Source of the DNA: Ekhidna sp. | Lineage (GTDB): Bacteria > Bacteroidota > Bacteroidia > Cytophagales > Cyclobacteriaceae | Direction: 5' to 3' | DNA length: 64,000 bases | Assembly: GCF_964218185.1 (NCBI RefSeq) | Contig: NZ_CAXPLV010000012.1 | Coordinates: forward strand, 9,034-73,033 | Position numbers and translations under genes: made by a program | Part shown: positions 1 through 64,000 of the stretch, in pieces | How the letters are laid out: each line of letters starts with the position of its first letter | Position numbering within the stretch: position 1 is the first letter of the stretch | Notes under the pieces: model-generated | Database searches by the model: none | What the model saw: the letters and a program-made list of their open reading frames with translations, nothing else | Told to the model about the DNA's origin: nothing

Positions 1-10
1 AGCAGATCAA

Positions 11-1390
11 ATGATCGTTGCTGATATTGATGGAGACGGACTTGATGATTTGATTATAATTGACAATGGAGATGTTTATGCTATGAAAGGCATTGAAGGA
101 GGGTTTGCCAATACTAATTATGAATTCCGATATCAGTACTTTGATGCCCTTCAAATAATTGCTGGTGATTTTGATGGGGACGATATTGATGATGTTTTAA
201 TGCTGAATGAAGAAGGGAGCAGCCTCATTACATATGGTAGAGAGGGGTTATTCGAGGGTGGTGAAGCAAATTATTCTTATGTCTTTGATTCAGAAAGTTT
301 CAATGTAACCGCTTCTGTAGGTGATATTGATGGAGATGGAATGCTGGATGTACTTGTTACCAATGAAGAAGGAACAAATATTTATATAAATGAAGGTGGA
401 GAGTTCTCTAATATTGGACTAATTAATGAGTCTACTTATACGGAAGGTACAAGTACTTCAGGATCTATTGAATCAAATGTGATTGCAACCAAACTTGGCG
501 ACCTGGATGGAGATGAGGACTTAGATTTAGCATCAATCATGTTAACGACTGAGGATAATCCGGAAGGGCCTCCTTCTTATAACATGGAGTTAATTACTTC
601 TTTGAATGATGGTGATGGAAACTTTGAAGAAGGCCAGCGCTTCATGGTAAATACTGCACCAGATTTGTTTAGTGGTTATTCTAAATATCTGTTGGATATG
701 GTTGACGTTGATAATGACGGTGATATGGATGTCATTATAAGCGGTAGTGATTATAGTTTTGATGAGGAAGCAGATTATCTGTCAGGATTGTTGGTGTTTA
801 AAAACCAAAATGCTGCACCAACTGGAATCGAGCTGTCAATCAGCGCTGTTGCTGAGGGAACGGCAATTGGATCTTCAGTAGGAGAACTGTCAGTAATTGA
901 CCCAAACATTAATGATACGCATGTTTTGTTCATGACAGCAGGTGATGGTACAAATGATGCCGACAACAGTAAGTTTGTGATTGATGGAAATCAACTCCTT
1001 GTCATTAAAGAGATTGACCTGGATGAAGGGGATGAGTTGAATATTCATGTAAAGGCAATTGATGAATATGGTGCATCAGTAACTGCACCATTCACTCTAA
1101 CTGTTAATGAAAAAGTCTTAGGGCTTGATGAGAATAATGATCAGCTTGTCCTTTATCCTAATCCTGGTGCTGACATGATGGATATATCAGTTAATCAACC
1201 AATGACAGGAGATGCTGAGATTAGAATTTCTGATTTAAATGGACGTGAAATCTACAGTGAACTTTACAAAGTTTCAGGAGAATCCTTAAACACAAAAGTA
1301 GACATGAGTAATCACAGACCAGGCATCTACATTGTTGAGATAACTGCTGGAGATCAGACCTTCAAGCAACGCTGGATTAAGAAAGATTAA
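11..1390 (+). CDS. FG-GAP repeat / cadherin-like T9SS type A sorting domain protein (5' partial)
   Basis: Repeated DxDGDGxxD FG-GAP motifs, a cadherin-like segment (NAAPTGIELS..VAEG..VGELSVIDP) and a C-terminal LYPNP...GIYIV...WIKKD CTD. The frame is open to the window edge, so the true start lies upstream. Confidence 0.85.
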   Translation: MIVADIDGDGLDDLIIIDNGDVYAMKGIEGGFANTNYEFRYQYFDALQIIAGDFDGDDIDDVLMLNEEGSSLITYGREGLFEGGEANYSYVFDSESFNVTASVGDIDGDGMLDVLVTNEEGTNIYINEGGEFSNIGLINESTYTEGTSTSGSIESNVIATKLGDLDGDEDLDLASIMLTTEDNPEGPPSYNMELITSLNDGDGNFEEGQRFMVNTAPDLFSGYSKYLLDMVDVDNDGDMDVIISGSDYSFDEEADYLSGLLVFKNQNAAPTGIELSISAVAEGTAIGSSVGELSVIDPNINDTHVLFMTAGDGTNDADNSKFVIDGNQLLVIKEIDLDEGDELNIHVKAIDEYGASVTAPFTLTVNEKVLGLDENNDQLVLYPNPGADMMDISVNQPMTGDAEIRISDLNGREIYSELYKVSGESLNTKVDMSNHRPGIYIVEITAGDQTFKQRWIKKD

Positions 1391-1409
1391 TTTAAATAGT
1401 ACTTAATTG

Positions 1410-1444
1410 AAAAGGGCGAGCTGAATCTCAGTTCGCCCTTTTTT
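1410..1444. terminator. Bidirectional intrinsic terminator
   Basis: aaaagggcgagctga-atc-tcagttcgcccttttt hairpin with A and T tracts on both sides, lying between convergent genes. Confidence 0.85.
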
Positions 1445-1445
1445 A

Positions 1446-3041
1446 TCACCCCTTCTTCATAAAACTCTGAAGCTTCATTTCAGCCTCCTGACTTGATAAG
1501 TAGGAAGGAGAAAGTGATGGTTGACCCGGTAGATTTTCGATGTGAAGTGTTTGAGTGGGGAATGCGAAATTCACTCCGAGTTCCTTACCCAGCCTCACAA
1601 TATCCATCAAAATTTCATGTCGGCATTTCAGCTCTTCTCCCCAGGTGGGCACATTAAAGAAAATGTAGAACATGATGTTGAGGGAGCTGGACGCCATCTC
1701 ATTAAAATACACATGGTAGTTATCCTTCCATGTATGCGGGTGCTTCTCCACGATCTCACGCAAACCCTTCACAAACACTTCGATCATCTCAGGAGGAGTG
1801 TCATACGTGATAGAGATTTGTGTGTTAAATCGCCTGTATTTTCTCAATCCATGATTGTCAATGGTATTGTCAGCAAGTTTGCTATTAGGAACATAGATCA
1901 GTGAATTTCTAAACGTCCTAATTCGCGAAGACCTGAACCCTACTTCCTCTACTGTTCCATCCACATCATTTGAAGTGATCCAGTCACCAACCTGAAATGG
2001 CTTATCTACAAAGATCATCACCGAACCAAAAAAGTTTTTTATGGTGTCCTGGGCAGCCAAAGCAAACGCCAGACCTCCAATAGACAGACCAGTAAGCAAT
2101 GGAAGGATGGGAACATCCAGGTTGTCCAGAATGAGCAAGGTTCCAATGATAATCACGAAGGTCTTTAGCGTCTTCCTGAGAAGTGGCACTAGCTGATCAT
2201 CGAGCGTGCTCTCTGTTTTTTGTGCTAGTCGAGCTAAAAAAATGCTTAGAATGTTTACAAAACGGTAAGTGATCACCGTGCCAAACAGCGGCAGCATTAC
2301 GTGCAAAATGATGTTCACATATTTAGAATATGTGATAGGCAGTTGAAGAGCCGGAGTAAACAAGATCAACAGCATCACAATGATGAATACACTCGTTGGT
2401 CTTGCCAGCTGCCATAGATACTTTTCTGATGCGTCACCGGAATATCCAATTCGCTTTACAATGCGGCTAAAGATTCGCTCGGTAATAAATGAAAAGATCT
2501 TATAAACAAGGGTACTAATTAGCGCAAGGATGAAAATAGCAATGTACTGGTAGGTATACAGACCAAATGTTTTTTTGGTACCTAGTTTGGGAAGAAGGTT
2601 GATGAGTTTTCCTGTCCCTAATCGAAATGTTTCTTTGTAGAGCACATCAATTTTATCGATGCTGCTATCAGAGAAATACCAGTTGTTGTTTTCTGCTTTT
2701 AGTAGAAATATGGAAGGATAATCATCGAGCAGTACGTACTTGTTTTTGTTGGTTGCCGAGTCCTGATAACTTTTTGTTTTGGGAATCTCATCCATATAGA
2801 TGAAAAGCCCCCTTCCGTCCAACACTCTTTTAAGTTTTGTTGCAGCATTTTTAGCAACCTCCATCGACCTCTCGGAAGGATTAAAAGGCAAGGCTGCAAG
2901 TGAGTCATTGTAATGGTCATCCTGAAGATTTGAAAGGAAAGTCTTGATTGAAGATTGAGGATTGGACAAATCCACAAAATTTTCTTGAGCGTTTAATTGC
3001 CCCGCTAGAATGAAAAAAAGAAGTACAGAAAACAATCTCAT
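1446..3041 (-). CDS. Mechanosensitive ion channel MscS family protein with exported N-terminal extension
   Basis: GLAFALAAQDTIKNFFGSVMIFVDKPFQVGDWI...GTVEEVGFRSSRIRTF signature and C-terminal FAFPTQTLH. Confidence 0.92.
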   Translation of the reverse strand: MRLFSVLLFFILAGQLNAQENFVDLSNPQSSIKTFLSNLQDDHYNDSLAALPFNPSERSMEVAKNAATKLKRVLDGRGLFIYMDEIPKTKSYQDSATNKNKYVLLDDYPSIFLLKAENNNWYFSDSSIDKIDVLYKETFRLGTGKLINLLPKLGTKKTFGLYTYQYIAIFILALISTLVYKIFSFITERIFSRIVKRIGYSGDASEKYLWQLARPTSVFIIVMLLILFTPALQLPITYSKYVNIILHVMLPLFGTVITYRFVNILSIFLARLAQKTESTLDDQLVPLLRKTLKTFVIIIGTLLILDNLDVPILPLLTGLSIGGLAFALAAQDTIKNFFGSVMIFVDKPFQVGDWITSNDVDGTVEEVGFRSSRIRTFRNSLIYVPNSKLADNTIDNHGLRKYRRFNTQISITYDTPPEMIEVFVKGLREIVEKHPHTWKDNYHVYFNEMASSSLNIMFYIFFNVPTWGEELKCRHEILMDIVRLGKELGVNFAFPTQTLHIENLPGQPSLSPSYLSSQEAEMKLQSFMKKG

Positions 3042-3059
3042 ATCTTATCGGTTTTGTCG

Positions 3060-3067
3060 CAAAAGTA
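3060..3067 (-). promoter_or_regulatory. Bacteroidota -7 promoter box for the mscS gene
   Basis: Minus strand reads TACTTTTG, matching TAnnTTTG, 19 nt upstream of the ATG. Confidence 0.55.
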
Positions 3068-3082
3068 ATCTTCATAGACGAC

Positions 3083-3090
3083 TACCTTTG
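3083..3090 (+). promoter_or_regulatory. Bacteroidota -7 promoter box for the M3 peptidase gene
   Basis: TACCTTTG matches TAnnTTTG, about 30 nt upstream of the ATG. Confidence 0.55.
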
Positions 3091-3121
3091 CCGTCTGATA
3101 AACTAAAAACTGTACATCAAA

Positions 3122-5167
3122 ATGTCCAACCCTCTTTTAATTGACTTCAATACTCCATTCGAGCTGCCTCCATTTTCAAAAATATCTACCGAGCACTATG
3201 AGGAGGCCATCGATCAGGCTTTAGAGGAAGCCAAGGATGAGATTCAGAAAATTTTGGATAATACCGATGAACCGGATTTCACCAACGTGATTGAGGCATT
3301 GGAGCAAAGTGGGCAAAAATTGCAACGCAATACTTCGATCCTATTCAATCTAAACTCGGCAGAGACCAACGATCAAATTCAAAAAATTGCACAACAGGTT
3401 TCACCCAAGCTTTCGGCTTTCAGTAGTGAGGTAAAGCAGAACGAGGCACTATTTGCGAAGGTAAAAAAGGTATATAAAGAAAGAGAGTCACTAAATCTAA
3501 ATGCCGAGCAGGAGAAGCTGCTTTGGGAAACATATATCGACTTTGTCAGAAGAGGTGTAGAGCTGGAAGGTGACAAGAAAGAACGATTCAAAGAAATAAG
3601 TATTGAGCTGTCGAAGTTATCCCTAACCTATTCGGAAAATGTGCTTGCCGAGACTAATCAATTTGAGCTGGTCATTACTGACGAGAGTGACCTATCAGGT
3701 ATACCAGCCGATGTAAGAGAACGGGCAAAAGAGCTTGCAACAAAGAAAGGGAAAGCGGGTTCGTGGATATTCACTCTGCAAGCTCCCAGCTATATCCCTT
3801 TTATGGAATACGCAGACAATCGTGAGCTTCGGGAGAAAATGTACAGGGCATACATGTGTAAGTGTCTTAAAGGAGATAGGTATGATAATCAGGAAATCGT
3901 GCTTAAAACTATACGACTCAAAGCAGAGCTTGCTTCTCTTCTTGGCTATCCAACTTTTGCCCACTATGTGTTGGAGCAACGGATGGCTGAATCTCCAGAT
4001 AAGGTGATGACTTTCCTCAATGATCTTTTAGAGAAGAGTTTACCGAAAGCAAAAGAAGAAGTAGAGGAGATCAAAGAGTTCATTAAATCGAGAGGTGAGG
4101 ATATTGAGCTGCAGCGATGGGATTGGGCGTACTATTCTGAGAAACTGAGAAAGCAGAAGTATGAGTTGGATGATGAGTTAGTCAAACCTTATTTCAAGCT
4201 TGAGAATGTAATCGAAGGTGTTTTTGAAACGGCGGAACGACTGTACGATATCACGTTTAAGTCAAATAGCGACTTACCGGTTTATCACGAGGATGTTAAG
4301 GCTTATGAGGTATTGAATAAAGAAGGAGAGGTGATCTCAATTTTCCTTGCGGATTTTTTCCCAAGAGACGGGAAACGAGGAGGAGCATGGATGACATCCT
4401 TTCGAGATCAGGCTAAAAGAGATGGCGAACGAATCATACCTCAGGTAAGCATCGTTTGCAACTTTACTCCATCGTCTTCCAACCACCCGTCTTTGTTGAA
4501 ATTTGATGAAGTAACCACGCTCTTTCATGAATTTGGTCATGCCCTCCATGGCATGCTGGCGGATACTACTTACCAGAGTTTGTCCGGCACGAGTGTGTAT
4601 TGGGATTTTGTGGAACTACCATCTCAGATAATGGAGAACTGGTGCTATGAGAAAGAATGCCTCAATCTATTCGCAAGACATTATCAAACGGGAGAGTTGA
4701 TCCCGGAGGAGTTGATAACCCGAATCAAAGACGCCTCAACGTACCACGAAGCTTATGCTACGGTACGTCAGCTAAGCTTTGGCTTGCTGGATATGGCGTG
4801 GCATAGCCTTTCTCTCGAGGAAGCTTCAAAGATTAGCAGCGTTCCGGCTTTTGAGGATTCAGCTTTTGCGAAAACGGAATTATTCCCAAAAGTGGAGAAC
4901 ACCAATATGAGTGTTCAATTCAGTCACATTTTTGCAGGAGGATATGCTGCAGGATACTACAGCTATAAATGGGCTGAAGTATTGGACGCAGATGGATTTT
5001 CATTATTTCAGGAAAAAGGTGTTTTTGATAAAGAAACAGCCAATTCATTCAAAAATAATATCCTGAGTAGAGGAGGGACTGCCCACCCGATGGAGCTTTA
5101 CAAAAAGTTTAGAGGCAGTGAGCCTTCACCAGAGCCTTTATTAAGGAGAGCAGGATTGATAAAGTAG
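3122..5167 (+). CDS. dcp: M3 family metallopeptidase (peptidyl-dipeptidase Dcp-like)
   Basis: TLFHEFGHALH zinc motif, DFVELPSQIMENW and GYAAGYYSYKWAEVLDAD. Confidence 0.93.
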   Translation: MSNPLLIDFNTPFELPPFSKISTEHYEEAIDQALEEAKDEIQKILDNTDEPDFTNVIEALEQSGQKLQRNTSILFNLNSAETNDQIQKIAQQVSPKLSAFSSEVKQNEALFAKVKKVYKERESLNLNAEQEKLLWETYIDFVRRGVELEGDKKERFKEISIELSKLSLTYSENVLAETNQFELVITDESDLSGIPADVRERAKELATKKGKAGSWIFTLQAPSYIPFMEYADNRELREKMYRAYMCKCLKGDRYDNQEIVLKTIRLKAELASLLGYPTFAHYVLEQRMAESPDKVMTFLNDLLEKSLPKAKEEVEEIKEFIKSRGEDIELQRWDWAYYSEKLRKQKYELDDELVKPYFKLENVIEGVFETAERLYDITFKSNSDLPVYHEDVKAYEVLNKEGEVISIFLADFFPRDGKRGGAWMTSFRDQAKRDGERIIPQVSIVCNFTPSSSNHPSLLKFDEVTTLFHEFGHALHGMLADTTYQSLSGTSVYWDFVELPSQIMENWCYEKECLNLFARHYQTGELIPEELITRIKDASTYHEAYATVRQLSFGLLDMAWHSLSLEEASKISSVPAFEDSAFAKTELFPKVENTNMSVQFSHIFAGGYAAGYYSYKWAEVLDADGFSLFQEKGVFDKETANSFKNNILSRGGTAHPMELYKKFRGSEPSPEPLLRRAGLIK

Positions 5168-5168
5168 T

Positions 5169-6167
5169 CTACAGGTACTCGATTTTTGAATCGATGGACT
5201 TATTCATCCCATCAAGATCCTTTTTCAGGTCGGTGATGAGTTGATCAAGCGCACGCTTTAGTTTCTGTATTTCACTTTGTTTCTCTGGTCTTCCACCGAA
5301 AACACGATCTTTTTCGGAGGGGGAGAGCATGCTGTTAAAGTAGTTGACATCTGTGGCAAGCTTATTTAAAAGTTGTGCCACTTTAGGTAAAAGCGAGAGA
5401 ACCTTGTTTGGATCAACTGTAAGGTCAACCTCAGGTATGTTGTAAAGGATGGCGTTGATTTCAGAATCTTTCAGATCTATTTTCTCATCAGAGTCAGCTC
5501 TGAGGGTCTTAAGCAACCTACTCATGCACTTAAGGTTGCCGTTGGTATGCTGGTCGCGTGCATTGATCCGGGCGATATTGAGGAAAGGCAGGTATTTCTT
5601 TACCTTCTTCTTTGCGAAATCAAACTCGCAGATACCACGATAAATTTCATTTTTAGTTTTCACGTACTCAGCGCTATTGACCCACATCGAAGGAAGTATG
5701 TCAATTTCACAGGTTGGCTTAAGGGCGGTAATTCGAATCCTGGTTTTGTCGCTGTAATCGACAGACTTGAAAGTTGGATCCTTGGAGAGAACGTCAAGCA
5801 TGTCACTCGCAAGTGTCTGCATATCAAGGTGAGGCTTATTGGAAACCACCTTTTTTATGACAATGATCTCAACGTCACCGTAAAGTAGAATATTAGTAAA
5901 TGTCTTTAGTGCGCCCTGATAGCGATAATCAACGTCGTATCCCTTCTTTTTAAGGGTCTTGCTTATCACCTCATGAATACGACGAGAGTTTGCATATACC
6001 TTGTATGCATAAGATGGATCTATTTCCACCATGGACTCCAGAGTGTAGCGAATGCAATCCGAATAACCTGACTGATTAAAAGCATCAGAAAGTACAGGTT
6101 CGCGAAGTGCTTCGTCATACCTTCTTCCTTTCAGGTTTTCTACGAGTAGGCTGTAGTCGTGCTCCAT
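5169..6167 (-). CDS. cGAS/DncV-like nucleotidyltransferase (CD-NTase, CdnE-like), divergent active site
   Basis: Motif order Y..ESM.(E)I.PSY, YRYQGALKTFTNILLYGDVEIIVI (CD-NTase QGSx..TNI...DVD), EIDIL (third acidic residue), LPFLNIARIN.RD..TNGNLK.M.RLLK and INAILYNIP follows CdnE-type enzymes as I recall them. Confidence 0.78.
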   Translation of the reverse strand: MEHDYSLLVENLKGRRYDEALREPVLSDAFNQSGYSDCIRYTLESMVEIDPSYAYKVYANSRRIHEVISKTLKKKGYDVDYRYQGALKTFTNILLYGDVEIIVIKKVVSNKPHLDMQTLASDMLDVLSKDPTFKSVDYSDKTRIRITALKPTCEIDILPSMWVNSAEYVKTKNEIYRGICEFDFAKKKVKKYLPFLNIARINARDQHTNGNLKCMSRLLKTLRADSDEKIDLKDSEINAILYNIPEVDLTVDPNKVLSLLPKVAQLLNKLATDVNYFNSMLSPSEKDRVFGGRPEKQSEIQKLKRALDQLITDLKKDLDGMNKSIDSKIEYL

Positions 6168-6449
6168 TGGGGTGCCAAAATAATCAATTATATAGATATG
6201 AATTGTATTTTTAGAAGATTATCGTTCGAAATCTATTCTTGTTAGACTAAAATTGACGTGAAGTTTAGATACAATAAATGATCTTTTCTGATGTGTTTAA
6301 ATATGAAAAGGACCTTCTAAAATATTGATGTCGTATAAGTATATGCTCGAAGACGATTTTGAAGGAAACAAAGATTTTTACTTTTTTGTATAAAAAATCC
6401 GGGGAGGTAGATCGATTAAATTGAAAAAACTCGCTACAATTGCATTATT

Positions 6450-6545
6450 ATGATTCTTCTTACTGAGATTGTACGAACCACGCCCTCTCGCATCAGAGGG
6501 TAACCCCAAGGCTGGGTAATCTCACTATTCATTTTCTTTTTTAAA
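6450..6545 (+). promoter_or_regulatory. Putative structured leader / uORF attenuator upstream of the MATE gene
   Basis: uORF ATG6450-TAA6503 (MILLTEIVRTTPSRIRG). Outer stem tgagatt (6464-70) / aatctca (6518-24) encloses hairpins ccctct/agaggg and accc/gggt, followed by a T-rich tract. Confidence 0.45.
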
Positions 6546-6598
6546 ATTTCCTAAGCTGCACAACTGAAGCAGCTAATCACATTTAATTTCTTTTAGAA

Positions 6599-8005
6599 AT
6601 GACGAAAGAATCATTCTCTATATCAAGAGTTTTTAGACTCTTTGTTTCCGCCTTGAGAGGAGAGGAAACTGAATTTACCACTGGCAGTATCAATCGTGCC
6701 ATTGTTTTGCTTTCTATTCCCATGATTGCTGAGATGATCGGTGAATCACTTTTTGCAATTGTGGATATGATATTCGTTTCACGGATCAGTGTAAACGCTA
6801 TTGCTACCGTTGCTTTGACGGAAACACCGCTCATGATTATTTATTCGCTTGCGGTAGGTCTCAGCATGGCAGCTACAGCTATTGTGGCGCGTAGAGTTGG
6901 AGAAAAACGACTTGTACGTGCAGCGGATGCAGGCTTTCAGGCCATAGTTATTTCCATTGTTATCGGGATAGTTTTTGGAGTTACCGGGTTCGTTTTTGCC
7001 GATGATATTCTAGCCCTCATGGGAGGGGAGACTGGTTTAATTTCAGAGGGCGTAGGCTATACAAAAATCATGTATGCCGGAAACCTCAGTATCATTCTCA
7101 TCTTCTTGATCAATGGGATATTTAGGGGAGCAGGCAATGCTTCTATAGCAATGAAGTCGCTTTTGCTGGCCAACCTGCTGAATATGATCCTTGATCCAAT
7201 TTTCATATTTGGATTGGGTCCGATTCCTGCCATGGGCATTGAAGGAGCTGCAATTGCAACCACTACCGGACGATCGGTTGGGGTTATATACCAATTGGTT
7301 CACCTATTCAATGGGAGCTCGATTATCCGATTGACGATCAAAAACTTTGTCATTCGGATAAAGACGGTGATTGAAATTATCAAAATTGGCTCTGCAGGTA
7401 TAGGTCAGTTTCTTGTTGAAACATTGAGCTGGCTGTTTCTGGTAAGAATTGTAGCCGAGTTTGGAACGGAGGCTGTAGCGGGCTATCAGCTCGCATTCCG
7501 TGTGATCGTTTTCACATTATTACCTTCATGGGGGATGGCCAATGCGGCAGCTACGCTCGTAGGACAAAACCTTGGGGCTAAGCAACCTGACAGGGCGGAA
7601 ACTTCTGTTTGGCGTACAGCCAAATGGAATACGATCTTCTTGATTTGCGTAGCAATACTTTTCTCGATTTTCTCGCATGAGGTGCTGGCCATTTTTGATC
7701 AATCAGGGGTGGTTCTGAACACCGCAATCCAGGCATTGAGGATTATATGCTTTGGGTACATATTTTTCGCTTATGGGATGGTTATCGGTCAGGCATTTAA
7801 TGGCGCTGGGGATACCTATACACCACTGTGGATCAATATGGTCGTATTTTGGGCGATACAAATTCCTTTGGCCTATGTCTTGTCAATCATGTATGATTGG
7901 GGACCTAATGGAGTGTTTTTCTGTATCGCTTTTTGTCATAGCTTGTACGCTGTGATTGCTATTGTCCTTTTTAAAAGAGGAAAGTGGAAAACCATTGAAG
8001 TGTAG
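6599..8005 (+). CDS. MATE family efflux transporter
   Basis: Twelve-TM pattern; GIFRGAGNA, NMILDPIFIFGLGPIPAMGIEGAAIAT and ATLVGQNLGA motifs. Confidence 0.93.
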   Translation: MTKESFSISRVFRLFVSALRGEETEFTTGSINRAIVLLSIPMIAEMIGESLFAIVDMIFVSRISVNAIATVALTETPLMIIYSLAVGLSMAATAIVARRVGEKRLVRAADAGFQAIVISIVIGIVFGVTGFVFADDILALMGGETGLISEGVGYTKIMYAGNLSIILIFLINGIFRGAGNASIAMKSLLLANLLNMILDPIFIFGLGPIPAMGIEGAAIATTTGRSVGVIYQLVHLFNGSSIIRLTIKNFVIRIKTVIEIIKIGSAGIGQFLVETLSWLFLVRIVAEFGTEAVAGYQLAFRVIVFTLLPSWGMANAAATLVGQNLGAKQPDRAETSVWRTAKWNTIFLICVAILFSIFSHEVLAIFDQSGVVLNTAIQALRIICFGYIFFAYGMVIGQAFNGAGDTYTPLWINMVVFWAIQIPLAYVLSIMYDWGPNGVFFCIAFCHSLYAVIAIVLFKRGKWKTIEV

Positions 8006-8009
8006 GCAT

Positions 8010-8540
8010 ATGAGAAAAATCATTTACTATGTAGCTACTTCTTTGGATGGTTTCATTGCCGGTCGGGATAATGATGTCAGCTTGTTTGCCTCCGATGGAG
8101 AAATTGTGGATCAATACCTGTATGATCTTCAGTCTTTTGATACGGTAATCATGGGCAGAAATACCTACGAGTTTGGTTATCAATATGGCTTGAAACCGGG
8201 TGATCCTGCTTATCCGCATATGGAGCACTACATTTTTTCCAATAGCCTGTCATTCGATTCTCAAAGTGATCAGGTTACTGTGCTGCCCCGTGATATTGAG
8301 AAATTGAAAGCACTAAAGAGTGAGGTTGGAAGTGATATCTACCTGTGTGGGGGTGGCACATTTGCGGGATGGCTCCTGGAAAATGGAATGATCGATGAAG
8401 TGAAGCTGAAAGTCAACCCCATCATTTTGGGTGATGGGGTGAAGCTCTTTGGAGATCAAAGAGCTTCATGCAAGCTCAGGGTGATGTATAATCAAACCTT
8501 TGACGATGGTTTTCAGATAATCACCTATCAGGTGATTTAG
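8010..8540 (+). CDS. Dihydrofolate reductase family / RibD C-terminal domain protein
   Basis: YVATSLDGFIAG, VIMGRNTYE, IYLCGGG and PIILGDG motifs. Start moved to ATG 8010, just after the MATE stop. Confidence 0.88.
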   Translation: MRKIIYYVATSLDGFIAGRDNDVSLFASDGEIVDQYLYDLQSFDTVIMGRNTYEFGYQYGLKPGDPAYPHMEHYIFSNSLSFDSQSDQVTVLPRDIEKLKALKSEVGSDIYLCGGGTFAGWLLENGMIDEVKLKVNPIILGDGVKLFGDQRASCKLRVMYNQTFDDGFQIITYQVI

Positions 8541-11227
8541 TACTTAAAAGTATAGAGTTCCAGGCTGGAGCCCCAAGTGGTATAAACCTGGAACTCTTTT
8601 TTTGCGCTGGAGTAGATGAGACTTACTTCATGCTCTGAGTTCAGAGGATTTCCGGTCACGAGGTTGCCTGTCTTATCATAGATGTAAAGGCTCTTGTTTG
8701 CCGTATCTGTGAATATGACCAGATCCTTGCCCGCACCAAACTGGTAGAACTGGATCAGTATAGGCCACTGCGACAGGTAATCTTTCTTAAAGAGTAGATT
8801 TCCTGTATCATCCAGCACCTGATAGCTGCTCCCTTCTTTTCGGATGATGATGAATGAATCTCCTCCTGTGTCCGGAATCAGTTGAAAGCTTGCGTCAGCA
8901 CTAGTTTTGATAAGTTGATCACGTTTGATCACGTCACCTTCAAGATTGATCTCGGTTAACTCTCCACCTTTCGATATCACACTAAGCGCAGAGTTGCCCA
9001 GAGTGTTTGATGACCGGAGGAAGTAGTTTTTGCTTAGCAACTGCTTGGTATCAAATGGGAATCCTTTCATGTGACTTCCTCTTCGGTTCATTACATTGAT
9101 AATTCCGTTTTCATGAAGAGAAATCATCACATCGGTTCGGCCCATCCTTGCATGACTCAGTGGCTGTAGAGCATTTCTAGTGAGCTTTCTGGGAGACCAG
9201 CCATCCAATACTTTCAAGTCTTTATCGGTGAGAAAAACGTCTCCATCTGTATTAGTGATAGCTATGCGATAATTTCTGCTTAGGTCATAGTCTATCAGGT
9301 TGATGTGCTCAATTTTCACATTTCCCGGGAGCTTTTTAGGGAAGTCAGGTATATATGTGCCTGTGCGGTCAATGATGTGCACTTCGTTTTCTGTTGCGAA
9401 AATGTGCTGGATCTTCCCATTCTTGTAATAGTCAATTGGGTATACACTTCCTTTTATGACACCCTCTACATTTTGAGACCAAAGTGCATTTTGATTAGGG
9501 TCCAGGTAATAAACTGTGTTGGTACTGTCCTGCAGTACTATGTCAAAATCTTTGTGCGCATGAGTCCTGACCAGAAAAGGTTTGGACGTAATAGTGCTGA
9601 TAAATCTCACCCCATTTTCAGCACTGGTCTTGGGAATGTTCCTGGGTTTCTTATCAGGCTGAGTAAAAGTGTAATTGGTAAAATACCTGCCATCGAGGTA
9701 GCTATACTGAAAAGCCGCCATTTCAATGGACTTGTAGTATGTGCTGTTCTTAGCAAAGTGCTCTGACCAGCCGGGCTTCAGGTTGCCCAAGATGGATTTC
9801 CAGGCTCGGGGAATATTCACAAACAAGCTTACGTTTGCTGCATTGTTTGACCGTTCCAGGAAGTTATTCATGGAAATCGATTTGCCCCAGGTATCTTCAT
9901 TTTGAATGGAAGTGATTAGGTTTTTTAGCTCCTGCAGGTCATTGGAGAAAATGAGATAGTTGCGATAGTTGATGTAAAAACACTGCTCAAAATCATAACC
10001 TGCCTCCCCCAAAATGGTTGATGGGAAATTGCTAATCGGGAGGAAACGGATTTCATTGTCACTGTATGGCTCTGAGTACACCGAATCCCCTCGTGCCAGC
10101 GCTATCCGCTGAGTCAGCTGCTCGAAAAATGCCAACGACTCCTGAGCATCTTTCACTTCCATAATCATAAGCTTTTGCTTGTCGCGCGCTCGGGGTGACT
10201 CCAGGTTTGCAATCCCAATCTCATTGTCCACCAGATCCAAAACCTGATCCGCATTAAAGTCATAGACCGATTTAAGAGAGTCGTGGTAGCTTTTGATCGA
10301 TGGAAATCGAGAACGCAAAAACGTAATCTGTTTGTCCTTCCAGCTTTGCATTTCAGATGAGGTTATGTGAAGAAACCATGCTGTATTTTCCGGAACGATC
10401 TCCGCCATCTCGAATGTTGCAGGTTGGCTTGTATGCGTGGCTATCCAGTCGTTTTTAGCATAGGAAAACCCGGAAAGCTGAATAAAGGAGGAGTCCATCA
10501 TTATTTCATAGTTGCCTGCAACCAATGGAAAGTTTGTTTTTAAAGAAGCAAAGGCTTCTATCACAGATCCGGCATTTTCATAGTTGATGAAGAAAGATGT
10601 CAGTCCTTTGGCTCCTGTCTCCTTTAGCTGAGCGTACTTCTCTCTGAAAGCAGGCAGTTCATCTTCACTGATCACACGGATTGCGTCCTCCACCAGATAA
10701 GGTGTGAAACTGGCCAGGAAGAAGTTTTTGTAGAAAATGTAGGTTAGTGTTCTGACTCCATCACTTACCTCACTGATTTTGAAATCATTGTAGTTTCTCG
10801 TTTTGAGCCTGTAACCAGCCTCTTTCATTCTCCCTACCGCAGCACTGGCAAACGTATTTTGCGAAATGTTCTGCAACTCTACGATAAACAGAAAATCAAC
10901 ACCTTCGCTTGATACCTTGTGCATAGATGTAAGTACCGGAGTGTCTTTGAAAATGGCAGTAAAGCCGCCATCACCATTGATGGAATCCAGGAAGCTTAAC
11001 CCCCGATTTAGATTATCAAATCCGGAAGATTTGGATAGGGTCTGCCATGCTGAAAAAGTTTGAAAGTAAGTTAGGTCCTGAGTTAACTCACTCTCTATCA
11101 CCAGAGCCGCATCTGCGGGTACGAAGCTCCAGGTGGTGAGGTTGGAGTGTTTCACCCATTTTTCGTATGTAAAGTATCCCGCTCCGATCAGGAGTAAAAC
11201 AGCTATTGTGATTAAAACTTTTTTCAA
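8537..11227 (-). CDS. Membrane-anchored DUF3352-like protein with C-terminal beta-propeller-like region
   Basis: N-terminal TM anchor, FVPADAALVIE and IDYYKNGKIQHIF...LIDYD.SRNYR segments typical of a conserved Bacteroidota hypothetical family. Confidence 0.6.
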   Translation of the reverse strand: MKKVLITIAVLLLIGAGYFTYEKWVKHSNLTTWSFVPADAALVIESELTQDLTYFQTFSAWQTLSKSSGFDNLNRGLSFLDSINGDGGFTAIFKDTPVLTSMHKVSSEGVDFLFIVELQNISQNTFASAAVGRMKEAGYRLKTRNYNDFKISEVSDGVRTLTYIFYKNFFLASFTPYLVEDAIRVISEDELPAFREKYAQLKETGAKGLTSFFINYENAGSVIEAFASLKTNFPLVAGNYEIMMDSSFIQLSGFSYAKNDWIATHTSQPATFEMAEIVPENTAWFLHITSSEMQSWKDKQITFLRSRFPSIKSYHDSLKSVYDFNADQVLDLVDNEIGIANLESPRARDKQKLMIMEVKDAQESLAFFEQLTQRIALARGDSVYSEPYSDNEIRFLPISNFPSTILGEAGYDFEQCFYINYRNYLIFSNDLQELKNLITSIQNEDTWGKSISMNNFLERSNNAANVSLFVNIPRAWKSILGNLKPGWSEHFAKNSTYYKSIEMAAFQYSYLDGRYFTNYTFTQPDKKPRNIPKTSAENGVRFISTITSKPFLVRTHAHKDFDIVLQDSTNTVYYLDPNQNALWSQNVEGVIKGSVYPIDYYKNGKIQHIFATENEVHIIDRTGTYIPDFPKKLPGNVKIEHINLIDYDLSRNYRIAITNTDGDVFLTDKDLKVLDGWSPRKLTRNALQPLSHARMGRTDVMISLHENGIINVMNRRGSHMKGFPFDTKQLLSKNYFLRSSNTLGNSALSVISKGGELTEINLEGDVIKRDQLIKTSADASFQLIPDTGGDSFIIIRKEGSSYQVLDDTGNLLFKKDYLSQWPILIQFYQFGAGKDLVIFTDTANKSLYIYDKTGNLVTGNPLNSEHEVSLIYSSAKKEFQVYTTWGSSLELYTFKY

Positions 11228-11355
11228 GTCAAATGGTTGATTTCTTCAAAAATAACTTAGTTATTGACCAAATAGTACCTATCCAATTCTTTGTCTCGCT
11301 TTTTTTATTAGCGGTATCAATTTATAGGTGAAATAATTACATAAATTAGCTGTAC

Positions 11356-11787
11356 ATGGCTGACTACAAAGAGATTGGATCGTACATTGACAGGACATAT
11401 AAGGTTGTAAGACAGGATCTCATCAATAGATTCAAACAGCGTGGGATCAATGTTACACCTGAGCAGTGGGTGATCCTTAACAAGTTATCTGAAAAAGACA
11501 TGTTTCAGACGGATCTTGCCAGCATGAGTTTTAGAGATAAGCCTACGGTTTCCCGTATCGTTGATCTGCTGGTGAAAAAAGGCTATGCGCAGAGAAAGCG
11601 GGATCGGTATGACGGACGCAAGTTTCATATTTCGATAACGGTCAAAGGAAACAATGTTGTAAAAAGAGCCCTGCCAGCGGTTGAGGAGTCCCGAAAGCTG
11701 GGTTGGACGAATCTTTCTGAGCAGGAATACGAAACGCTGATCAGCATTCTTGATAAAGTATTCACGAACTATTCCGAACGAGATTAA
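11356..11787 (+). CDS. MarR family transcriptional regulator
   Basis: 143 aa; VTPEQWVILNKL, RDKPTVSRIVDLLVKKGY and DGRKFHISITVKG winged-helix pattern. Confidence 0.92.
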   Translation: MADYKEIGSYIDRTYKVVRQDLINRFKQRGINVTPEQWVILNKLSEKDMFQTDLASMSFRDKPTVSRIVDLLVKKGYAQRKRDRYDGRKFHISITVKGNNVVKRALPAVEESRKLGWTNLSEQEYETLISILDKVFTNYSERD

Positions 11788-13082
11788 TTGCTCTTTTTGA
11801 GCTGCATCCAGACATACAGTGGAATCCCTGCTATCAATAGTATAAATCCCCAGTAGACAATCTCTACACCTGAACCGGCAATGGCCCAAATGGAAAACAA
11901 AAATGCGATGGAGGCTAAAGTTGCTTTCCTTTTAAATCCTTTTTCCAATTTTTCATTAGCACCAACTACAAGCACATAACTTACCGAAGTAAAGAGGTAG
12001 GCCATCAGTGCCGTCATGCTGGCCAGCAGGAGTATAAACTGGAAAGCTTTGATCAGGCCTTCGGAATAGTTCATCACAATCAGGATTGAAATCAAAACAC
12101 TTGAAAGGATGATGCTCAATGCAGGCACCCCGTTATTGTTTTCTTTCGCGAAAATGGGAGGGAAAAGCTTGTCTCTGGAAATGGCAGCTGGAATCTGTCC
12201 CTGAATCAAGATCCATCCATTCAGAGCTCCAAGAGTAGAAACTACCGCCCCGAATGCCACCAGGTTCTCTGCCCACGACCCCCACATCACAGCCGCAGCA
12301 TCTGAAAAAGGAGCTTGTGAATACTGCAATTCTTCCGCAGGAATAATCCCCATCAGCGATGTGGTACCCAGAATATAGACTACTGCTGCTACCCCAAGCC
12401 CAAAATAGGTGGATCGGGGGATTGTACGCTCCGGGTTTTCAATATCTCCCGAGGGAATCGTGGCGCATTCAATTCCCATGTAGGCAAAAAGGGTAAGGGT
12501 GGCAGTGGCTGTCATGGCCTGAAAATCAGAAACACCACTGATGTTGAACAACGTGAAGTTTTCGAGTTTTACGTAAAACATTCCAACAAGCCCGATTGCC
12601 AGTAGAGGAGTGATTTTAAGGATGGTAGTCACAAGGGAAAACACAGCAGCCTCTCTTATTCCACGCGTGTTGAGCCAAACTATGGCCCATACAATACCCA
12701 ATCCCGTGGCTACAGCAAGCGTGGTATCTGTTTGGAGCACCGGAAAGAATACCCCCAGATAGCCAATCAGTGCTATGGTGATGGCTGCATTGGTACACCA
12801 GACAGATATCCAATACCCCCACGCCACGAGGAATCCGGCAAAATCTCCAAGACCTTTTCTCGAATAGACGTAAGGCCCCCCTGAGGTTCCCGGGAGGATT
12901 TTGCTAAACTCGATGAAGACAAAAGCCAGCGAGGCGGCACCAAACGCTGAGATAACCCAGCCGAAAATACTGACGCTACCGTATGAAGCCAGCACCGAGG
13001 GGAGAAGAAAGATACCTGAGCCAATCATATTACCGGCTACCAGCGATGAGCTGGTCCAGAATCCTAGCTTTTTTCTACTCAT
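11784..13082 (-). CDS. APC family amino acid permease
   Basis: LVAGNMIGSGIFLLP, GGPYVYSRKGLG, GIECATIPSGDIENPERTIPR. Confidence 0.92.
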   Translation of the reverse strand: MSRKKLGFWTSSSLVAGNMIGSGIFLLPSVLASYGSVSIFGWVISAFGAASLAFVFIEFSKILPGTSGGPYVYSRKGLGDFAGFLVAWGYWISVWCTNAAITIALIGYLGVFFPVLQTDTTLAVATGLGIVWAIVWLNTRGIREAAVFSLVTTILKITPLLAIGLVGMFYVKLENFTLFNISGVSDFQAMTATATLTLFAYMGIECATIPSGDIENPERTIPRSTYFGLGVAAVVYILGTTSLMGIIPAEELQYSQAPFSDAAAVMWGSWAENLVAFGAVVSTLGALNGWILIQGQIPAAISRDKLFPPIFAKENNNGVPALSIILSSVLISILIVMNYSEGLIKAFQFILLLASMTALMAYLFTSVSYVLVVGANEKLEKGFKRKATLASIAFLFSIWAIAGSGVEIVYWGFILLIAGIPLYVWMQLKKSN

Positions 13083-13139
13083 GTGGTTTGAATGGTAAGG
13101 CCGTGTAAAATTGGTATTTTTGAAAGATAGCTGAAATAA

Positions 13140-14228
13140 ATGAGCACACCCAAGTACACCATCAATTCGGACATCTCAAAAGCGGAAACCCTGCCGGCTT
13201 CCTTTTACCAGGACCAGTCCACCTTCGATCAGATCAGGGAAAAAGTATTCTATAAATCGTGGCAGTGGATAGGGGATGAAAATCTGGTGAAGCTCCCAAG
13301 GCAGACGTACCCGTTTGTCATGCTGGAAGGCTACCTGACCGAACCAATGGTACTGACCAAAGATGAGGCAGGGGGAATCCATTGCCTCAGCAATGTATGC
13401 ACACACAGAGGGAACCTGGTTGCTCAAAATCCCGGCAGTCAGCGAAAGCTGATGTGCATGTATCACGGCCGTAAGTTTGGATTGGATGGCTCATTTGAAT
13501 CCATGCCTGAGTTTAAAGAAGCCAAAGACTTTCCCAGGGAATGCGAAGACTTGCATCGGTTTGATACGGCAAAGTGGGGACCGATGCTGTTTGCCAAAAT
13601 GGGAGGAGAGGTTGATTTTGAAAAAGTCATTGCTGAGATGAATCAGTATGTTGGGTTCCTGCCACTTGCTAAGTTTGTGCATAGCGAAACACAATCCAAA
13701 GATTACCTGGTCAATGCACACTGGGCGCTGTATTGTGATAACTATTTAGAAGGGTTTCACATCCCTTTTGTGCATAGCGATCTGAATGAAGCGCTTGACT
13801 ATGGAAGTTATGAGACCATCCTTCACGATCACTTCAATGTACAGGTGGGCTATTCTGAGGGAGCGGAGGATATCTTTGATCTTCCTGCTGGCCACATCCA
13901 TCACGGTAAGCGCGTGGCGGCCTATTACTTCTGGGTGTTCCCCAATATGATGTTCAACTTCTATCCATGGGGCTTGTCCGTCAATATTGTGCGTCCGCTT
14001 TCACCCAACCAGACCAAAGTCTCTTTCCTTTCTTACATCTATGACGAATCCAAGCTTCACAAAGGCGCGGGAGCCTTGCTGGACAAGGTGGAGCGCGAAG
14101 ATGAATTTGTAGTGGAGGGCGTCCACAAAGGACTCAAATCCAACTACTATAAAGCCGGTCGATTTTCCCCCAAGCGTGAAACTGGGGTGCACCAGTTTCA
14201 TGGGATGCTGGCGAAGTGTTTGGGATAA
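13140..14228 (+). CDS. Rieske non-heme iron oxygenase alpha subunit (choline monooxygenase / CntA-like)
   Basis: Rieske CTHRG...CMYHG motif, mononuclear Fe site DNYLEGFHIPFVH and C-terminal REDEFVVEGVHKG. Confidence 0.9.
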   Translation: MSTPKYTINSDISKAETLPASFYQDQSTFDQIREKVFYKSWQWIGDENLVKLPRQTYPFVMLEGYLTEPMVLTKDEAGGIHCLSNVCTHRGNLVAQNPGSQRKLMCMYHGRKFGLDGSFESMPEFKEAKDFPRECEDLHRFDTAKWGPMLFAKMGGEVDFEKVIAEMNQYVGFLPLAKFVHSETQSKDYLVNAHWALYCDNYLEGFHIPFVHSDLNEALDYGSYETILHDHFNVQVGYSEGAEDIFDLPAGHIHHGKRVAAYYFWVFPNMMFNFYPWGLSVNIVRPLSPNQTKVSFLSYIYDESKLHKGAGALLDKVEREDEFVVEGVHKGLKSNYYKAGRFSPKRETGVHQFHGMLAKCLG

Positions 14229-14251
14229 TGATAGGATAAATATTCCTAGAA

Positions 14252-14278
14252 CGTCATTCCGGCCTTGTGCCGGAATCT
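14252..14278 (+). repeat. CGTC-type REP-like palindrome
   Basis: cgtc-attccggc-cttgt-gccggaat-ct: CGTC tag followed by an 8-bp stem. Confidence 0.6.
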
Positions 14279-14403
14279 TCTACGCATTTATAAATACTGT
14301 GATTTAACCATCCCCGTTGCAAACGAGGACGAGTGGGGGATTGATAAATCAAAAACCTCAATTGAAGCGAATTATAAAGGTTTTTTAGGGTTCTCCAGTA
14401 ACA

Positions 14404-14475
14404 ACGCTTCCATACGTTCAAATGGTAGTGTGCATTCGATCGAATGGTAGTGTCCATTTGAACGGATGGAGGCGT
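14404..14475. repeat. 72-nt inverted repeat with internal 22-nt tandem periodicity
   Basis: Arms 14404-14425 and 14454-14475 pair at 21 of 22 positions (one G-U). The loop contains the perfect palindrome cattcgatcgaatg. Confidence 0.8.
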
Positions 14476-14549
14476 CCATACTTAATATACGAAGTGGGAG
14501 AGTGAAACAAGGAAGGACTATTTAGTTAAAATAGGAACGAATTGTTTTT

Positions 14550-15164
14550 TCAATCAACAACACTAAAGCCAATATGAATATTTCCGGTCTCCTTATCAAC
14601 ATATAGTGTTCGATCTTTTTTGGTTCCATCGCAGGTGGTTGGTGAACATAAATATGAGCCTCCGGCAAGCCTGATCATACCTTCTTTTGTGGTAGTTGTG
14701 ATGTCCCAGACATTGCCAAGCACATTTACATGCTTCGCCTCAGAAATGGGTTGTTTATCACCTGAATTAATTCTTCGGTTATCTTCTTTGACTAAAAGCC
14801 AATATTCATCATAGTTTGGAAGCTTTCGGCCGGACCACTTACAATATGCCCTGGCATCATTGTAGCTTATTTGCGTCACGGGAAATGCTTTTGATTTCGG
14901 TTCATTAAAGCCATCAGGCTTTCTCCATGTTGCACCTTCTACTTTCCTGAAATTATATACATCAACCTGGACTATTGACCAGCCGTATTTTTCAGCATCC
15001 GTCACGTACCCTGTTTCATTAATGAATGTTTCAAATTGTTCAATCGTAACTGTTCTAAGTCTGTTGGTTTCACTGCACGAAAATTGAATGGACAGGCATA
15101 TTATTGTTGGAAGTAGGTATTTAATATGACCATTCTGACTGGTGAACTTCTGAAATAATTCCAT
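14550..15164 (-). CDS. Formylglycine-generating enzyme (SUMF1/FGE-sulfatase) domain protein, short form
   Basis: VTIEQFETFINETGYVTDAEKYGWS, GATWRKPDG, PVTQISYNDARAYCKWSGRKLP, LGNVWD and GGSYLCSPTTC. Confidence 0.8.
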   Translation of the reverse strand: MELFQKFTSQNGHIKYLLPTIICLSIQFSCSETNRLRTVTIEQFETFINETGYVTDAEKYGWSIVQVDVYNFRKVEGATWRKPDGFNEPKSKAFPVTQISYNDARAYCKWSGRKLPNYDEYWLLVKEDNRRINSGDKQPISEAKHVNVLGNVWDITTTTKEGMIRLAGGSYLCSPTTCDGTKKDRTLYVDKETGNIHIGFSVVD

Positions 15165-15899
15165 CTAATCTGATATTGCTATTCGAGTTGTAACTCCTAA
15201 AAGAATACTGAATCCGGACAAGTCCAGATTTCCCTTATGAATAGGAACAATAAAATTATCTCTGCCTAAATCAACTTCATTATAAGGAGAAGGAGTTGGT
15301 TCCCCAATATCTGAATAAAGCCAATTGTACTCACTTTTGACTGCTATAGATAAATTGTTGTTTATTGATTTGGATAAGACTAATGATACATTGTAACCTA
15401 AATCAATGTCCTCATATTTGGAGTCATATTGTGTTGAAATCCAGTTTTCACTGTTTTGATCATATGTCAATTTAGCACCTTCTTGGTTGGCCACTGCATA
15501 ATGTAATAGAAGGCCTACTCCACATCTTAATTCCATATCCTTATTAAGCATCAACCTATAAGATGGTGAAATAAAATAGGTGGAATAGTTGAGGTTTACC
15601 CCATACTTTATTCGGGGATCTACATGTTCTATCCACCCAAATTGATTTGTGACATGGTGAAACTTGAAACCAGATTGAATAAATAAATTACTTTCAGATT
15701 TTAAGTAAATATTTGCTGAAAGTTCTGCGGAAAAAGCATTCCTAATGGGGTTCATATCCAAAATATCCTCCCATTCATTGATAGGGTCAATATTCATAAA
15801 TTGATTTCCAATGAATAGGTTTAATTCTTTGATTTGGGCATTCGCATTAAAGCCTAGCAAAAGACCTAGCGAAATGAGAATGTTTATAATGTTTTTCAA
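15165..15899 (-). CDS. Outer membrane beta-barrel (porin/PorT-like) protein
   Basis: Signal peptide ending ANAQ, alternating amphipathic beta strands; visibly AT-rich. Confidence 0.55.
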   Translation of the reverse strand: MKNIINILISLGLLLGFNANAQIKELNLFIGNQFMNIDPINEWEDILDMNPIRNAFSAELSANIYLKSESNLFIQSGFKFHHVTNQFGWIEHVDPRIKYGVNLNYSTYFISPSYRLMLNKDMELRCGVGLLLHYAVANQEGAKLTYDQNSENWISTQYDSKYEDIDLGYNVSLVLSKSINNNLSIAVKSEYNWLYSDIGEPTPSPYNEVDLGRDNFIVPIHKGNLDLSGFSILLGVTTRIAISD

Positions 15900-15945
15900 G
15901 AATTCTAGGTTTCCTTCAAATATACCTGTTTAATCATTTACGCAT

Positions 15946-15976
15946 AAAAAAAGGAACCCTCTAAGGTTCCTCTTTT
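15946..15976 (-). terminator. Intrinsic terminator of hppD
   Basis: Minus strand reads aggaacc-ttagag-ggttcct followed by TTTTTT. Confidence 0.75.
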
Positions 15977-16000
15977 CAGCGTGATTAGTAGTGATTGATT

Positions 16001-17125
16001 TTATAATGTGCCTCGCAGCTCTTGCTCTCGCTCCAGTGCTTCAAACAGAGCCTTGAAGTTTCCTTTTCCGAAGGAGGTAGCTCCCTTTCGCTGGATGATC
16101 TCAAAGAACATGGTAGGACGTGCCTGCACCGTCTTAGTAAAGATTTGTAGCAGGTAGCCTTCATCGTCACGGTCTACCAGAATACCCAGAGGTCTCAGGG
16201 CGTCTATGTCTTCATCTATTTTTCCTACACGCTCTGTCAGCACATCATAGTAGGTGTCTGGCACCTGAAGAAATTCTACGCCTCTGTTTTTAAGATCAGT
16301 TACCGTCTGGATGATATTGTCAGTAGCCACGGCAATGTGCTGCACTCCAGCACCTTCATAAAACTCCAGATATTCATCTACTTGTGATTTTTTCAGTCCA
16401 GCCGCCGGCTCATTGATAGGGAATTTGATCCTTCCATTGCCATTGCTCATCACCTTGCTCATGAGTGCCGTGTATTTTGTGGAAATGTCTTTGTCATCGA
16501 AAGACATGATCTGCTTAAAGCCCATCACTTCTTCATAGAACTTCACATACTTATCCATGTCGCCAAGTTCTACGTTACCCACCATGTGGTCTACATATTT
16601 CAATCCAACCGGCTTAGGGTTGTATTCGGTTTTCCATTCCCGATAGCCCGGAAGGAAAATACCATTGTAATCTTTTCTTTCGATGAAAATATGCACCACT
16701 TCACCGTACGTATGGATTCCTGACTGTACCACTTTTCCATGCTTGTCTTCAATGGTATTTGGTTCCATGAAGGACTTAGCGCCTCTTTTCACGGCCTCAT
16801 TGTAGGCATGGGTCGCATCGTCCACCCATAGTGCCGTTACTTTTACTCCATCGCCATGTTTGTCAATGTGTTGACCAATTGCGGTACCACTTCTTAGCGG
16901 TGAGGTCAGAACCAATCTGATTTTGTCCTGAACAACCACATAAGACTCCCGGTCTTTGATCCCTGTTTCCAGACCGGCGTAAGCAAGCGATTGGAATCCA
17001 AATGCTGACTTGTAAAAGTGTGCGGCTTGCTTGGCATTGCTCACATATAGTTCAAGATAGTCCGTGCCATTGATTGGCATGAAGTCCTTTTCTTGTGCAT
17101 CGGGTGCTAGTGCAGTGCGTTCCAT
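16001..17125 (-). CDS. hppD: 4-hydroxyphenylpyruvate dioxygenase
   Basis: DHMVGNV, IKFPINEP, GVQHIAVATD, LLQIFTK and FFEIIQRKGATSFGKGNFKALFEALEREQELRG. Confidence 0.97.
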   Translation of the reverse strand: MERTALAPDAQEKDFMPINGTDYLELYVSNAKQAAHFYKSAFGFQSLAYAGLETGIKDRESYVVVQDKIRLVLTSPLRSGTAIGQHIDKHGDGVKVTALWVDDATHAYNEAVKRGAKSFMEPNTIEDKHGKVVQSGIHTYGEVVHIFIERKDYNGIFLPGYREWKTEYNPKPVGLKYVDHMVGNVELGDMDKYVKFYEEVMGFKQIMSFDDKDISTKYTALMSKVMSNGNGRIKFPINEPAAGLKKSQVDEYLEFYEGAGVQHIAVATDNIIQTVTDLKNRGVEFLQVPDTYYDVLTERVGKIDEDIDALRPLGILVDRDDEGYLLQIFTKTVQARPTMFFEIIQRKGATSFGKGNFKALFEALEREQELRGTL

Positions 17126-17214
17126 GATCTGTGTGGTTTATATTAGTTGCTTTAACAACAAAATTAAAAATTAATTGTTCTTTATCCTAAAATGGGATGT
17201 TGAGAATTGAGTGT

Positions 17215-18342
17215 TTACTTTTTATAATCTTTATTAAACGCTGCGTGACCGCTGAGGATTCGGTTATTTTCTTCCAGATCTGGTTCCATGGACCAATTGT
17301 TCTTTTCTGAAGTACCTCCTAAGATGATACCATCTTTTCGTGGAAACATATACAAAAGATCGTTGCTCGAAAGATCCACATATCCGTAGTTGATTTCTTC
17401 CTGAGGAAGCAATACGGTTAATTGTCCCTTGACGGGGATTAATTCAGAATCCTTAAATAAGTGATGAGAACCCAGTCCGGTGCAGTTCATAATGGAGTTT
17501 TCATTTAGCTCCATCAACTCCTCTGTATTGTTAAACCTCTTAATGGTAAGCTTACCGCCCAATTGAAAGAAATCATCGAGCAATGCTTTTAGATAAATGG
17601 GAGGTTCAATAAGCAAGGAATGTAGCTCCTCGGGTTTGCCTATGGACTGAAAGGGTGAAGTTTCAGGTGTATGTTTTTTATAATCCGGATATAGGTTTTT
17701 TCCACCGGGAAAATCGAAAGGAACGCCTGAAAAGAAGGTTTTCATCCACCGGACCCCATAACGAGCGCCCACTAAGTCCTGGAACATGCGGTGTGAAATA
17801 GTGGAAGCTTGATTAAAAGTGGTTATGAAATCCTGATTAACGATTGCGGAATCATACACGGAAACAGGCGCCCAAAAAGCAGCTGCAACATTAGAGGTGG
17901 TGTTGGGAGGTAGCTTCTCAGTGTAAATTGTCACCGGAATCCCTCTTTTCAGCAACAGGATTGCGGTGGAAAGACCGATAACACCTGATCCAAGAACAGC
18001 CACCGGTTCACCTGAGTCCAGCATCTCAATGGCCAGTCTGGCTGTACCCCAGGATAGCGATATTCCGCCACCTCCATGTCCGTAATTATGGATTACAGTC
18101 TTATGATCTAGTTTTTGGACTTTTAGATTGAAACCTGATGGTCGATATGGCCGCAACCCAACGACCTGGCGAATGATTCTTTCTTCAGAAACCTTTACTG
18201 GATTTAATCGGGTATAGGGTGATTGATTTCTCTCAAAAGCGAAAGAAAAATCCGGTATCCCCAAGGTGGAGGCATACAATCCTGCAGCTCCTATTTTTTT
18301 AATGAAACCTCTTCGGCTATCAGCATGTTTTGTGGTATCCAT
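17215..18342 (-). CDS. Tat-exported FAD-dependent oxidoreductase, D-amino-acid oxidase family (circularly permuted motif order)
   Basis: SRRGFIKK twin-arginine signal from ATG 18342; GLRP, HNYGHGGGG, GSGVIG, TTSNVAAA, NCTGLG and PVKGQ motifs. Confidence 0.85.
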   Translation of the reverse strand: MDTTKHADSRRGFIKKIGAAGLYASTLGIPDFSFAFERNQSPYTRLNPVKVSEERIIRQVVGLRPYRPSGFNLKVQKLDHKTVIHNYGHGGGGISLSWGTARLAIEMLDSGEPVAVLGSGVIGLSTAILLLKRGIPVTIYTEKLPPNTTSNVAAAFWAPVSVYDSAIVNQDFITTFNQASTISHRMFQDLVGARYGVRWMKTFFSGVPFDFPGGKNLYPDYKKHTPETSPFQSIGKPEELHSLLIEPPIYLKALLDDFFQLGGKLTIKRFNNTEELMELNENSIMNCTGLGSHHLFKDSELIPVKGQLTVLLPQEEINYGYVDLSSNDLLYMFPRKDGIILGGTSEKNNWSMEPDLEENNRILSGHAAFNKDYKK

Positions 18343-18402
18343 GAAGAAATACAAATTCAAGGAGAAGATAATTAGAAACTCACGAAAAACTAAAGCCATA
18401 CG

Positions 18403-19764
18403 ATGCAAGCGATAAATCCGGCTACCGAGCAACCACTAAAAAATTACCCCAATCATTCAAATGAGGAAGTTACCAGCACGATTGATCAGGCTCAGAAAGC
18501 TTTTACAGAATGGAGGAATACTTCCTATTCGAATCGGGCAGATTTAATGAGAAAAGCAGCTGAAGTATTGAGAACGCAGCAAAAGAGTTTTGCTGCAATC
18601 ATGACGGAAGAGATGGGTAAGACATTAAAGGAGAGTAAGGCGGAAGTGGAGAAGTGTGCATGGGTGTGTGACTATTATGCAGACCATGCAGAAGAGTTTC
18701 TGAAAGATGAATTCATTGAAACAGATGCTTCCAAATGTTACGTGAGTCATCGCCCGTTGGGGATAGTGTTCGCGATTATGCCCTGGAACTATCCGTTTTG
18801 GCAGGTGTTTCGTTTTGCAGCTCCGGGATTGATGGCCGGAAATGTAGCGATCCTTAAGCATGCACCTAATGTGCCAGGATGTGCGGAGGCTATTCTCTCC
18901 GTTTTTGAAAAGGCCGGATTTCCAAAAGGGGTCTTTAGTAATCTATTCATAACAAATGAACAGGCCTCTGATGTAATAGCTCACAGATATGTAAAGGCTG
19001 TCACATTAACGGGAAGTACGCGAGCCGGGAAGGAGGTAGCTAAACAAGCAGGAGCTGTGCTGAAGAAGTGTGTGTTGGAGCTAGGTGGAAGTGATCCATA
19101 TATCATCCTGGAGGATGCAGATCTGGATTTAGCTATTGAAACCACAGTAGCCAGTCGGCTAAAGAATAGTGGGCAGAGCTGCATCAGTGCGAAGCGCTTT
19201 ATCGTTCCGGAATCAATTAAGGAAGAGGTAGAGCAACGGCTGATAAAAGAAATGGGATCATATAGTTTCGGTGATCCAACAGATGAAAATACTGATCTGG
19301 GTCCGTTGGTGGGGGAGAAGTATCGAGATCAATTACACGATCAAGTGAAAAGAACCATCGAGGCAGGGGCAAAGTGCATTTTAGGAGGAGAGGTGCCAGA
19401 TATGAAAGGATATTATTATCCTCCTACTATTCTTACCAATGTGAAGAAAGGTATGCCAGCCTATGAGGAGGAGCTCTTCGGGCCAGTGGCAACCGTCATT
19501 ACGGTAAAAGATGAAGAAGAGGCTTTGAAAGTAGCCAATGATACTTATTACGGTTTGGGTGGAGCCATCTTTTCCAAAGATGTTGCCAGGGCTGAGAGGC
19601 TGGCTGCAGAAAAGCTAGAAGCTGGTTCCTGCTTTGTGAATGCGATGGTTTCTTCTGATCCCAGGTTACCGTTCGGCGGAATCAATGAAAGTGGATTCGG
19701 AAGGGAGCTATCACACCACGGCATCAAGGAGTTTGTGAATGTGAAGACAGTTTATGTAAGGTGA
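18403..19764 (+). CDS. NAD(P)-dependent succinate-semialdehyde dehydrogenase (Sad/GabD-like aldehyde dehydrogenase)
   Basis: IMPWNYPFWQVFRF, LKHAPN, TLTGSTRAG, LELGGSDP, GQSCISAKR and EELFGPV. Confidence 0.92.
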   Translation: MQAINPATEQPLKNYPNHSNEEVTSTIDQAQKAFTEWRNTSYSNRADLMRKAAEVLRTQQKSFAAIMTEEMGKTLKESKAEVEKCAWVCDYYADHAEEFLKDEFIETDASKCYVSHRPLGIVFAIMPWNYPFWQVFRFAAPGLMAGNVAILKHAPNVPGCAEAILSVFEKAGFPKGVFSNLFITNEQASDVIAHRYVKAVTLTGSTRAGKEVAKQAGAVLKKCVLELGGSDPYIILEDADLDLAIETTVASRLKNSGQSCISAKRFIVPESIKEEVEQRLIKEMGSYSFGDPTDENTDLGPLVGEKYRDQLHDQVKRTIEAGAKCILGGEVPDMKGYYYPPTILTNVKKGMPAYEEELFGPVATVITVKDEEEALKVANDTYYGLGGAIFSKDVARAERLAAEKLEAGSCFVNAMVSSDPRLPFGGINESGFGRELSHHGIKEFVNVKTVYVR

Positions 19765-19779
19765 TCTCCATTAAAATGT

Positions 19780-19858
19780 ATTCCCCCTTTGAAGGGGGCT
19801 GGGGGGATGTTTTTTTGTTTTCTTAAAACACCCCTATAATCCCCTCTAGGGGATAATT
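19780..19858. repeat. Inverted pair of GC-rich REP-like palindromes
   Basis: ccccctttgaaggggg..ggggggatgttt and aaacacccc..atcccctctaggggat are related units in opposite orientation between convergent genes. Confidence 0.65.
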
Positions 19859-19877
19859 CCCTTTCAAATCAGATCAA

Positions 19878-22247
19878 TCACTCATTCCTTAGCGACTTCA
19901 CCGGGTTCGCCTTAGCAGCACGTCTGGCCTGATCTGACACAATCAGGATTGCAAATAGCAGCACGATGACTCCCACAACCGGAAATATCCACCATTGAAT
20001 ACCTACTCGAATAGTATATCGCTCGAGATATTCATCAAGCAAGTACCAGGCAAATGGGGCAGCCAAAACAAAAGAGATGATCACAAGTTTTGCAAAGTCC
20101 TTGGACATGAGACTCATCAGGCTGGCTATGGTAGCACCAAGTACTTTACGAATGCCTATTTCCTTGATCCGTTGCTCAGCAGTGTAGGACGCCAGACCAA
20201 ACAAGCCAAGCCCAGTAATGATCATAGCCAGTGTGGCAAATAGACTAGCCAGCTTTCTGGTAAGATTGATAGTAGTGAACTTTCTGGCAAACTCCACATC
20301 AGCAAAGTTGTATTCGAATGGATAGGCAGGATTGTGTTTGGTAAAGATTTCCTCCACACCGGCCAGTGTTTGCTGTAGGTCATTGGTCTTTTTCAGACGT
20401 ACTGAAATATAGCCACCCCAATCGTCCAAAATCATAAACATGGGCTTGACCGGGTCATAGGGCGATCCCATGAGTACATTATCCACTACTCCAATGAGTT
20501 TTCTATTACTTCCCCACAAGTCGAGGTTGGTGCCAATTGGATTTTCTAACCCCATGATATCAAGTGCAGCTTTATTGATAACGATGGCACTAGAGTCGCT
20601 TCCGTATTCTTTGGAGAAATCACGGCCCATCAGTACATCTATGCCCATTGTTTTTGCATAGTCGTAGGTCGTGGTAATGGTTGTGAAAATGACTCTCCGG
20701 TCTTCGGGTTTGCCCGGCCATCCAAGGAAATTATTGGAGTTGATCTGTGTAATCTGTGAATTGGAACGGGTGACTGACTCAGCAAGGCCTGAAGATTCTA
20801 ACTCCTGTTTTACGATTTCATAATTTTTTCTTAAATCTTCGGTTAACTCCACCGCAATCAAGCGCTCCTGATCATAGCCCAGATCTCGATTTTTTACCAG
20901 ATTGATTTGTTGGAAAATGACAATAGTGCTGATTATCAGCACAATGGAGAAAGCGAACTGCATGATCACGAGAACTTTTCGTGGAGTTGTAGCTCCTTTT
21001 CCTGCTTTAACCGTTCCTTTCAGCGTTTCCACAGGTTTGAAAGAGGAGAGGTAGAAAGCAGGATAACTTCCGGCAATTACTCCTAAAACCAGGATGATTC
21101 CAACTGACGCCAACCAGAAAACCGGAGACGAATAATCTATCGAAAGCTCTTTTTCTACAAGGCTATTATATGATGGAAGAGCCAGTTCTGTCAAAAGGAC
21201 TGAAATGACGAAAGCGATGAAGGTGATAAAAATGGACTCACTGATGAACTGGTAGATCAGACGCGTACGACTGGTTCCCAAACTCTTTCTTATTCCTACT
21301 TCCTTGGCTCGTTTTTCAGATCGGGCAGTAGCTAGGTTCATGAAGTTGATGCAGGCAATGATCAGGATAACAATCGCGATGGCTGTAAATAGTTGAACGT
21401 AATCACTGCGGCCACCTGCTTGATTGCCTTCATCATCCCAGTTTGAGTATAATCTCCATTGTGACATAGGATGGAGGAAAAAATGTTTTTCCATGCCATG
21501 CTCACCATCTTTTTCCATGGCCAGATCATAAATGCTTTGCTCAACGTCCACCTCTCTTATAGGATCATTCAGCTCTACAAATACCTGAAAAGAATAATTA
21601 CCCCAGTTGTCTTTGTTATCGCGAACCCACTCATTCACAGACTCCCGATATTTCCATGTAGCGAGATAGTCAAATTGAAAACTTGAGTTTTCCGGCAGAT
21701 CTTTTACAATAGCTGTAACCTGGAGGGTCCCATCATTCTCGAGCTTCACTTGCTTTCCAATGGGATCCTCGTCACCAAATAGAATCTTTGCCAAAGATTC
21801 AGAAAGGACAATTGACATAGGGTCTTTCAGCGCTTCTTCATGTGTACCCGATACCAGTGGAAATTCAAACATTTCCAGAAACTCTTCGCTTACAAAATAT
21901 CCTCTCTTGATAATTCTTTCATCCCCGGCAGTTAACAGACGATTACTTCCCCAGCCGGCCACTACCGAGTTTTTGATATTGCTATCAATCACTTTCATTT
22001 CCTGATAAGTAGGAAGCGGTACGGACTGCCAGTTGTTCACCTTGTCGTCAAACTCGGAACTGATCCAAACCTGGTACAGGCGATCGTACTTTGGAAGGAA
22101 CTTATCATATGATACCTCATCTGCTACCCAGAGTAGGATGAGTACACTACAAACGATACCGATGGAAAGTCCTGAAATATTAATAATGGAGTAGAGTCCG
22201 TTCTTTTTCAGGTTTCTAATGGAGATGAGGAAGAAGTTTTTGAGCAT
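19878..22247 (-). CDS. ABC transporter permease (duplicated MacB/FtsX-type)
   Basis: Two FtsX halves: ACINFMNLATARSEKRAKEVGIRKSLG and GLFGLASYTAEQRIKEIGIRKVLGA. Confidence 0.93.
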   Translation of the reverse strand: MLKNFFLISIRNLKKNGLYSIINISGLSIGIVCSVLILLWVADEVSYDKFLPKYDRLYQVWISSEFDDKVNNWQSVPLPTYQEMKVIDSNIKNSVVAGWGSNRLLTAGDERIIKRGYFVSEEFLEMFEFPLVSGTHEEALKDPMSIVLSESLAKILFGDEDPIGKQVKLENDGTLQVTAIVKDLPENSSFQFDYLATWKYRESVNEWVRDNKDNWGNYSFQVFVELNDPIREVDVEQSIYDLAMEKDGEHGMEKHFFLHPMSQWRLYSNWDDEGNQAGGRSDYVQLFTAIAIVILIIACINFMNLATARSEKRAKEVGIRKSLGTSRTRLIYQFISESIFITFIAFVISVLLTELALPSYNSLVEKELSIDYSSPVFWLASVGIILVLGVIAGSYPAFYLSSFKPVETLKGTVKAGKGATTPRKVLVIMQFAFSIVLIISTIVIFQQINLVKNRDLGYDQERLIAVELTEDLRKNYEIVKQELESSGLAESVTRSNSQITQINSNNFLGWPGKPEDRRVIFTTITTTYDYAKTMGIDVLMGRDFSKEYGSDSSAIVINKAALDIMGLENPIGTNLDLWGSNRKLIGVVDNVLMGSPYDPVKPMFMILDDWGGYISVRLKKTNDLQQTLAGVEEIFTKHNPAYPFEYNFADVEFARKFTTINLTRKLASLFATLAMIITGLGLFGLASYTAEQRIKEIGIRKVLGATIASLMSLMSKDFAKLVIISFVLAAPFAWYLLDEYLERYTIRVGIQWWIFPVVGVIVLLFAILIVSDQARRAAKANPVKSLRNE

Positions 22248-22391
22248 GACAGGTAAAGTTGGGTTTGAAACTATGCTTTAAGGACTTTAAATGAGATTCA
22301 AAAGTTGCATATCCGAAATACTTTGCTTGTCCAGAATGGTTACATCATTAATAAAAGTTATTTTTCACGCCCGTTTCTAACCTAACACTGT

Positions 22392-24143
22392 ATGACATTA
22401 GCATTATTCGACTGGCTTGTTATTGGACTTTTCTTCTTAATTGTGCTGGGGATTGGCGTAGTGGCAAGTAAAAGTGCCGGCAAGAGCTCGCTGGAGTATT
22501 TCCTTGCCGGAAAATCCATGCCGTGGTGGTTGTTGGGCGTCTCTATGGTGGCCACCACTTTTTCGGCGGACACTCCAAACCTTGTGACCGGTTTTGTTCG
22601 TGAAGGAGGAATTGCTAAAAACTGGGCCTGGTGGTCTTTTTTGATAACGGGAATGGTTACGGTTTTTATCTATGCCAGACTGTGGAGAAGGTCAGGTGTG
22701 TTAACAGACCTTGAGTTTTATGAGCTACGCTATGGCGGTAAGGCCGCTTCTTTTTTAAGAGGTTTCCGTGCCCTTTATTTAGGTGTCTTCTTCAATTGCT
22801 TAATCATGGGTTCGGTAACCCTGGCAGCCATCAAAATATCTTCTATTCTCTTTGGAATAGAGCCTATTTATACGGTGGTGATAGCTTCCATTGTAGTGGC
22901 CGCTTACTCTGCCCTCGGCGGGATTAAAGGAGTAATCTGGACGGATTTCTTTCAGTTTGGAATTGCATTACTAGGAGCATTGTATGCAGCTTATGTTGCA
23001 GTTAGCCAGCCTGAAGTGGGCGGACTTAGCGGACTATTTTCTAATGAAACTTTGATTGGAAGGTTGGATGTATTACCGGATTTTGGAAACACGTCAGCAT
23101 TAATCTCAATGTTTATTATTCCATTGGCAGTTCAGTGGTGGTCAGTATGGTATCCCGGAGCAGAACCAGGGGGAGGAGGTTACATCGCTCAGCGAATGTT
23201 GGCTGCTAAAGATGAGAAGCATGCGGTTGGAGCAACCCTATTTTTTAATTTTGCCCATTATGCCTTGCGTCCATGGCCATGGATTATCGTTGCTTTAGCT
23301 TCTCTCATTTTATTCCCTGATTTAGAGTCTATTAAGACTGCTTTCCCTCATATTAATGATCAATATTTGGGAGATGATATTGCGTATCCGGTCATGCTTA
23401 CTTTACTGTCTCCGGGATGGCTAGGATTGGTGGTTGCTTCATTGATTGCGGCTTACATGTCTACTATCAGTACGCATCTGAACTGGGGATCATCCTATGT
23501 TGTCAATGATTTTTATAAGCGATTTGTCAAACCAGATGCCTCTGAGAAAGAGCTGGTTTTAGTAGGTCGGGTGTCAACTGTTTTACTGATGGTATTTGCG
23601 GGTGTCTTGTCACTCACCGTTCTCGAAAATGCGTCACAGGCTTTCAACATTCTTTTGCTTTCCGGAGCTGGTACAGGAGCCATCTTCCTGCTTCGATGGT
23701 TTTGGTGGAGAATCAATGCCCTAACAGAAATCGTTGGGATGATTGTGGCAACCATCAATGCATTTGTTTTGGTACTTCTGATTCCTGAAGGCACATTTGG
23801 GAATGAATACATTGATGAGTTTACAATGAAGCTACTGATCGCAACAATAGTTACTTCAATCGCCTGGATAGCAACAGCACTCTTATCCAAGCCCGAATCA
23901 ACGGAGAAACTGCAGGCCTTTGTCTCCACAATTAACCCTGGAATAGGATGGAACAATTTCAAACAAGACCATAAAGCAGGCTTGGGGTATTCAATTCTCA
24001 GCATATTTGTTGGCACTATTGGGGTTTACTCAGCCCTGTTTGGAATAGGAAACTTCCTCTATGGTTATTTAATGGCTGGTTTTGGCTTCCTCCTTTTGTT
24101 TGGAATCTCTGTGTTTTTGATTTTTAAATGGTGGAAAAAATAA
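22392..24143 (+). CDS. Sodium:solute symporter family protein
   Basis: YFLAGKSMPWWLLGVSMVATTFSADTP, GGIKGVIWTDFFQF, YIAQRMLAAKDE and AAYMSTISTHLNWG. Confidence 0.92.
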   Translation: MTLALFDWLVIGLFFLIVLGIGVVASKSAGKSSLEYFLAGKSMPWWLLGVSMVATTFSADTPNLVTGFVREGGIAKNWAWWSFLITGMVTVFIYARLWRRSGVLTDLEFYELRYGGKAASFLRGFRALYLGVFFNCLIMGSVTLAAIKISSILFGIEPIYTVVIASIVVAAYSALGGIKGVIWTDFFQFGIALLGALYAAYVAVSQPEVGGLSGLFSNETLIGRLDVLPDFGNTSALISMFIIPLAVQWWSVWYPGAEPGGGGYIAQRMLAAKDEKHAVGATLFFNFAHYALRPWPWIIVALASLILFPDLESIKTAFPHINDQYLGDDIAYPVMLTLLSPGWLGLVVASLIAAYMSTISTHLNWGSSYVVNDFYKRFVKPDASEKELVLVGRVSTVLLMVFAGVLSLTVLENASQAFNILLLSGAGTGAIFLLRWFWWRINALTEIVGMIVATINAFVLVLLIPEGTFGNEYIDEFTMKLLIATIVTSIAWIATALLSKPESTEKLQAFVSTINPGIGWNNFKQDHKAGLGYSILSIFVGTIGVYSALFGIGNFLYGYLMAGFGFLLLFGISVFLIFKWWKK

Positions 24144-24248
24144 TATTGGTGAATAGTGAAAAATACCCCAAATAGGGTATTGTTTATCATTTGATAAGTT
24201 GAGTTCTTTACGTTATAGAAGCACACCGCTCTATTCACTGCCAAATGT

Positions 24249-24278
24249 AGAGGCCTTTTTTGAGGGCCTCTTTTTTTA
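24249..24278 (+). terminator. Probable intrinsic terminator after the SSS gene
   Basis: agaggcc-ttttttga-gggcctct followed by TTTTTT. Confidence 0.6.
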
Positions 24279-24316
24279 TGCCTCATTGTCTATATTGCCA
24301 TTCAAATTAGAATTTT

Positions 24317-25243
24317 ATGAGTCACACACAAGGCATGCTTAGCCCAGAGTCATTAAAGGGAAAAACAATCATTGTAACAGGAGGAGGTACTGGTTTAGGA
24401 AAATCCATGGGATCTTATTTTTCAGAGCTAGGAGCCAACCTGGTCATTACCAGTAGGAAAATGGAAGTTCTAGAGGAGACAGCCAGGGAAATAACCGCAA
24501 AGAGTGGCTATCCTGTACACTGTGTGGCATGTGATGTGCGAGAGTATGAGCAAGTAGAGCGGGTGATCAGCGAAGCAAAGGAGAAGTTTGGAAAAGTAGA
24601 CGTTTTGCTCAACAATGCAGCTGGAAATTTCATCAGCCCTACCGAGCGATTGTCGCACCGTGCGTTTGATACGGTAGTGGATATTGTTCTCAAAGGAAGT
24701 TACAACTTCACGCTAGCCCTTGGTAAAGATTGGATTGAAAATAAGCAGAGAGGAAATATCCTGAGTATTGTCACGACATATGCTTGGACCGGATCAGGCT
24801 ATGTGGTGCCCTCTGCCTGCGCCAAAAGTGGGGTGCTTGCCATGACACGATCATTGGCCGTGGAATGGGCGAAGTATGGAATCAGAAGCAATGCTATCGC
24901 ACCGGGACCATTCCCTACAGAAGGAGCATGGGATCGACTACTTCCAGGAGATTTGAAGAAAAAATATGATCCGGCGAAGAAGGTGCCTTTGCAAAGGGTA
25001 GGAGACCATCAGGAGCTGGCTAATCTCGCTGCATATTTAGTTTCAGACTATTCAGCCTATATCAATGGTGAAGTGATCACAATCGATGGGGGTGAGTGGC
25101 TAAAAGGGGCGGGAGAATTCAATCAGCTAGAGGCAATCCCTGAAGAACTTTGGGATGCGATGGAAATGGGCCGAAAGAAAGGCAGTTCCAAACTGAAAAT
25201 GATGTGGTTGTACTTCAAAGGCATGCGGAAGCTCAAAATATAG
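24317..25243 (+). CDS. SDR family oxidoreductase, 2,4-dienoyl-CoA reductase-like
   Basis: TGGGTGLG, NNAAGNFISP, PSACAKSGV and IAPGPFPT motifs. Confidence 0.9.
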   Translation: MSHTQGMLSPESLKGKTIIVTGGGTGLGKSMGSYFSELGANLVITSRKMEVLEETAREITAKSGYPVHCVACDVREYEQVERVISEAKEKFGKVDVLLNNAAGNFISPTERLSHRAFDTVVDIVLKGSYNFTLALGKDWIENKQRGNILSIVTTYAWTGSGYVVPSACAKSGVLAMTRSLAVEWAKYGIRSNAIAPGPFPTEGAWDRLLPGDLKKKYDPAKKVPLQRVGDHQELANLAAYLVSDYSAYINGEVITIDGGEWLKGAGEFNQLEAIPEELWDAMEMGRKKGSSKLKMMWLYFKGMRKLKI

Positions 25244-25357
25244 ATTTTCATTAAACAGGTGTATTTGGTTATCTAACCAGCAAGACCGGATGCTGAGCGT
25301 AAAGTTTTCTTTCCTCACTGATAACATTTCTAATGTTAAGGTGAAGAAGAATCCATT

Positions 25358-27358
25358 ATGCACTCACTTAAAAAATTTCTTACTACCGTTTTTGTTCTTT
25401 TTTCCATCGAATCTTTTGGACAAGATTTAATCATTACTGGTGTTATTGATGGTCCTCTCACAGGAGGAACACCTAAAGCTGTGGAGCTTTATGCTACTGC
25501 AGATATTGCTGATTTAAGTTTGTATGCTGTTGGATCAGCAAATAATGGTGGGGGTACAGATGGTCCCGAGTTTTCACTTTCCGGTTCTGCCACAAGTGGT
25601 GACTTTATCTATGTGGCATCAGAAAGTACTGAGTTTACGAACTGGTTTGGATTTGCACCAGACATGACCTCAGGAGTCCTGACGATCAATGGAGATGATG
25701 CAATCGAACTATTTTACGATGCTACAGGTACATTCCTAGGTGCTGAACTTGTGATTGATGTTTTTGGAGAAATTAGTTCTGTGCCTGGAGCCTGGTCTTA
25801 TCTGGATGGCTGGGCCTATAGAAATGACGCAACAGGTCCTGATGGAACTACCTTTACGATAGGAAACTGGATGTTTAGTGGGGCAAATGCATTGGATTTG
25901 GAGACATCCAATGCTACAGCTTCTACCCCTTTTCCAGCAGGTTCATATAGTCCGGTATCGTCACCGGTTTGGAGTCCAACTTTTCCATATCTGAATAATG
26001 TAACCACTACCTCATTTGATATTCTAGGACAAACAAACGAGCAGGGCACAATGTATTATGTAGTTGTTCCTTTCAATGCCTTGGCACCCAGTTCTGCACA
26101 GGTGGTGGCTGGGAGTGCCCCCGGAGGAACCCTCTTTTCAGGATCGAAAGCAATTTCTAGTGCTTTTACCACAGAAACAATATCTGTAGCAGGGTTAATT
26201 GAAGGGCTTGATTATGATGTGTATGTGGTGGCTGAAGATGATGAGACAACACCCAACTTGCAATCAGAACCAATCAAACTGAGTTTTCCGCCAAGACTTG
26301 TAGCAGTGACTGAGTTTATGAATAACTCACTTGGGTCTGAAACGACAGATGAGTGGATTGAGCTGTATAATTATGGTTTAAATCCTGTTGATCTTACCGG
26401 ATGGTCCATCTCTGATGAAGATTCTGATAACAATGTAATTGCGAGTGCAACGATTAACCCCAGTGATTATATCATCCTGGCTAAATCAAAGATCGATTTT
26501 GAGTCACAGTGGCTTGGTGGGACTCCAGATTCACGGGTGATTCAGCACAATATGGCGCTTGCAGATGGAGCAGATGAGATTATTCTCTCTAATGATGACG
26601 GTGATGTAGTTTGGAGCTTGGCTTATCCTGCTGGAGCCACAGAAGGAACTGCAACATATTTGGGTTATTCAGAAAGTTCTACAACCACTACTTATGGTTC
26701 GAAATCTAGTCCTGGTATCAATAGGAGTGGAAATGATTCATCAGGCTCCACCGGATATGAAGACTCAGGAGACGCCTTAGCCTATAGTTCTACTAATTCG
26801 GATTCGGGAAGCCCACTGAATGGAGAGTATGCACAGCCTCTACCGGTAGAACTGTTGTCCTTTACAGTGGAGGAGGAGTTTGGTAATGCAGTGCTAAAAT
26901 GGGCTACTATCAGCGAGGTGAATAATGATGGGTTTTTGGTTCAAAAATCCATCGATGGAGATAAGTTTTATAGCATAGGCTATATCTCTGGGAATGGAAA
27001 CACCAACGACCTTCAAACCTATAATTATGTTGACAATGCGGCCTATCAGAAGTCATATTATAGATTGAAGCAAGTAGATTTTGATGGCAAATTTGAATAT
27101 AGCTGGATTGTTTCCTATGAACCACACGCGAGCATAGTTGGCATTTTTCCTAACCCGATAAAAAACAGCGTCAAAGTAGTATCTCCAGAAAATGAGTTTC
27201 AGTTGGTCATTTATACCAATTCCGGTAGGTCAATTTTCAGCGGGGAGGTATCAGGGGATGTAGCTTCTAAGATACTATTGGATTTACAGGAAGGAGAGTA
27301 CATTGTTGAACTCTCCTCCCAAAATTTCCATTACAAGTCCAGAATTATTAAATTCTAA
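25358..27358 (+). CDS. T9SS type A protein with lamin-tail-like domains and an FN3-like module
   Basis: Signal peptide ending SFGQ, VTEFMNN..TDEWIELYN lamin-tail motif, PLPVELLSF pre-CTD segment and IFPNP..GEYIV CTD. Confidence 0.8.
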   Translation: MHSLKKFLTTVFVLFSIESFGQDLIITGVIDGPLTGGTPKAVELYATADIADLSLYAVGSANNGGGTDGPEFSLSGSATSGDFIYVASESTEFTNWFGFAPDMTSGVLTINGDDAIELFYDATGTFLGAELVIDVFGEISSVPGAWSYLDGWAYRNDATGPDGTTFTIGNWMFSGANALDLETSNATASTPFPAGSYSPVSSPVWSPTFPYLNNVTTTSFDILGQTNEQGTMYYVVVPFNALAPSSAQVVAGSAPGGTLFSGSKAISSAFTTETISVAGLIEGLDYDVYVVAEDDETTPNLQSEPIKLSFPPRLVAVTEFMNNSLGSETTDEWIELYNYGLNPVDLTGWSISDEDSDNNVIASATINPSDYIILAKSKIDFESQWLGGTPDSRVIQHNMALADGADEIILSNDDGDVVWSLAYPAGATEGTATYLGYSESSTTTTYGSKSSPGINRSGNDSSGSTGYEDSGDALAYSSTNSDSGSPLNGEYAQPLPVELLSFTVEEEFGNAVLKWATISEVNNDGFLVQKSIDGDKFYSIGYISGNGNTNDLQTYNYVDNAAYQKSYYRLKQVDFDGKFEYSWIVSYEPHASIVGIFPNPIKNSVKVVSPENEFQLVIYTNSGRSIFSGEVSGDVASKILLDLQEGEYIVELSSQNFHYKSRIIKF

Positions 27359-28803
27359 TCGTTGATCGTATAGAGCAATTCCTTGTTTGCAAAGTCATAT
27401 AGGGTCAGCCTTCTTAAATCATAATAAGCTATCCAGTAGGTTCTTAGTGCAGTAATGTAGCTTCGCTTTGCGTTATCTTTTTCAGTCAGGGCAATGTTGA
27501 GGTTTGTGATATCGATTTTGCCGATTAGGTATCGGTTTTGTGCTACTTCATATCGCTTCTGAGCTACCTCATCAGACTTCTTCGAGATTTCTATTTGCTG
27601 CTGTAGTACATCCAATTGTCTAACCTGGGTTAATATTTCCTGTTCGAAGTTTTGTTCTTCCTGCGCGATGACATAGTCTGTGAGCTGCTTGTTGGCTAAC
27701 GCCGTTTTCATTCGAGCTTCATTTCTGCCCCAGTTCACTATCGGGATATTTAATGTCAAGTTTGCAAATTGTTGAGTTTGTGCATCTTCATAAGACTGAT
27801 CGAATGTTGTTCCAGCACTGTTCAGTCCAAAAGAAGCGTTCAGATTCATTTGAAATCGTTGACCTTTGGCTTGGGCTACCTGAGCATCCGCCTCAATTCT
27901 CCTTCGTTCGAAAGCAATAAAATCCGAACGATTATCTTTTGCATATTGCAAAGCTACTTCTTCATCAACTGGGAATATTGGGATGTTCTCAGGAAGGCTA
28001 AGATTGAAATTCTCTCCCTCATTCAATCCAATGAAGGTTCGGAGAGCTAGTCTGGAAGTCTGCAAATCCAATTCCGCATTGGCTAAATCTTGTTTGGAAC
28101 GTAACAATTGAAGCTCCACCTGTAAGAGTTTATCCTCAGAGGTTGTTCCAATGTTGTATCTCCCTTTTTCAATATTGTAGATCGTATCGTTGTTTGATAA
28201 GTTGAACTCAGCAATTTGGTAGTTTACCTGGGCATCCAGGTAATCAAAGAATCGTTGTACAGCGGTTCGGGAAACAAATTCCATTTCCTCAACATAGCTT
28301 CGTCTGGATTCCTCAAATCGAATAGGCTCTGTTTTTTTATCCCATTTCAACTCGTTAAATGCAAAAATTGGTTGATTTATGGTCAGGTCCACAATAGTGC
28401 TTCTCCATCGTGTATCATCAATGACTAAATCTTGAAACTGGCTAGCTCTTGTATTTACAGATACACTTCCGCCGGTTGGTGAAATTGGCTGGAATAATCC
28501 CAAATTCAATGACGAGTTAGTCTGTTCCACCGGTCTGAATTGTGTGGATCCATCTTCCTGTGTTACCGGAATAAACTGATTACTATAAGCAGGAAGATTC
28601 CCACTTAGTGCAAGTTGAGGGTTGTAATTGGACTTAAATAGTCTATACTGCCAGAAGCGGTTCTCCTTTCGGGTTTCGGCTTGTTTTGCCAGAGGAGACT
28701 GTCCTTTGGCCAGGTCAATGATATTATCCAATGAATAGACTACCTGAGCATTGGAACCAAGCGCAAGCCCAACCAGGCAGATAACTATAGCTATTTTATT
28801 CAT
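27355..28803 (-). CDS. TolC family outer membrane efflux protein
   Basis: Signal peptide MNKIAIVICLVG...SNAQ from ATG 28803, which overlaps the upstream stop; RYNIGTTS..LLQVELQ and RYLIGKIDITNLNIA repeats. Confidence 0.9.
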   Translation of the reverse strand: MNKIAIVICLVGLALGSNAQVVYSLDNIIDLAKGQSPLAKQAETRKENRFWQYRLFKSNYNPQLALSGNLPAYSNQFIPVTQEDGSTQFRPVEQTNSSLNLGLFQPISPTGGSVSVNTRASQFQDLVIDDTRWRSTIVDLTINQPIFAFNELKWDKKTEPIRFEESRRSYVEEMEFVSRTAVQRFFDYLDAQVNYQIAEFNLSNNDTIYNIEKGRYNIGTTSEDKLLQVELQLLRSKQDLANAELDLQTSRLALRTFIGLNEGENFNLSLPENIPIFPVDEEVALQYAKDNRSDFIAFERRRIEADAQVAQAKGQRFQMNLNASFGLNSAGTTFDQSYEDAQTQQFANLTLNIPIVNWGRNEARMKTALANKQLTDYVIAQEEQNFEQEILTQVRQLDVLQQQIEISKKSDEVAQKRYEVAQNRYLIGKIDITNLNIALTEKDNAKRSYITALRTYWIAYYDLRRLTLYDFANKELLYTIND

Positions 28804-30163
28804 ATCTGAGTGAAGTAATAGGGTCTTGAGATGCTGCTTTTTTAGCCGGGGCAATACCAAAGACCAGCCCGATAGTAGTAGCAACACCAAATGAAATTAG
28901 AATTGATCCAAATGAAATTACAGTAGGGATATCTGCAAAACGACTGACGGCTAAAGCCATTATCACACCAAGTATGATACCGATGAATCCGCCGCTGATG
29001 CTGATCATCATAGATTCAAACATAAACTGGTTGATGATATCCGTTTTCTTAGCTCCAATGGAAAGTCTCAGTCCGATTTCCTTGATTCGCTCAAGTACAG
29101 AGGCCAGCATGATATTCATGATGCCAATGCCACCCACAATCAGTGAGATGCCAGCAATGGCTCCAAGCACATAGCTGAAGATATCGTTGGTGCGTTGTTG
29201 CTGTTTCAATAGTAGCTCAGGAATCTCGATTTCGTAATCCACTACTTCATTGTGCTTTCGCTCCAGCATCCTCACAATCACATCTGCAGTTGGATTCAAT
29301 AGTTCAGTTTGGTCAACCTGAACCACCAGCCTGTCTAGCTGATGATAATTAGTTGTCTTGGTATCAGCCTCATTAGAATTACCATTACCACCTATGATAA
29401 TAACATTGCCACCACCACCGCGGTTGGCTCCCTGAATCATTTCTTCAGTCAGCATCGCTCGGTTTTTGTATCTGACCAGAACTGTCTGGAGAGGGGTGTA
29501 TACATCCATGTTGTAATCCCTGATTCCAAGTTTGCTGATACTGCTCTCACTGATATATCTTTCTTCCAGTACACCAATCACCTTTAGCCAGTTGGGGCCG
29601 CATTTGATCATCTTTCCAATTGGGTTTTCTGAGGGGAAGAATTTGGTCTTTATGGATTTACCGATGATGCAGACCGCTTCGCCTTTTTCAAGCTGAACAC
29701 TATTAAACATTTTCCCTTCATCCAGGGTGAAATTGAATATATCGAAATAGGAGGGTTCTACACCAACCAGCTTGGCAGATCTTCGGATTCCGTTTTTGAT
29801 GATGTAGGTTTCTAAAAGAACCTCAGGACTGATTGTCTGTACGCCTGGGATTGTCTTAATGATCGACTCTTTATCATCGAGTGTAAGCCCGGGGGAAAAT
29901 TTTTTCTTTTCCTTTGATTCATCTTCTTCGGCCAGGTTTTCCTCGGTTTGTTCCACCACTGGTTCGATGATGATGTTGTTTACCCCGACAAGCTTGATCT
30001 GCTCTAAGATTTCCTGTTGTGCACCGTTACCAATTGCTAGCATAGCTATTACAGCCGCTACACCGAAGATGATACCCAGAGCAGTAAGAATTGATCGAAC
30101 TCTATTCGCCAGAACAGCTTCTATAGCGATCAGGAGGTTAGCAAGGAGCCTTTCTTTATCCAT
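28796..30163 (-). CDS. MacB-like ABC transporter permease (no fused ATPase)
   Basis: RSILTALGIIFGVAAVIAMLAIG and GGIGIMNIMLASVLERIKEIGLR.SIGA. Confidence 0.92.
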   Translation of the reverse strand: MDKERLLANLLIAIEAVLANRVRSILTALGIIFGVAAVIAMLAIGNGAQQEILEQIKLVGVNNIIIEPVVEQTEENLAEEDESKEKKKFSPGLTLDDKESIIKTIPGVQTISPEVLLETYIIKNGIRRSAKLVGVEPSYFDIFNFTLDEGKMFNSVQLEKGEAVCIIGKSIKTKFFPSENPIGKMIKCGPNWLKVIGVLEERYISESSISKLGIRDYNMDVYTPLQTVLVRYKNRAMLTEEMIQGANRGGGGNVIIIGGNGNSNEADTKTTNYHQLDRLVVQVDQTELLNPTADVIVRMLERKHNEVVDYEIEIPELLLKQQQRTNDIFSYVLGAIAGISLIVGGIGIMNIMLASVLERIKEIGLRLSIGAKKTDIINQFMFESMMISISGGFIGIILGVIMALAVSRFADIPTVISFGSILISFGVATTIGLVFGIAPAKKAASQDPITSLRYE

Positions 30164-30166
30164 AGG

Positions 30167-31531
30167 TTAGTTTCTTCGTCCTCTTCTACCTTGTGGAAAT
30201 TCGCCTTGAGGTCTGGCTTCAGGCTCAGGTGCTTCTTCTTGCTTTTGCATTCGTTTGCCGTTCATTTCAGGGATTAGAACGACATCATCTCCCTGTAGGC
30301 CGCTAACGGTGCTGAGGTACACCCGGTCATTAGGTTCCAGGCCAGCCACAATATGAACATACTCTGAATTCGCATCTCCAAGCATTACTTCCTGCTTGAT
30401 GGTGCTCCCACCTTGCTTTTTGAAAACATAGGTGATAGAATCATATTGTGAATGAAGAGATTCCAAAGGAACATAGATAGCGCTATCTAGTGCTTTTGTA
30501 ATGATTTTATTGCTGGTAGTCATACCAGGCTTTAGTAAGGGGTCAGTTCCAAACACTTCTATTTCCACTTCAAAAACCTTTGCGTCAGAGTTTGGACGTT
30601 GCTCACCTACATTGGCAACTTTGATTACCCTACCTTTTAGCTTTTTGTCAGGGAATGCATCAAAACCAATATCTACTGGTTGTCCGGCCTTTACCTTTCG
30701 GATATCTACTTCATTTACATAGGTCTTCGACAACATCTTGGAGAGGTCTGGTAAGGTGGCTACCGTGGGGTCCCATGCACTGATTTGAGAGCCTGCTTTG
30801 ATAGGCTTACCACTCCAGTCTCGTTCATAGATAAGCATCCCGTCTTCAGGAGCTAAAATGGTAAAATCCTGTTGTAAGGCTTGAAGACCTTCAAGTTCAT
30901 TTTTATCTCCTTGTAGCTCAGCAGCAGCTTCCTGCATTTTAGCCACATTTTGCTGGCGTTTGATTTCATAGTTTTCTTTTGCTTGGGCTAGCGCTCTTTT
31001 AGCCTTCTCCAGATCGATTTCTGCTTTTTGAATAGTTGCAGGTGGCTCGAACTGTGACTGATCTAACACCAGTTGCTTTTCCCTAACGCCATACTCCAAA
31101 TTGATGAGCTCATCCCTTGCCTGCCTCATGGTGAGGGCTGTGTCCAACCTTGTCTGGGTGTATTGAGATTGAGACTGATCTACCTCCAGCTGAGCATCTT
31201 TGATTTTCCCGGTAAGCTCGGAAGGATCGAGGCGAGCAACGTACTGGCCTTTTTTTACCTCCGTACCTTCATCGATGATGTGCTGGATGGTCAGATTCCA
31301 AATCCGATAATTTCTGATTCCCTGCGGACCTTTGATGGGAACTGAATTTTTAGCATCCAAAGAACCGGATGTAGTAATATCAACAATGAATTCGCCTTGC
31401 TCTACCGGAATTACTACTTCCGGATTGGCATCTGATGAGCTGCCGGCGAAAACCAACACCAGGATGGTGACTATTGCAGCACCACCGATGATTAAAACTC
31501 TATTCCTCTTCATTTTTAGGTTTGTTGTCAA
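30167..31531 (-). CDS. Efflux RND/MacA-type periplasmic adaptor subunit
   Basis: N-terminal anchor, GTEVKKGQYVARLD and ILAPEDG lipoyl-like halves, coiled coil, VNEVDIRKVKAGQ and LKPGMT. Confidence 0.9.
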   Translation of the reverse strand: MTTNLKMKRNRVLIIGGAAIVTILVLVFAGSSSDANPEVVIPVEQGEFIVDITTSGSLDAKNSVPIKGPQGIRNYRIWNLTIQHIIDEGTEVKKGQYVARLDPSELTGKIKDAQLEVDQSQSQYTQTRLDTALTMRQARDELINLEYGVREKQLVLDQSQFEPPATIQKAEIDLEKAKRALAQAKENYEIKRQQNVAKMQEAAAELQGDKNELEGLQALQQDFTILAPEDGMLIYERDWSGKPIKAGSQISAWDPTVATLPDLSKMLSKTYVNEVDIRKVKAGQPVDIGFDAFPDKKLKGRVIKVANVGEQRPNSDAKVFEVEIEVFGTDPLLKPGMTTSNKIITKALDSAIYVPLESLHSQYDSITYVFKKQGGSTIKQEVMLGDANSEYVHIVAGLEPNDRVYLSTVSGLQGDDVVLIPEMNGKRMQKQEEAPEPEARPQGEFPQGRRGRRN

Positions 31532-31557
31532 TTAAATACTCTAATCTGAACATAAGG

Positions 31558-33420
31558 TTACTCTGTGCCTAGCCAGAATGCTCTCACTTTTTGTTGCTCA
31601 GGAGATGGATTTTCTATGATTTCCAATGCATGTCTTTGAGAAGATTTTACAAGCATTGATTTAGCTTTTAGCTTTACTTCTTTTGTTTTCCCCTTCACCT
31701 CTCTGCGCACCAAAACAGTTACTTTATCTCCTTCTGCAATCTCACTATAGTATGATTGCATTACATCTGAGAAAGTTTCAAGAGTGATTTTTTCACCATT
31801 CCACTCAAGTAAAACATCACCTACCTGAAGATCCAGATCTTTCCCGAAGGCATTCATATCGCTATTGCCAGCCACATAAATTTCCTGCGCTTCATTGAGT
31901 GCAGGGGTAAATTTCCCAGCTGTTGCAACCATTTCGTTACTCTCTGGTGAATATCTAAGGCCTGCCCATCCTAATATCTCTGCATAAGGAAGTCGTTCAT
32001 TCCCGCCCACATATTTGTCTAAGAATTCTTTGACCTCTGCATTTGTAATTTTTTCTATTTCGCCGAAAAGCTCATCGTCTTTGAAGGCTTTCATTGGACC
32101 GTACTGTTTGGCAAGCTCCCGCAATACAGCTTGTAAATCTTTTTCACCATTTGTGGATTTGATGATGGTGAGGTCCAGGCACCAGGCAATCAGCGCTCCA
32201 CCGGCATACACATCTCCATACCGTCTCTCATTTACCGGCTCAAGGATATTGGCGCTAAATTCAGTATAGGGAATATCTACATTGTATTGATCTTGCTGGT
32301 TCATTTTGCTTTGCATCTCAGCAAGGAAATCTTCAAGATCATACAGCTTGTATTTTACCTGCACATGATGGGATGAGTATTCGGTCACGCCTTCATATAA
32401 CCATAGGTGCTGGCTCATTTCCGGCTCGATGTAGTTGAAGTTATGAATCTCTTCTGAGTGAATATTCAGCGGCGTTACAATGTGAAAGAACTCATGAGCT
32501 GCTACATCCTTGACCGTCTGACTGATTCGCTCAGGATCCATTTCAGGAAGGGTGTAAAGCGAGGAGTAGGAATGTTCCAATGCACCCCAAGAACCCGAGA
32601 TAGAAGGAGAATCAAAGAGATAGATCAAATATGCATATCGATCCACAGGAAGTTCACCTCCCAGGTACTTAGCTTGTGCCTCCATCAGTTCATCTATGTT
32701 GTCCATCACGTCAGCGGCAGACAAAATCTTGTTGGGGGAATAAACCGAAACTAAAACCTCAGCTCCGGCAATATTTTTCGTCACAATATCCGGCTTACTA
32801 TACATGATCGGTGCATCAGCAAGAAAATTATAATTGTCTGCAATGAAAGTGTCAGATGTTTCTGTAGAAATGGTTTTCTTAAGTGAGGTAGCGCCTTTTA
32901 TAGCTTTATCATGAACGACAGTTAGCTCAAAGGGCTTGAACTTATATCCATCAATATATCCTACAAAGCCAAACGTATTCATAACAAACACCCCTTTATC
33001 TGATTCTATACTCATTCCACCTGGCTCGAAAAGTTTATTACTACCATATCCGTCAAATTCATCGTAGGAATCTTCTATCCAGTAGCTAATCTTACTCAGG
33101 TTTTTAGCGTTGGGAATAACCCATCTGTTGGTGCTTATTTTCTCAGCAGCAATTTCTTTTCCATCCTTATCGATCGCCTTAAAATCAACTACAAAGCGTC
33201 CAAAATCAGAAATGCTGTAGGTGCCTGGAACAATCTTGGCCATGTGATACTCGACTGTATCTTCAGAGATGGTCGGAACCTTTATTTCTACAGGAACTCG
33301 ATCTTCATTTGCCTGAGTGAGATCAATGTTGATAAGGTATTTGTCTTGCGCTATGGAAGCGAAAGCGAATAGTAAGGAAAGGGTGAATGCTATTTTTCTC
33401 ATAATTGATTTGTGTGTCAA
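31558..33420 (-). CDS. M61 family metallopeptidase with PDZ-like domain
   Basis: GALEH, AHEFFHIVTP and LWLYEGVTEY; PDZ-like GDVLLEWNG segment. Confidence 0.9.
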   Translation of the reverse strand: MTHKSIMRKIAFTLSLLFAFASIAQDKYLINIDLTQANEDRVPVEIKVPTISEDTVEYHMAKIVPGTYSISDFGRFVVDFKAIDKDGKEIAAEKISTNRWVIPNAKNLSKISYWIEDSYDEFDGYGSNKLFEPGGMSIESDKGVFVMNTFGFVGYIDGYKFKPFELTVVHDKAIKGATSLKKTISTETSDTFIADNYNFLADAPIMYSKPDIVTKNIAGAEVLVSVYSPNKILSAADVMDNIDELMEAQAKYLGGELPVDRYAYLIYLFDSPSISGSWGALEHSYSSLYTLPEMDPERISQTVKDVAAHEFFHIVTPLNIHSEEIHNFNYIEPEMSQHLWLYEGVTEYSSHHVQVKYKLYDLEDFLAEMQSKMNQQDQYNVDIPYTEFSANILEPVNERRYGDVYAGGALIAWCLDLTIIKSTNGEKDLQAVLRELAKQYGPMKAFKDDELFGEIEKITNAEVKEFLDKYVGGNERLPYAEILGWAGLRYSPESNEMVATAGKFTPALNEAQEIYVAGNSDMNAFGKDLDLQVGDVLLEWNGEKITLETFSDVMQSYYSEIAEGDKVTVLVRREVKGKTKEVKLKAKSMLVKSSQRHALEIIENPSPEQQKVRAFWLGTE

Positions 33421-33441
33421 ATACTATGCAAGTCTAAACGT

Positions 33442-33472
33442 AAAAAACCCCTATTGTTTCCAAATAGGGGTT
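33442..33472 (-). terminator. Intrinsic terminator of typA
   Basis: aacccctatt / aataggggtt 10-bp stem followed by a T tract on the minus strand. Confidence 0.8.
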
Positions 33473-33507
33473 AATTTATATAAGTGGTTGTGTCGGTTGT
33501 TTTTTGG

Positions 33508-35313
33508 TTATTCAGCGTTTGCCATACGCTTGCGCTGGTTCTCATCCAGATAAATCTTACGCATACGTATAGACTTAGGAGTTACTTCCACATACTCATC
33601 TTTCTGAATGTATTCTAGTGCCTCTTCAAGACTGAACTTCTTCGCCGGAGCAATTTTCACGTTGTTGTCAGACCCGGACGCACGCATGTTCGTCAGCTTC
33701 TTTCCTTTCTGAATGTTGACTACCAAGTCTGAACCTCTGCTGTGCTCTCCGATTACCTGTCCGGTATATACATCAACACCTGGATCAACAAAGAAGAATC
33801 CACGATCCTGAAGTTTATCAATAGAGTATGGAGTTCCCGGGCCATGCTCCATCGAAATCAATGAACCATTGATTCTACCTGGAATTTTACCTTTATAAGG
33901 CTGATATTCTTTCAGGCGATGTGTCATTACAGCTTCGCCTGCAGTTGCTGTTAACATGTTGTTTCTCAGGCCAATGAGTCCTCTTGATGGAATTTCAAAT
34001 TCAAGGTGCTGAATGTTTCCTTTTGGCTCCATTATCTTCAACTCGCCTTTTCGCTGAGTCACCATTTCGATTGCTTTGCCTGAATATTCATCCGGTACAT
34101 CAATCACCAGATGCTCAATCGGCTCTAGTTTTTGACCATTCTCATCTTCTTTGAAAAGAACCTGAGGTTGGCCTACCTGCAATTCATATCCTTCTCTTCT
34201 CATCGTCTCAATCAAAACAGACAAGTGAAGTACCCCACGACCATACACCAAAAACTTATCTTCAGATCCGGTTTCCTCTACTCTAAGCGCAAGGTTTTTC
34301 TCCAGCTCTTTCATCAGTCTATCACGGATGTGACGGGAAGTCACAAACTTTCCTTCTTTGCCGAAGAAAGGAGAATCATTGATCGCGAACATCATACTCA
34401 TGGTAGGCTCGTCGATTGCTATTCTTGGAAGAACCATTGGATTTTCAAAATCAGTGATCGTGTCCCCAATTTCAAAACCTTCAATTCCAGTGATGGCACA
34501 AATATCTCCAGCTCGTGCAGATTCCACCCTTCTTTTGCCCAGCCCTTCGAATATGTGAACCTCCTTCACCTTAACTCGCTTCAGCGAACCATCCCTTTTA
34601 CTTAGTCCAAGGGATGCTCCTTCTTTGATGTCTCCCTGAACAATTCTGCCAATGGCAATTCTACCAGTAAATGAAGAGAAGTCAAGAGAAGTGATCTGCA
34701 TAGCAGGAACGCCTTCCTTGTAGGGGGCAGGAGGAATTACTTCTATGATTTTATCTAAAAGTGGTAGGATATTGTCAGTAGGTTTTTTCCAATCTTCACT
34801 GAACCAGCCATGCTTGCTGGAACCGTAAAGTGTATGGAAATCAAGTTGTTCTTCTGTTGCATCTAGTGAGAACATAAGGTCGAATACCTGCTCGTGCACC
34901 TCATCCGGCCGACAGTTTTCTTTATCCACCTTGTTTACAACTACGATCGGTTTCAAACCAAGACCAAGGGCCTTGCCTAATACAAATCGGGTTTGAGGCA
35001 TAGGTCCCTCAAAAGCATCCACTAAAAGAATAACTCCGTCAGCCATTTTTAGTACTCGTTCCACTTCACCTCCAAAATCGGAGTGACCGGGCGTATCGAT
35101 GATGTTGATTTTAACACCGTTGTATTCAGCGGATACGTTTTTGGAAAGAATGGTAATTCCTCTCTCACGTTCCAGGTCGTTATTATCAAGGATTAGCTCG
35201 CCTTTCTCCTGATTTTCACGAAACTCCTGAGTAGCGTAAATGATCTTGTCAACGAGCGTAGTTTTGCCATGGTCAACGTGTGCGATGATGGCAATATTTC
35301 TAATTTCTTGCAT
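33508..35313 (-). CDS. typA: Translational GTPase TypA/BipA
   Basis: IAHVDHGKTT, ERGITILSK, DTPGHSDFGGEVER, NKVD and C-terminal EYVEVTPKSIRMRK. Confidence 0.98.
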   Translation of the reverse strand: MQEIRNIAIIAHVDHGKTTLVDKIIYATQEFRENQEKGELILDNNDLERERGITILSKNVSAEYNGVKINIIDTPGHSDFGGEVERVLKMADGVILLVDAFEGPMPQTRFVLGKALGLGLKPIVVVNKVDKENCRPDEVHEQVFDLMFSLDATEEQLDFHTLYGSSKHGWFSEDWKKPTDNILPLLDKIIEVIPPAPYKEGVPAMQITSLDFSSFTGRIAIGRIVQGDIKEGASLGLSKRDGSLKRVKVKEVHIFEGLGKRRVESARAGDICAITGIEGFEIGDTITDFENPMVLPRIAIDEPTMSMMFAINDSPFFGKEGKFVTSRHIRDRLMKELEKNLALRVEETGSEDKFLVYGRGVLHLSVLIETMRREGYELQVGQPQVLFKEDENGQKLEPIEHLVIDVPDEYSGKAIEMVTQRKGELKIMEPKGNIQHLEFEIPSRGLIGLRNNMLTATAGEAVMTHRLKEYQPYKGKIPGRINGSLISMEHGPGTPYSIDKLQDRGFFFVDPGVDVYTGQVIGEHSRGSDLVVNIQKGKKLTNMRASGSDNNVKIAPAKKFSLEEALEYIQKDEYVEVTPKSIRMRKIYLDENQRKRMANAE

Positions 35314-35332
35314 GCAAATTTGAATTCGACCG

Positions 35333-35393
35333 CAAAATTAGACAGAACAATTGTGGATTGCACTATATCAGGTAAACACAAAACTTATATTTG
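35333..35393. promoter_or_regulatory. Divergent -7 promoter boxes for typA and metG
   Basis: TAATTTTG on the minus strand (35333-35340) and TATATTTG on the plus strand (35386-35393), both matching TAnnTTTG. Confidence 0.55.
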
Positions 35394-35411
35394 CGGTCTC
35401 TTATCGAATTT

Positions 35412-37466
35412 ATGACGAAGCAATACAAACGACATACGATCACTGCAGCACTTCCTTATGCCAACGGACCGGTTCATATCGGGCATTTGGCTGGCGTTTA
35501 TGTGCCTGCAGATATTTATGTGAGATACCTCAGAAGTAAGGGCGAGGATGTAGCCTTTGTCTGTGGCTCGGATGAGCACGGGGTAGCGATAGAACTGAGG
35601 GCCAGGAAAGAAGGAAAATCCCCGCAAGAGGTGGTTGACTTCTATCACAATCAAATAAAAGACTCGTTTGAACGGTTCGGAATCAGTTTCGATATCTATC
35701 ATAGAACATCGTCGGAACTTCACCATGAGACTGCTTCTGAATTCTTCAGAAAGATGGAGGCAGAAGGGAAGTTTGCCGTGGAGACTTCTGAGCAGTTTTT
35801 CGATGAGAAGGAGCAGCAGTTTCTGGCTGACAGATATATCAAAGGAACATGCCCGAACTGTGGGTATGAGGAAGCTTATGGCGATCAATGCGAGCGATGC
35901 GGCTCGACATTGAGCCCGACAGAGTTGAAAAATCCTAAATCCATGCTGAGTGGGGAGTCTCCGGTGATGAAGGAAACGAAGCATTGGTATTTGCCATTGG
36001 ATCAATACGAACCATGGCTAAAGGAATGGTTGCTGGAAGGGCATAAAGAGTGGAAGTCTAACGTCTACGGGCAATGCAAAAGCTGGATCGATAATGGCTT
36101 GCGCCCAAGGCCCATGACGCGAGATTTGAAATGGGGGATACCTGTTCCGGTGGATGGCGGAGAAGGTAAAGTGTTGTATGTGTGGTTTGATGCTCCAATC
36201 GGCTATATCTCTGCCACCAAGCAATGGGCAAAGGATAATCGCAAGAATTGGGAAGATTATTGGAAAGCTGAGGATACACGATTGCTGCACTTCATTGGGA
36301 AGGATAATATCGTTTTTCACTGTATAATTTTCCCAACCTTACTTAAGGCCGAAGGAAGCTATGTGCTGCCTGACAATGTACCAGCCAATGAATTTCTGAA
36401 TCTGGAGAGTAACAAGATTTCAACTTCGCGAAACTGGGCTGTCTGGTTGCATGAATACCTACAGGAGTTTCCAGAGAAGCAGGATGTATTGCGCTATACA
36501 CTGACAGCTAATGCTCCGGAAACTAAGGACAATGACTTCACCTGGAAGGATTTTCAAACCAGAAACAACAGTGAACTGGTAGCTATCTTTGGCAATTTTG
36601 TGAATCGAGCGGTTGTGCTGACCCATAAATATTTTGAAGGCAAGGTTCCTGCAAGAGGTGAACTAAAGCCTATTGATGAAGAGGTGATTAAAGCAGTAAG
36701 CGAAGCACCAGCGAAAATTGAAGCTGCTCTGGATCAATTCAAATTCAGAGAGGCACTTGCTCAGATGATGGATCTGGCAAGGATTGGGAACAAGTATCTG
36801 GCAGATACCGAGCCATGGAAACTGATCAAAGAAGACCGGAATAGGGTAGAGACGATCCTTAATCTCGCGCTTCAGATTAGTGCTAATCTAGCGATTGTGT
36901 GCGAGCCATTTTTGCCCCTTACGGCTAAACGACTGGAGGAAATACTGAATACTGAAAAACGGGCATGGATTGATGCTGGCGGAATAGACTTTCTTCCTGA
37001 TAATCACCAACTCAACAAGGCAACATTGCTGTTTGAAAAGATTGAGGATAAGGAGGTGGAAGCACAAGTGAACAAACTACTGGAAACGAAGAAAATGAAC
37101 GAACAAGAAAATAGTAAACCTGAATTGCCAGCATTGAAAGAGGAAATTGTGTTTGATGATTTCATGAAAATGGATTTGCGGGTTGGAGAAATCAAAACCG
37201 CTGAGAAAGTAGAGAAGTCCAATAAGCTCTTGAAGTTTACCGTGGATATGGGGCTGGAAACCCGAACGATTCTAAGTGGTGTGGCAAAGCACTTCACACC
37301 TGAAGAGATGATAGGAAAGAAAGTGACTGTAATGGCTAACCTGGCTCCACGTAAGATCATGGGTGTTGAGTCTCAGGGTATGTTGCTGTTTGCTGAAAAT
37401 TCCGATGGAAAATTAGTGGCTGTCAGCCCCGGAGCAGATGCTGAGAATGGAGGTACCATAAACTAG
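35412..37466 (+). CDS. metG: Methionine--tRNA ligase
   Basis: [13 protein letters not shown], zinc-knuckle CPNC/CERC, KISTS (KMSKS equivalent) and C-terminal tRNA-binding domain. Start placed at ATG 35412. Confidence 0.97.
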
Positions 37467-37479
37467 CAAGCAGCTAAGC

Positions 37480-40400
37480 ATGTCGTTTCCGAATTCTAGA
37501 TTTTCTTTCTGTTTAACCTTGGTTATGCTTGCCCTCAATGGGCTGGCGCAAGATGTTGTTGAACTTGTGGCACCCTCAACTGAAGATCAGGTGATATGCG
37601 GTGCTGGCTATGTCACCTTAACTGCAACAAGCTCTATCAGCAATCCAAATCTTGAATTTGAATGGTTCACAGCGACGAATGGGACTCAGCCAGTATTCCT
37701 GGGCTCTTTAGATGGATCGACCGGAAGGTCCCAGTTTATTACCTCTTTTCTTGTAGCTGATAGGAGGTATGCGGTTAGGGTTAGGATAGGTAATTCTGTG
37801 AGCCCATACGTTTATGTTCAAGCTGAAATTTTGAATGAAGCTGTGGTTGTTCAGCGACCTGAGATACAATTGTGTGGGGAGGCATACCTTGAGGCAGAAA
37901 CTGATATGGATTCTATAGCGTCATACCAATGGCAAATTTTGGTGCCTGATGAGTTTGGCGAATCTTTTTTTCAATCACTGTCTACTGAGTCTGCTGACTC
38001 TAGCATCCTGATAGCTGTTGAAGCGGGTTTCTACAGAGTAGTGGTTACTGATTCCGTAGGTTGCAGTGCTATTTCCAGAGAGATGGAGGTTACCAGTGAT
38101 CCAGTCGTCGAATTTATCTCCTCAACTTTTACATGTTATGACCCTTTGATCCCCGGTGATGATCTTGTTACCTTGGAGAGCAATGGAAGGGCATTCACGG
38201 AGTATCAATGGGAAGAATCATTGGACAGTGTTACTTTCACACCAGTTGGCAACACCAAAAGTATAGATGTTTCTAAGCCCACAGCACAACTGTATGATAC
38301 TGCATATTACCGACTGACTATCACCGAACAGAACTGCTCAAACGATACGACTATTGCCGTTTACTGGAGGCCCTATCCTGAGGGAGAGATTAGCCATTTG
38401 AATCCTGCAATTGGGACCGATGACTTCTTTTACTGCGGAGCAGATGCAGAACCAACCAGAACCTTGCAGTTTTCTTCGACCTATTCCAACTTGAAAGTTG
38501 AGTGGATGAGTATAAATTATTCGGAGTTTTTCACACTTGATGCTTTTAAATCTTTCTCTGGTGAAGATGGAGTTAGTGATTACTTCCAAGCAAAGGCTAT
38601 GTTAGGTGCGGGGATAAGTGAAAGGATCATAGGAGATGGTGATGAGGTAGTTTTAAATCAAAATGATGGGAATCCATTCCAAATTGATGGAGGATTGCTA
38701 TTTGCTACAATCACCGACACGATTGCAGGGTGTATTGGTTACTCAAATGCCATCTTTGCTGATGCACCTTTTCCGTTTCCTTTGATTGGGAATAAACTAG
38801 CCTACGATTATCCAGCAGGTGTCAATTATGTGCCTGCATGTACTGGGGATGAGCTGACATTCACTTCCTATGATAATACTGCCGATAGTTATGCTTGGCT
38901 TGAGTACGATGAGGTTTCGGATACGTACACAGAGGTCGATAGTGATGCTACTTTTAGCATTACAGTAGATGAAAATTTTAGTGGAGGTGTTTATTATTTG
39001 GAGGTCACGAAAAATGGCTGTACCGGCTTGTCCGAGGAATTCGTGGTAGCCTCAGCAGACCCTCCATCCGTTGGGATTACCAATGTAGAAGACAATGAGG
39101 CGCTAGCTTGTAATGACATCCCAAGTGTTCTATTGTATGGGGAAGGAAGTGATGATGTATTAGAATATCAGTGGTACTACAGCATTGATGATGTTACCTA
39201 CGTGCCAGCACCCGGGGATAGTACGAACTCTTTCTATCAGGCCACACTAGATGGCTATTACACACTTTCGGCTTCCAATGCATTTTGTTCGGCGGAAACA
39301 AGTCCGGTATATGTAGAAATACCAGACTCATCTGATCCGGATTTTGTTGAGGCTGGAATCGAAGGAGCGTTTGAGTATTGCGAAGGAGACATAATCGAAA
39401 TTAGCAGCGACTATGAGAGGTCTTCAAGTACAGCCTACTTTTGGTACTACTCATTTTTCCTTTTGGATGAAGAAGATGTTACAATCGAGCTAGTCGAGTT
39501 AGGTGGATCATCCAGTCCGGACTTAACTATTGATACCCGAGCTATCGGAACTGACCTGACCGAACCCTTGATACTTTATTTTTATTCATTGGTGCTTGAT
39601 GGAGAGTGTATAGTAGGAAGTGCCAATACACCATTTGCTGTTCGTATTAATCCCAACCCTATCATCGAACTACAATTTGCCGACATGCCATCCTCATCGG
39701 AAATGTTCTTTTGTGGTGATGGTGATATTAGCGTGGATGTCGATGTTACTAACCTCTCTGTAGTAGACTTCAATGATCTTTCATTTACATGGAGGAGATA
39801 CAACCCATCTGAAGGCATTTATGATTCTTTAGCAGGAGCTACCAGTTCTAGTTATACCATTTCCCAACCTGGTAGATACCAATGTATTGCAAGCACAGCA
39901 GACAATACATGCTTTTCAATCAGTAATGACCTTGATGTTTTAACATTACCAACCCAAATAGCAGGTGAGACTTTATACTGTTTTGGGAATGATATTTTTT
40001 TACAAGTAAATCAGGGGCTGCTACCAGACCTCAGTGTATTTGATTTTCAATGGTATTACAGCGGAGATAGCACTGATTTCGAGCCGATATCGGGTGAAAC
40101 GGATCCTGAATTATTGATAGGTGTTGAGGAATCACTTTATGGGCCAGGATTTTTCTATTTTGAAGTAAGCTATGATGGATGTGTTGATGTGTCAGAAGTA
40201 CTTGAAGTAATCGAAAATCAAAATTCATTCACTTCGTCGCTTGAGGTTGGCACTACTCAAACAAAAGGAATTCCATTTGAAGCATCGGTGATATTGGATG
40301 AGGTTGAGGATGGCGTAACATTCATGTGGGAGCCTGCTGAATTTATAAGCTTCGAAAATAACAGTAAGGCAGTATTCAAGCTTCCGGAAAATTATCAGTC

Positions 40401-40755
40401 TGATAGTATTACCATTCGTGTATCAGTGATTTCGGAAAATGGGTGCGATGTAAATCACAGCGTGGTGGTATCACTTGAAGAGATTTCAGAAATCACCTTT
40501 TCAAAGTTTATTTCACCTAATGGGGACGGACTCAATGATTACTTTGAAATAAGAGGGCTAAACAGTCAACTTGAAAATGAGCTGCAGGTGATAGATGCCT
40601 GGGGAAATAAACTCTTCTCATTTAAAAATTATTTCAATCAAGCTCAAGAGTCAGAGCGCTTAATAAACAGCCTAAAAGGGGAGGGAGTTTACTATTATTT
40701 GTTTAAAGTAGATGGCGAAGTTATGAAGGGTAGTTTTTATTTTAAGAATAAGTGA
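37480..40755 (+). CDS. Ig-like repeat protein with T9SS type B (gliding-motility-associated) C-terminal domain
   Basis: Repeated YQW/YTLxA Ig-like units with Cys pairs; C-terminal ISPNGDGLNDYFEIRG...DAWGN...GVYYY. Confidence 0.88.
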   Translation: MSFPNSRFSFCLTLVMLALNGLAQDVVELVAPSTEDQVICGAGYVTLTATSSISNPNLEFEWFTATNGTQPVFLGSLDGSTGRSQFITSFLVADRRYAVRVRIGNSVSPYVYVQAEILNEAVVVQRPEIQLCGEAYLEAETDMDSIASYQWQILVPDEFGESFFQSLSTESADSSILIAVEAGFYRVVVTDSVGCSAISREMEVTSDPVVEFISSTFTCYDPLIPGDDLVTLESNGRAFTEYQWEESLDSVTFTPVGNTKSIDVSKPTAQLYDTAYYRLTITEQNCSNDTTIAVYWRPYPEGEISHLNPAIGTDDFFYCGADAEPTRTLQFSSTYSNLKVEWMSINYSEFFTLDAFKSFSGEDGVSDYFQAKAMLGAGISERIIGDGDEVVLNQNDGNPFQIDGGLLFATITDTIAGCIGYSNAIFADAPFPFPLIGNKLAYDYPAGVNYVPACTGDELTFTSYDNTADSYAWLEYDEVSDTYTEVDSDATFSITVDENFSGGVYYLEVTKNGCTGLSEEFVVASADPPSVGITNVEDNEALACNDIPSVLLYGEGSDDVLEYQWYYSIDDVTYVPAPGDSTNSFYQATLDGYYTLSASNAFCSAETSPVYVEIPDSSDPDFVEAGIEGAFEYCEGDIIEISSDYERSSSTAYFWYYSFFLLDEEDVTIELVELGGSSSPDLTIDTRAIGTDLTEPLILYFYSLVLDGECIVGSANTPFAVRINPNPIIELQFADMPSSSEMFFCGDGDISVDVDVTNLSVVDFNDLSFTWRRYNPSEGIYDSLAGATSSSYTISQPGRYQCIASTADNTCFSISNDLDVLTLPTQIAGETLYCFGNDIFLQVNQGLLPDLSVFDFQWYYSGDSTDFEPISGETDPELLIGVEESLYGPGFFYFEVSYDGCVDVSEVLEVIENQNSFTSSLEVGTTQTKGIPFEASVILDEVEDGVTFMWEPAEFISFENNSKAVFKLPENYQSDSITIRVSVISENGCDVNHSVVVSLEEISEITFSKFISPNGDGLNDYFEIRGLNSQLENELQVIDAWGNKLFSFKNYFNQAQESERLINSLKGEGVYYYLFKVDGEVMKGSFYFKNK

Positions 40756-42197
40756 ATAAACGATTTTACATAACTCTTGCATCGATCAGCATATGCTTAC
40801 TTGGGCATGTTCAAGGTCAGCAAACCACGCTAATTGGTCATCAGGATCTAATCGGTTACTTCAACCCAGCACTTAATGGTGGCTCAAATGGACAAGTTAG
40901 TTATCTATACAGATATCAATGGGAAGGACTAGGTCCATCTTCCAATACCCTGTTTTTCAAATACCCGCTTATGAGCAACGGGAAAGTATGGTCACCTCAT
41001 GCCATTGGTTCCGTTTTTCAATACGAAGACTTTAATCTAGCCAATCGGGCGAAGCTGGAATTCTTTGCTTCAAGTACACTTGCTGAGTTTAAGCAAATCA
41101 GGGTCGGTTTGGGGTTAAATACTGGCCTAAATTATAATGGTATAAATACAGATGGTTTCAATGTAGAAGAGCTCGTAGATCCTGAATTAGCAGGTGTAGA
41201 CCGGAGGCTTTCAATTGCCAATAAACTTGGGCTTTCGATACACCATCGACTTGTTGATTTTGGATTAGCTGCAAGATTGCTGAATACCACTTCTATTACA
41301 GATTATCATTCTTCCTTTTCATTTAATGTTCCATTGAAAAGGCAGAAGTATAGACTTAATCCCATAGTTGTGCTGAGAATGACAGAGAATTTTGAACATC
41401 AACTGGAAGGTCAGCTCAAAGCATCTTATGACCAAACGATAAGCGCTACGGTGGGCTACCGGCAAAACTTTGGAGCCATATTTCAGCTCGCATTCCGCCT
41501 AAATAATTCATCTAAAATATCTTATGGGATTGAAGCACCCGGCAATGACGCTTCATCCTTAGGTCTCACTCATGAGCTATTTGGTTCATACTATTTTGAA
41601 TCTCCGGCGATGGTTCAGCACAGAAAGGACAGCATTATAAAGGTTAGGAGGGATTCCATCAATAGGGCACGTGTGGAGCGATATAGACAACTTCAAGTGG
41701 AGGAAAAAGCAAAGAAGGATTCTTTAGCTAATCAAAGCGTTGTAGAGGTATCTGAACCGGATACTGTTCTAACGGAGGAGGAACCGATTATCGCCGAAGA
41801 AGAGGGAGGTATTTATTCTTCACTGGATGACCTAGCGGGGAATGTTTCAGACAACACGCACATTATTTTGGATCATATTGGCTTTGAACCGGGACTCTAT
41901 TTGCTCACTCCTGATTCTTATACTGAATTAGACAAACTTTACAACTATATCAGACATCACAAGACCTTGCATATCGAGATTCAGGGTCACACAGATAACT
42001 CAGGATCTCCTGAAACCAATCTTGATCTTTCAAGATATCGCGCACTCACGGTGTTCAATTACCTGTTGAGTAGGGGAATTGATCCTGCTCGAATGAATGT
42101 CGTTGGATATGGTGAAAACCTGCCGCTCTACCCGAACGATACAAAGGAAAACCGTGAGCTTAATAGGCGAATCGAGATTGTGTTTATTAAGAAATAG
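40752..42197 (+). CDS. PorP/SprF family membrane protein fused to a C-terminal OmpA peptidoglycan-binding domain
   Basis: YFNPALNG..YRYQWEG and THE motifs of PorP/SprF in the N-terminal ~290 aa; IEIQGHTDN..NLDLSRYRA...NRRIEI OmpA_C domain at the end. Confidence 0.85.
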   Translation: MNKRFYITLASISICLLGHVQGQQTTLIGHQDLIGYFNPALNGGSNGQVSYLYRYQWEGLGPSSNTLFFKYPLMSNGKVWSPHAIGSVFQYEDFNLANRAKLEFFASSTLAEFKQIRVGLGLNTGLNYNGINTDGFNVEELVDPELAGVDRRLSIANKLGLSIHHRLVDFGLAARLLNTTSITDYHSSFSFNVPLKRQKYRLNPIVVLRMTENFEHQLEGQLKASYDQTISATVGYRQNFGAIFQLAFRLNNSSKISYGIEAPGNDASSLGLTHELFGSYYFESPAMVQHRKDSIIKVRRDSINRARVERYRQLQVEEKAKKDSLANQSVVEVSEPDTVLTEEEPIIAEEEGGIYSSLDDLAGNVSDNTHIILDHIGFEPGLYLLTPDSYTELDKLYNYIRHHKTLHIEIQGHTDNSGSPETNLDLSRYRALTVFNYLLSRGIDPARMNVVGYGENLPLYPNDTKENRELNRRIEIVFIKK

Positions 42198-42212
42198 AAG
42201 GATTCAGGTCAA

Positions 42213-42866
42213 TCAAAAACTCATCTTTAAAAAGAAGTTAGCTGCTGGAATGGTCTTGTCAAATGAACGACCGTAACCGGGAATAGCATAAACATCGATC
42301 GGGTCTTGCTCGTCATAGTCAGCCAAAATTCGCAGGCGTAGGTTCATTCCTATGCTGAATAGATCTGAAAGTTTTCTATCTGAGTAGACCACCACTTCGT
42401 ACCAGGTAGCTTTTAAATTGTCTCGCCTAATATTTTGAATGAAATCATCTTGCGAGCCTGATGGACTCTCAATGAAAATCCTGCCGGTCTCATTAAATGT
42501 AGAAGCGGCATATCTCAGTGTAATGCCTATTTTATTTTTTGGCAGAAACTGACTGTAATAGCCGCCACCAATTCGGTAATAAAAACCTTCACTTTCGTAG
42601 GTGCCGTTTGAGTAGGCTCCTTCCGGAGTTAGGGTTGCCTGGCCAGCCTCAATGATCAACGGGAATTTTTCTTTGAATAATAACTCGATACCACCTTCAT
42701 ATTTGGTTTCAAAATTTGTAGCAATCGTCAAAAGCTTTCCATAATCCATATAGATAGAAGGAGTGACAGGGCGGGTGTACGTCACCGAATCAGCTCCACT
42801 TCCTTGCGAAAAGCAAATGCCTGAAAGGATGAGACTAAAAATAAAAAGTAAACGATGCTTCGCCAT
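42213..42866 (-). CDS. DUF6048-like outer membrane beta-barrel protein
   Basis: Signal peptide, G.Y.RIG and IPGYG motifs, C-terminal Phe; paired with a lipoprotein as commonly seen in Bacteroidota. Confidence 0.6.
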   Translation of the reverse strand: MAKHRLLFIFSLILSGICFSQGSGADSVTYTRPVTPSIYMDYGKLLTIATNFETKYEGGIELLFKEKFPLIIEAGQATLTPEGAYSNGTYESEGFYYRIGGGYYSQFLPKNKIGITLRYAASTFNETGRIFIESPSGSQDDFIQNIRRDNLKATWYEVVVYSDRKLSDLFSIGMNLRLRILADYDEQDPIDVYAIPGYGRSFDKTIPAANFFLKMSF

Positions 42867-43551
42867 CTACGCAGTTTTCTTCACAATTATCAAACGAGTC
42901 AAAGGTACTTGAGACTACCTGTATATTTTCTGCCCGGATTATTACATTTCGTTCTTCATCCACCTCCTGAGTATTGTCATAGCTAAACTCTATGGTTCGG
43001 GCAATGCCGGCAATCACTACTTCATAGGTGTTAAACTCACCATCATAGGAAAGTGGGATGCTCCAGATCGTGGCACTGTCGATATCTTCATATGTATTGA
43101 CGAAGGTAGTGCCCAATATTTCAATTTGATCTACCTGAAGGAGTCCAGAGTTGATTGTTGATTTTGTAGTGTTAAAAACAGCGGTAAGCGAGTCTGCGTC
43201 TTGATTTAGTGTTGCATAATATGAACTATCGGTTTGTCTTTCAGGAATTAGTATCAATATTTCATCTTTCTCTGCTTGCAGAGAAGTGTTTCCTGTGTCT
43301 AAGCCAATCTGCACTTCTTCCAGCCTTGCTCTCAAAGTGTCAAGGGCATTCACATGAACAGCAAGTGCAGAATCATTGAAAGAGAAAACCATAAGGCTGT
43401 CGTCCAGGCTATTAATACTATCCTGATTAATGAAAACTAGTGAAATAGTAGGCTCATAACTCACTGTATCACAATCATCACACGGATCGCAAGAAACAAT
43501 GAGAAGGAAAAAGATGAAAATGCTAAGTAGTTGTTTCACTTGATTCTCCAC
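42835..43551 (-). CDS. DUF6452-like lipoprotein
   Basis: Lipobox LIVSC, Cys pairs (CDDC, C-terminal CEENC); upstream of the DUF6048-like gene. The start may instead be GTG 43538. Confidence 0.5.
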   Translation of the reverse strand: MENQVKQLLSIFIFFLLIVSCDPCDDCDTVSYEPTISLVFINQDSINSLDDSLMVFSFNDSALAVHVNALDTLRARLEEVQIGLDTGNTSLQAEKDEILILIPERQTDSSYYATLNQDADSLTAVFNTTKSTINSGLLQVDQIEILGTTFVNTYEDIDSATIWSIPLSYDGEFNTYEVVIAGIARTIEFSYDNTQEVDEERNVIIRAENIQVVSSTFDSFDNCEENCVDGEASFTFYF

Positions 43552-46013
43552 TAAATCGGGTCTACGTCAAATACCACGCCAGCACTTTTAAATGCCGGCA
43601 TCTGTTTCATCATTTGCTCCACAGATCGGAGGTAGTCTTTTACAGCCGGCAAGTTAATGCCTTGCTTCTCAATTTTCAATGTGATTTCATGCAAGTACAT
43701 GTTTCTGATCTTCCCAATAAGAGGTTCTACAGGACCAATCATACGCTGATTACCAAGATTCTTTCGAATGTCTGCTGCGAAGAAATTGGCAGCCTGAAAG
43801 GAGATCGTTTTTTCTCGGTGCTTAAAAGTAATATTGATCAACCGGGTGAAAGGTGGATAATAAAACTGCTCACGTTCCATAATCTCCCATTGAAAAAATG
43901 CCTTGTAGTTGTCATTTCTTGCCCGTTGTAGCAGTTCTTGATCAGGGTCGTTGGTTTGTACGACGACTTTTCCATTCTTAGATTTCCTACCCGCTCTGCC
44001 ACTGACCTGAGTAATAAGGTGGTAGGCTCGTTCGTGTGATCTGAAATCTGGGAAGTGGATCATCCGATCAGTATCGAAAATGCCGACCAGATTCACCCGA
44101 TCAAAATCCAGCCCTTTGCTCACCATCTGCGTTCCAACAAGAATATCGATGTTACCTTCCTCGAACTCCTCAATAATACGTTGGTAACCGTACTTACTTC
44201 TGGTTGTGTCCAAATCCATTCGCTGTACGATGGCTTGAGGGAATAGTAGCTTGATTTCTTCTTCCAACTCCTCTGTGCCATAACCTACATTGCGCAGCTC
44301 TTTGCTCCCACAACTCAGGCAGTCACTGTACATGCTCTGATTGTATCCGCAGTAGTGGCACACAAGCTTGTTGTTGTATTGATGGTAAGTAAGGCTGACG
44401 GCACAGTTAGGGCATTTTGGGATGGTACTGCAATTGTCGCAGGTGATATAAGAGGCATACCCTCGTCTGTTTTGGAAGAGGATGACCTGCTCTTCTTTGT
44501 CAAGTGATTCCTGAATAGCCTCGACCAAAACAGAAGTGAAATTACCTTTTAATTTTTTCTGCTTTCGCTCCCGCTGTACATTGGCAAACTCCATTTTAGG
44601 GTTGTAAGCTTCTCCATACCTGCTTGTCAACTCTACCAGGCCATACTTTCTATCCAGCGCATTTTGATAGGTTTCTAATGAAGGAGTGGCAGTCCCCAGG
44701 AGAACCTTTGCTTTATGGATGGTGGCCAGATAAATAGCTGAGTCACGGGCATGGTATCGAGGAGCAGGTTCAAACTGTTTGTAGGATGGTTCATGTTCCT
44801 CGTCAACAATGATCAGTCCTAAATCAGAGAAGGGTAGGAAGACAGCACTACGCACACCAACAACGAACTGATATTCCTTATTCAGCACCTTTTGCCACAC
44901 CTCGACACGTTCATTGTCTGAATAGCGTGAGTGATACACACCGAAAGAATCTCCGAAAATTCTGTGAAGCCGAGCAATGATCTGGGTGGTGAGAGCAATC
45001 TCCGGAAGGAGATAAAGCACTTGCTTTCCAGAATTGATTTGCTCTTTGATGAGTTCAATGAAAATCTCTGTCTTACCACTGCCGGTTATTCCGTGAAGAA
45101 GTACGGCATTGTGATCTTCGAAAGATTGGAGTATTTGCTTTTTGCAGTGCTGCTGAACCTGACTCAATGTGATTTCTGCATTAGCTCGTTGATCACCAGA
45201 TGGTAGTCTCGAAACTATTTCTTCCCATTCTATCAAGACCTGATTTTTGATCAGTGTCTTCAAGGAGGACGGACTCAAATTCTCACTTAATAGCTTTGAT
45301 TTAAGAATACCTGTTTTATTAGTATCGGGATTGTCTAAAACCGGAACCTCCCTCAGATAGGCAAGGATCACATCCTGCTGCTTGGTTTTTGACTCAAGTT
45401 CATTGAGCAAACCTTCTAGCATGCCTTCATCCATGAATGTGTCAGCAATGCGTATTCGCTTTACCTTTTTAGGCTGATACTTGTCTTTGACTTTTTCAAA
45501 AAGATCAATCAATCCCTTTTCGGATAGCTGTTTAAGTACCCGCTGAGGTTGTTTGAGATTAAGAACCTCGCTTACATCCTTCATGGTGAGGTCGTTTGTC
45601 TTGAGCGCTCTCAATAGTTCCCACTCACGATCTGTTACATCCACATCTAGCGGATTGATGTCCGGCTTTATTCCTACAAAAGATTCACTCGAAAGTTTCA
45701 GAGCTGCCGGAAGCGCAGCATTGATTACTTCACCTAAAGTACACATGTAGTAGCGGGCCATCCATTGAAAGAAAACGAGCTGACTTTTATTCACAACCGG
45801 TTGGTCATCCAGGACATCCAGCAGCTCTTTGGGCTGATAGTCAGATGGTGATTCAGAGTGAAGTTTGAGTACAATCCCTGTATATATTTTCTTCTTGCCG
45901 AAAGAAACAACTACCCTCGATCCAGCCTGAACTGTTGATTGAAACTCACTGGGTATTCGATAGGTGAAGGTACCAGCGAGAGGGAGGGGCAGGATGATTT
46001 CGGCGTAATTCAA
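43551..46013 (-). CDS. priA: Primosomal protein N' (replication restart helicase)
   Basis: LHGITGSGKTE, VDEEHE, QNRRGYA, CxxC zinc motifs and QVSGRAGR; TTG start. Confidence 0.97.
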   Translation of the reverse strand: MNYAEIILPLPLAGTFTYRIPSEFQSTVQAGSRVVVSFGKKKIYTGIVLKLHSESPSDYQPKELLDVLDDQPVVNKSQLVFFQWMARYYMCTLGEVINAALPAALKLSSESFVGIKPDINPLDVDVTDREWELLRALKTNDLTMKDVSEVLNLKQPQRVLKQLSEKGLIDLFEKVKDKYQPKKVKRIRIADTFMDEGMLEGLLNELESKTKQQDVILAYLREVPVLDNPDTNKTGILKSKLLSENLSPSSLKTLIKNQVLIEWEEIVSRLPSGDQRANAEITLSQVQQHCKKQILQSFEDHNAVLLHGITGSGKTEIFIELIKEQINSGKQVLYLLPEIALTTQIIARLHRIFGDSFGVYHSRYSDNERVEVWQKVLNKEYQFVVGVRSAVFLPFSDLGLIIVDEEHEPSYKQFEPAPRYHARDSAIYLATIHKAKVLLGTATPSLETYQNALDRKYGLVELTSRYGEAYNPKMEFANVQRERKQKKLKGNFTSVLVEAIQESLDKEEQVILFQNRRGYASYITCDNCSTIPKCPNCAVSLTYHQYNNKLVCHYCGYNQSMYSDCLSCGSKELRNVGYGTEELEEEIKLLFPQAIVQRMDLDTTRSKYGYQRIIEEFEEGNIDILVGTQMVSKGLDFDRVNLVGIFDTDRMIHFPDFRSHERAYHLITQVSGRAGRKSKNGKVVVQTNDPDQELLQRARNDNYKAFFQWEIMEREQFYYPPFTRLINITFKHREKTISFQAANFFAADIRKNLGNQRMIGPVEPLIGKIRNMYLHEITLKIEKQGINLPAVKDYLRSVEQMMKQMPAFKSAGVVFDVDPI

Positions 46014-46294
46014 GGCTCAAGCTGATGTTTTAAAATGCTGAAAACAACTACTTTTCTCTCCTGAATTTCATAGACAATAGTAAATCCTTTATGGATTAAA
46101 TCTCTAATGTTTTCATTGTTAAAATAGACTGATTGCCTGTTTCTCAAAGGCATTTCTTGAAGAGATTTTATTTTGAGAAGAATCTCTTTTCGAATTTTTC
46201 TTGCAACGTTAGGCCTATCTTGTTTTATCTGATCAATAATGATTAAAAGCTTACTCGTAAAAGCCTCAGTAACTTCTACTTTGTACTTAATCAT
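46010..46294 (-). CDS. Type II toxin, RelE/ParE family
   Basis: 94 aa basic protein with RelE/ParE-type pattern (ARKI...IKSL..MP...IRDLI.KGFTIVYEI...V.V..I); overlaps the upstream small acidic ORF. Confidence 0.75.
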   Translation of the reverse strand: MIKYKVEVTEAFTSKLLIIIDQIKQDRPNVARKIRKEILLKIKSLQEMPLRNRQSVYFNNENIRDLIHKGFTIVYEIQERKVVVFSILKHQLEP

Positions 46295-46505
46295 CAGTCA
46301 TTAAACGTCTTTCAAATTCCTCGAAATTCAGATAAGGTTCTTTACTCTCCTTCATCAACTTGTAGTCCTCATGTACTACTTTCTGATTAGATATAAACTC
46401 ATCGTCTTCGTTGATAATGGTCAGGTCATCACCTTTTAATGTTTGTAGAGACTTAATTAACCTTTCGTATATTTTATCGCTTACTTGTAGTCTGATCGTA
46501 TGCAT
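46287..46505 (-). CDS. Putative antitoxin
   Basis: 72 aa, upstream of and overlapping the toxin by 8 nt, with an acidic C-terminus (LNFEEFERRL). Confidence 0.65.
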   Translation of the reverse strand: MHTIRLQVSDKIYERLIKSLQTLKGDDLTIINEDDEFISNQKVVHEDYKLMKESKEPYLNFEEFERRLMTDD

Positions 46506-46517
46506 CTTCCCTCTAAA

Positions 46518-48593
46518 TTAATTGATTTGCTCCAAAGCTTCCTCAACAGTTGTTACGGGTCGTTTGCATGATTTGTTAAAGCAAACGTAGATAGTGGTCT
46601 CACCATTTACTGCAGTTTTACCTTCAAATGGAGCCTTATCTGTTGGCTCTTTGGTACCGGATATTATCTTGTTGGGGATGAACTTTTGGTTGAGTTCATT
46701 GACAAATTGACCAGCCTTAGGTCCTACAACAATCACCTCCGCAAAGTTCTCAGAAAGTTCCATGGCCAGTTCACCCCAGTTACTCATATACTCCGGTTCC
46801 TGAATGATGAGCTCACGAACTTGTGCCAAAATGGACTTCCCTTTATTGATGAGTTCCTCATCATAGAAGTGAGTACCCAAATGAATCAGGTTCCAGGCCA
46901 TGATCGAATTAGATGAAGGGATCACATTGTCAAAAAGCTCCTTCTTTCTGGCAATCAAATCAGCACTTGCTTCACTTGAGAAATAGTACAGATTTTCACT
47001 TTCATCATAAAATGCTGCTTCAGTTCTATTCATCAATTCCTGAGCTAATTCTAAGTAGTCTCGATCCAGGGTAGTTTCATAATATTTAATGAATCCCTGA
47101 ATGACCGCTGCATAGTCTTCCATAAAGCCTTCCATTTGCTTGTCAGGAAATCTTCTCAATACCACATCCTTTACCAGATGGTTTTTAATAAATTCAGCAT
47201 TGATACTGGCTAAATCAAGAATAGAAGAATCTTGCAGGGCTTGATACGCTTCAGCTAAACCTGATAGTGAAAGTCCATTCCATCCGGCAATTAATTTATG
47301 GTCCAATCCCGGACGAATTCTATTTTCTCTTGTTTCTAATGCATTCTTTTTAAAAACTAAGATTTTATTGCTGAAAGCTTCCTTGCTTAGACTGTATTTC
47401 TCTGCAATAGCAGCTTCATCATTCACCACTCTCAATGAATTCTTTCCCTCCCAATTACCTTGCGGTTGCACATCGTAATACTCGGCGATCATATTAAAGT
47501 CATCACCAGCTAATTCTTCAATTTCTTCAGCTGTCCACACGTAAAACTTTCCTTCCTCACCTTCACTATCCGCATCCAGGGCTGAGTAGAACCCTCCAGA
47601 CTCATCAAGCATTTCTCGTTTCAACCATCCCACCGTTTCAAGTATTGTTCGTTTGAATTTCGGGTTTTGAGTGAGTTTGTAGCCATTGGCATAGAGACTC
47701 AGTAGCTGTCCATTATCATACAGCATTTTCTCAAAGTGGGGGACATGCCATTCTTCATCGGTACTGTACCTAGCAAAACCACCACCTATGTGATCATAGA
47801 TACCTCCATCGGCAATTTTCTCAAGCGTGAATTCAAGGTGCTTAAAAGCATCTTTGTTTTGAGTTCGGTGATAGTAGGAAGCAAGAAACTGCCAAACAGA
47901 AGGCATTGGAAATTTTGGTGATTTTTTAATTCCTCCATCCACAAGATCAAACTTCCCTGCCAGCCTTTGGTAAGCCGCCTCAATATCTTCTGATGATAGG
48001 TTGTGATCAGTTCCTTCAAGTTTATATTTTTCTGATTCTTTGGCCTGAAGGCTTTTTGTGAAAGCCTCTGCCGACTCATTGATTTTATCCCGGTTGGTCT
48101 CGAAAGCCTGGTTGATACTGGTTAGTAAGTTTTTCCAACCCTCTTTTGGGAAGTAGGTGCCTCCATAGAATGGCTTTTGGTCTGGGGTTAGGAAAACATT
48201 GAGTGGCCACCCGCCATTGAGCCCCATCGCTTGTACGGCATCCATATATACCTGATCTACATCGGGTCGTTCTTCACGATCTACCTTGATATTGATGAAA
48301 TGCTCATTCATAATTTTGGCTACCGCAGTGTCTTCGAAGGACTCTTTTTCCATTACATGACACCAGTGACAGCTGGAGTACCCAATGCTCACCAGGATGG
48401 GTTTGTCCTCTTTTTTTGCCTGACTCAAGGCTTCCTCACCCCATTCTTGCCAGTTAACAGGATTGTGCGCATGCTGTAGGAGGTATGGGCTTGTGGAGTT
48501 GATGAGATCGTTGGTGTATGTATGCATTTCATTTTGGCTTTTTGGTTGGCAAGCTGTCGCAGCGATGAAAAAGAAAAGAATGTATTTTTTCAT
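46518..48593 (-). CDS. Thioredoxin-domain protein, YyaL/SSP411 (DUF255) family, lipoprotein
   Basis: [48 protein letters not shown] and [10 protein letters not shown]. Confidence 0.93.
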
Positions 48594-49543
48594 AAAAGCT
48601 GCTTCTTCAGTTCTTCGATTTCAACACTCACATTTACTTTTTGATTCAACTTTTCAAGCTTGCTCAACGTGCTTTTGATAAACTGCTGATGTGAGTTTGA
48701 CTTGGGCTGAAATGGTTTATGCTTGATAGCTGATTTTAACTTTTCCCAGTCATCTAGAAATGCTTTAGACTCATTGTCAAAATAAGTTTCAACAAATCGT
48801 TTCCAGACATAAAGGATAGCTTGATCAGATGGATGTATCATGTCTGGCTTGAAAAAACGATAGTCTCGCAGTTCATCCATTACTATTTCAAAGGAAGGGA
48901 AGTAGGAAACATTTTCATAGGGTTCAACAATCTCGTGTACAGCATCGATTAGGATCGCCTTACTTCGATTGTTTTCAACAAGTCCATCCCGGACGTGTCG
49001 GACAGGGCTAACTGTAAAAATGATGTTAAGCTCTGAATTAGCTGCTCTCAGATAGGAGTAGAGCTTGTTAAACCGCTCCATGATTTCGTTGTGATTTAAA
49101 AACCTTTTCGAGAAAGATGAGGAAGGAACCTTATGACAATTGGCGACAATCGAGCTATCCTTAAGTTCGTAAACAATTGATGTACCCAGGGTGATAATCA
49201 ACCATTTGCTTCGAGTAAGGAATTCATTCGATAGGTCTACCTGTCTCCTAAATGATTCGATGGTCTTTTTAGAACTCAACCCTGAAATGGAGCCGTGAGC
49301 ATCCCAGTGATAAAACACTCCATGGCTTTCAATCAGGTTATCAACTTGTACATCATTTTGTAGCAATTTGAAAAGCGAGATCGGATTGTATATCGTTCCA
49401 AATGGGTTGGAAAGAGTGTCAAACTTATTGTCTTTTAGGAGCGTCCCGATCTCATCTGAAAAGCAGGAGCCCATCAAGTAGATGGGGTCAGAAAGACGAA
49501 TCTTATCCTCAGATTTAGGTATGTCGAAGTTGAGTTTAAACAA
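48590..49543 (-). CDS. GSCFA domain-containing protein
   Basis: [44 protein letters not shown] and DMIHPS. Confidence 0.9.
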
Positions 49544-49573
49544 TGGTGTCTCTTTTCACCAAAATTAGCTGAT

Positions 49574-50860
49574 TTACTCGTCAGCTTTCAAACTCACCAT
49601 CACTGGCCTGTGGTCAGATACTTGAGTAAAGTAGCTGGAAACACAGTTGTCAAGTTTTACGGTGTAGGATGACAACAAATTATCACAGAGCTCATTTGTC
49701 AATAGAATATGATCCAGGTGGCTAGGCCAGCTAGGATAGCTGAAATCCGAGGATGAGCCACTATTAATCGGTAGATCAGCAAAGATGTAATCCTCCGAAT
49801 CGCTGATAAAATTGCTAAATGAGTTCGCCCCATTCACAAAATCCTCATTCCAGTCACCAAGAACAATCACCTCTTTATCCGGTAGGTTTGAGTCAATGTA
49901 GCTTTTGAGTTTGTTGCTAGCATCCACTCGTTGGCTGATGTCTCCGGAACCGCCACAACATTTTAGGTGAATGTTCAATAGCTTCACTGAAAGCCCATTG
50001 CTGTGAGTGATATCAACAACTACCGGATCTCTAGGTCCGATCCCAAGGTTAAGCTCCGCAGGAGATGTGTGAGAGATGATCTCGCTGGTTTTAAAAATGA
50101 AGCCGAGATCGAGGCTACCTCCAATGTTTACTACTTCACCATCATAGCCATTTAGAGAACTCACCAATGAATTGAATGAGGAAATGTCATTGATTTCCTG
50201 GATGGCATAAACGTCAGCATCCAAATCCAATATGATATCTTTTACTTTGGATATGGTGGTACTCCCAGAGGTTGGGAAAAACTCAAGATTCCATGTTACA
50301 ATATCTAAATCGTCACTACTTAAGCCAGGTGTACAAAGTGTGGTGCCGGTCGTATAAGTGGTTCCATTACAACTTCCGGAACCCGTGTTGTTTCCTCCTC
50401 CAGATCCACCACCAGGTTCGGTTATAAAAATTTTGGTCGTAGGATTTACCCCAACATTGATCAGACTTGAACTTCCTCCCGTTATTGTGAATTGTAGTGA
50501 GTCAATTATTGTATCCGAGTCAGGGATAGGAGCTACTACAATGGTACTTTGTGTTGACCCCACGCTGAAAGGAATAGTTAGCACATTGGATTGTGTGCCT
50601 GGTTGAGTGGTAAAGTCCGTGTCATACTCGGCATTATACTCTGTCAGCTCTACTTCGATGGCTCCATCAAAATCAGCCTCCGAATCAAACTGAATGATGA
50701 TAACATCAGCTGTTTGCGTTTCGGAAATATTTTGAGTCGATTTTCTGAAACTAACAGTTAATTCAGTTCCTACAGGTTCATCGTTGCTACCACCACAACT
50801 CACAAACATCACACCAATGGCAATGGCAATCAATAATTTTTTCACTCCTCTACTTTTCAA
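49574..50860 (-). CDS. Lipoprotein endonuclease/exonuclease/phosphatase (DNase I-like) with N-terminal Calx-beta/Ig-like domain
   Basis: Lipobox FVSC; TWNLEFF, AIQEI, HLKCC, LGDWNE, LDHILL and SDHRPV catalytic motifs; Gly-rich linker. Confidence 0.88.
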   Translation of the reverse strand: MKSRGVKKLLIAIAIGVMFVSCGGSNDEPVGTELTVSFRKSTQNISETQTADVIIIQFDSEADFDGAIEVELTEYNAEYDTDFTTQPGTQSNVLTIPFSVGSTQSTIVVAPIPDSDTIIDSLQFTITGGSSSLINVGVNPTTKIFITEPGGGSGGGNNTGSGSCNGTTYTTGTTLCTPGLSSDDLDIVTWNLEFFPTSGSTTISKVKDIILDLDADVYAIQEINDISSFNSLVSSLNGYDGEVVNIGGSLDLGFIFKTSEIISHTSPAELNLGIGPRDPVVVDITHSNGLSVKLLNIHLKCCGGSGDISQRVDASNKLKSYIDSNLPDKEVIVLGDWNEDFVNGANSFSNFISDSEDYIFADLPINSGSSSDFSYPSWPSHLDHILLTNELCDNLLSSYTVKLDNCVSSYFTQVSDHRPVMVSLKADE

Positions 50861-51845
50861 TTAAAATATAAACAGGAAAGTGGTCGCTGTAACCACCAAT
50901 GTACTTATCATACGAAAACGAACGCCATGGTGATCCGGCATACTGACCGCTTTTTTGGCGCATCCAGTCAGGCCCAAACACACTGAAAGTTTCTGGTTTA
51001 TAGGTGATGCCTGAGTCCTCAATTAAGCCCTGACTGATGATGATCTGGTCGAACATATTCCAAGCCCCGCGATATGAAAGTGAACCAAACCCTTGCTTAA
51101 ACGTCTCTGCAGATGTGTTAAAAAGATCACCATCTTCCATTTTTTTCAATCGATCTGAAGCCCGCAATTCTTTTTTGATGGAAGCATTCCTGGGGTCGTC
51201 ATTGAAGTCGCCCATCAAGATGATTTTTGCCTTTGGATTTTCTGTGAGGATAGAGTCGACCGCTTGTCTTAATAGTGCCCCGGCTTGATTTCTTTTTTCA
51301 GGGCCACTTCTCCTGGATGGCCAATGATTCACAGCCAGGGTGATCGTATCACCAAAATAAATACCGGTGCAAAGAAGAATGTCCCTGGTGAAATAGCCTT
51401 CTTCAGGATAGGTCAGCCATGTAGAATTCAGCACCTCAAATCGATTTTTCTTGTATATCAACCCCACATCTATTCCGCGCCTGTCCGGTGAGTTTTTATG
51501 CACAATTTCATATTGATGGCCTCTAAGCTGTGGAGTAGCCACCAGGTCCTCGATCACACCCCGATTTTCAATTTCTGACAAGCCGATGATGTCGGCACCC
51601 CGGGCCATGGTGCTCAATACTTTAGATAATTGAGAAAGTTTGTCTTGATATCTTTCTTGATCCCATTGTTTGCTGCCATCCGGCAGATATTCTTCATCAT
51701 TGATTTCAGGATCATCCGTGGTGTCAAATAGATTCTCCACGTTGTAAAATCCAATAGCTCCCACTACTTGCTTTTGAGCGTGAGCTGATACGGTATTTAA
51801 GTAAAAGGCTGCAAGAAAGACTTTCGTCCAGATTCTAAATTTCAT
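50850..51845 (-). CDS. Secreted endonuclease/exonuclease/phosphatase family nuclease
   Basis: Signal peptide ending AHAQ; FYNVENLFD, LSEIEN, NHWPSRR, MGDFND, FDQII and YSDHFPV. Confidence 0.9.
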   Translation of the reverse strand: MKFRIWTKVFLAAFYLNTVSAHAQKQVVGAIGFYNVENLFDTTDDPEINDEEYLPDGSKQWDQERYQDKLSQLSKVLSTMARGADIIGLSEIENRGVIEDLVATPQLRGHQYEIVHKNSPDRRGIDVGLIYKKNRFEVLNSTWLTYPEEGYFTRDILLCTGIYFGDTITLAVNHWPSRRSGPEKRNQAGALLRQAVDSILTENPKAKIILMGDFNDDPRNASIKKELRASDRLKKMEDGDLFNTSAETFKQGFGSLSYRGAWNMFDQIIISQGLIEDSGITYKPETFSVFGPDWMRQKSGQYAGSPWRSFSYDKYIGGYSDHFPVYILIEK

Positions 51846-52219
51846 ACTGCAAAATTGAGGTATTTTATTTTCACATTGAGTTATTATCCTAAATGAGATT
51901 GTTAGCTATTTAATAACTATAATCTCAAAAAGGTAATGTTCACGTAATGTTTTTCATCTCATAAGTGGACGTATTGCCATTTTGATGGGTTTGCTCTGCT
52001 CTGTCCATTTTACCCCTTTGTTGTTTGTCTAACTATTTGAAAACTGCTTTAAAAAGTTCTGGCAGTGAAAAATGAGATTGAGCTTATTTAGTTCTATAAA
52101 GAATTCTGTACTTGAATACCTACAGTTGAATTTACTTTTCACCACTTTCTGTAATTTCTGTTACGCCTTGATTTTGAGAAATTTGTCGGAAAGATATAAA
52201 CCACAATACAACCTTACCT

Positions 52220-54937
52220 ATGCTGAAGAAGGCACTATTACTCACCCTCATCTTAGGGTTTGTAATTCATTTAACCACCGCTCAAAGTACCGGAGTAGTT
52301 AGTGGTACCATTAAAGATAAACGACTGGACGAGGGTCTCATTGGAGCCACAGTGATTTTAAAAGGAACACCCTATGGGTCTATGACTGGGATAGATGGTG
52401 GTTTCACCATCAAAGATGTACCGACAGGCACCTATACTCTCAAAGTATCATACATTGGGTTTAGCTCTATCGAACAGTCAGTAACAGTTGGAGGAGGTAC
52501 AACCACCGTTGGTGATCTATACCTTGAGGAAGAGGCTATAGGTCTGGATGAAGTTCAGGTTTTTGCATCTGTAGTGGAAGAGCGTAAGTCACCGATCGCC
52601 ATTTCAACTTTCAATGCACAGCAACTGGATGAACGTTTCGGAAATGTTTCCCTTGCTGAAGCCATCCAAAACACCCCTGGTGTATATACCATCCAAGGTG
52701 CCGGAGGGTATGGTGATCAGGAAGTATACATTCGAGGATTCGATCAGTCCAATGTGGCTTTTCTTGTCAATGGAATCCCGGTAAATGACATGGAGAATGG
52801 ACGAATGTTTTGGTCAAACTTTGCAGGACTGAGTCAGGTAACACGTACCACCCAGGTACAAAGAGGATTGGGAGCTTCTAAATTAGCTGTGAGCTCTATT
52901 GGTGGTACGGTAAACATGATCACAAAGCCTTCTGACCGAAGCGAAGGAGGAAGAATAGAATATCAAACCGGAACGGGATCCTGGAATAACCGACTAAGAT
53001 TCACATACAACACAGGAGAGTCGAATGGATGGGCATTTAGCTTTCAGGGTACACGAACTACTACAAGCGCACCACTTGGAGGGCTATCCTCATTGAAGCA
53101 AGGATCAATTGTTCCGGGCGCTTACACAGACGCATGGAGCTATTACATTGCTGCATCGAAGAAAATTAATAACAATCACCAGTTGATGTTCTGGGCATTC
53201 GGAGCTCCGGTGAACAGAGGAACTGCATTTGTAGTAGATGATCAAACGCGTGAGATATTCAACATTGATGAGCCAATGGCAAACAATGCGCTTGGTATTT
53301 ACCGAGGTGAATTATTTAATGCTCGTCAAAACAAAGTGAATAAGCCACTGACGGCATTGACTCATTATTGGGATCTGGATGCTAATACTAACATTACTAC
53401 TTCTATCTATTATTCAAGAGCTAAAGTTTACTCGGTTCAGCCTCAGGATGCTGAATCTTCTGTGTTCTTTGTGGATCGATCAAATCCGAATTTAGTTGGA
53501 AACGAGATTACTCCGGATAACCTAATCAATTGGGACTATCTATCTGAGCAAAATAGAGATGCTTCAAGAGAGATGACTGTACCGTATCCAAATGGTGACC
53601 CGAACACACCAAGTGTAACAGGCTTTGCTTCTCAATATTATTTGGAGTCTAGGCATAACAATCATGACTGGGTGGGGCTGGTGAGTAATTTCACCAAGAC
53701 CATCAATCGTTTAAGAGTCCGAGGAGGAATTGACTTAAGGTATTATCGTGGTGAACACTATGCTGAAGTATTTGACTTGATGGGGGGAGATTTTATCCTT
53801 CAGGAAAATAGATTTGGTGATGCATTTAACAAATTGGATACAGAAAATGCCATTGGCAGAAAGGGAGATAAGACCAATTATTTCTATGACGGAATTGTAA
53901 ACTGGTATTCCCTCTTTGGTCAGGCTGAATACTCGCTGGATAAGCTGGATTTATTTGCATCTGCTACGCTCACCTTTTCTGACATGCAGCGAATTGGATA
54001 CTTCTGGAATGGAAGTGACTTTAATGACTACAGTTTGAATTCTCTTGGTGAATCAGAAAAGAAAACATTTGCTACATACACCTTCAAGACTGGAGCTAAC
54101 TACAGAATTACCGGAAGACATAATGTTTACGGAAATGCTGGTTATTTCACACGTCCGCCATTCTTCAGAAGCTCTTTCAATGACGCCCGGTATTCAAACC
54201 AATACAGGACGGGTCTAACTGAAGAGCAGGTGTTGTCCGGTGAATTAGGGTATGGCTATCGGACTTCATTCTTAAAGGCAAATGTGAACGCCTACTATCT
54301 ACTGTGGTCAGATCGGACAACTGAGTTTAACCAGGAGAATCAGGGGCCTGATGGAGCGCCTAACTTTATTCCAATTGTCTTGAATGGACTTGTTTCTGAG
54401 CATAAGGGGATAGAAATCGACTTTACTTACAATGTGATTTCTTCATTGGAGTTGAACGGATTCCTTGGTTTGGGAGACTGGACCTGGAAAGAAGTACCTG
54501 GACAAGAAGTTTTCCTCGATGATGGTTCATCTGTTTTTGTGGATGATCTGTCAATCATGGAGGGTCTGCCAGTAGGCACCTCAGCACAAACTACCGCTGG
54601 TTTTGGTTTTCACTATAGAGGCATCAGAAGCGCCTACATTGGAGGTCGTTTACGATACGCAGATCGAATTCCTATTCGATACAGCCCCGAAGACATAGCG
54701 GAAGGCTTCATCACCCGTGAAGTCATTGAAAATGAATTTGATGATTATGCCACTTTCGATCTATATGCTGGACGCTACTTTGACATTGGTGAGAATATGT
54801 CCGGTAGACTTTCCATCAGCGTGCAGAATGTATTCAATGCAGAATACACCCGCTGGGCGAGTTATTTCTTTAGCCAGGTGCAGCGAGGCTATGGCTACCC
54901 ACGAACATACACCATTGGTTTAAGCATTGATTTCTAA
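52220..54937 (+). CDS. TonB-dependent outer membrane receptor with N-terminal carboxypeptidase-like regulatory domain (not SusC-type)
   Basis: GTIKD..LIGATV..G.FTI N-domain, plug IRGFDQSNVAFLVNGIP.NDMENG...VQRGLG and C-terminal YGYPRTYTIGLSIDF. Confidence 0.92.
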   Translation: MLKKALLLTLILGFVIHLTTAQSTGVVSGTIKDKRLDEGLIGATVILKGTPYGSMTGIDGGFTIKDVPTGTYTLKVSYIGFSSIEQSVTVGGGTTTVGDLYLEEEAIGLDEVQVFASVVEERKSPIAISTFNAQQLDERFGNVSLAEAIQNTPGVYTIQGAGGYGDQEVYIRGFDQSNVAFLVNGIPVNDMENGRMFWSNFAGLSQVTRTTQVQRGLGASKLAVSSIGGTVNMITKPSDRSEGGRIEYQTGTGSWNNRLRFTYNTGESNGWAFSFQGTRTTTSAPLGGLSSLKQGSIVPGAYTDAWSYYIAASKKINNNHQLMFWAFGAPVNRGTAFVVDDQTREIFNIDEPMANNALGIYRGELFNARQNKVNKPLTALTHYWDLDANTNITTSIYYSRAKVYSVQPQDAESSVFFVDRSNPNLVGNEITPDNLINWDYLSEQNRDASREMTVPYPNGDPNTPSVTGFASQYYLESRHNNHDWVGLVSNFTKTINRLRVRGGIDLRYYRGEHYAEVFDLMGGDFILQENRFGDAFNKLDTENAIGRKGDKTNYFYDGIVNWYSLFGQAEYSLDKLDLFASATLTFSDMQRIGYFWNGSDFNDYSLNSLGESEKKTFATYTFKTGANYRITGRHNVYGNAGYFTRPPFFRSSFNDARYSNQYRTGLTEEQVLSGELGYGYRTSFLKANVNAYYLLWSDRTTEFNQENQGPDGAPNFIPIVLNGLVSEHKGIEIDFTYNVISSLELNGFLGLGDWTWKEVPGQEVFLDDGSSVFVDDLSIMEGLPVGTSAQTTAGFGFHYRGIRSAYIGGRLRYADRIPIRYSPEDIAEGFITREVIENEFDDYATFDLYAGRYFDIGENMSGRLSISVQNVFNAEYTRWASYFFSQVQRGYGYPRTYTIGLSIDF

Positions 54938-54942
54938 GAAAC

Positions 54943-56919
54943 ATGAAAAAATTAATCTATATACTTTCAATCGTTTGCCTCTTTGCTTCATGTAAACCAG
55001 AGGATGTGATTTCAGGTCCTGCGCTTTCCTTTTACCCAACCACCGTAGCTACTGCAGTGGAGGAGGACGAAATCACGTATGTACTTTCATTGGAGACTTC
55101 AGGTCTCGTGAATTCAGGTACAGCTACTATAGAGGTAAGCCTCTCTGCAGAGGGAACCATTTTTACTAACCCGCCGCTTTCCGGCAATACGCTGACATTG
55201 GATATCACAGAGGGCACCACTGCACAAATCGAAGTGACGGTGCTTAATGACCTTACACCGGAAGATTATACAGCTAAGTTCAGAATCACGGATGTTTCCG
55301 GTGATCTGGGAGGGATAGGAACCAGCGAATTCACCCTGTTTGTACTGGACAATGATAATGTTCCAATATACCAGGAAGACTTTAACGCTGGATTAGGATC
55401 ATTTACTGCTTTCAGTGAGGAAGGTGCCCAGGAGTGGGGAGAGACTGATTTTGGATTTGAAGGTGCAGGTGCTCGAATGAGTGGCTTCAGTGGCGGTCCG
55501 CAAGACAATAAAGACTGGCTTATTTCTGAAGCTGTGGATTTAAGTGGCTTGACCTCTGCTTCTGCACAGTTTGTGTCTGACGTGGCTTTCGAAGTGGAGC
55601 CTGTGCTGGAGTTTAGAGTATCTACTGACTATGATGGTTTGGGTGATCCTACTACTGCGACATGGACAACACTTGAGGCTTCTTATGATACGCAAACCGG
55701 TTTTGATACATGGACGCCTAGCGGAAAAATAGATATCAGCAATTACCTGGAGGCAGAAACCTATTTTGCTTTCTATTACACCTCAAATACGGATGTATCC
55801 GCACAGTGGACCATCGATGACTTTGCGATCTCGGTGTTCAACCCGGATGCCAGTGGAGGTGGAAATGAGAATTTAGTGAATCTACCATTCTCAGAAGATT
55901 TTGAAAATTGTACTACCGATTTCGCTATTCCATCAGCGTTTGATGTGCAGTATGCTTCCAATTCCAAAGATGACAGAGGATGGGGATGCCGTCAGTTTGG
56001 GGTAGATAATTCCCGAGCTGTGCGTGTAAATGCTTTTGGGGGAGATGCGGGTACTGCAGACACCTGGCTGATCACTCAAAACAAATTCAATTTGAGAACT
56101 GTTGGGAAAGCCTCTTTACAGTTTGATGTAAAATCAGCATCAGCTGGTGATGGAGAGTTAAAAGTCTATTACAGTACAGATTACTTTGGTGTATTAGCCC
56201 TGGCTACATGGGAGGAACTAACTGACGTGACAGCACAGCTACCTACAAAGGGTTCTGATACTTATACTACGGTAAATACTACTATACCTGGTGGCGATGT
56301 GGTATATCTGGCGTTCCAGTTTGTGGGAGGTACTGAGAGTGGTTCTTCATCTTACGATATAGACAATATTGTACTGGATGAATTGAATGTCGAATTAACA
56401 CTTCCATTTAGTGATGATTTTGAAAATTGTTCTGAGGCTGGTGAGTACAATATGCCGGAAAACTGGATAGAGGAGCTTGTACCAGGGTTCAATACTGATA
56501 GGGGATGGGGCTGCCGTCCATTTGGAAGATCAGGTAACGGTGTGCAGGCAAGTGCGCACAATGGAGATGCAGCATCGGATAATGCTTGGATGATCTCTGC
56601 CGGAAGGTTCGATCTTTCGGGACTTACATCTACTACGCTGGAATTCTATGTAGAATCATTCTTCGATGGAGATGGAGGAATCAAGCTATTGTGGTCAGAA
56701 GATTATGCTGGTAGTGGAAATCCTGAAAATGCAACATGGACAGAGGTAACAGACGCTACCTCACAATTCCCAGCATCTGGCTCAGGTGGGTTTGTGCTGG
56801 TGAGCACCAATCTTGATGCAGCCATAGGAAAGACGATTCATATTGCATTTCAGTATGAGTCCAGCTCCGGAAATGCATCATCTTGGACGATAGATGATCT
56901 GACTTTTACCGGAAGTTAA
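54943..56919 (+). CDS. Surface lipoprotein with three choice-of-anchor J / DUF5017-like beta-sandwich repeats
   Basis: Lipobox FASC; three repeats of F.EDF...W...DWLI...DLS...Y.TDY.G...ATW..L...Y.AF.Y...W.IDD. Confidence 0.75.
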   Translation: MKKLIYILSIVCLFASCKPEDVISGPALSFYPTTVATAVEEDEITYVLSLETSGLVNSGTATIEVSLSAEGTIFTNPPLSGNTLTLDITEGTTAQIEVTVLNDLTPEDYTAKFRITDVSGDLGGIGTSEFTLFVLDNDNVPIYQEDFNAGLGSFTAFSEEGAQEWGETDFGFEGAGARMSGFSGGPQDNKDWLISEAVDLSGLTSASAQFVSDVAFEVEPVLEFRVSTDYDGLGDPTTATWTTLEASYDTQTGFDTWTPSGKIDISNYLEAETYFAFYYTSNTDVSAQWTIDDFAISVFNPDASGGGNENLVNLPFSEDFENCTTDFAIPSAFDVQYASNSKDDRGWGCRQFGVDNSRAVRVNAFGGDAGTADTWLITQNKFNLRTVGKASLQFDVKSASAGDGELKVYYSTDYFGVLALATWEELTDVTAQLPTKGSDTYTTVNTTIPGGDVVYLAFQFVGGTESGSSSYDIDNIVLDELNVELTLPFSDDFENCSEAGEYNMPENWIEELVPGFNTDRGWGCRPFGRSGNGVQASAHNGDAASDNAWMISAGRFDLSGLTSTTLEFYVESFFDGDGGIKLLWSEDYAGSGNPENATWTEVTDATSQFPASGSGGFVLVSTNLDAAIGKTIHIAFQYESSSGNASSWTIDDLTFTGS

Positions 56920-56929
56920 ATGAATATAG

Positions 56930-56964
56930 AAAAGGGGCAATGCAGCAATGCAGTGCCCTTTTTT
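56930..56964 (+). terminator. Intrinsic terminator between the lipoprotein gene and the giant T9SS gene
   Basis: aaaaggggca...tgcccttttttt imperfect hairpin with a T tract. Confidence 0.65.
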
Positions 56965-57016
56965 GTTTGAATAAAAACCTTAATTGATATAAACCTAAAC
57001 CGCAATTAATACGATT

Positions 57017-60000
57017 ATGAAACACTTATACCGCATCGGGCTACTGTTCTTCGGACTGTTCGCCCTCACAAATTTTGCCAGTGGGCAGAATGCTTGGATC
57101 AATGAATTTCATTACGATGACGCAAGTGGCGATCAAAATGAAATGGTAGAAATTGTAATTGAAAATGCTTCAAGTTATACATTGTCTGATTTTGTTGTAA
57201 CGAAATATAATGGAAGCGGAGGCGCCAGTTATGGATCAGATGATGTAAGCACATTTATTGTAGGGGATGTTTACGGAGATTTTACTTTATATTATATAAT
57301 CTACCCCACAAATGGTTTACAGAACGGAGCGCCTGAAGGTCTTGATTTAAGCTATCAGGGCACTTCATTACAGTTTTTAAGTTATGAAGGTACTCTTACG
57401 GCTGTTGGAGGCCCGGCAGATGGTTTAACTTCTATAGATGTAGGGGTTAGCGAATCGGGATCTGTTGAAGGAAGCTCACTTCAGTTGGCAGGATCAGGAA
57501 CTCTATATTCAAATTTTACGTGGCAAGATGAGGCTACTGCTACACCAGGTATAGCAAACAATGATCAAACAATAGGTGCTGATGAAACCGCTCCATCCTT
57601 TACATCAGGACCTACAGCAGTAAACATAACCGGGAATGGATTTCAGGTTACTGCTCAGTCAGATGAAGATGCAACGCTATACTATGTAATCGATGATAGC
57701 GGCACGCCTACAGCTCAGGAAATAAAAGATGGTCAGTTAAGTGGAGGAGCTACAGCAACCTACGCTGGTTCACTTGCGGTTTTAGAAGCTGAGGAAGGTA
57801 CAGTCACCATTTCGGGCTTGGCTAGTGCTACCGCTTATGATATACACTTTACTATGGAGGATGCTGCAGGAAATTTAACTGCGGTATCCACACTTACTGA
57901 CGTAACTACAGCAGCAGCTGATGCAGCAGCACCTGTCTATCAAAATAGTACTCCAAGTGCATCAAGTATTACGGATGTATCCTTTGACCTGACAGTTCAG
58001 TTTGATGAAATAGGTACGGCATATTATGTGGTTGTTGCAGACGGGTCAACACCAGCACCTTCAAGTGCACAGGTAATGGCCGGTACAGACGGATCAGATG
58101 CAGCAGCAATCGCCAGCGGAACAATTGATGTTACATCTGCGTCAATGGATTTTTCAAGTTCAATATCAGGATTGTCAGTTGCTACTGCTTATGATGTGTA
58201 TGTCGTTTCAGTAGATGATGAGACCACACCGAATGTGCAGGCAACACCATCCATGATAGATGTGAGCACTACGACGGATACCACCCCACCAACTGTTGAA
58301 AGTGCAGCTACTTCTGTAAGTGATGTTTCTTACGATGTAAACCTGACCATGTCAGAAAATGTAACTGCAACGGATGAATCAGGTTTTACTATTAACATCA
58401 ATGGAAATCCTGCTACTATCTCAGATTTTGGAGTTGTAGACAATAGCATAGGCTTCCTTCTGAATGAGCCAATTTATGCAGGAGATGTAATAACAGTAGA
58501 TTATGATGATACTCAAGGAGATGTTGCTGACTTGGCAGCAAATGCATTGGCTTCTTTTACAGATCAGGCAGTAATCAATAATGCTACTACAGTATTGGTT
58601 GATGATATTGCTACACTAAGAACTGGTGCTACTGATGGGACAGTGTACCAACTAGGAGGCAGTGCCATCGTTCACTCTAAGCAGAGTTTTAGAAATCAAA
58701 AATGGATTCAGGATGGGACAGCAGCTATCTTAATAAATGATAATCCTAATGGAAATTTTGGTGCCGGATATATCACAACAGACTATCAGATAGGTGATGA
58801 AATTCCAGGGGGACTTACTGGAACATTAGATCTCTCTAATGGTCAGTTAAAATTTGAACCAATTGATGGATATGATCCTGGAACTGCACTATCAACAGGA
58901 AATGAAGTAGCTCCACAGGTTATGGCACTAAGTACTTATAATGCCAATTATCAAGACTTGGAGAGTCAATTAATTACTGTGGAGGCAGTTACATTCAGTG
59001 ACGCTGGCACAGGTTTCTCTAATGGTGTGAATTATGATATTGTTGATGGAGGTACTACAGGTGCCTTCAGAACAGAGGTGTTTGCGTTTAGTGGAAATGA
59101 TATTCCTTACGGTAGGGTAGACATTACTTCACCAGCAGGTCGATATAATACAACCCCACAGCTGCTAGGACAAAGTATTACGGATATAGTAGACAACTAT
59201 GCGCCACAATTTACGGTAGCTCCTGCAATCGTGAATGTGTATACGGATGGCGCTGATATCACATTTCAGGCTGATGAACCTGGTACAGTATATTACGTTG
59301 TTCAGCTGAGTGGTACAGCTGCACCAACGGTCGGAGACATCTTTGTAACCGGAACAACATCAGGATATACAGCTGTGGGAACAGAAACAGGCTTCACTAT
59401 TTTTGATTTGGCCGATGGGCAGAGCTATGACCTTTACATTGCAGCTGAAGATGATGAAACTTCACCAAATCAGCAAAGTGCTTATGTGTTGCTTGAGCTA
59501 ACAATCCCTGAAATCACCAACGATGAAAACACTGACATCACAGCGTTGGCATCACCAATCGCACAGACAGACATTTCTTCGCTTGCAGACACTGATCTGG
59601 AAGCTGTAGATGTATTTGGATTCACTTTGACGGACGAAGGTACTGACGGGGTGAGCACCTTTGTGGATGGTATTGTGATCACGGCAGGAACGAACAACAC
59701 AGCTGACTGGAGTACAACCATTGCCGGAGCGGTATTGTCCGACGGCACTACGGATATTACTCTTACAGTAGATGCAGGCTCTATGTATGCAGACCTCTCT
59801 TCTGCTCCTTATGAGTTGGCTAATAATACAGCACAAGAGTTCACACTATCTATCTGGCTGAATACTTCTGTTACGGATGGTGATGTGCTTGAATTTGAGA
59901 TCGGAACTTCGCATTTATTTTCTGCTACTATTGATGGCTCTCTTTTCTTAAATCCAATAGCTTCAGCTGTGACAAGTGCGCAGCATACAGTGGATGTAGA

Positions 60001-63000
60001 GGCAACAGCGTTTGTTTTGGATTATCCAATTTCAGTTGGAATAGATACTGATTTTGATTTAACAGTGACTGCAGAAGATGAAAATGGGAATCTTGACAAT
60101 GTATTTAGATCAGTCTCACTCACAAAAGAGACAGGACCCGGTAATTTGTCATCAGTTAATTTCTTAACTGATCAGGCGATGATTGGTGGTTCGATCACAT
60201 TTCAAGATCTACAACTTGATGCCGCTGGGGACTACACACTCACCGCTGCTGAAAGTGGTGGGTTAGCAGCAACAACAGAAACGATATCTGCCTCATCAGT
60301 AATTACAAATGTTGAGGATTTTTCAAATTTCCCAGAAACATCCTCAAGCTACAACACAGGAACATTTACTGGAAATGATGGTTCTACATGGAGTTACGTC
60401 AAAACTAGTGGTAATAGTGGAGAGCAAATTAATGCTCCCAGTCCTATCCTGGGAAGAAATCAATCTCCGGCTGCAGAAGTAACCTCAGGTACAATATCAG
60501 GAGGTATTGGTGTTTTAAGTTTTGATTACCAGCAAGCCTTCAGTACTAATGTAAACCTTGAAGTATATGTTAATGATGAGCTAATAACTACAGTCACAAC
60601 CAGTAGTGAGCAGGATGTATTGAAAAATTCAGGTGATGTTGCAGTAGATATTTCAGGTGATTTTGTTCTGTCTTTCAGACAGCCGTCTGGTGCAGGTCAA
60701 GTGACTATTGATAATATTACTTGGACTACATATTCTGGAACTTCACCCAGTATAGTTGTGGATCAATCTAGCTTTGACGGAGTATTTGGAAGTGTTATTG
60801 AAAATGAGACCAGTGAATCAAGGTCTTATTTTGTCTCAGGTTCCAACTTAACAGAGAACATTACTATAGCAGCCCCGTCAGGATTCTCAGTTTCAACTGA
60901 TAACTCTACATTTACCCCAGGTGTAACATTAACTCAAGAGGATGGTACGGTATCAAGTACTGAGGTGTTCGTAAGATTTGAACCAACTTCGGTGCAGAGT
61001 TACTCAGGAACTATCACTCATACCTCAGCAGGGGCCAATCAGAGAACTGTGGAAGTCTCAGGATCTGGAATCTCTGCGAACGTCATTTTTGTTGAGGATT
61101 TTGCATCATGTCCGTCAGGTCAGATGACCACATTCAGTGTGGCAAGTAACCAAGATTGGGGTTGTACATCTAATGGAAATTCTAATAATGCAATGGAAGC
61201 GAATGGTTTTGGAGGAGATGTGGCGAGTGACGATTGGTTGATAACACCAGCAATTGATCTTTCCGAGGTTAGCAATGCTGTTTTAAGCTTCTATTCCTGG
61301 ACTCAATTCTCGGATGCGATTCATCCACCATTGACAGTGAAGGCTTCAACAGATTATTCAGGTTCAGGTGACCCAACTGTGGCAAATTGGACTGACCTAT
61401 CTGCGATTTTGGCAGCACAGAACTCAACGACATGGACAGCTTCAGGTGATGTTGATTTAACTCCATACATAGGTGGAAACGTGTATATCGCTTTCAGATA
61501 TACAACCACAGGAACTTCTGGCAGCACAACGTCAGCCTGGAGAATTGATGATGTCATCGTCGAAGAGGGTGTTGCAGTAGCTACTCCATTCATAACTCTT
61601 GTAGATGATGGATTTAATGGTGCTTTTGGATTTGTTGAATTTGGAAATCAGTCAGAAGTTTCTTCGTATACAATTACTGCGACGGACCTTTCAGAAGACC
61701 TTATCGTTACTCCGCCAACAGGTTTTGAGCTTTCTGCGACAGCTGCTTTTGATGGTACAGTTTATACAAATTCAAGTGCTTGGGTAATAACACCGATTGA
61801 TGGTGATGTAAATCAGGAAGTTTTTGTTCGTTTCAACCCAGCCGTAGCGGATGGGGCTGTTTATGGTGGTGATATTAATCATGAAAGTACAGGTGCTGAT
61901 TCTAAAACCATTCCAGTAAGTGGTCAAGAGGGTGTTTTGTTGCCTGATTTATTTTTCTCAGAGTATTTGGAAGGTTCAGTAGGAACAAATAAGGCATTGG
62001 AAATTTACAATGGTTCAGGTGAAGTGGCCGACTTAACCAAGTATCAAATTCAAAGAATTACGAATGGGGGAAGCGGGTCAACCGCAACTTTTGAAATGTC
62101 TACAATTTCTGCTACTATGGATGCGGGAGCAGTAATTGTAATAGCCAATTCTACTGTTCAGGAAGTGTTAGATGCAGCGGATTTGGAAGATTCCTTCATC
62201 AATCATAATGGCGATGATGTTTATACACTTTTGAAGGACGGAATTATCATTGATATTATAGGAGAAAACTCTGGTGTTGATCCGGGTGATGGATGGGAAG
62301 TAGCCGGAGTAGCCGATGGTACAAAGGATCATGTTCTTGTGAGAAAACCATCTGTTTCTCAAGGAAATCCTGTTGCTCTTGCCTCCTTTGGAACAAGTGA
62401 GGAGGATTCAGAGTGGATCGTTTTATCTGATTCAGAGACATCTGGGCTTGGAAGTCATGGTACGGAGCAAGAAGGAGATCCAATCATCACAGTGACTTCT
62501 TCCATTAGCACCAATTTTGGTGTTGTTCAAGCTGGATCGACTGTTGAACAAGCTTATTCGGTTTCAGCAGTTGATTTACTTGGAGATCTAACGATTACTG
62601 CACCTTCAGGATTCTTAGTTTCAACCGATGGGTCCACTTTTACTGCCTCCGTGGACCTTTCACCGACGGATGGTACAGTGGAATCAACGACCATTACGGT
62701 TCAGTTTGCTCCAGATGCTGAAGGTGAGTTCACTGGTAGCATTTCTCACGAAAGTACCGATGCACTGACAAAGACGCTTGCGGTATCCGGTACTGCGGTA
62801 GGTGATGATGTGATTTACTTTGAGAACTTTTCAAGTTGCGATGCACTAAATACAATGACTTCCCAGTCGATTAGTGGTGATGAAGTGTGGGAATGTACTC
62901 CTAATGGAGAAACAGGTGGTGGAGCTCGTATGAATGGATATAGTGGAGGAGCTCAGGATAACTTAGACTGGTTAATCACTCAAGGAATTGATCTTTCAGC

Positions 63001-63892
63001 TGTTGATGCGGCGAATTTGAGTTTTGATAGCGACGTTCGGTATGATGGTCCTGCTTTAGAGGTTTATGTTTCAAGTGATTACACCAATGATGCAGATGCT
63101 GCTACCTGGACTAAGTTAACCGTGGTTTTGGATGAAGATTCTGATAACTTTGATACCTGGACTTCTTCAGGAGATATTGATCTATCTGACTATACAGGTT
63201 CAACCATCTATATCGGGTTCCTATATACATCCAGTACAGTTGATGGAGCCGCTACTTGGTCTATTGACAATGTCAAGGTTACAGAAACTCAGCCATTCCT
63301 ATCAACAGATGTTGCTAGCCTTGGTGATTTCAACCAGGTAGATGTAGGATCAGTCTCAGCTAACAAATCATTCACTGTGGAAGGTTTTGGACTCACTGCT
63401 GATGTGATCATCACGCCTCCTGCTCAGTTTGAGGTTTCTACTACCAGCAACTTTGCTGCTAAAGGAACAAGTACTTCTGCACTTACTATTTCACCAACAG
63501 ATGGTGCAGTAGATCAGCAGGTGTTTGTACGATTTGCCCCAACAGCAGCAGGTAGCTTCAGTGGAAACGTAACTGTGGAGTCTACTGGTTTTGATGACAT
63601 TACATTGAGCGTTTCCGGTGCGGGCGTTGATGATGAGGAGCCTGCTCTTGGCTTGGATGATGAGTTAGATTTTGTGATCTATCCAAACCCGGTTAAGAAT
63701 GTTTTTGAAATCAATAATCATTCAGGTAAATCTATTTCAGTGGAAGTGTTTGCCCTCGACGGTGCTAAAATGTCCGTGAAGAAAACAGGCAATACCTATG
63801 ATATCTCTTCTTTGAATAGTGGTGTGTATGTGATCGTGATCACTGATGAAAACAGTGCAGAGCTCGCGAAGCGCCAGATCATCAAAGAATAG
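57017..63892 (+). CDS. 2291-aa multidomain T9SS type A protein (lamin-tail, FN3-like, SwmB-like, OB-fold-like, choice-of-anchor J-like, ASH/Ig-like domains)
   Basis: Signal peptide ending ASGQ; WINEFHYD and FFSEYLEG..KALEIYN lamin-tail motifs; repeated modules; IYPNPV..SGVYVIVI..IIKE CTD. Confidence 0.88.
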   Translation: MKHLYRIGLLFFGLFALTNFASGQNAWINEFHYDDASGDQNEMVEIVIENASSYTLSDFVVTKYNGSGGASYGSDDVSTFIVGDVYGDFTLYYIIYPTNGLQNGAPEGLDLSYQGTSLQFLSYEGTLTAVGGPADGLTSIDVGVSESGSVEGSSLQLAGSGTLYSNFTWQDEATATPGIANNDQTIGADETAPSFTSGPTAVNITGNGFQVTAQSDEDATLYYVIDDSGTPTAQEIKDGQLSGGATATYAGSLAVLEAEEGTVTISGLASATAYDIHFTMEDAAGNLTAVSTLTDVTTAAADAAAPVYQNSTPSASSITDVSFDLTVQFDEIGTAYYVVVADGSTPAPSSAQVMAGTDGSDAAAIASGTIDVTSASMDFSSSISGLSVATAYDVYVVSVDDETTPNVQATPSMIDVSTTTDTTPPTVESAATSVSDVSYDVNLTMSENVTATDESGFTININGNPATISDFGVVDNSIGFLLNEPIYAGDVITVDYDDTQGDVADLAANALASFTDQAVINNATTVLVDDIATLRTGATDGTVYQLGGSAIVHSKQSFRNQKWIQDGTAAILINDNPNGNFGAGYITTDYQIGDEIPGGLTGTLDLSNGQLKFEPIDGYDPGTALSTGNEVAPQVMALSTYNANYQDLESQLITVEAVTFSDAGTGFSNGVNYDIVDGGTTGAFRTEVFAFSGNDIPYGRVDITSPAGRYNTTPQLLGQSITDIVDNYAPQFTVAPAIVNVYTDGADITFQADEPGTVYYVVQLSGTAAPTVGDIFVTGTTSGYTAVGTETGFTIFDLADGQSYDLYIAAEDDETSPNQQSAYVLLELTIPEITNDENTDITALASPIAQTDISSLADTDLEAVDVFGFTLTDEGTDGVSTFVDGIVITAGTNNTADWSTTIAGAVLSDGTTDITLTVDAGSMYADLSSAPYELANNTAQEFTLSIWLNTSVTDGDVLEFEIGTSHLFSATIDGSLFLNPIASAVTSAQHTVDVEATAFVLDYPISVGIDTDFDLTVTAEDENGNLDNVFRSVSLTKETGPGNLSSVNFLTDQAMIGGSITFQDLQLDAAGDYTLTAAESGGLAATTETISASSVITNVEDFSNFPETSSSYNTGTFTGNDGSTWSYVKTSGNSGEQINAPSPILGRNQSPAAEVTSGTISGGIGVLSFDYQQAFSTNVNLEVYVNDELITTVTTSSEQDVLKNSGDVAVDISGDFVLSFRQPSGAGQVTIDNITWTTYSGTSPSIVVDQSSFDGVFGSVIENETSESRSYFVSGSNLTENITIAAPSGFSVSTDNSTFTPGVTLTQEDGTVSSTEVFVRFEPTSVQSYSGTITHTSAGANQRTVEVSGSGISANVIFVEDFASCPSGQMTTFSVASNQDWGCTSNGNSNNAMEANGFGGDVASDDWLITPAIDLSEVSNAVLSFYSWTQFSDAIHPPLTVKASTDYSGSGDPTVANWTDLSAILAAQNSTTWTASGDVDLTPYIGGNVYIAFRYTTTGTSGSTTSAWRIDDVIVEEGVAVATPFITLVDDGFNGAFGFVEFGNQSEVSSYTITATDLSEDLIVTPPTGFELSATAAFDGTVYTNSSAWVITPIDGDVNQEVFVRFNPAVADGAVYGGDINHESTGADSKTIPVSGQEGVLLPDLFFSEYLEGSVGTNKALEIYNGSGEVADLTKYQIQRITNGGSGSTATFEMSTISATMDAGAVIVIANSTVQEVLDAADLEDSFINHNGDDVYTLLKDGIIIDIIGENSGVDPGDGWEVAGVADGTKDHVLVRKPSVSQGNPVALASFGTSEEDSEWIVLSDSETSGLGSHGTEQEGDPIITVTSSISTNFGVVQAGSTVEQAYSVSAVDLLGDLTITAPSGFLVSTDGSTFTASVDLSPTDGTVESTTITVQFAPDAEGEFTGSISHESTDALTKTLAVSGTAVGDDVIYFENFSSCDALNTMTSQSISGDEVWECTPNGETGGGARMNGYSGGAQDNLDWLITQGIDLSAVDAANLSFDSDVRYDGPALEVYVSSDYTNDADAATWTKLTVVLDEDSDNFDTWTSSGDIDLSDYTGSTIYIGFLYTSSTVDGAATWSIDNVKVTETQPFLSTDVASLGDFNQVDVGSVSANKSFTVEGFGLTADVIITPPAQFEVSTTSNFAAKGTSTSALTISPTDGAVDQQVFVRFAPTAAGSFSGNVTVESTGFDDITLSVSGAGVDDEEPALGLDDELDFVIYPNPVKNVFEINNHSGKSISVEVFALDGAKMSVKKTGNTYDISSLNSGVYVIVITDENSAELAKRQIIKE

Positions 63893-63930
63893 TAAGACAA
63901 CTAAGGAAGCAAGAGCTTAGGCTTTTGCGG

Positions 63931-63958
63931 AGGGCGGCACAAGGTGTCGCCCTTTTTT
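63931..63958 (+). terminator. Intrinsic terminator after the giant T9SS gene
   Basis: agggcggcac-aag-gtgtcgccct followed by TTTTT. Confidence 0.85.
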
Positions 63959-64000
63959 ATTTTCTAAGGGTTTTTCCAATTAGCTCCCATAGATCTTCAT

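Follow-up and report, generated by a model that had tools for sequence, protein, structure and literature searches.

In bacteria, the CD-NTases known so far are immune enzymes that are mobile and linked to effectors. The same cGAS/Mab21 fold is found in eukaryotic proteins, MiD51/MiD49 and MAB21L1/2, that are without transferase activity. In pyrimidine-specific enzymes of clade E (CdnE), catalysis and NTP binding use Ser53, Asp65/67, Asp139, Lys123, Lys201/202 and Ser220/Tyr221, and the Gln of the QGS motif together with lid residues 1 and 2 makes base or ribose contacts; the Asn at lid residue 1 reads the acceptor uracil (PMC10442399). Two solved structures, 6wt9 and 6wt8, are STING-associated CdnE c-di-GMP synthases (PDB). 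Full-text literature searches turned up neither a bacterial CD-NTase pseudo-enzyme nor an orphan clade of such genes with vertical inheritance; this is not proof of absence. Here we describe a clade-E homologue carried on a 64,000-nucleotide stretch of DNA from Ekhidna sp. (hereafter the window; contig NZ_CAXPLV010000012.1, positions 9,034 to 73,033), and compare its locus and active site with those of its canonical relatives.

A clade-E CD-NTase gene and its chromosomal locus

The gene and its immediate surroundings in the window are as follows.

3122..5167, plus strand: M3-family peptidase (Pfam Peptidase_M3), convergent; a syntenic anchor and not an effector, whose stop ends 1 base before the stop of the CD-NTase gene
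5169..6167, minus strand: CD-NTase clade-E homologue (P0001); intact 332-aa ORF of 999 bp, monocistronic
6168..6598, no strand: spacer of 431 bp to the divergent MATE gene; no same-strand gene upstream
6599..8005, plus strand: MATE transporter, divergent; a syntenic anchor

Translation of the minus strand from 5169 to 6167 yields 332 uninterrupted amino acids. The protein matches the PADLOC Cyclase model PDLC00807 (E 1.8e-64) and, in a phmmer search of solved structures, 6wt9 (E 4.6e-29) and 6wt8 (E 3.1e-19). Its AlphaFold (AF2) model (pLDDT 86, pTM 0.85) is matched to 6wt9 by Foldseek with a probability of 1.00 and a TM score of 0.69-0.74; the fold matches run in order from 6wt9/6wt8 through other CdnE structures (ranks 3-14) to DncV, cGAS and MiD51, with MiD51 at ranks 15, 18 and 22 and one of its entries ADP-bound. 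On the homology found by PADLOC, with 6wt9 and by Foldseek, the window gene is by descent a member of the CD-NTase superfamily, clade E. Pfam hmmscan gave no family for the window protein or for two orthologues, and an NCBIfam search with the window protein returned a sub-threshold match only; precomputed tables assign PF26305 to many of the orthologues.

The original prediction had taken the gene to be the CD-NTase of a defence system, and in this it was mistaken, for the gene lies outside any CBASS operon. Instead of adjoining an effector, as a CBASS cyclase does, it sits between the convergent M3 peptidase and the divergent MATE gene. A TIR-STING query found no match anywhere in this 99.9%-complete genome and did find matches in three positive-control genomes; a SAVED search found no match in the genome itself, but none in the control genomes either. 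A conserved partner gene beside the orthologues was considered and rejected: the extra genes found there differ by lineage (a 275-aa protein; hydrolases and an enolase-type protein), and because these adjacent insertions differ between lineages there is no conserved operon partner. An Rfam search of the 431-bp spacer gave no match, and promoter/terminator and Rfam scans of the gene flanks gave nothing informative.

The gene order DUF3352 protein, MATE, CD-NTase-fold gene, M3 peptidase, MscS is conserved in most of 12 orthologue loci from other genomes of the genus and in most of 50 named loci from Ekhidna, Marinoscillum and Cyclobacteriaceae/Roseivirgaceae/Flammeovirgaceae MAGs, down to 35% identity. 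Pairwise identities of the gene and of the adjacent peptidase are correlated (Pearson 0.93 and Spearman 0.86 over 946 non-independent pairs), with the CD-NTase-fold protein diverging faster than the peptidase (~40% vs ~60% identity). The gene is single-copy at one locus and is found in 35 of the 36 genus genomes, the exception being a genome that is 87% complete. Among 201 genomes sampled from the GTDB family, strong matches (E <1e-100) occur in ~23 genomes of ~14 genera, and wherever a genus with a strong match is represented by two sampled genomes the gene is present in both, every time; it is absent from 24 of 24 genomes sampled from 21 other families of the order. Phage records yielded no homologue, and plasmid records only distant canonical relatives at 26% identity or less. 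The patchy or mobile distribution that marks CBASS is thus not seen; the gene is chromosomal, is inherited vertically and has no effector.

Genuine CBASS operons do occur in the same genus and family, where they are patchy within the family; these carry the canonical QGS/SDxD/D motifs and have patatin or TIR-STING directly downstream. Another genome of the genus has a CdnE and patatin operon with canonical motifs, and within the bacterial family the nearest canonical relatives are CdnE genes with a TIR-STING gene immediately downstream. One such CdnE/TIR-STING operon adjoins an integrase; two genera share its TIR-STING at 97% identity, which indicates horizontal transfer.

Active-site residues of the window protein and its relatives

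In phmmer and profile alignments to 6wt9 and 6wt8, QGA aligns with QGS and DVE with DID/DVD; the strand that carries D156 matches the one with the third Asp, and Y192 falls on the Asp of D-[FY]-P-F-L. The catalytic residues therefore lie where the original prediction had put them. Its reading of GA for GS, DVE for DxD, a retained D156 and a Tyr at 192 is borne out codon by codon on the DNA (GCA for codon 86 at 5910-5912, GAC for codon 156 at 5700-5702, and TAC for codon 192 at 5592-5594, within K-Y-L-P-F-L), and the interval it had marked, 5592-5912, has codons 192 and 86 as its exact ends. The features of the active site are listed here from the N-terminal side, with residue numbers of the window protein.

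5910..5918, minus strand: Q84-G85-A86 (CAG-GGC-GCA), canonical Q-G-S; the Ser position varies freely, Q and G are invariant
5877..5909, minus strand: residues 87-97, the loop that joins the GS motif to the metal strand; pLDDT <50 in the model
5868..5876, minus strand: D98-V99-E100 (GAC-GTT-GAG), canonical D-[IV]-D; E100 is invariant, D98 can be replaced by G or E
5718..5867, minus strand: shortened segment, residues 101-150, of 49 aa; canonical R120, K142 and G-G-S-L 148-151 are gone
5700..5711, minus strand: third-acid strand C153-E-I-D156; an invariant Cys for canonical R153, with D156 kept here and repeatedly lost in relatives
5625..5627, minus strand: E181, a newly fixed Glu; I, V or L in 110 of 111 canonical relatives
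5577..5594, minus strand: start of the lid, Y192-L-P-F-L-N197; lid residue 1 is Tyr for Asn/Asp and lid residue 2 is Asn for His, both clade-fixed
5508..5531, minus strand: lid helix K213...R217...K220; R217 is invariant here and in the enzymes alike, and K220 varies freely in the family
5463..5471, minus strand: K233-D234-S235, canonical S-S-[YF], from column counts; 19-21 parsimony changes
5307..5324, minus strand: C-terminal loop S282-P-S284-x-x-D287, re-fixed, with D/N284 changed to Ser and R287 to an acidic residue

Relatives were collected at two depths. Among 5.8 billion proteins searched, 172 relatives were found, and the best 120 of them (47-92% identity) were considered; within these best 120 of 172, those with a named source come from Ekhidna, Cyclobacteriaceae or Bacteroidota. 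More distant relatives were drawn from a search of 1.8 billion cluster representatives, in which the 8 closest full-length representatives have degenerate versions of the motifs and the short segment, whereas the representatives at 34% identity or less (one unaligned fragment left out), plus P0129 at 39%, all have Q-G-S, S-D-[IV]-D, [RK]-x-x-D and [ND]-x-P-F-x-H. Columns were then compared one by one between 26 members of the clade and 111 canonical relatives.

Canonical relatives are close to uniform at the catalytic positions: S86 and D98 are present in 111 of 111, D100 in 110, D156 in 109 and K220 in 110, and the S-S-[YF] at 233-235 has Ser in 93, Ser in 109 and Tyr or Phe in 111. Each of S97, R120, K142, R153, SS[YF] and D/N284 is more than 80% conserved in this set, and H92, K/R94, G-G-S-L 148-151, N/D192, H197 and R287 are also near-invariant. 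Across the clade of Ekhidna, Marinoscillum and related MAGs some 20 of these canonical near-invariant positions are replaced, so that the original prediction, right about the changes it named, understated their extent by giving three. Those three also differ in their conservation among orthologues: E100 and Y192 are conserved, but A86 is not, position 86 (Ser in 111/111 canonical relatives) being A, E, P, D, G or rarely S in the clade.

Further differences extend through the rest of the site. The loop residues 92, 94 and 97 are N, L and G instead of the canonical H92, K/R94 and S97. Segment 101-150 has 49 residues, where most canonical relatives have 60-62 and the canonical group that holds the solved STING-associated enzymes has 82-86, in agreement with the shorter post-DxD segment claimed earlier. 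At position 192, Asn is found in 86 and Asp in 21 of the 111 canonical relatives, which upholds the Asn/Asp that the original prediction gave for this aligned position, and the Asn there is the uracil-reading lid residue 1 of PMC10442399. Newly fixed in the clade are G97, E100, P151, E181 (E in 23 of 26 clade members vs I/V/L in the canonical set), Y192, L193, N197, A199, S282, S284 and an acidic 287, and C153 is newly fixed within the Ekhidna/Marinoscillum family set. Common to the clade and the canonical relatives are R15, Y41, M46, Q84, G85, W162, G178, P194, F195, D205, G210, R217 and D225, as well as K213, which is K or R in the canonical relatives.

Several of the lost positions would correspond, when mapped onto the enzymes of PMC10442399, to donor or acceptor NTP contacts, namely the GS Ser, the three Asp, Lys123, Lys201/202 and Ser220/Tyr221. 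Mapped by motif, S-S-[YF] would be the gamma-phosphate Ser and the donor-stacking aromatic of that work, and K220, by residue count in the alignment, would be its triphosphate-contacting Lys/Arg (EfCdnE K202). Compared with an active CD-NTase, the window protein lacks the GS motif (A86) and, by this mapping, the NTP contacts: it carries T142, A120 and C153 where canonical relatives have K142, R120 and R153, and K233-D234-S235 in place of SS[YF], and its K220 is present but variable in the family. D98-V-E100 is formally acid-x-acid, the canonical relatives having D-x-D in at least 110 of 111, and the third acid D156 is present in the window protein, with N, S, H, K, T or R at 156 in its relatives.

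Drift, selection and origin of the clade

The clade is monophyletic with support 1.0 on a stem of 0.71 substitutions per site, and the mean path from the shared node is ~2.5 times as long in the clade as in its single canonical sister sequence; with midpoint rooting, the Ekhidna branch is the first split. Since the replacements run throughout this monophyletic clade, the strain-specific decay that would have undone the original prediction is ruled out.

Within the clade, the catalytic positions drift. Fitch parsimony on a 119-tip family tree, whose change counts are minima, gives at least 9 changes at position 86, at least 6 at 98, at least 11 at 156 and at least 20 at 220; the same 119 family members show zero changes at Q84, G85, G97, E100, C153, E181 and R217, one at Y192 and two at N197. 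Entropy ranks agree with these counts: in 89 non-redundant members, 223, 137 and 169 of the 332 columns are better conserved than positions 86, 98 and 156, respectively. D98 is replaced by G or E, and D156 by N, S, H, K, T or R. In the Ekhidna branch taken by itself, D98 is found in 72/77, D156 in 69/77 and K220 in 54/77 sequences; counts of this kind across related genomes are non-independent. Proteins of the Marinoscillum type read QG[AP], G-V-E and Lys or Asn at the three sites, with one acid of three left, and whole genera retain this single acid only, the first acid being Gly there. Such changes at metal ligands are never seen in the far more divergent canonical relatives, and an enzyme would not be expected to survive the exchange of an Asp metal ligand for Gly, Lys, Asn, Ser or His.

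An unconstrained catalytic floor beside a frozen lid side argues for a non-catalytic protein with a cleft that still binds. We consider it likely that the window protein is an exapted CD-NTase-fold pseudo-enzyme, non-catalytic, with a remodelled cleft that would bind something and a partner that would be encoded elsewhere; judging from its sequence, the protein most likely no longer carries out cyclic oligonucleotide synthesis. What is observed has the two marks of a pseudo-enzyme, a fold under purifying selection and catalytic motifs that are lost or unconstrained. Of the three options offered by the original prediction (an altered product, transfer to a non-nucleotide acceptor, and a pseudo-enzyme or decoy), the pseudo-enzyme is favoured over an altered cyclic-nucleotide product because of the catalytic drift and the lost NTP-contact residues.

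The alternative that fares best is that the protein is still an enzyme, a stand-alone nucleotidyltransferase of the Ekhidna type (DxE plus D156) with an altered product or acceptor and with E100, with or without E181, acting in a rebuilt site. Its reaction might then yield another nucleotide signal or nucleotidylate a substrate that is not itself a nucleotide. D-x-E is present in some active Pol-beta-fold nucleotidyltransferases. The window protein itself has D98, E100 and D156, the first and last of which most of the 77 Ekhidna sequences share; E100 and E181 are never substituted and could be migrated catalytic residues; Q84, K213 and R217 are kept; and the cleft-side residues are re-fixed and not random, which would suit a new specificity as well as mere binding. 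Against this, the replacements of D98 and D156 counted above came without gene loss or relaxed selection, the triphosphate and acceptor contacts of CdnE are gone (S86, K142, R153, SS[YF]) or variable (K220), there are whole genera with one acid, and neither the loci compared nor the TIR-STING search of the genome revealed a linked receptor or effector. We regard continued catalysis as unlikely.

Selection on the gene was estimated against the closest relative that was available, which comes from a metagenome assembly and is 92% identical; it was chosen because dS is saturated among the species-representative genomes. The dN/dS is 0.030 (NG86) or 0.049 (YN00), and four neighbours (the M3 peptidase, MATE, MscS and an 896-aa protein) have values of 0.024-0.052. 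In 49/49 full-length named loci the ORF, of 328-364 aa, is intact, no match of the genus search contains an internal stop, and the family alignments retain 32-40 invariant columns.

These data bear on a second alternative, in which the protein would serve a dispersed defence as a dead CD-NTase, a decoy or sensor for a phage trigger or an anti-CBASS protein, with its partners elsewhere. Ancestry from a CBASS cyclase would suit such a role, as would a fold kept under purifying selection and a conserved cleft. Immune genes, however, typically show fast turnover, and the dN/dS of ~0.03-0.05 is not of that kind; the gene has the distribution of a core gene, single-copy at a fixed housekeeping locus and co-diverging with its neighbours, and phage homologues were not found in the records searched, with plasmids holding only the distant canonical relatives. 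A decoy or sensor of this sort seems to us improbable, more so than a surviving enzyme. A last reading, that the gene is what remains of a CBASS operon in decay and is turning into a pseudogene, as its missing effector and degenerate catalytic residues might suggest, can be dismissed as the original prediction had argued, because the dN/dS equals that of the housekeeping neighbours and the ORF is intact in the 49 loci and in 35/36 genus genomes, with the gene in every sampled genome of ~14 genera, its invariant columns maintained and its retention reaching down to 35% identity.

For the non-catalytic, binding protein that we favour, the parts can be assigned as follows. The two-lobed CD-NTase cage is retained around a drifting catalytic floor (the GS Ser, the first and third acids, K220 and SS[YF]), and the frozen or newly fixed residues, on the lid side as judged from characterised CdnE enzymes, are Q84, G97, E100, C153, E181, Y192, N197, R217, S282-P-S284 and the acidic 287. 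We infer ligand binding in the cleft, and a mode of action downstream of it, from this pattern of constraint. The most plausible ligand would be a nucleotide-like or base-containing small molecule, because the enzymes contact base or ribose through the residues at Gln84, lid 1 and lid 2, and because K213 and R217 persist. A more specific picture, which we offer tentatively and to which we give less than even weight, is that a domesticated CBASS cyclase has become a core gene whose rebuilt cleft (E100, C153, E181, Y192, N197 and the S-P-S loop) would sense a new ligand and regulate physiology through an unlinked partner.

As to its origin, the gene goes back to a CBASS cyclase of clade E (CdnE), from the lineage whose partners in Bacteroidota are TIR-STING effectors; the window protein is 30% identical over its full length to a family CdnE encoded directly upstream of TIR-STING, and the N-terminal R-R-[YF]-D is common to the two. 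In the simplest history, such a cyclase was captured between the MATE and M3 peptidase genes in the Ekhidna/Marinoscillum ancestor (Cytophagales), its effector was lost at some point, and the cyclase was then remodelled and retained under purifying selection. The syntenic site of a related genus that lacks the gene was considered as a possible place of a CBASS ancestor, and this was rejected, the MscS, peptidase, MATE block there holding an unrelated 193-aa gene. A true CdnE and TIR-STING pair lies ~10 kb away in that same genus, which may be coincidence.

Comparison with known systems

The closest described systems are the family's own TIR-STING CBASS operons and the STING-associated synthases 6wt9 and 6wt8. 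They give the best sequence and fold matches and share with the window protein the Pol-beta core with a helical lid, the P-F after lid residue 1 and, in the case of one family CdnE/TIR-STING pair, the N-terminal R-R-[YF]-D motif. They differ in that the window gene has no effector and is vertical, not mobile; in that its product has QGA, DVE, Tyr at lid residue 1 and Asn at lid residue 2 and is without R120, K142, R153 and SS[YF]; and in a post-DxD segment that is 13-37 residues shorter. With the pyrimidine-specific RmCdnE, ClCdnE, LpCdnE and EfCdnE (PMC10442399) the fold is again alike, and the QGS Gln and lid residues 1 and 2 can be aligned, whereas the catalytic and NTP-binding residues of those enzymes would, by our mapping, be replaced or variable in the clade.

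This likeness has a practical side, since defence finders score the gene as a cyclase (PADLOC, with the E value given above), so that it will be wrongly counted as CBASS. The clade can also be read as a natural mutational scan, in which the CD-NTase positions needed for the fold may be told from those needed for catalysis. It spans many genera by vertical inheritance, lacks an effector and is degenerate in its catalytic centre, but it is constrained like its housekeeping neighbours; if our reading is true, bacteria would here offer a clear example of an immune enzyme whose role, gained by exaptation, lies outside immunity or at any rate outside catalysis.

A likeness for such a role is found in the eukaryotic MiD51/MiD49 and MAB21L1/2, which resemble the window protein in principle, as a cGAS/Mab21 fold without nucleotidyl transfer. 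At 13-14% identity the relationship to MiD51/MAB21 is one of fold only; the window gene arose independently, from a bacterial clade-E cyclase, and its binding of a ligand is presumed. If that is correct, the clade would parallel the fate of the same fold in animals and would be a bacterial counterpart of Mab21/MiD51.

CBASS operons with canonical CdnE enzymes in relatives

A CBASS with a canonical CdnE is found within the genus of the window genome, in genome G021:

L033 (fetched locus), 8045-10017: operon of CdnE and a patatin-like phospholipase

The CdnE encoded here is a 351-aa protein that carries the canonical QGS, SDID, third Asp and N-Y-P-F, and its gene is directly followed by that of the phospholipase (305 aa); together they are a genuine type-I CBASS. 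Upstream of cdnE lie three large genes, among them one for a 422-aa AAA-ATPase-like protein, and the surroundings look like a defence island.

Operons that pair CdnE with a TIR-STING are present in the same bacterial family:

L089, 7353-9370 (genome G126): operon of CdnE and TIR-STING
L087, 8095-10052 (genome G245): operon of CdnE and TIR-STING

The operon of G126 is only ~10 kb from the MscS/peptidase/MATE block, and that of G245 is adjoined by a tyrosine-recombinase gene. The TIR-STING of G245 is 97% identical to that of G236, a genome of a different genus, and this indicates a recent horizontal transfer.

The syntenic block and its neighbouring genes

Two genes lie near the CD-NTase-like gene, one in the window and one in relatives:

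Window 7956-8540: RibD_C-like gene, longest ORF, TTG start
L027, 7179-8006, and L031, 9062-9889: 275-aa gene located between those for the peptidase and the CD-NTase-like protein

With this TTG as its start, the RibD_C-like ORF overlaps the last 50 bases of the MATE gene. The closest relative has a shorter gene call of 176 aa, so translation probably begins further downstream. The 275-aa gene, convergent with the CD-NTase-like gene, is found in some genomes of the genus and is absent from the window genome; by eye, its product looks like an S1/CvfB-type RNA-binding protein.

The whole Cytophagales block is also present in a record labelled 'Rickettsiales bacterium' (L065, PBTY01000073.1), with Marinoscillum-like identities of 50% and 66%. 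Either mis-binning of the contig or a wrong label on the MAG is the probable cause.

Annotation of the orthologues and the loop at residues 87-97

With regard to the orthologous proteins P0037 and P0004, one source gives an orthologue the name 'menaquinone-dependent protoporphyrinogen IX oxidase', evidently a mis-annotation. Precomputed tables assign PF26305 to many orthologues, but hmmscan against the Pfam version used matched no family.

In the AlphaFold model of the window protein, residues 87-97 (window 5877-5909) form the sole segment with pLDDT <50; in canonical enzymes this loop holds H92, K/R94 and S97, all three of which are replaced in the window protein.

Follow-up and report, generated by a model that had tools for sequence, protein, structure and literature searches.

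A circularly permuted flavoprotein of the D-amino-acid-oxidase/D-aspartate-oxidase family with a predicted Tat signal in Ekhidna sp.

Introduction

D-amino-acid oxidase (DAAO) has served for decades as a mechanistic model and is a drug target as well as a biocatalyst for the production of cephalosporin and keto acids. To our knowledge, all characterised DAAOs and D-aspartate oxidases (DDOs) are intracellular. A gene on the minus strand of the 64,000-nucleotide stretch of Ekhidna sp. DNA analysed here (the window) raises the question of whether the chain of these enzymes also occurs in nature with its two ends exchanged and placed behind an export signal, and what such a protein would do. We consider it likely that the product of this gene (P0001) is an FAD-dependent amino-acid oxidase of the DAAO/DDO family with a circularly permuted chain, an assessment that includes the rest of the mechanism proposed below.

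Results and Discussion

Reading frame, start codon and domain layout

The reading frame at 17215-18342 on the minus strand is single and uninterrupted and encodes 375 amino acids. The N-terminal half of the translated protein carries, in this order, M1, S8-R-R-G-F-I-K15, G62-L-R-P65, H85-N-Y-G-H-G-G-G-G93 and W98-G99, and the later part contains G118-S-G-V-I-G123, the tail GIILGGTSEKNNWSMEPD and then KK near the end. The first-pass annotation of this DNA had placed GLRP at residues 62-65, followed by the HNYGHGG segment and by GSGVIG at 118-123, and these positions are exact in the translation. All 36 aligned homologous sequences start 6-10 residues ahead of the RR pair. The alternative start codon TTG 18432 was rejected, as the longer frame would run into the divergently oriented aldehyde dehydrogenase gene, which starts at 18403. 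For these two reasons ATG 18342 is taken as the correct start. The features of the gene and its product are as follows.

17215..18342, minus strand: coding sequence of the permuted DAAO/DDO-family flavoprotein (P0001), 375 aa plus stop, ATG at 18342
18241..18342, minus strand: predicted Tat signal peptide, aa 1-34, with n-region SRRGFIK and h-region IGAAGLYASTLGI
18298-18321, minus strand: SRRGFIK, aa 8-15, twin-arginine motif in the n-region
18211..18240, minus strand: linker from signal peptide to folded domain, aa 35-44, variable in length and sequence in the 36-homologue alignment, pLDDT <50 up to residue 41
18022..18210, minus strand: transposed segment, aa 45-107, homologous to canonical DAAO/DDO ~265-330
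18148-18159, minus strand: GLRP within the transposed segment, R64 corresponding to DAAO Arg283
aa 83-101, minus strand: VIHNYGHGGGGISLSWGTA within the transposed segment, G91 corresponding to Gly313
18004..18021, minus strand: new junction LDSGEP, aa 108-113, between the two homologous pieces, variable in the 36-homologue alignment
17218..18003, minus strand: core, aa 114-375, homologous to canonical 3-~265
17974-17991, minus strand: Rossmann motif GSGVIG, aa 118-123, inside the core

Further motifs of the core are TTSNVAA, NCTGLG, GQL, Y331 (corresponding to DAAO Tyr228) and LGGT. Through the six-residue junction, what was the C-terminal helix now leads into Rossmann strand 1, once N-terminal. 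The chain of P0001 ends at the point where the canonical chain would run on into the transposed segment (~264).

Evidence for circular permutation

A phmmer search against the PDB aligned residues 113-368 of P0001 with chain positions 14-269 of human D-aspartate oxidase 6rkf (i-E 4.5e-26) and residues 57-107 with positions 280-333 of the same chain (i-E 5.3e-8), and this two-piece swapped pattern recurred for every DAAO structure. Two HSPs in swapped order were likewise returned by BLASTP against each of 11 canonical-order relatives. The core HSP covered residues 114-364 and canonical 3-250 (E 1e-35 to 1e-43), and the transposed HSP covered residues 46-110 and canonical 263-330 (36-51% identity, E 1e-9 to 1e-18). 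Judged by these alignments, the swapped order lies well outside what chance would produce, and the predicted protein is a clean circular permutation in which residues 114-366 correspond to canonical 3-263 and residues 45-110 to canonical 263-330, with nothing duplicated or lost. The Pfam DAO model PF01266 scored 95 bits (cut-off 27.9) and, being colinear, matched in three separate stretches. The colinear order of DAAO/DDO enzymes, with the Rossmann motif N-terminal and GxRP/HxYGHGG C-terminal, is reversed in P0001, which is therefore a permuted variant and not an ordinary member of the family.

The AlphaFold model of P0001 forms a single domain with a mean pLDDT of 84.5 and a pTM of 0.82. The transposed N-terminal segment was modelled as strand-strand-strand-helix with pLDDT 90-96, leading directly into Rossmann strand 1, and residues 1-41 were modelled as unstructured or helical with low pLDDT. 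The modelled Rossmann beta-alpha-beta unit consists of strand 114-117, helix 121-132 and strand 137-141, so that its motif is internal and not N-terminal. The best 33 PDB matches of the model in a Foldseek search were all DAAO or DDO (probability 1.00, E 1e-16 to 1e-13). The Foldseek alignments are order-dependent (sequential) and covered only ~270-295 columns at TM 0.55-0.71, hence the model points to the three-dimensional fold of DAAO/DDO for the sequentially alignable core only. The two-piece matches, the family-wide order described below and the confident AlphaFold model with DAAO and DDO as best matches support the proposal of the first-pass annotation that a DAO/DDO-type enzyme has here undergone natural circular permutation.

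Distribution and origin of the permuted form

The permuted order was found in 244 of 269 fetched homologues; seven were canonical and 18 were without one or both motifs, some of these being short fragments. All 88 genome loci carried the permuted order as well. They come from at least six phyla, among them Acidobacteriota, Pseudomonadota, Verrucomicrobiota, Gemmatimonadota, Eremiobacterota and Bacteroidota. The family comprises thousands of 90%-identity clusters, and its best 150 hits fall into more than 120 clusters at 50% identity. It figures prominently in Acidobacteriota, in Alpha- and Gammaproteobacteria and in some Bacteroidota. Of 300 other sampled genomes belonging to the window's phylum, 16 carried the canonical form, and the permuted form was found in none.

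In the textbook account, circular permutants arise when a duplicated gene is truncated at both ends, therefore partial duplicates could exist somewhere, and a swapped order could in principle also reflect an assembly error, two gene fragments fused with a frameshift or a tandem duplicate in decay. The probability that we assign to such an artefact is close to nil. Against it stand not only the uninterrupted frame and the confident, compact predicted model, but also the recurrence of the same order, at 45-71% identity and with invariant catalytic residues, in hundreds of independent assemblies from different phyla. The C-terminal motif was never present twice in any of the 269 proteins, and no duplication intermediate with this motif at both ends was found among them. 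The artefact reading is already refuted by this family-wide conservation.

In a free quick tree search, four permuted sequences with Sec signals lay outside a clade in which six canonical sequences were included as well. This topology is not read as a sign of two origins of the permutation, because the tree constrained to hold all permuted sequences as one clade has the higher likelihood (+25 lnL over the free quick search, AU p 0.775). A single origin of the permuted form is compatible with the tree and is not rejected.

Conservation of catalytic and FAD-binding residues

Residue conservation was counted over 147 permuted and 11 canonical sequences. R64, P65, R67, H85, Y87-G91, G93, W98 and G99 are conserved in at least 93% of the permuted sequences (R64 and G91 in 99%) and present in 11 of 11 canonical ones, and the glycines G118, G120 and G123 of GxGxxG occur in 100% of both groups. 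Arg64, His85, Tyr87-Gly91, the GxGxxG glycines and Ser150 are the same residue in the permuted and the canonical group, as are Asn286, Cys287 and Gly289 (NCTG), Gly306, Gln307 and Arg335. The position of Y331 is occupied by Tyr in 122 of the 147 permuted sequences.

In the phmmer alignments with PDB chains, R64, Y331 and G91 align with Arg283, Tyr228 and Gly313 of DAAO. Arg283 and Tyr228 form the clamp for the substrate alpha-carboxylate of DAAO, and Gly313 lies in the flavin-contacting HxYGHGGxG loop; the DAO signature around HNYGHGG is matched by P0001, too. At the putative catalytic and FAD-binding positions, the alignments show the permuted proteins to agree with their canonical relatives. 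The side-chain pocket is variable or unlike DAAO/DDO at positions 156 (Q/L/V/F), 158 (S/A/G) and 345 (F/Y/H/S), and the lid Tyr224 of DAAO is without an equivalent.

Predicted export by the Tat pathway

The alignment of 36 homologues revealed R10, R11 and F13 as invariant. An RR motif is located 66-94 residues ahead of HxYGHGG at 86 of the 88 genome loci, and at about 40 of the 88 an RR motif is combined with a lipobox. The Tat-signal model TIGR01409 was matched by 21 of the 36 family members at E <= 0.05 (best 7e-4), with P0001 itself just under the cut-off (14.3 bits vs 16.7, E 0.04). Genes of the Tat translocase are present in the genome, with TatC at 223 bits and TatA at 68 bits (TatA/B/E family). 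Along with the near-consensus SRRGFIK motif and the mildly hydrophobic h-region behind it, these observations support the Tat export signal that had earlier been suggested for this protein.

The signal peptide of P0001 has no lipobox cysteine, and its sequence, judged by eye, makes cleavage by signal peptidase I after FSFA34 likely. According to the mechanism that we propose, FAD would be bound and the fold completed in the cytoplasm, after which the folded predicted protein would be exported by the Tat system and its signal cut after about residue 34 to leave a soluble enzyme in the periplasm. In other phyla, many relatives possess a lipobox and would instead be lipid-anchored.

Gene neighbourhood

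Clustering of the flanking ORFs of 88 loci and examination of seven diverse homologues revealed no conserved gene partner beyond lineage-level synteny, which extended to at most 7 loci. One ORF cluster spanning 13 loci was rejected as a partner; it consists of antisense ORFs over the gene in high-GC genomes and is an artefact.

The order ALDH - permuted gene - HPPD is present in Ekhidna lutea as well and absent in Zobellia, Aureivirga, Shewanella and metagenomic contigs. We do not take the downstream HPPD gene to indicate a functional connection with D-Tyr or D-Phe. A TAnnTTTG motif lies 34 nt ahead of the HPPD start; its 43 occurrences in the window, against 52 expected, amount to no enrichment. 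No terminator on the minus strand was found to separate the permuted gene from HPPD.

Substrate and electron acceptor

The predicted enzyme would oxidise D-amino acids of environmental or peptidoglycan origin in the periplasm to 2-oxo acids and ammonia. The electrons would most likely pass to O2, yielding H2O2, because the gene is without a conserved redox partner. Both substrate and electron acceptor are points that we infer, since neither a conserved gene neighbour nor a characterised member of the family was found. The nature of the acceptor bears on an alternative in which the permuted exported fold is a dehydrogenase that passes electrons from D-amino acids to periplasmic cytochrome c or quinone, feeding respiration with no H2O2 formed. 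Production of H2O2 in the periplasm is costly, roughly every second relative is predicted to be a lipoprotein and thus membrane-proximal, and the next gene encodes a cytochrome-c domain (CxxCH) at two of 75 loci (L026 and L028, both Pseudomonadales). However, no cytochrome c or other redox partner was found near the gene in the window or in 73 of the 75 loci, and the closest characterised relatives, DAAO and DDO, are true oxidases. Furthermore, a peroxiredoxin-type Redoxin protein is the neighbour in five Pseudohongiella-type loci, which would suit the production of H2O2. A dehydrogenase is in our estimation improbable, and an oxidase remains the preferred reading.

Another alternative keeps the fold and the location and replaces the free D-amino acid by a different physiological substrate, such as glycine, sarcosine, an opine-like or N-substituted amino acid, the D-terminus of a muropeptide or a D-2-hydroxy acid. 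The variable pocket positions 156, 158 and 345 would allow for this, the best NCBIfam matches of P0001 are glycine oxidase ThiO and D-amino-acid dehydrogenase (all below cut-off), and the gene context gives no pointer to D-amino-acid catabolism. These points are countered by the nearest solved structures, which in sequence are DDO and DAAO at E 1e-37 to 1e-16 vs at least 1e-3 elsewhere, and which in Foldseek reach 1e-16 vs 1e-8 for glycine and sarcosine oxidases. The conserved alpha-carboxylate clamp (Arg64, Tyr331) and Gly91 loop likewise count against a different substrate, which we regard as unlikely. Within D-amino-acid oxidation, a DDO-like acidic specificity was considered. Arg216 and Arg237 (human DDO numbering) confer the specificity of DDO for acidic substrates by binding the side-chain carboxylate. 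Arg216 aligns with L324, where the family has mostly a gap, G or P, and Arg237 with S345, where the family has F/Y/H/S/A; acidic specificity was rejected because equivalents of both arginines are missing.

The permuted proteins may, in a broader and rather speculative interpretation that we hold to be doubtful, constitute a widespread and hitherto unrecognised system by which soil and marine bacteria oxidise D-amino acids in the periplasm, with the permutation as the enabling step for export. In this interpretation the permutation would have moved the buried N-terminal Rossmann strand off the signal peptide, which would explain the near-perfect linkage between permutation and export signal. 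If this interpretation is true, D-amino acids from the environment, from peptidoglycan or released by competitors would be destroyed or harvested outside the cytoplasm. Oxidation of D-amino acids in the periplasm would bear on their turnover in soil and sea and on peptidoglycan recycling, as well as on bacterial competition by means of D-amino acids or H2O2.

Previous reports, annotation and significance

The literature searched, including the review PMC4699246, yielded no account of a DAAO that is permuted or exported by Tat, and no enzymatic, localisation or structural experiment on a family member was found. Proteins released by Asaia bogorensis have been reported to include a 'D-amino acid oxidase' (A0A060QKK3) in a study of its secretome (PMC12502724). 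With an Acetobacteraceae family member as query, no Asaia entry was found among the 120 best hits. In databases, members of the family go under no more specific name than 'FAD-dependent oxidoreductase' or 'D-amino-acid oxidase', and all curated NCBIfam models stay below their cut-offs; thus, the annotation conceals both the rearrangement and the location. As a natural permutant, the protein indicates that the fold tolerates termini at canonical ~264 and a short link joining the old termini, and such tolerated termini would be useful for the engineering of DAAO fusions, sensors and split enzymes.

Comparison with known systems

The ThiO and DadA proteins (TIGR02352, NF001933, NF009074) belong to the same DAO superfamily (PF01266), and their sub-threshold matches show the same split, with the C-terminal positions 347-403 of the DadA-type model aligning with residues 50-108 of P0001. 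The scores of these models against P0001 were 77 bits vs a cut-off of 250.8 and 26.5 bits vs a cut-off of 494, and the structural matches reached E 1e-8 and TM ~0.5.

Uncharacterised DAAO-like bacterial proteins of canonical order (L002, L004, L005 and L007 from Bacteroidota, and the cluster representatives P0197, P0205, P0210, P0218, P0222, P0231 and P0248) are the nearest outgroups in the tree. Their identity with P0001 is 30-36% in the core and 36-51% in the transposed segment, and they have the same conserved residue set, including Arg at the equivalent of position 335 in 11 of 11. In contrast to P0001, these proteins of 318-344 aa are colinear, with the Rossmann motif at residues 7-15 and no signal peptide.

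DAAO (EC 1.4.3.3; human 2du8, pig 1kif/1an9, Rhodotorula 1c0i, Rasamsonia 7ct4) has the same fold, with TM up to 0.71 on the ~270-295 columns that can be aligned sequentially. Relative to DAAO, the breakpoint of P0001 falls between canonical ~263 and 265, and the canonical C-terminal tail is replaced by the 6-residue linker. DAAO is peroxisomal or cytosolic, whereas P0001 is predicted to be exported and has no equivalent of the lid Tyr224.

Human D-aspartate oxidase (DDO/DASPO, EC 1.4.3.1, 6rkf) is the best sequence match among solved structures, with a whole-sequence E of 1.9e-37. It shares GxGxxG, TTS(D/N)VAA, NCTG, GQ, G-L-R-P-Y-R-P and H-x-Y-G-H-G-G-G-I-S with P0001 residue for residue, and its Tyr223 and Arg278 correspond to Y331 and R64. 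DDO is colinear, with the Rossmann motif at ~5 and GLRP/GHGG at 275-315, and is peroxisomal and without a signal peptide, whereas in P0001, predicted to be exported, the last ~65 residues come first, behind the Tat signal.

Chain order of the permuted oxidase relative

The frame at 17215-18342 on the minus strand is uninterrupted and yields a protein of 375 residues on translation (P0001, the D-amino-acid oxidase (DAAO) relative of the window). It lies between two genes:

18403-19764, plus strand, aldehyde dehydrogenase, divergent, 60 nt upstream
16001-17125, minus strand, 4-hydroxyphenylpyruvate dioxygenase (HPPD), 89 nt downstream, same strand as the permuted gene

Translation placed every motif of the first-pass annotation where it had been reported:

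S8-R-R-G-F-I-K15, twin-arginine motif at the N-terminus
G62-L-R-P65, ahead of the Rossmann motif
H85-N-Y-G-H-G-G-G-G93, followed by ISLSWG
G118-S-G-V-I-G123, Rossmann motif, internal
GIILGGTSEKNNWSMEPD, close to the C-terminal end

The start codon is ATG 18342, because homologues always begin a few residues ahead of the RR pair and the frame from TTG 18432 overlaps the aldehyde dehydrogenase gene. The latter start was rejected, as the longer frame would run into this divergent gene, which starts at 18403.

A phmmer search of all PDB chains revealed D-aspartate oxidase (DDO) 6rkf as the top match of P0001 (E 1.9e-37), followed by 16 DAAO/DDO sequences, nearly all of them matched as two stretches. 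Residues 113-368 matched the N-terminal ~255 residues of the DAAO/DDO structures, and residues 45/57-107 matched C-terminal residues 265/280-333 (i-E 5e-8 for DDO and 3e-5 for DAAO). Against human DAAO, residues 114-366 correspond to 3-263 and residues 45-106 to 265-328, which indicates a clean breakpoint with no loss or duplication; a six-residue linker (108-113) stands in place of the canonical C-terminal tail. All 11 canonical-order relatives (four from Bacteroidota genomes and seven cluster representatives) gave two BLASTP HSPs against P0001 in swapped order, the smaller permuted piece being 36-51% identical to them. Judged from sequence, P0001 is a circular permutation of the DAAO/DDO chain, a case as strong as can be made at this level, and the permutation proposed in the first-pass annotation is supported by two swapped-order pieces against both the structures and the canonical relatives.

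An AlphaFold2 model built from a 36-sequence alignment reached a mean pLDDT of 84.5 and a pTM of 0.82, with pLDDT below 50 confined to residues 1-12 and 21-41. The transposed segment (residues 45-107) was modelled at pLDDT 90-96 as three strands (56-66, 72-78 and 81-87) and a helix (97-106), which leads directly to the Rossmann strand 114-117 and helix 121-132. The canonical DAAO C-terminus has the same strand-strand-strand-helix order, and the transposed segment may well take up the canonical position in the fold. The 33 best structural matches of the model in the PDB by Foldseek were all DAAO or DDO (E 1e-16 to 1e-13), followed by glycine and sarcosine oxidases at ~1e-8. Target-normalised TM scores were at most 0.71 across ~270-295 columns, since the aligner depends on sequence order and covers only that much of a permuted protein.

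Predicted export

The export by the Tat pathway that had been claimed for P0001 was borne out as a prediction by several lines of evidence. R10, R11 and F13 do not vary across the 36 aligned sequences, and an RR-x-hydrophobic motif lies 66-94 residues ahead of HxYGHGG in 86 of 88 loci, a count that includes one wrongly picked upstream RR. The Tat-signal model TIGR01409 matched 21 of 36 family members at E <= 0.05, P0001 itself scoring slightly below the cut-off (14.3 versus 16.7 bits), and both TatC and TatA are encoded in the window's genome. The Tat pathway suits proteins that need FAD bound before crossing the membrane. About 40 of the 86 RR-bearing loci also show a lipobox-like cysteine, as called by our own regular expression. 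P0001 has no lipobox and, once its signal peptide is cut, probably after FSFA34 as judged by eye, would be soluble in the periplasm.

Size, spread and origin of the permuted family

The word-indexed search returned at least 7999 matches to P0001 among 8000 scored candidates, the best 120 of them with 86-100% query coverage, 45-71% identity and a length of ~375 aa; when representatives at 50% identity were searched exhaustively, 403 proteins reached E <= 1e-30. Among 269 fetched homologues 244 were permuted, seven were canonical and 18, including some short fragments, were without one or both motifs; none carried a duplicate C-terminal motif at both chain ends. A genome scan confirmed at least 588 relatives in species-representative genomes, and all 88 examined loci (80 of these relatives and eight from contig look-ups) were permuted. 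They were drawn from Acidobacteriota (Pyrinomonadaceae, Vicinamibacteria, Blastocatellia, Bryobacterales, Acidobacteriaceae), Gamma-, Alpha- and Betaproteobacteria, Verrucomicrobiota, Gemmatimonadota, Eremiobacterota, a Dadabacteria MAG and Bacteroidota. Inside the window's own phylum the permuted gene is patchy: 300 further genomes sampled there held the canonical form only, in 16 genomes, and none of eight same-family genomes had a match. Carriers named in the phylum among the matches listed are Ekhidna, the closest of them (66-71% identity), Zobellia, Aureivirga and Chryseolinea. From this, the organism of the window is probably related to Ekhidna (Cytophagales, Reichenbachiellaceae).

In 13 high-GC genomes (L029, L036, L038, L045, L048, L050 and others), long antisense ORFs overlie the permuted gene. 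They group together in all-against-all BLAST and are a composition artefact by which naive gene callers could be misled.

For the tree, the transposed piece was shifted back in silico in 70 permuted sequences, which were combined with 11 canonical ones and two outgroups, other DAO-family proteins of the window's genome. The unconstrained quick tree needed two state changes. Constraining all permuted sequences together raised the log-likelihood by 25 units over this free tree (AU p 0.775), so that a single permutation event is compatible with the data and slightly preferred, to be read with caution as the root depends on two very long outgroup branches. The deepest permuted branches of the quick tree were four cluster representatives (P0219, P0244, P0196 and P0254), all permuted and all missing the RR motif. 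The first three have a Sec-like N-terminus, e.g., a short basic n-region and then a strongly hydrophobic stretch, and this subgroup is predicted to carry a Sec-type signal. P0254 begins almost at the transposed segment itself and is probably 5'-truncated.

A copy labelled Shewanella sp. OPT22 (P0080, locus L015, GCA_004168585.1) falls within the family's Bacteroidota clade. Its neighbours in the tree are the Zobellia copy and the window/Ekhidna pair; in the alignment it seems nearest to the copy of Aureivirga. It is 54% identical to P0001, above most proteobacterial members. These observations point to horizontal transfer, or else to mislabelling or contamination of the assembly.

Gene neighbourhood

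Ekhidna lutea has the same trio of aldehyde dehydrogenase, permuted gene and HPPD, plus the MacB/FtsX permease; the trio was not seen in the more distant carriers examined, and clustering of all flanking ORFs from the 88 loci found no neighbour common beyond close relatives. A gene that stands alone in this way would suit an oxidase that is self-sufficient and uses O2. The neighbours seen in other carriers were:

L026:5189-6544 and L028:5526-6914 (Pseudomonadales), plus strand, cytochrome-c-domain proteins of 451-462 aa, following the permuted gene
L064:5361-5909, minus strand, peroxiredoxin-type Redoxin/AhpC-TSA protein beside the permuted gene
L014:7218-7643, minus strand, RidA-family (Ribonuc_L-PSP) imine deaminase
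L014:371-2086, plus strand, Amidohydro_3 protein
L014:10489-12192, minus strand, gamma-glutamyl transpeptidase

The cytochrome-c-domain proteins, which combine a single CxxCH cytochrome-c domain with a weak match to the Cu2 monooxygenase C-terminal domain, adjoin the permuted gene in two of 75 loci, and coupling to cytochrome c is rare among the loci examined. Equivalents of the Redoxin neighbour occur in L073, L076, L079 and L085, five Pseudohongiella-like loci in all. These two kinds of neighbour might point to the handling of H2O2 or to electron transfer, confined to the Pseudohongiella and Pseudomonadales lineage.

In Zobellia sp. B3R18 (L014) the RidA-family gene flanks the permuted gene and the other two lie in its vicinity; in L017, Amidohydro_1, Amidohydro_2 and peptidase M28 genes are found upstream. 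Both settings hint weakly at the processing of amino acids or peptides, in an arrangement that is not conserved. In the window, the HPPD gene and an ORF with an FGE-sulfatase domain (14550-15164) enclose a 244-aa ORF (15165-15899, minus strand) that has no Pfam match at E <= 1e-3.

Relation to known D-amino-acid oxidases

Neither full-text searches, in a collection with few subscription journals, nor a review (PMC4699246) revealed a DAAO described as permuted or Tat-exported, and no NCBIfam model reached its cut-off on P0001 or the family members tested. Databases name the permuted proteins 'FAD-dependent oxidoreductase' or 'D-amino-acid oxidase'. A 'D-amino acid oxidase' is among the released proteins in a secretome study of Asaia bogorensis (PMC12502724) and is, by its name, a possible member of the permuted family; no Asaia entry stood among the 120 best matches of an Acetobacteraceae member. 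P0001 is a natural permutant, apparently not described before, of a classic enzyme, and its very large, predicted exported family has no assigned substrate.

The Arg residues that give DDO its specificity for acidic substrates are not conserved in the permuted family, and the side-chain pocket positions are variable across it. A function of P0001 as a periplasmic D-amino-acid oxidase is plausible as a prediction. Columns at least 90% conserved in 147 permuted sequences are occupied by identical residues in the 11 canonical sequences:

GLRP region: G62, R64, P65, R67
HxYGHGG region: H85, Y87, G88, H89, G90, G91, G93, W98, G99
Core: three GxGxxG glycines, S150, N286, C287, G289, G306, Q307, R335, G342

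No residue conserved in the permuted group alone was found in this comparison, and the permuted family appears to keep the enzyme chemistry of its canonical relatives with the chain re-threaded. By alignment, R64 of P0001 corresponds to the carboxylate-binding Arg283 of DAAO and G91 to its Gly313, and Y331, a position held by Tyr in 122 of the 147 permuted sequences, corresponds to Tyr228 of DAAO and Tyr223 of DDO.

Follow-up and report, generated by a model that had tools for sequence, protein, structure and literature searches.

A five-gene cluster of an Ekhidna-like marine member of the Cytophagales was analysed within a stretch of DNA of 64,000 nucleotides, referred to below as the window (Table 1). 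All five ORFs of the preliminary description were found at the same coordinates (49574-63892) and in the arrangement given there: the genes of two exported EEP enzymes are divergent, across a spacer of 374 nt, from the gene of a TonB receptor, which according to domain searches is followed by the genes of a triple-repeat lipoprotein and a giant T9SS protein. Alignments of orthologues confirmed the intact catalytic motifs of both enzymes. Signal peptides and lipoboxes were called by eye, and this inspection agreed with the assignment of P0001 as a lipoprotein and of P0002 as a protein with an SPI signal. The reported lack of SusD, glycoside hydrolases, peptidases and HTCS/ECF regulators also held, since none was found at positions 42-64 kb of the window or in the first 5 kb past its end.

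Table 1. Features of the five-gene cluster and their positions in the window.
Feature	Position	Strand	Characteristics
P0001, putative surface EEP (DNase I-like) lipoprotein, 428 aa	49574..50860	-	PF03372 and lipobox
P0002, putative SPI-exported PF19580 EEP nuclease, 331 aa	50850..51845	-	PF19580 and signal
Divergent control region, 374 nt	51846..52219	.	Between P0002 and P0003
P0003, TonB-dependent transporter	52220..54937	+	CarboxypepD_reg-like N-domain, Plug, barrel
P0004, lipoprotein, 658 aa	54943..56919	+	Calx-beta-like N-module and three choice-of-anchor J (CAJ/DUF5017) jelly-roll modules
P0005, T9SS cargo, 2291 aa	57017..63892	+	DUF5689, lamin-tail, two CAJ, T9SS CTD
Intrinsic-terminator-like hairpin, end of transporter operon	63929..63955	+	12 pairs, T tail

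The lipobox of P0001 (...VMFVSC, Cys22) is followed by a Calx-beta-like N-terminal module (aa ~23-150) and the EEP catalytic domain (aa 188-417; PF03372 Exo_endo_phos, E 6.8e-11). Its NCBIfam matches were weak ones only, to exodeoxyribonuclease III and the MnuA membrane nuclease, and the closest PDB relatives of the family profile were the EEP protein 9sf8/9sf9, Tdp2 and ExoIII. Residues N191, E222, H298, D336/N338, D383/H384 and D416/H417 were invariant among 11 sequences, and most catalytic residues were also at least 95% conserved among 18. The N-terminal module showed 30% identity (E 7e-9) with the corresponding module of an orphan DUF5689 lipoprotein of the same genome.

P0002, with an SPI-type signal ending in ...VSAHA/QKQ, is probably periplasmic and belongs to PF19580 (Exo_endo_phos_3, E 3.3e-112); the only other PF19580 protein of the genome has no signal peptide. 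Invariant residues among 14 sequences were N35/E37, E91, H174, D213/N215 and D321/H322; this alignment contained 61 invariant columns, those of E91, H174, D213, N215, D321 and H322 among them. As for P0001, most catalytic residues were also at least 95% conserved in a larger set (35 sequences).

The transporter P0003 matched CarbopepD_reg_2 (1.3e-20) and Plug (1.1e-15), and showed no match with TIGR04056, the SusC signature. It was the top match in the genome for 12 of the 14 transporters flanking M949_1556-type lipoproteins, with all other receptors of the genome scoring at most 53 bits against them. In the constructed tree, P0003, the M949_1556-flanking transporters and a third group formed one clade (97% SH-aLRT), which left out all ten other receptors of the genome entered in the tree. 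The clade is a three-way split without a resolved branching order, and P0003 shares only 22-28% identity with the Riemerella-type (Flavobacteriales-type) transporters. The third group, with a paralogue encoded on contig 7 of the same genome, is just as closely related and lacks adjoining nucleases, so transporter homology alone cannot fix the substrate. By reciprocal best hits and the tree P0003 is classified as a putative member of the DdbC/RA0C_RS04915 superfamily, not as SusC-type, the link to ddb running via Pfam/NCBIfam models and Riemerella-type loci. The published ddb subtypes (Bt1, Bt2, Pv1 and Pv2) are delimited by >50% identity and >75% coverage to the subtype DdbC (PMC12478041). Given the identity with Flavobacteriales-type transporters, P0003 is very unlikely to reach these values with any of the four.

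The gene of P0004 starts 5 nt past that of the transporter. The protein has a lipoprotein Cys17 followed by KPED and matched NF038128 in three stretches (1.9e-37); the three modules were also detected with a self-built HMM. Its match to NF052645 covers the C-terminal part of that model only, and no match with the SusD family was found. The AlphaFold2 model is all-beta (pLDDT 78.7), and Foldseek returned MAM, CBM22, gingipain cleaved-adhesin and SGBP-B folds. As modelled, the CAJ modules appear to have a generic MAM/CBM-like jelly-roll fold without a sign of DNA binding; none occurs in the genome outside the locus. P0004 is likely a transporter-associated binding protein with a predicted surface position.

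P0005 starts with Fn3/SWM repeats, followed by DUF5689 (aa ~527-750), two stretches without domain assignment and Ig-like modules. Next come a CAJ module (aa 1361-1522), a lamin-tail domain (aa 1644-1749, E 8e-13), another CAJ module (aa 1937-2095) and a type A CTD (aa 2221-2289, E 7.5e-11); domain searches found no recognisable catalytic domain. DUF5689 (PF18942, aa ~557-724) passed the Pfam cut-off of 28.6 bits with a score of 45, and AlphaFold2 gave a tandem OB fold for this region (pLDDT 87, pTM 0.82). The lamin-tail and OB-fold-like regions noted earlier in this protein were borne out by the profile match and the model, and its assignment as T9SS cargo by the CTD. Foldseek matched the DUF5689 model best with the PDB entries of p204 HINab with dsDNA (E 2.8e-6), Teb1 AB and the HIN domains of IFI16, p202, AIM2 and MNDA, 4jbm included; the HIN matches have low TM-scores (~0.3) and Foldseek probabilities of 1.0. 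In addition, aa 1644-1849 (lamin-tail and Ig-like module) resemble positions 25-204 of ExeM. P0005 is proposed to be a DNA-capture scaffold. Its orthologues were found at loci L071, L077, L082 and L084. Outside this locus, the genome also encodes a T9SS Endonuclease I with a fused DUF5689 domain.

The core of the locus, that is, a PF19580 nuclease divergent from the transporter and then CAJ/DUF5689 surface proteins, was present in 16 of the 18 named relatives (Ekhidna, Fulvivirga, Roseivirgaceae), in all four same-family genomes having orthologues, and in 13 of the 16 distant loci around Riemerella-type M949_1556 lipoproteins. The P0002 homologues encoded divergently beside the transporter showed 43-81% identity in the 16/18 close relatives and 35-43% in the 13/16 M949_1556-type loci. 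Co-occurrence of receptor orthologues with nucleases, on which the preliminary description had staked its interpretation, was therefore observed in 16/18 close relatives. A gene of the P0001 type was found at 15 of 18 related loci and at none of the 16 Riemerella-type loci, and the surface modules DUF5689 and CAJ are rearranged from genome to genome. The M949_1556-type lipoproteins consist of DUF5689 and CAJ, and the adjoining outer-membrane protein has a CarboxypepD_reg match only; judged by sequence, this pair matches the published description of RA0C_RS04920 and RA0C_RS04915 (PMC8459023).

The nuclease/TonB-receptor DNA locus of gut Bacteroides cited in the preliminary description does exist. 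It is ddbABCDEF of B. thetaiotaomicron, an experimentally shown outer-membrane DNA-utilization system (Sharan et al., PNAS 2025, PMC12478041) in the region BT3558-BT3563 (PMC8851478). Both there and in the window, an SPI nuclease (DdbB-like PF19580) adjoins a TonB-dependent transporter of non-Sus type, and the locus also encodes a tandem-OB DUF5689 module that binds DNA (by prediction in the window), lipoprotein EEP nuclease(s) (putative in the window) and an additional lipoprotein with a surface position (predicted in the window); the logic is PUL-like in a locus without SusD, CAZymes or regulator. HIN likeness has been published for DdbD too (PMC12478041). P0002 would be the DdbB-like partner of the transporter, and P0001, with its predicted surface position, a putative analogue of the SPII nucleases DdbA/DdbF (BT3563 type); degradative ddb loci typically encode an EEP lipoprotein at the surface. 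In ddbABCDEF, DUF5689 forms a small transporter-adjoining lipoprotein, whereas in the window it is one module of the giant T9SS protein, a placement atypical for ddb, and the transporter-adjoining gene encodes the triple CAJ lipoprotein. Moreover, ddbABCDEF has two surface nucleases and the window one predicted one, and the hosts are gut Bacteroidales and a marine aerobic member of the Cytophagales, respectively.

DdbC and DdbD are homologous to RA0C_RS04915 and RA0C_RS04920, and a ddbB-like nuclease lies beside the Riemerella pair (PMC12478041). Both Riemerella proteins are essential for natural transformation of Riemerella anatipestifer (PMC8459023). These loci share with the window the supported transporter clade, the divergent PF19580 nuclease and both surface modules (DUF5689 and choice-of-anchor J/DUF5017, as in NF052645). 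However, the modules are fused there in one lipoprotein of ~450 aa, whereas in the window they are spread over the 658-aa lipoprotein and the giant T9SS protein. The window also differs in its added, putatively surface-exposed EEP nuclease and in the clear Plug domain of P0003. Membership in NF052645 (M949_1556) was rejected for P0004 (161 bits) and P0005 (160 bits), which matched in the CAJ part only, and no protein of the genome reached the cut-off of 475 bits.

Two further known systems were compared. With ExeM/NucH (NF033680/NF033681) the locus has in common the lamin-tail and Ig-like module (P0005) and the EEP nuclease domain (P0002, weak match of 48.8 bits). Membership was rejected (NF033680, 63 vs 1300 bits; NF033681, 48.8 vs 300): the domains form one polypeptide in ExeM/NucH and are separate in the window, with the lamin-tail on P0005 and EEP on P0001 and P0002, and neither GlyGly-CTERM nor any other ExeM anchor is present. 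In SusCD-type PULs, one locus likewise encodes binding proteins and a hydrolase at the surface, a TonB-dependent transporter and a periplasmic hydrolase; membership was rejected on the lack of SusD, TIGR04056, a glycoside hydrolase and an HTCS/ECF regulator.

On the strength of its conserved layout and the transporter clade, the locus can be regarded as the Cytophagales version of the ddbABCDEF/Riemerella DNA-uptake family (PMC12478041, PMC8459023). Systems of this kind have been described before; unusual is only its build, with a giant T9SS-exported scaffold of predicted DNA binding. It probably works as a ddb-type system of the outer membrane for the capture, cleavage and import of extracellular DNA. 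The PUL-like system for nucleic acids put forward in the preliminary description is supported by the PF19580 nuclease divergent from a same-clade transporter, the HIN-like DUF5689 module and the putative surface EEP lipoprotein.

With the localisations and order of events as we infer them, the T9SS would export the 2291-aa scaffold, whose DUF5689 tandem-OB and lamin-tail domains would hold dsDNA at the cell surface, where the EEP lipoprotein P0001 would cut it. The CAJ lipoprotein P0004, sitting on the transporter in DdbD/SusD fashion, would hand over the fragments, which would pass through P0003 into the periplasm. There P0002 would break them into nucleotides, from which the cell would most likely salvage phosphorus and nucleosides. 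DNA rather than RNA would be the substrate, and RNA may be a co-substrate. The added surface nuclease favours degradation; a nutritional role is nevertheless not assured, because DNA served B. thetaiotaomicron poorly as the only source of C, N or P (PMC12478041).

Alternatively, the locus could act in natural transformation at the outer membrane, like its counterpart in Riemerella anatipestifer: scaffold and lipoprotein would bind dsDNA, the transporter would bring long DNA to the periplasm for ComEC/DprA, and the nucleases would merely trim or convert it. The essential role of the homologous RA0C_RS04915/RA0C_RS04920 pair, the same divergent PF19580 nuclease flanking Riemerella-type loci, and the presence of ComEC and DprA in the genome agree with this, but the latter two do not discriminate, because non-competent control genomes, e.g. 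those of E. coli and B. thetaiotaomicron, also have both. The added surface EEP nuclease, missing from all 16 Riemerella-type loci examined, would shorten incoming DNA, and the best M949_1556-type score remains far below the cut-off. Cytophagales are not known to be competent, and a transformation role is considered unlikely.

In another reading, the locus would mainly remodel DNA of the extracellular matrix, to shape biofilms or aggregates or to allow detachment from particles, and import would be secondary. This would resemble the role of BT3563, the EEP lipoprotein of the ddb region and an extracellular DNase shaping bile-dependent biofilms (PMC8851478), and a giant scaffold bearing adhesin-like modules at the surface could anchor cells in matrices rich in DNA. 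However, nearly all relatives keep a dedicated transporter and a signal-peptide nuclease alongside the surface proteins, which argues for uptake and further breakdown, not matrix trimming alone. This explanation is very improbable.

EEP enzymes also comprise sphingomyelinases and inositol phosphatases. Another phosphodiester substrate (RNA, teichoic-acid-like polymers or phospholipid head groups), with glycan-binding jelly-roll modules, is the least probable explanation: no close characterised or solved relative was found for P0001 or P0002, the CAJ modules resemble CBM and MAM folds and the paralogous transporter clade lacks nucleases, but the HIN-like DUF5689 module, the lamin-tail shared with ExeM-type nucleases and the homology to two experimentally DNA-linked systems point to DNA, and the non-generic, weak relatives of both EEP enzymes (ExeM/NucH, ExoIII, MnuA, Tdp2) are all nucleic-acid enzymes.

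Dissolved and particle-bound DNA is a large marine pool of organic phosphorus and nitrogen, and marine Bacteroidota are leading polymer degraders. To our knowledge, studies of the ddb family are confined to gut Bacteroidales and one bird pathogen. The locus indicates that the same transporter-plus-nuclease core exists in marine Cytophagales, joined there to the type IX secretion system and a very large modular scaffold of predicted DNA binding. It offers concrete targets for asking how DNA gets to the TonB-dependent transporter, how long the DNA is that passes through it, and whether one and the same machine is used by some lineages to feed and by others to take up genes.

The 374-nt spacer contains a perfect direct repeat, GTAATGTT-CAC-GTAATGTT (51933-51951), with an 11-bp period. 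In relatives, AATGTT-N5-AATGTT occurs on the opposite strand at a position aligned with this repeat. No genome-wide enrichment of the repeat was found; with up to 2 mismatches allowed, the genome has only one more intergenic near-match, located between a Porin_O_P gene and a Na/Pi-cotransporter-PhoU gene. A broader reading, tentative and rather doubtful as a whole, combines a scaffold swap, cassette shuffling and phosphate-starvation control. In the Ekhidna-type branch, a T9SS scaffold of ~2300 aa would have taken the place of the small DdbD lipoprotein and would bear DUF5689, lamin-tail and CAJ far from the cell as a DNA "fishing line"; DUF5689 and CAJ would be interchangeable ligand-binding cassettes, shuffled between the surface proteins that accompany transporters of this family; and phosphate starvation would induce the locus via the 11-bp-period repeat, which it would share with the phosphate porin/Na/Pi-cotransporter promoter. 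Such a system would amount to dedicated mining of phosphorus from DNA dissolved in the sea.

Downstream of the terminator-like hairpin that ends the transporter operon, a convergent gene of no known function is followed by rplI and rpsF.

On its gene content, homology and fold, the locus of five genes (P0001-P0005) is read as a machine of the ddb type, the DNA-utilization system of gut Bacteroides. The gene inventory of the preliminary description was fully borne out by ORF coordinates and domain searches, and the lack of SusD, glycoside hydrolase, peptidase and regulator genes that it claimed for the locus holds in Pfam and NCBIfam scans. Signal peptides and lipoboxes were assigned by eye.

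Features of the locus and of its flank in the window
Feature	Position	Strand	Description
DUF255 thioredoxin gene	46518-48593	minus	
GSCFA gene	48590-49543	minus	
P0001, EEP (DNase I-like) lipoprotein, predicted surface protein	49574-50860	minus	428 aa, TTG start, 11-nt overlap with P0002
P0002, exported EEP nuclease	50850-51845	minus	331 aa, SPI-type signal ...NTVSAHA/QKQ
Divergent spacer	51846-52219		374 nt, between P0002 and P0003
Direct repeat in the spacer	51933-51951		19 nt, 11-bp period
P0003, TonB-dependent transporter	52220-54937	plus	905 aa, CarbopepD_reg_2 + Plug
P0004, lipoprotein	54943-56919	plus	658 aa, starts 5 nt after P0003
P0005, giant T9SS protein	57017-63892	plus	2291 aa, starts 97 nt after P0004
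Hairpin, 12 pairs + T tail	63929-63955		closes the P0003-P0005 operon

The limits of the locus are 49574-63955. Beyond the hairpin lie a convergent gene of unknown kind and then rplI and rpsF. The GSCFA and DUF255 thioredoxin genes follow P0001 on the same strand and were rejected as members of the nuclease operon, because their adjacency to the locus is restricted to Ekhidna-like relatives and the -7-type motif TAATTTTG lies immediately upstream of the GSCFA start. There is a weak hairpin at the P0001 stop.

As for the two EEP enzymes, PF19580 (Exo_endo_phos_3) covers P0002 from end to end (E = 3.3e-112). In P0001, the lipobox (...VMFVSC, Cys22) is followed by a beta-rich N-terminal module without family assignment, and PF03372 spans aa 188-417. 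The DNase I-type catalytic residues are kept in both proteins, being invariant among 14 aligned sequences for P0002 and 11 for P0001. PDB sequence searches detected no close solved relative of either protein, and P0001 as a single sequence had no match there. Weak PDB matches were an unnamed EEP protein (9sf8/9sf9), Tdp2 and exodeoxyribonuclease III in a profile search with P0001, and 9sf8 and Nocturnin for P0002; weak NCBIfam matches were ExoIII and MnuA for P0001 and ExeM/NucH for P0002. All of these relatives are nucleic-acid or nucleotide enzymes, with no lipid or inositol phosphatase among them; they weakly favour a nucleic-acid substrate, in one direction throughout. A second PF19580 protein of the genome (contig 8, 491898-492863), encoded after secDF, has no signal peptide and is a predicted cytoplasmic paralogue, the other PF19580 members here being seen as exported nucleases.

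The lipoprotein P0004 (Cys17 followed by KPED) has three choice-of-anchor J (CAJ)/DUF5017 modules. Its model contains four beta domains (pLDDT 78.7) with fold matches to MAM, CBM22, gingipain cleaved-adhesin, reelin and SGBP-B; a jelly roll of this sort is a generic binding fold and gives no clue to the ligand. In P0005, a lamin-tail domain (aa 1644-1749, E = 8e-13) is accompanied by two CAJ modules and by Ig-like modules, and the protein bears a T9SS sorting domain of type A. A further lamin-tail copy at its N-terminus was not confirmed (Pfam E = 0.13, no pairwise similarity). Two stretches of ~200 aa within aa 830-1240 match no family; a weak CAJ-like segment (aa 1168-1236, E = 0.16) forms the end of the second.

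The region of P0005 previously described as OB-fold-like proved to be DUF5689. It was missed by the whole-protein scan and scored 43.8 bits in the genome scan and 45 bits when aa 520-760 were scanned alone (cut-off 28.6). A model of aa 520-745, built from a 13-sequence alignment, predicts two OB-like barrels (pLDDT 87, pTM 0.82). The top PDB matches of this model were p204 HINab with dsDNA (E = 2.8e-6) and Teb1 AB, followed by the HIN domains of IFI16, p202, AIM2 and MNDA; TM-scores of the HIN matches are low (~0.3). Among the entries is 4jbm, the one used for the DdbD comparison (PMC12478041).

The core system is already known from publications of 2021, 2022 and 2025. The gut Bacteroides DNA locus mentioned in the preliminary description is ddbABCDEF of B. 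thetaiotaomicron (PMC12478041). Three of its products are nucleases that showed DNase activity in vitro, DdbA and DdbF having SPII signals and DdbB an SPI signal. The others are the TonB-dependent transporter DdbC, a further lipoprotein, DdbE, and the DUF5689 protein DdbD, which was modelled atop DdbC and is similar to the HIN domain of p202 that binds dsDNA; DNA depletion and the production of uracil and xanthine depend on the locus (PMC12478041). BT3563, an EEP lipoprotein homologous to DdbF, is an extracellular DNase (PMC8851478). Natural transformation of R. anatipestifer requires the outer-membrane protein RA0C_RS04915, which has a CarboxypepD_reg domain, and also the adjacent RA0C_RS04920, a choice-of-anchor J protein containing DUF5689 and DUF5017 (PMC8459023). 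According to the authors of the ddb study, DdbC/DdbD are homologous to this pair, beside which a ddbB-like nuclease is encoded; their ddb census covered gut Bacteroidales at >50% identity, and T9SS is absent from the text (PMC12478041). In contrast to ddb, the locus in the window has a T9SS link and a giant non-catalytic scaffold carrying DUF5689, and the triple-CAJ lipoprotein takes the position of DdbD. These three features, together with the shuffling of DUF5689 and CAJ between genomes, are what is distinctive here.

Homology to the ddb and Riemerella systems was tested through family models and synteny. P0003 shows no SusC signature in Pfam and NCBIfam scans, and its nearest named records are from MAGs of Ekhidna (85% identity), Roseivirgaceae and Fulvivirga, all Cytophagales. 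For P0004 and P0005, the match to the NCBIfam model NF052645 ("M949_1556 family lipoprotein") is confined to the model's C-terminal CAJ portion. Among 401 sampled genomes of the phylum, 43 from five other families encode a near-full-length match to this model, compared with 0 of the 12 from the family of the source genome. Two NF052645 matches that exceed the curated cut-off have an N-terminal DUF5689 (E = 1e-56 and 1e-48); the outer-membrane neighbour of one match, the only one scanned, has CarboxypepD_reg as its sole Pfam match, like the Riemerella annotation. In 13 of the 16 loci built around such lipoproteins (Riemerella-type loci), a PF19580 nuclease is divergent from the transporter, which is followed by a DUF5689+CAJ lipoprotein. 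The nucleases of these 13 loci share 35-43% identity with P0002, and the transporters 22-28% with P0003 over the length of the latter.

In a back-search of the source genome, P0003 was the best match for 12 of 14 Riemerella-type transporters, with a paralogue on contig 7 second and all remaining TonB receptors at <=53 bits. In the maximum-likelihood tree, the P0003 group (100%), the Riemerella-type transporters (100%) and the contig-7-type transporters (99%) formed one clade with 97% SH-aLRT support, while the ten other receptors of the source genome included all fell outside it; the branching order among the three groups was not settled by the tree. Clade membership and the back-search therefore place P0003 in the right transporter superfamily. 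It is the neighbouring genes, not transporter homology alone, that mark the P0003 group as the ddb/Riemerella counterpart.

The contig-7 paralogue (L010:8575-12953, ~170.6-175.0 kb) is an 844-aa transporter, 38% identical to P0003, followed by proteins of 387 aa and 204 aa that match neither Pfam nor NCBIfam. It was rejected as the true ddb transporter, having no nuclease, DUF5689 or CAJ neighbours. Transporters of this type are commoner in the family of the source genome than the P0003 type and generally have no adjacent nuclease, the exception being an EEP lipoprotein in one locus (L036). Their system might correspond to another ddb type.

In all four same-family genomes with a true P0003 orthologue (43-66% identity), a divergently oriented PF19580 nuclease and a CAJ lipoprotein are retained, and in three of them the EEP lipoprotein is too. 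Among 18 named relatives, the nuclease-transporter pair is present in 16 and the EEP lipoprotein in 15. Nucleases thus do accompany the receptor orthologues, the opposite outcome having been named in the preliminary description as counting against its reading.

A module census with HMMs built here showed that DUF5689 and CAJ are reshuffled from genome to genome among the proteins downstream of the transporter. Three CAJ modules occur in the window and in L074, L075, L079 and L081; other loci have CAJ-CAJ-DUF5689 (L083), DUF5689-CAJ-DUF5689 (L080), CAJ-DUF5689-DUF5689 (L088) or DUF5689 only (L085, L086). The giant T9SS protein, with one or two CAJ modules, contains DUF5689 in the window and in L071 and lacks it in L077, L082 and L084. 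In L071, from the closest Ekhidna MAG, a single 2905-aa frame (L071:9989-18703) runs from the transporter (P0003 aa 1-842) into the giant protein and the CAJ lipoprotein is absent, through either deletion or collapsed assembly.

The source genome (3.63 Mb, 12 contigs) has no CAJ modules outside the locus. It encodes an orphaned Calx-beta+DUF5689 lipoprotein of 472 aa on contig 4 (L014:9936-11354), whose N-terminal module is similar to that of P0001. In seven relatives, homologues of this lipoprotein are encoded inside the locus, immediately downstream of either the CAJ lipoprotein or the transporter, and here it may act in trans. On contig 5, a 1041-aa T9SS cargo (L015:8846-11971) adjoining recR combines Endonuclease I, Ig-like, DUF5689 and sorting domains and is read as a putative second secreted DNA-binding nuclease; the fusion of this third DUF5689 copy to an endonuclease is another link between the module and DNA.

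Gene content, homology and fold are demonstrated by the analysis; for localisation, order of events and purpose, we infer the following. The T9SS scaffold P0005 would capture DNA, P0001 would cut it at the surface and P0004 would hand it over to the transporter; P0003 would then import it, driven by TonB, and P0002 would digest it in the periplasm. Feeding is favoured over transformation because a predicted surface EEP nuclease is encoded here and in 15 of the 18 relatives versus 0 of the 16 Riemerella-type loci, and because degradative ddb loci also carry surface EEP enzymes. ComEC and DprA are present in the source genome, which does not discriminate between the two.

The Bacteroidetes promoter motif TAnnTTTG was not found in the 374-nt spacer. 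The spacer contains a perfect direct repeat, GTAATGTT-CAC-GTAATGTT, and relatives have AATGTT-N5-AATGTT on the other strand at the aligned place. The sole other intergenic near-match in the genome (contig 8, 277042-277060) sits between the genes of a phosphate-selective porin (Porin_O_P) and a Na/Pi-cotransporter-PhoU protein, and the repeat could be a Pho-box-like operator. We put forward the phosphorus link as a hypothesis only, because the motif is not enriched genome-wide (45 versus 48-66 in shuffles) and looser AATGTT-N5-AATGTT copies lie, as judged by eye, upstream of unrelated genes (UvrD-like helicase, RNase E/G, aminotransferase and others).

In addition, a ParE-family toxin ORF is present on the minus strand of the window at 46010-46294, with a 4-nt overlap with the priA start; its antitoxin could sit in the 220-nt upstream gap (46295-46517).
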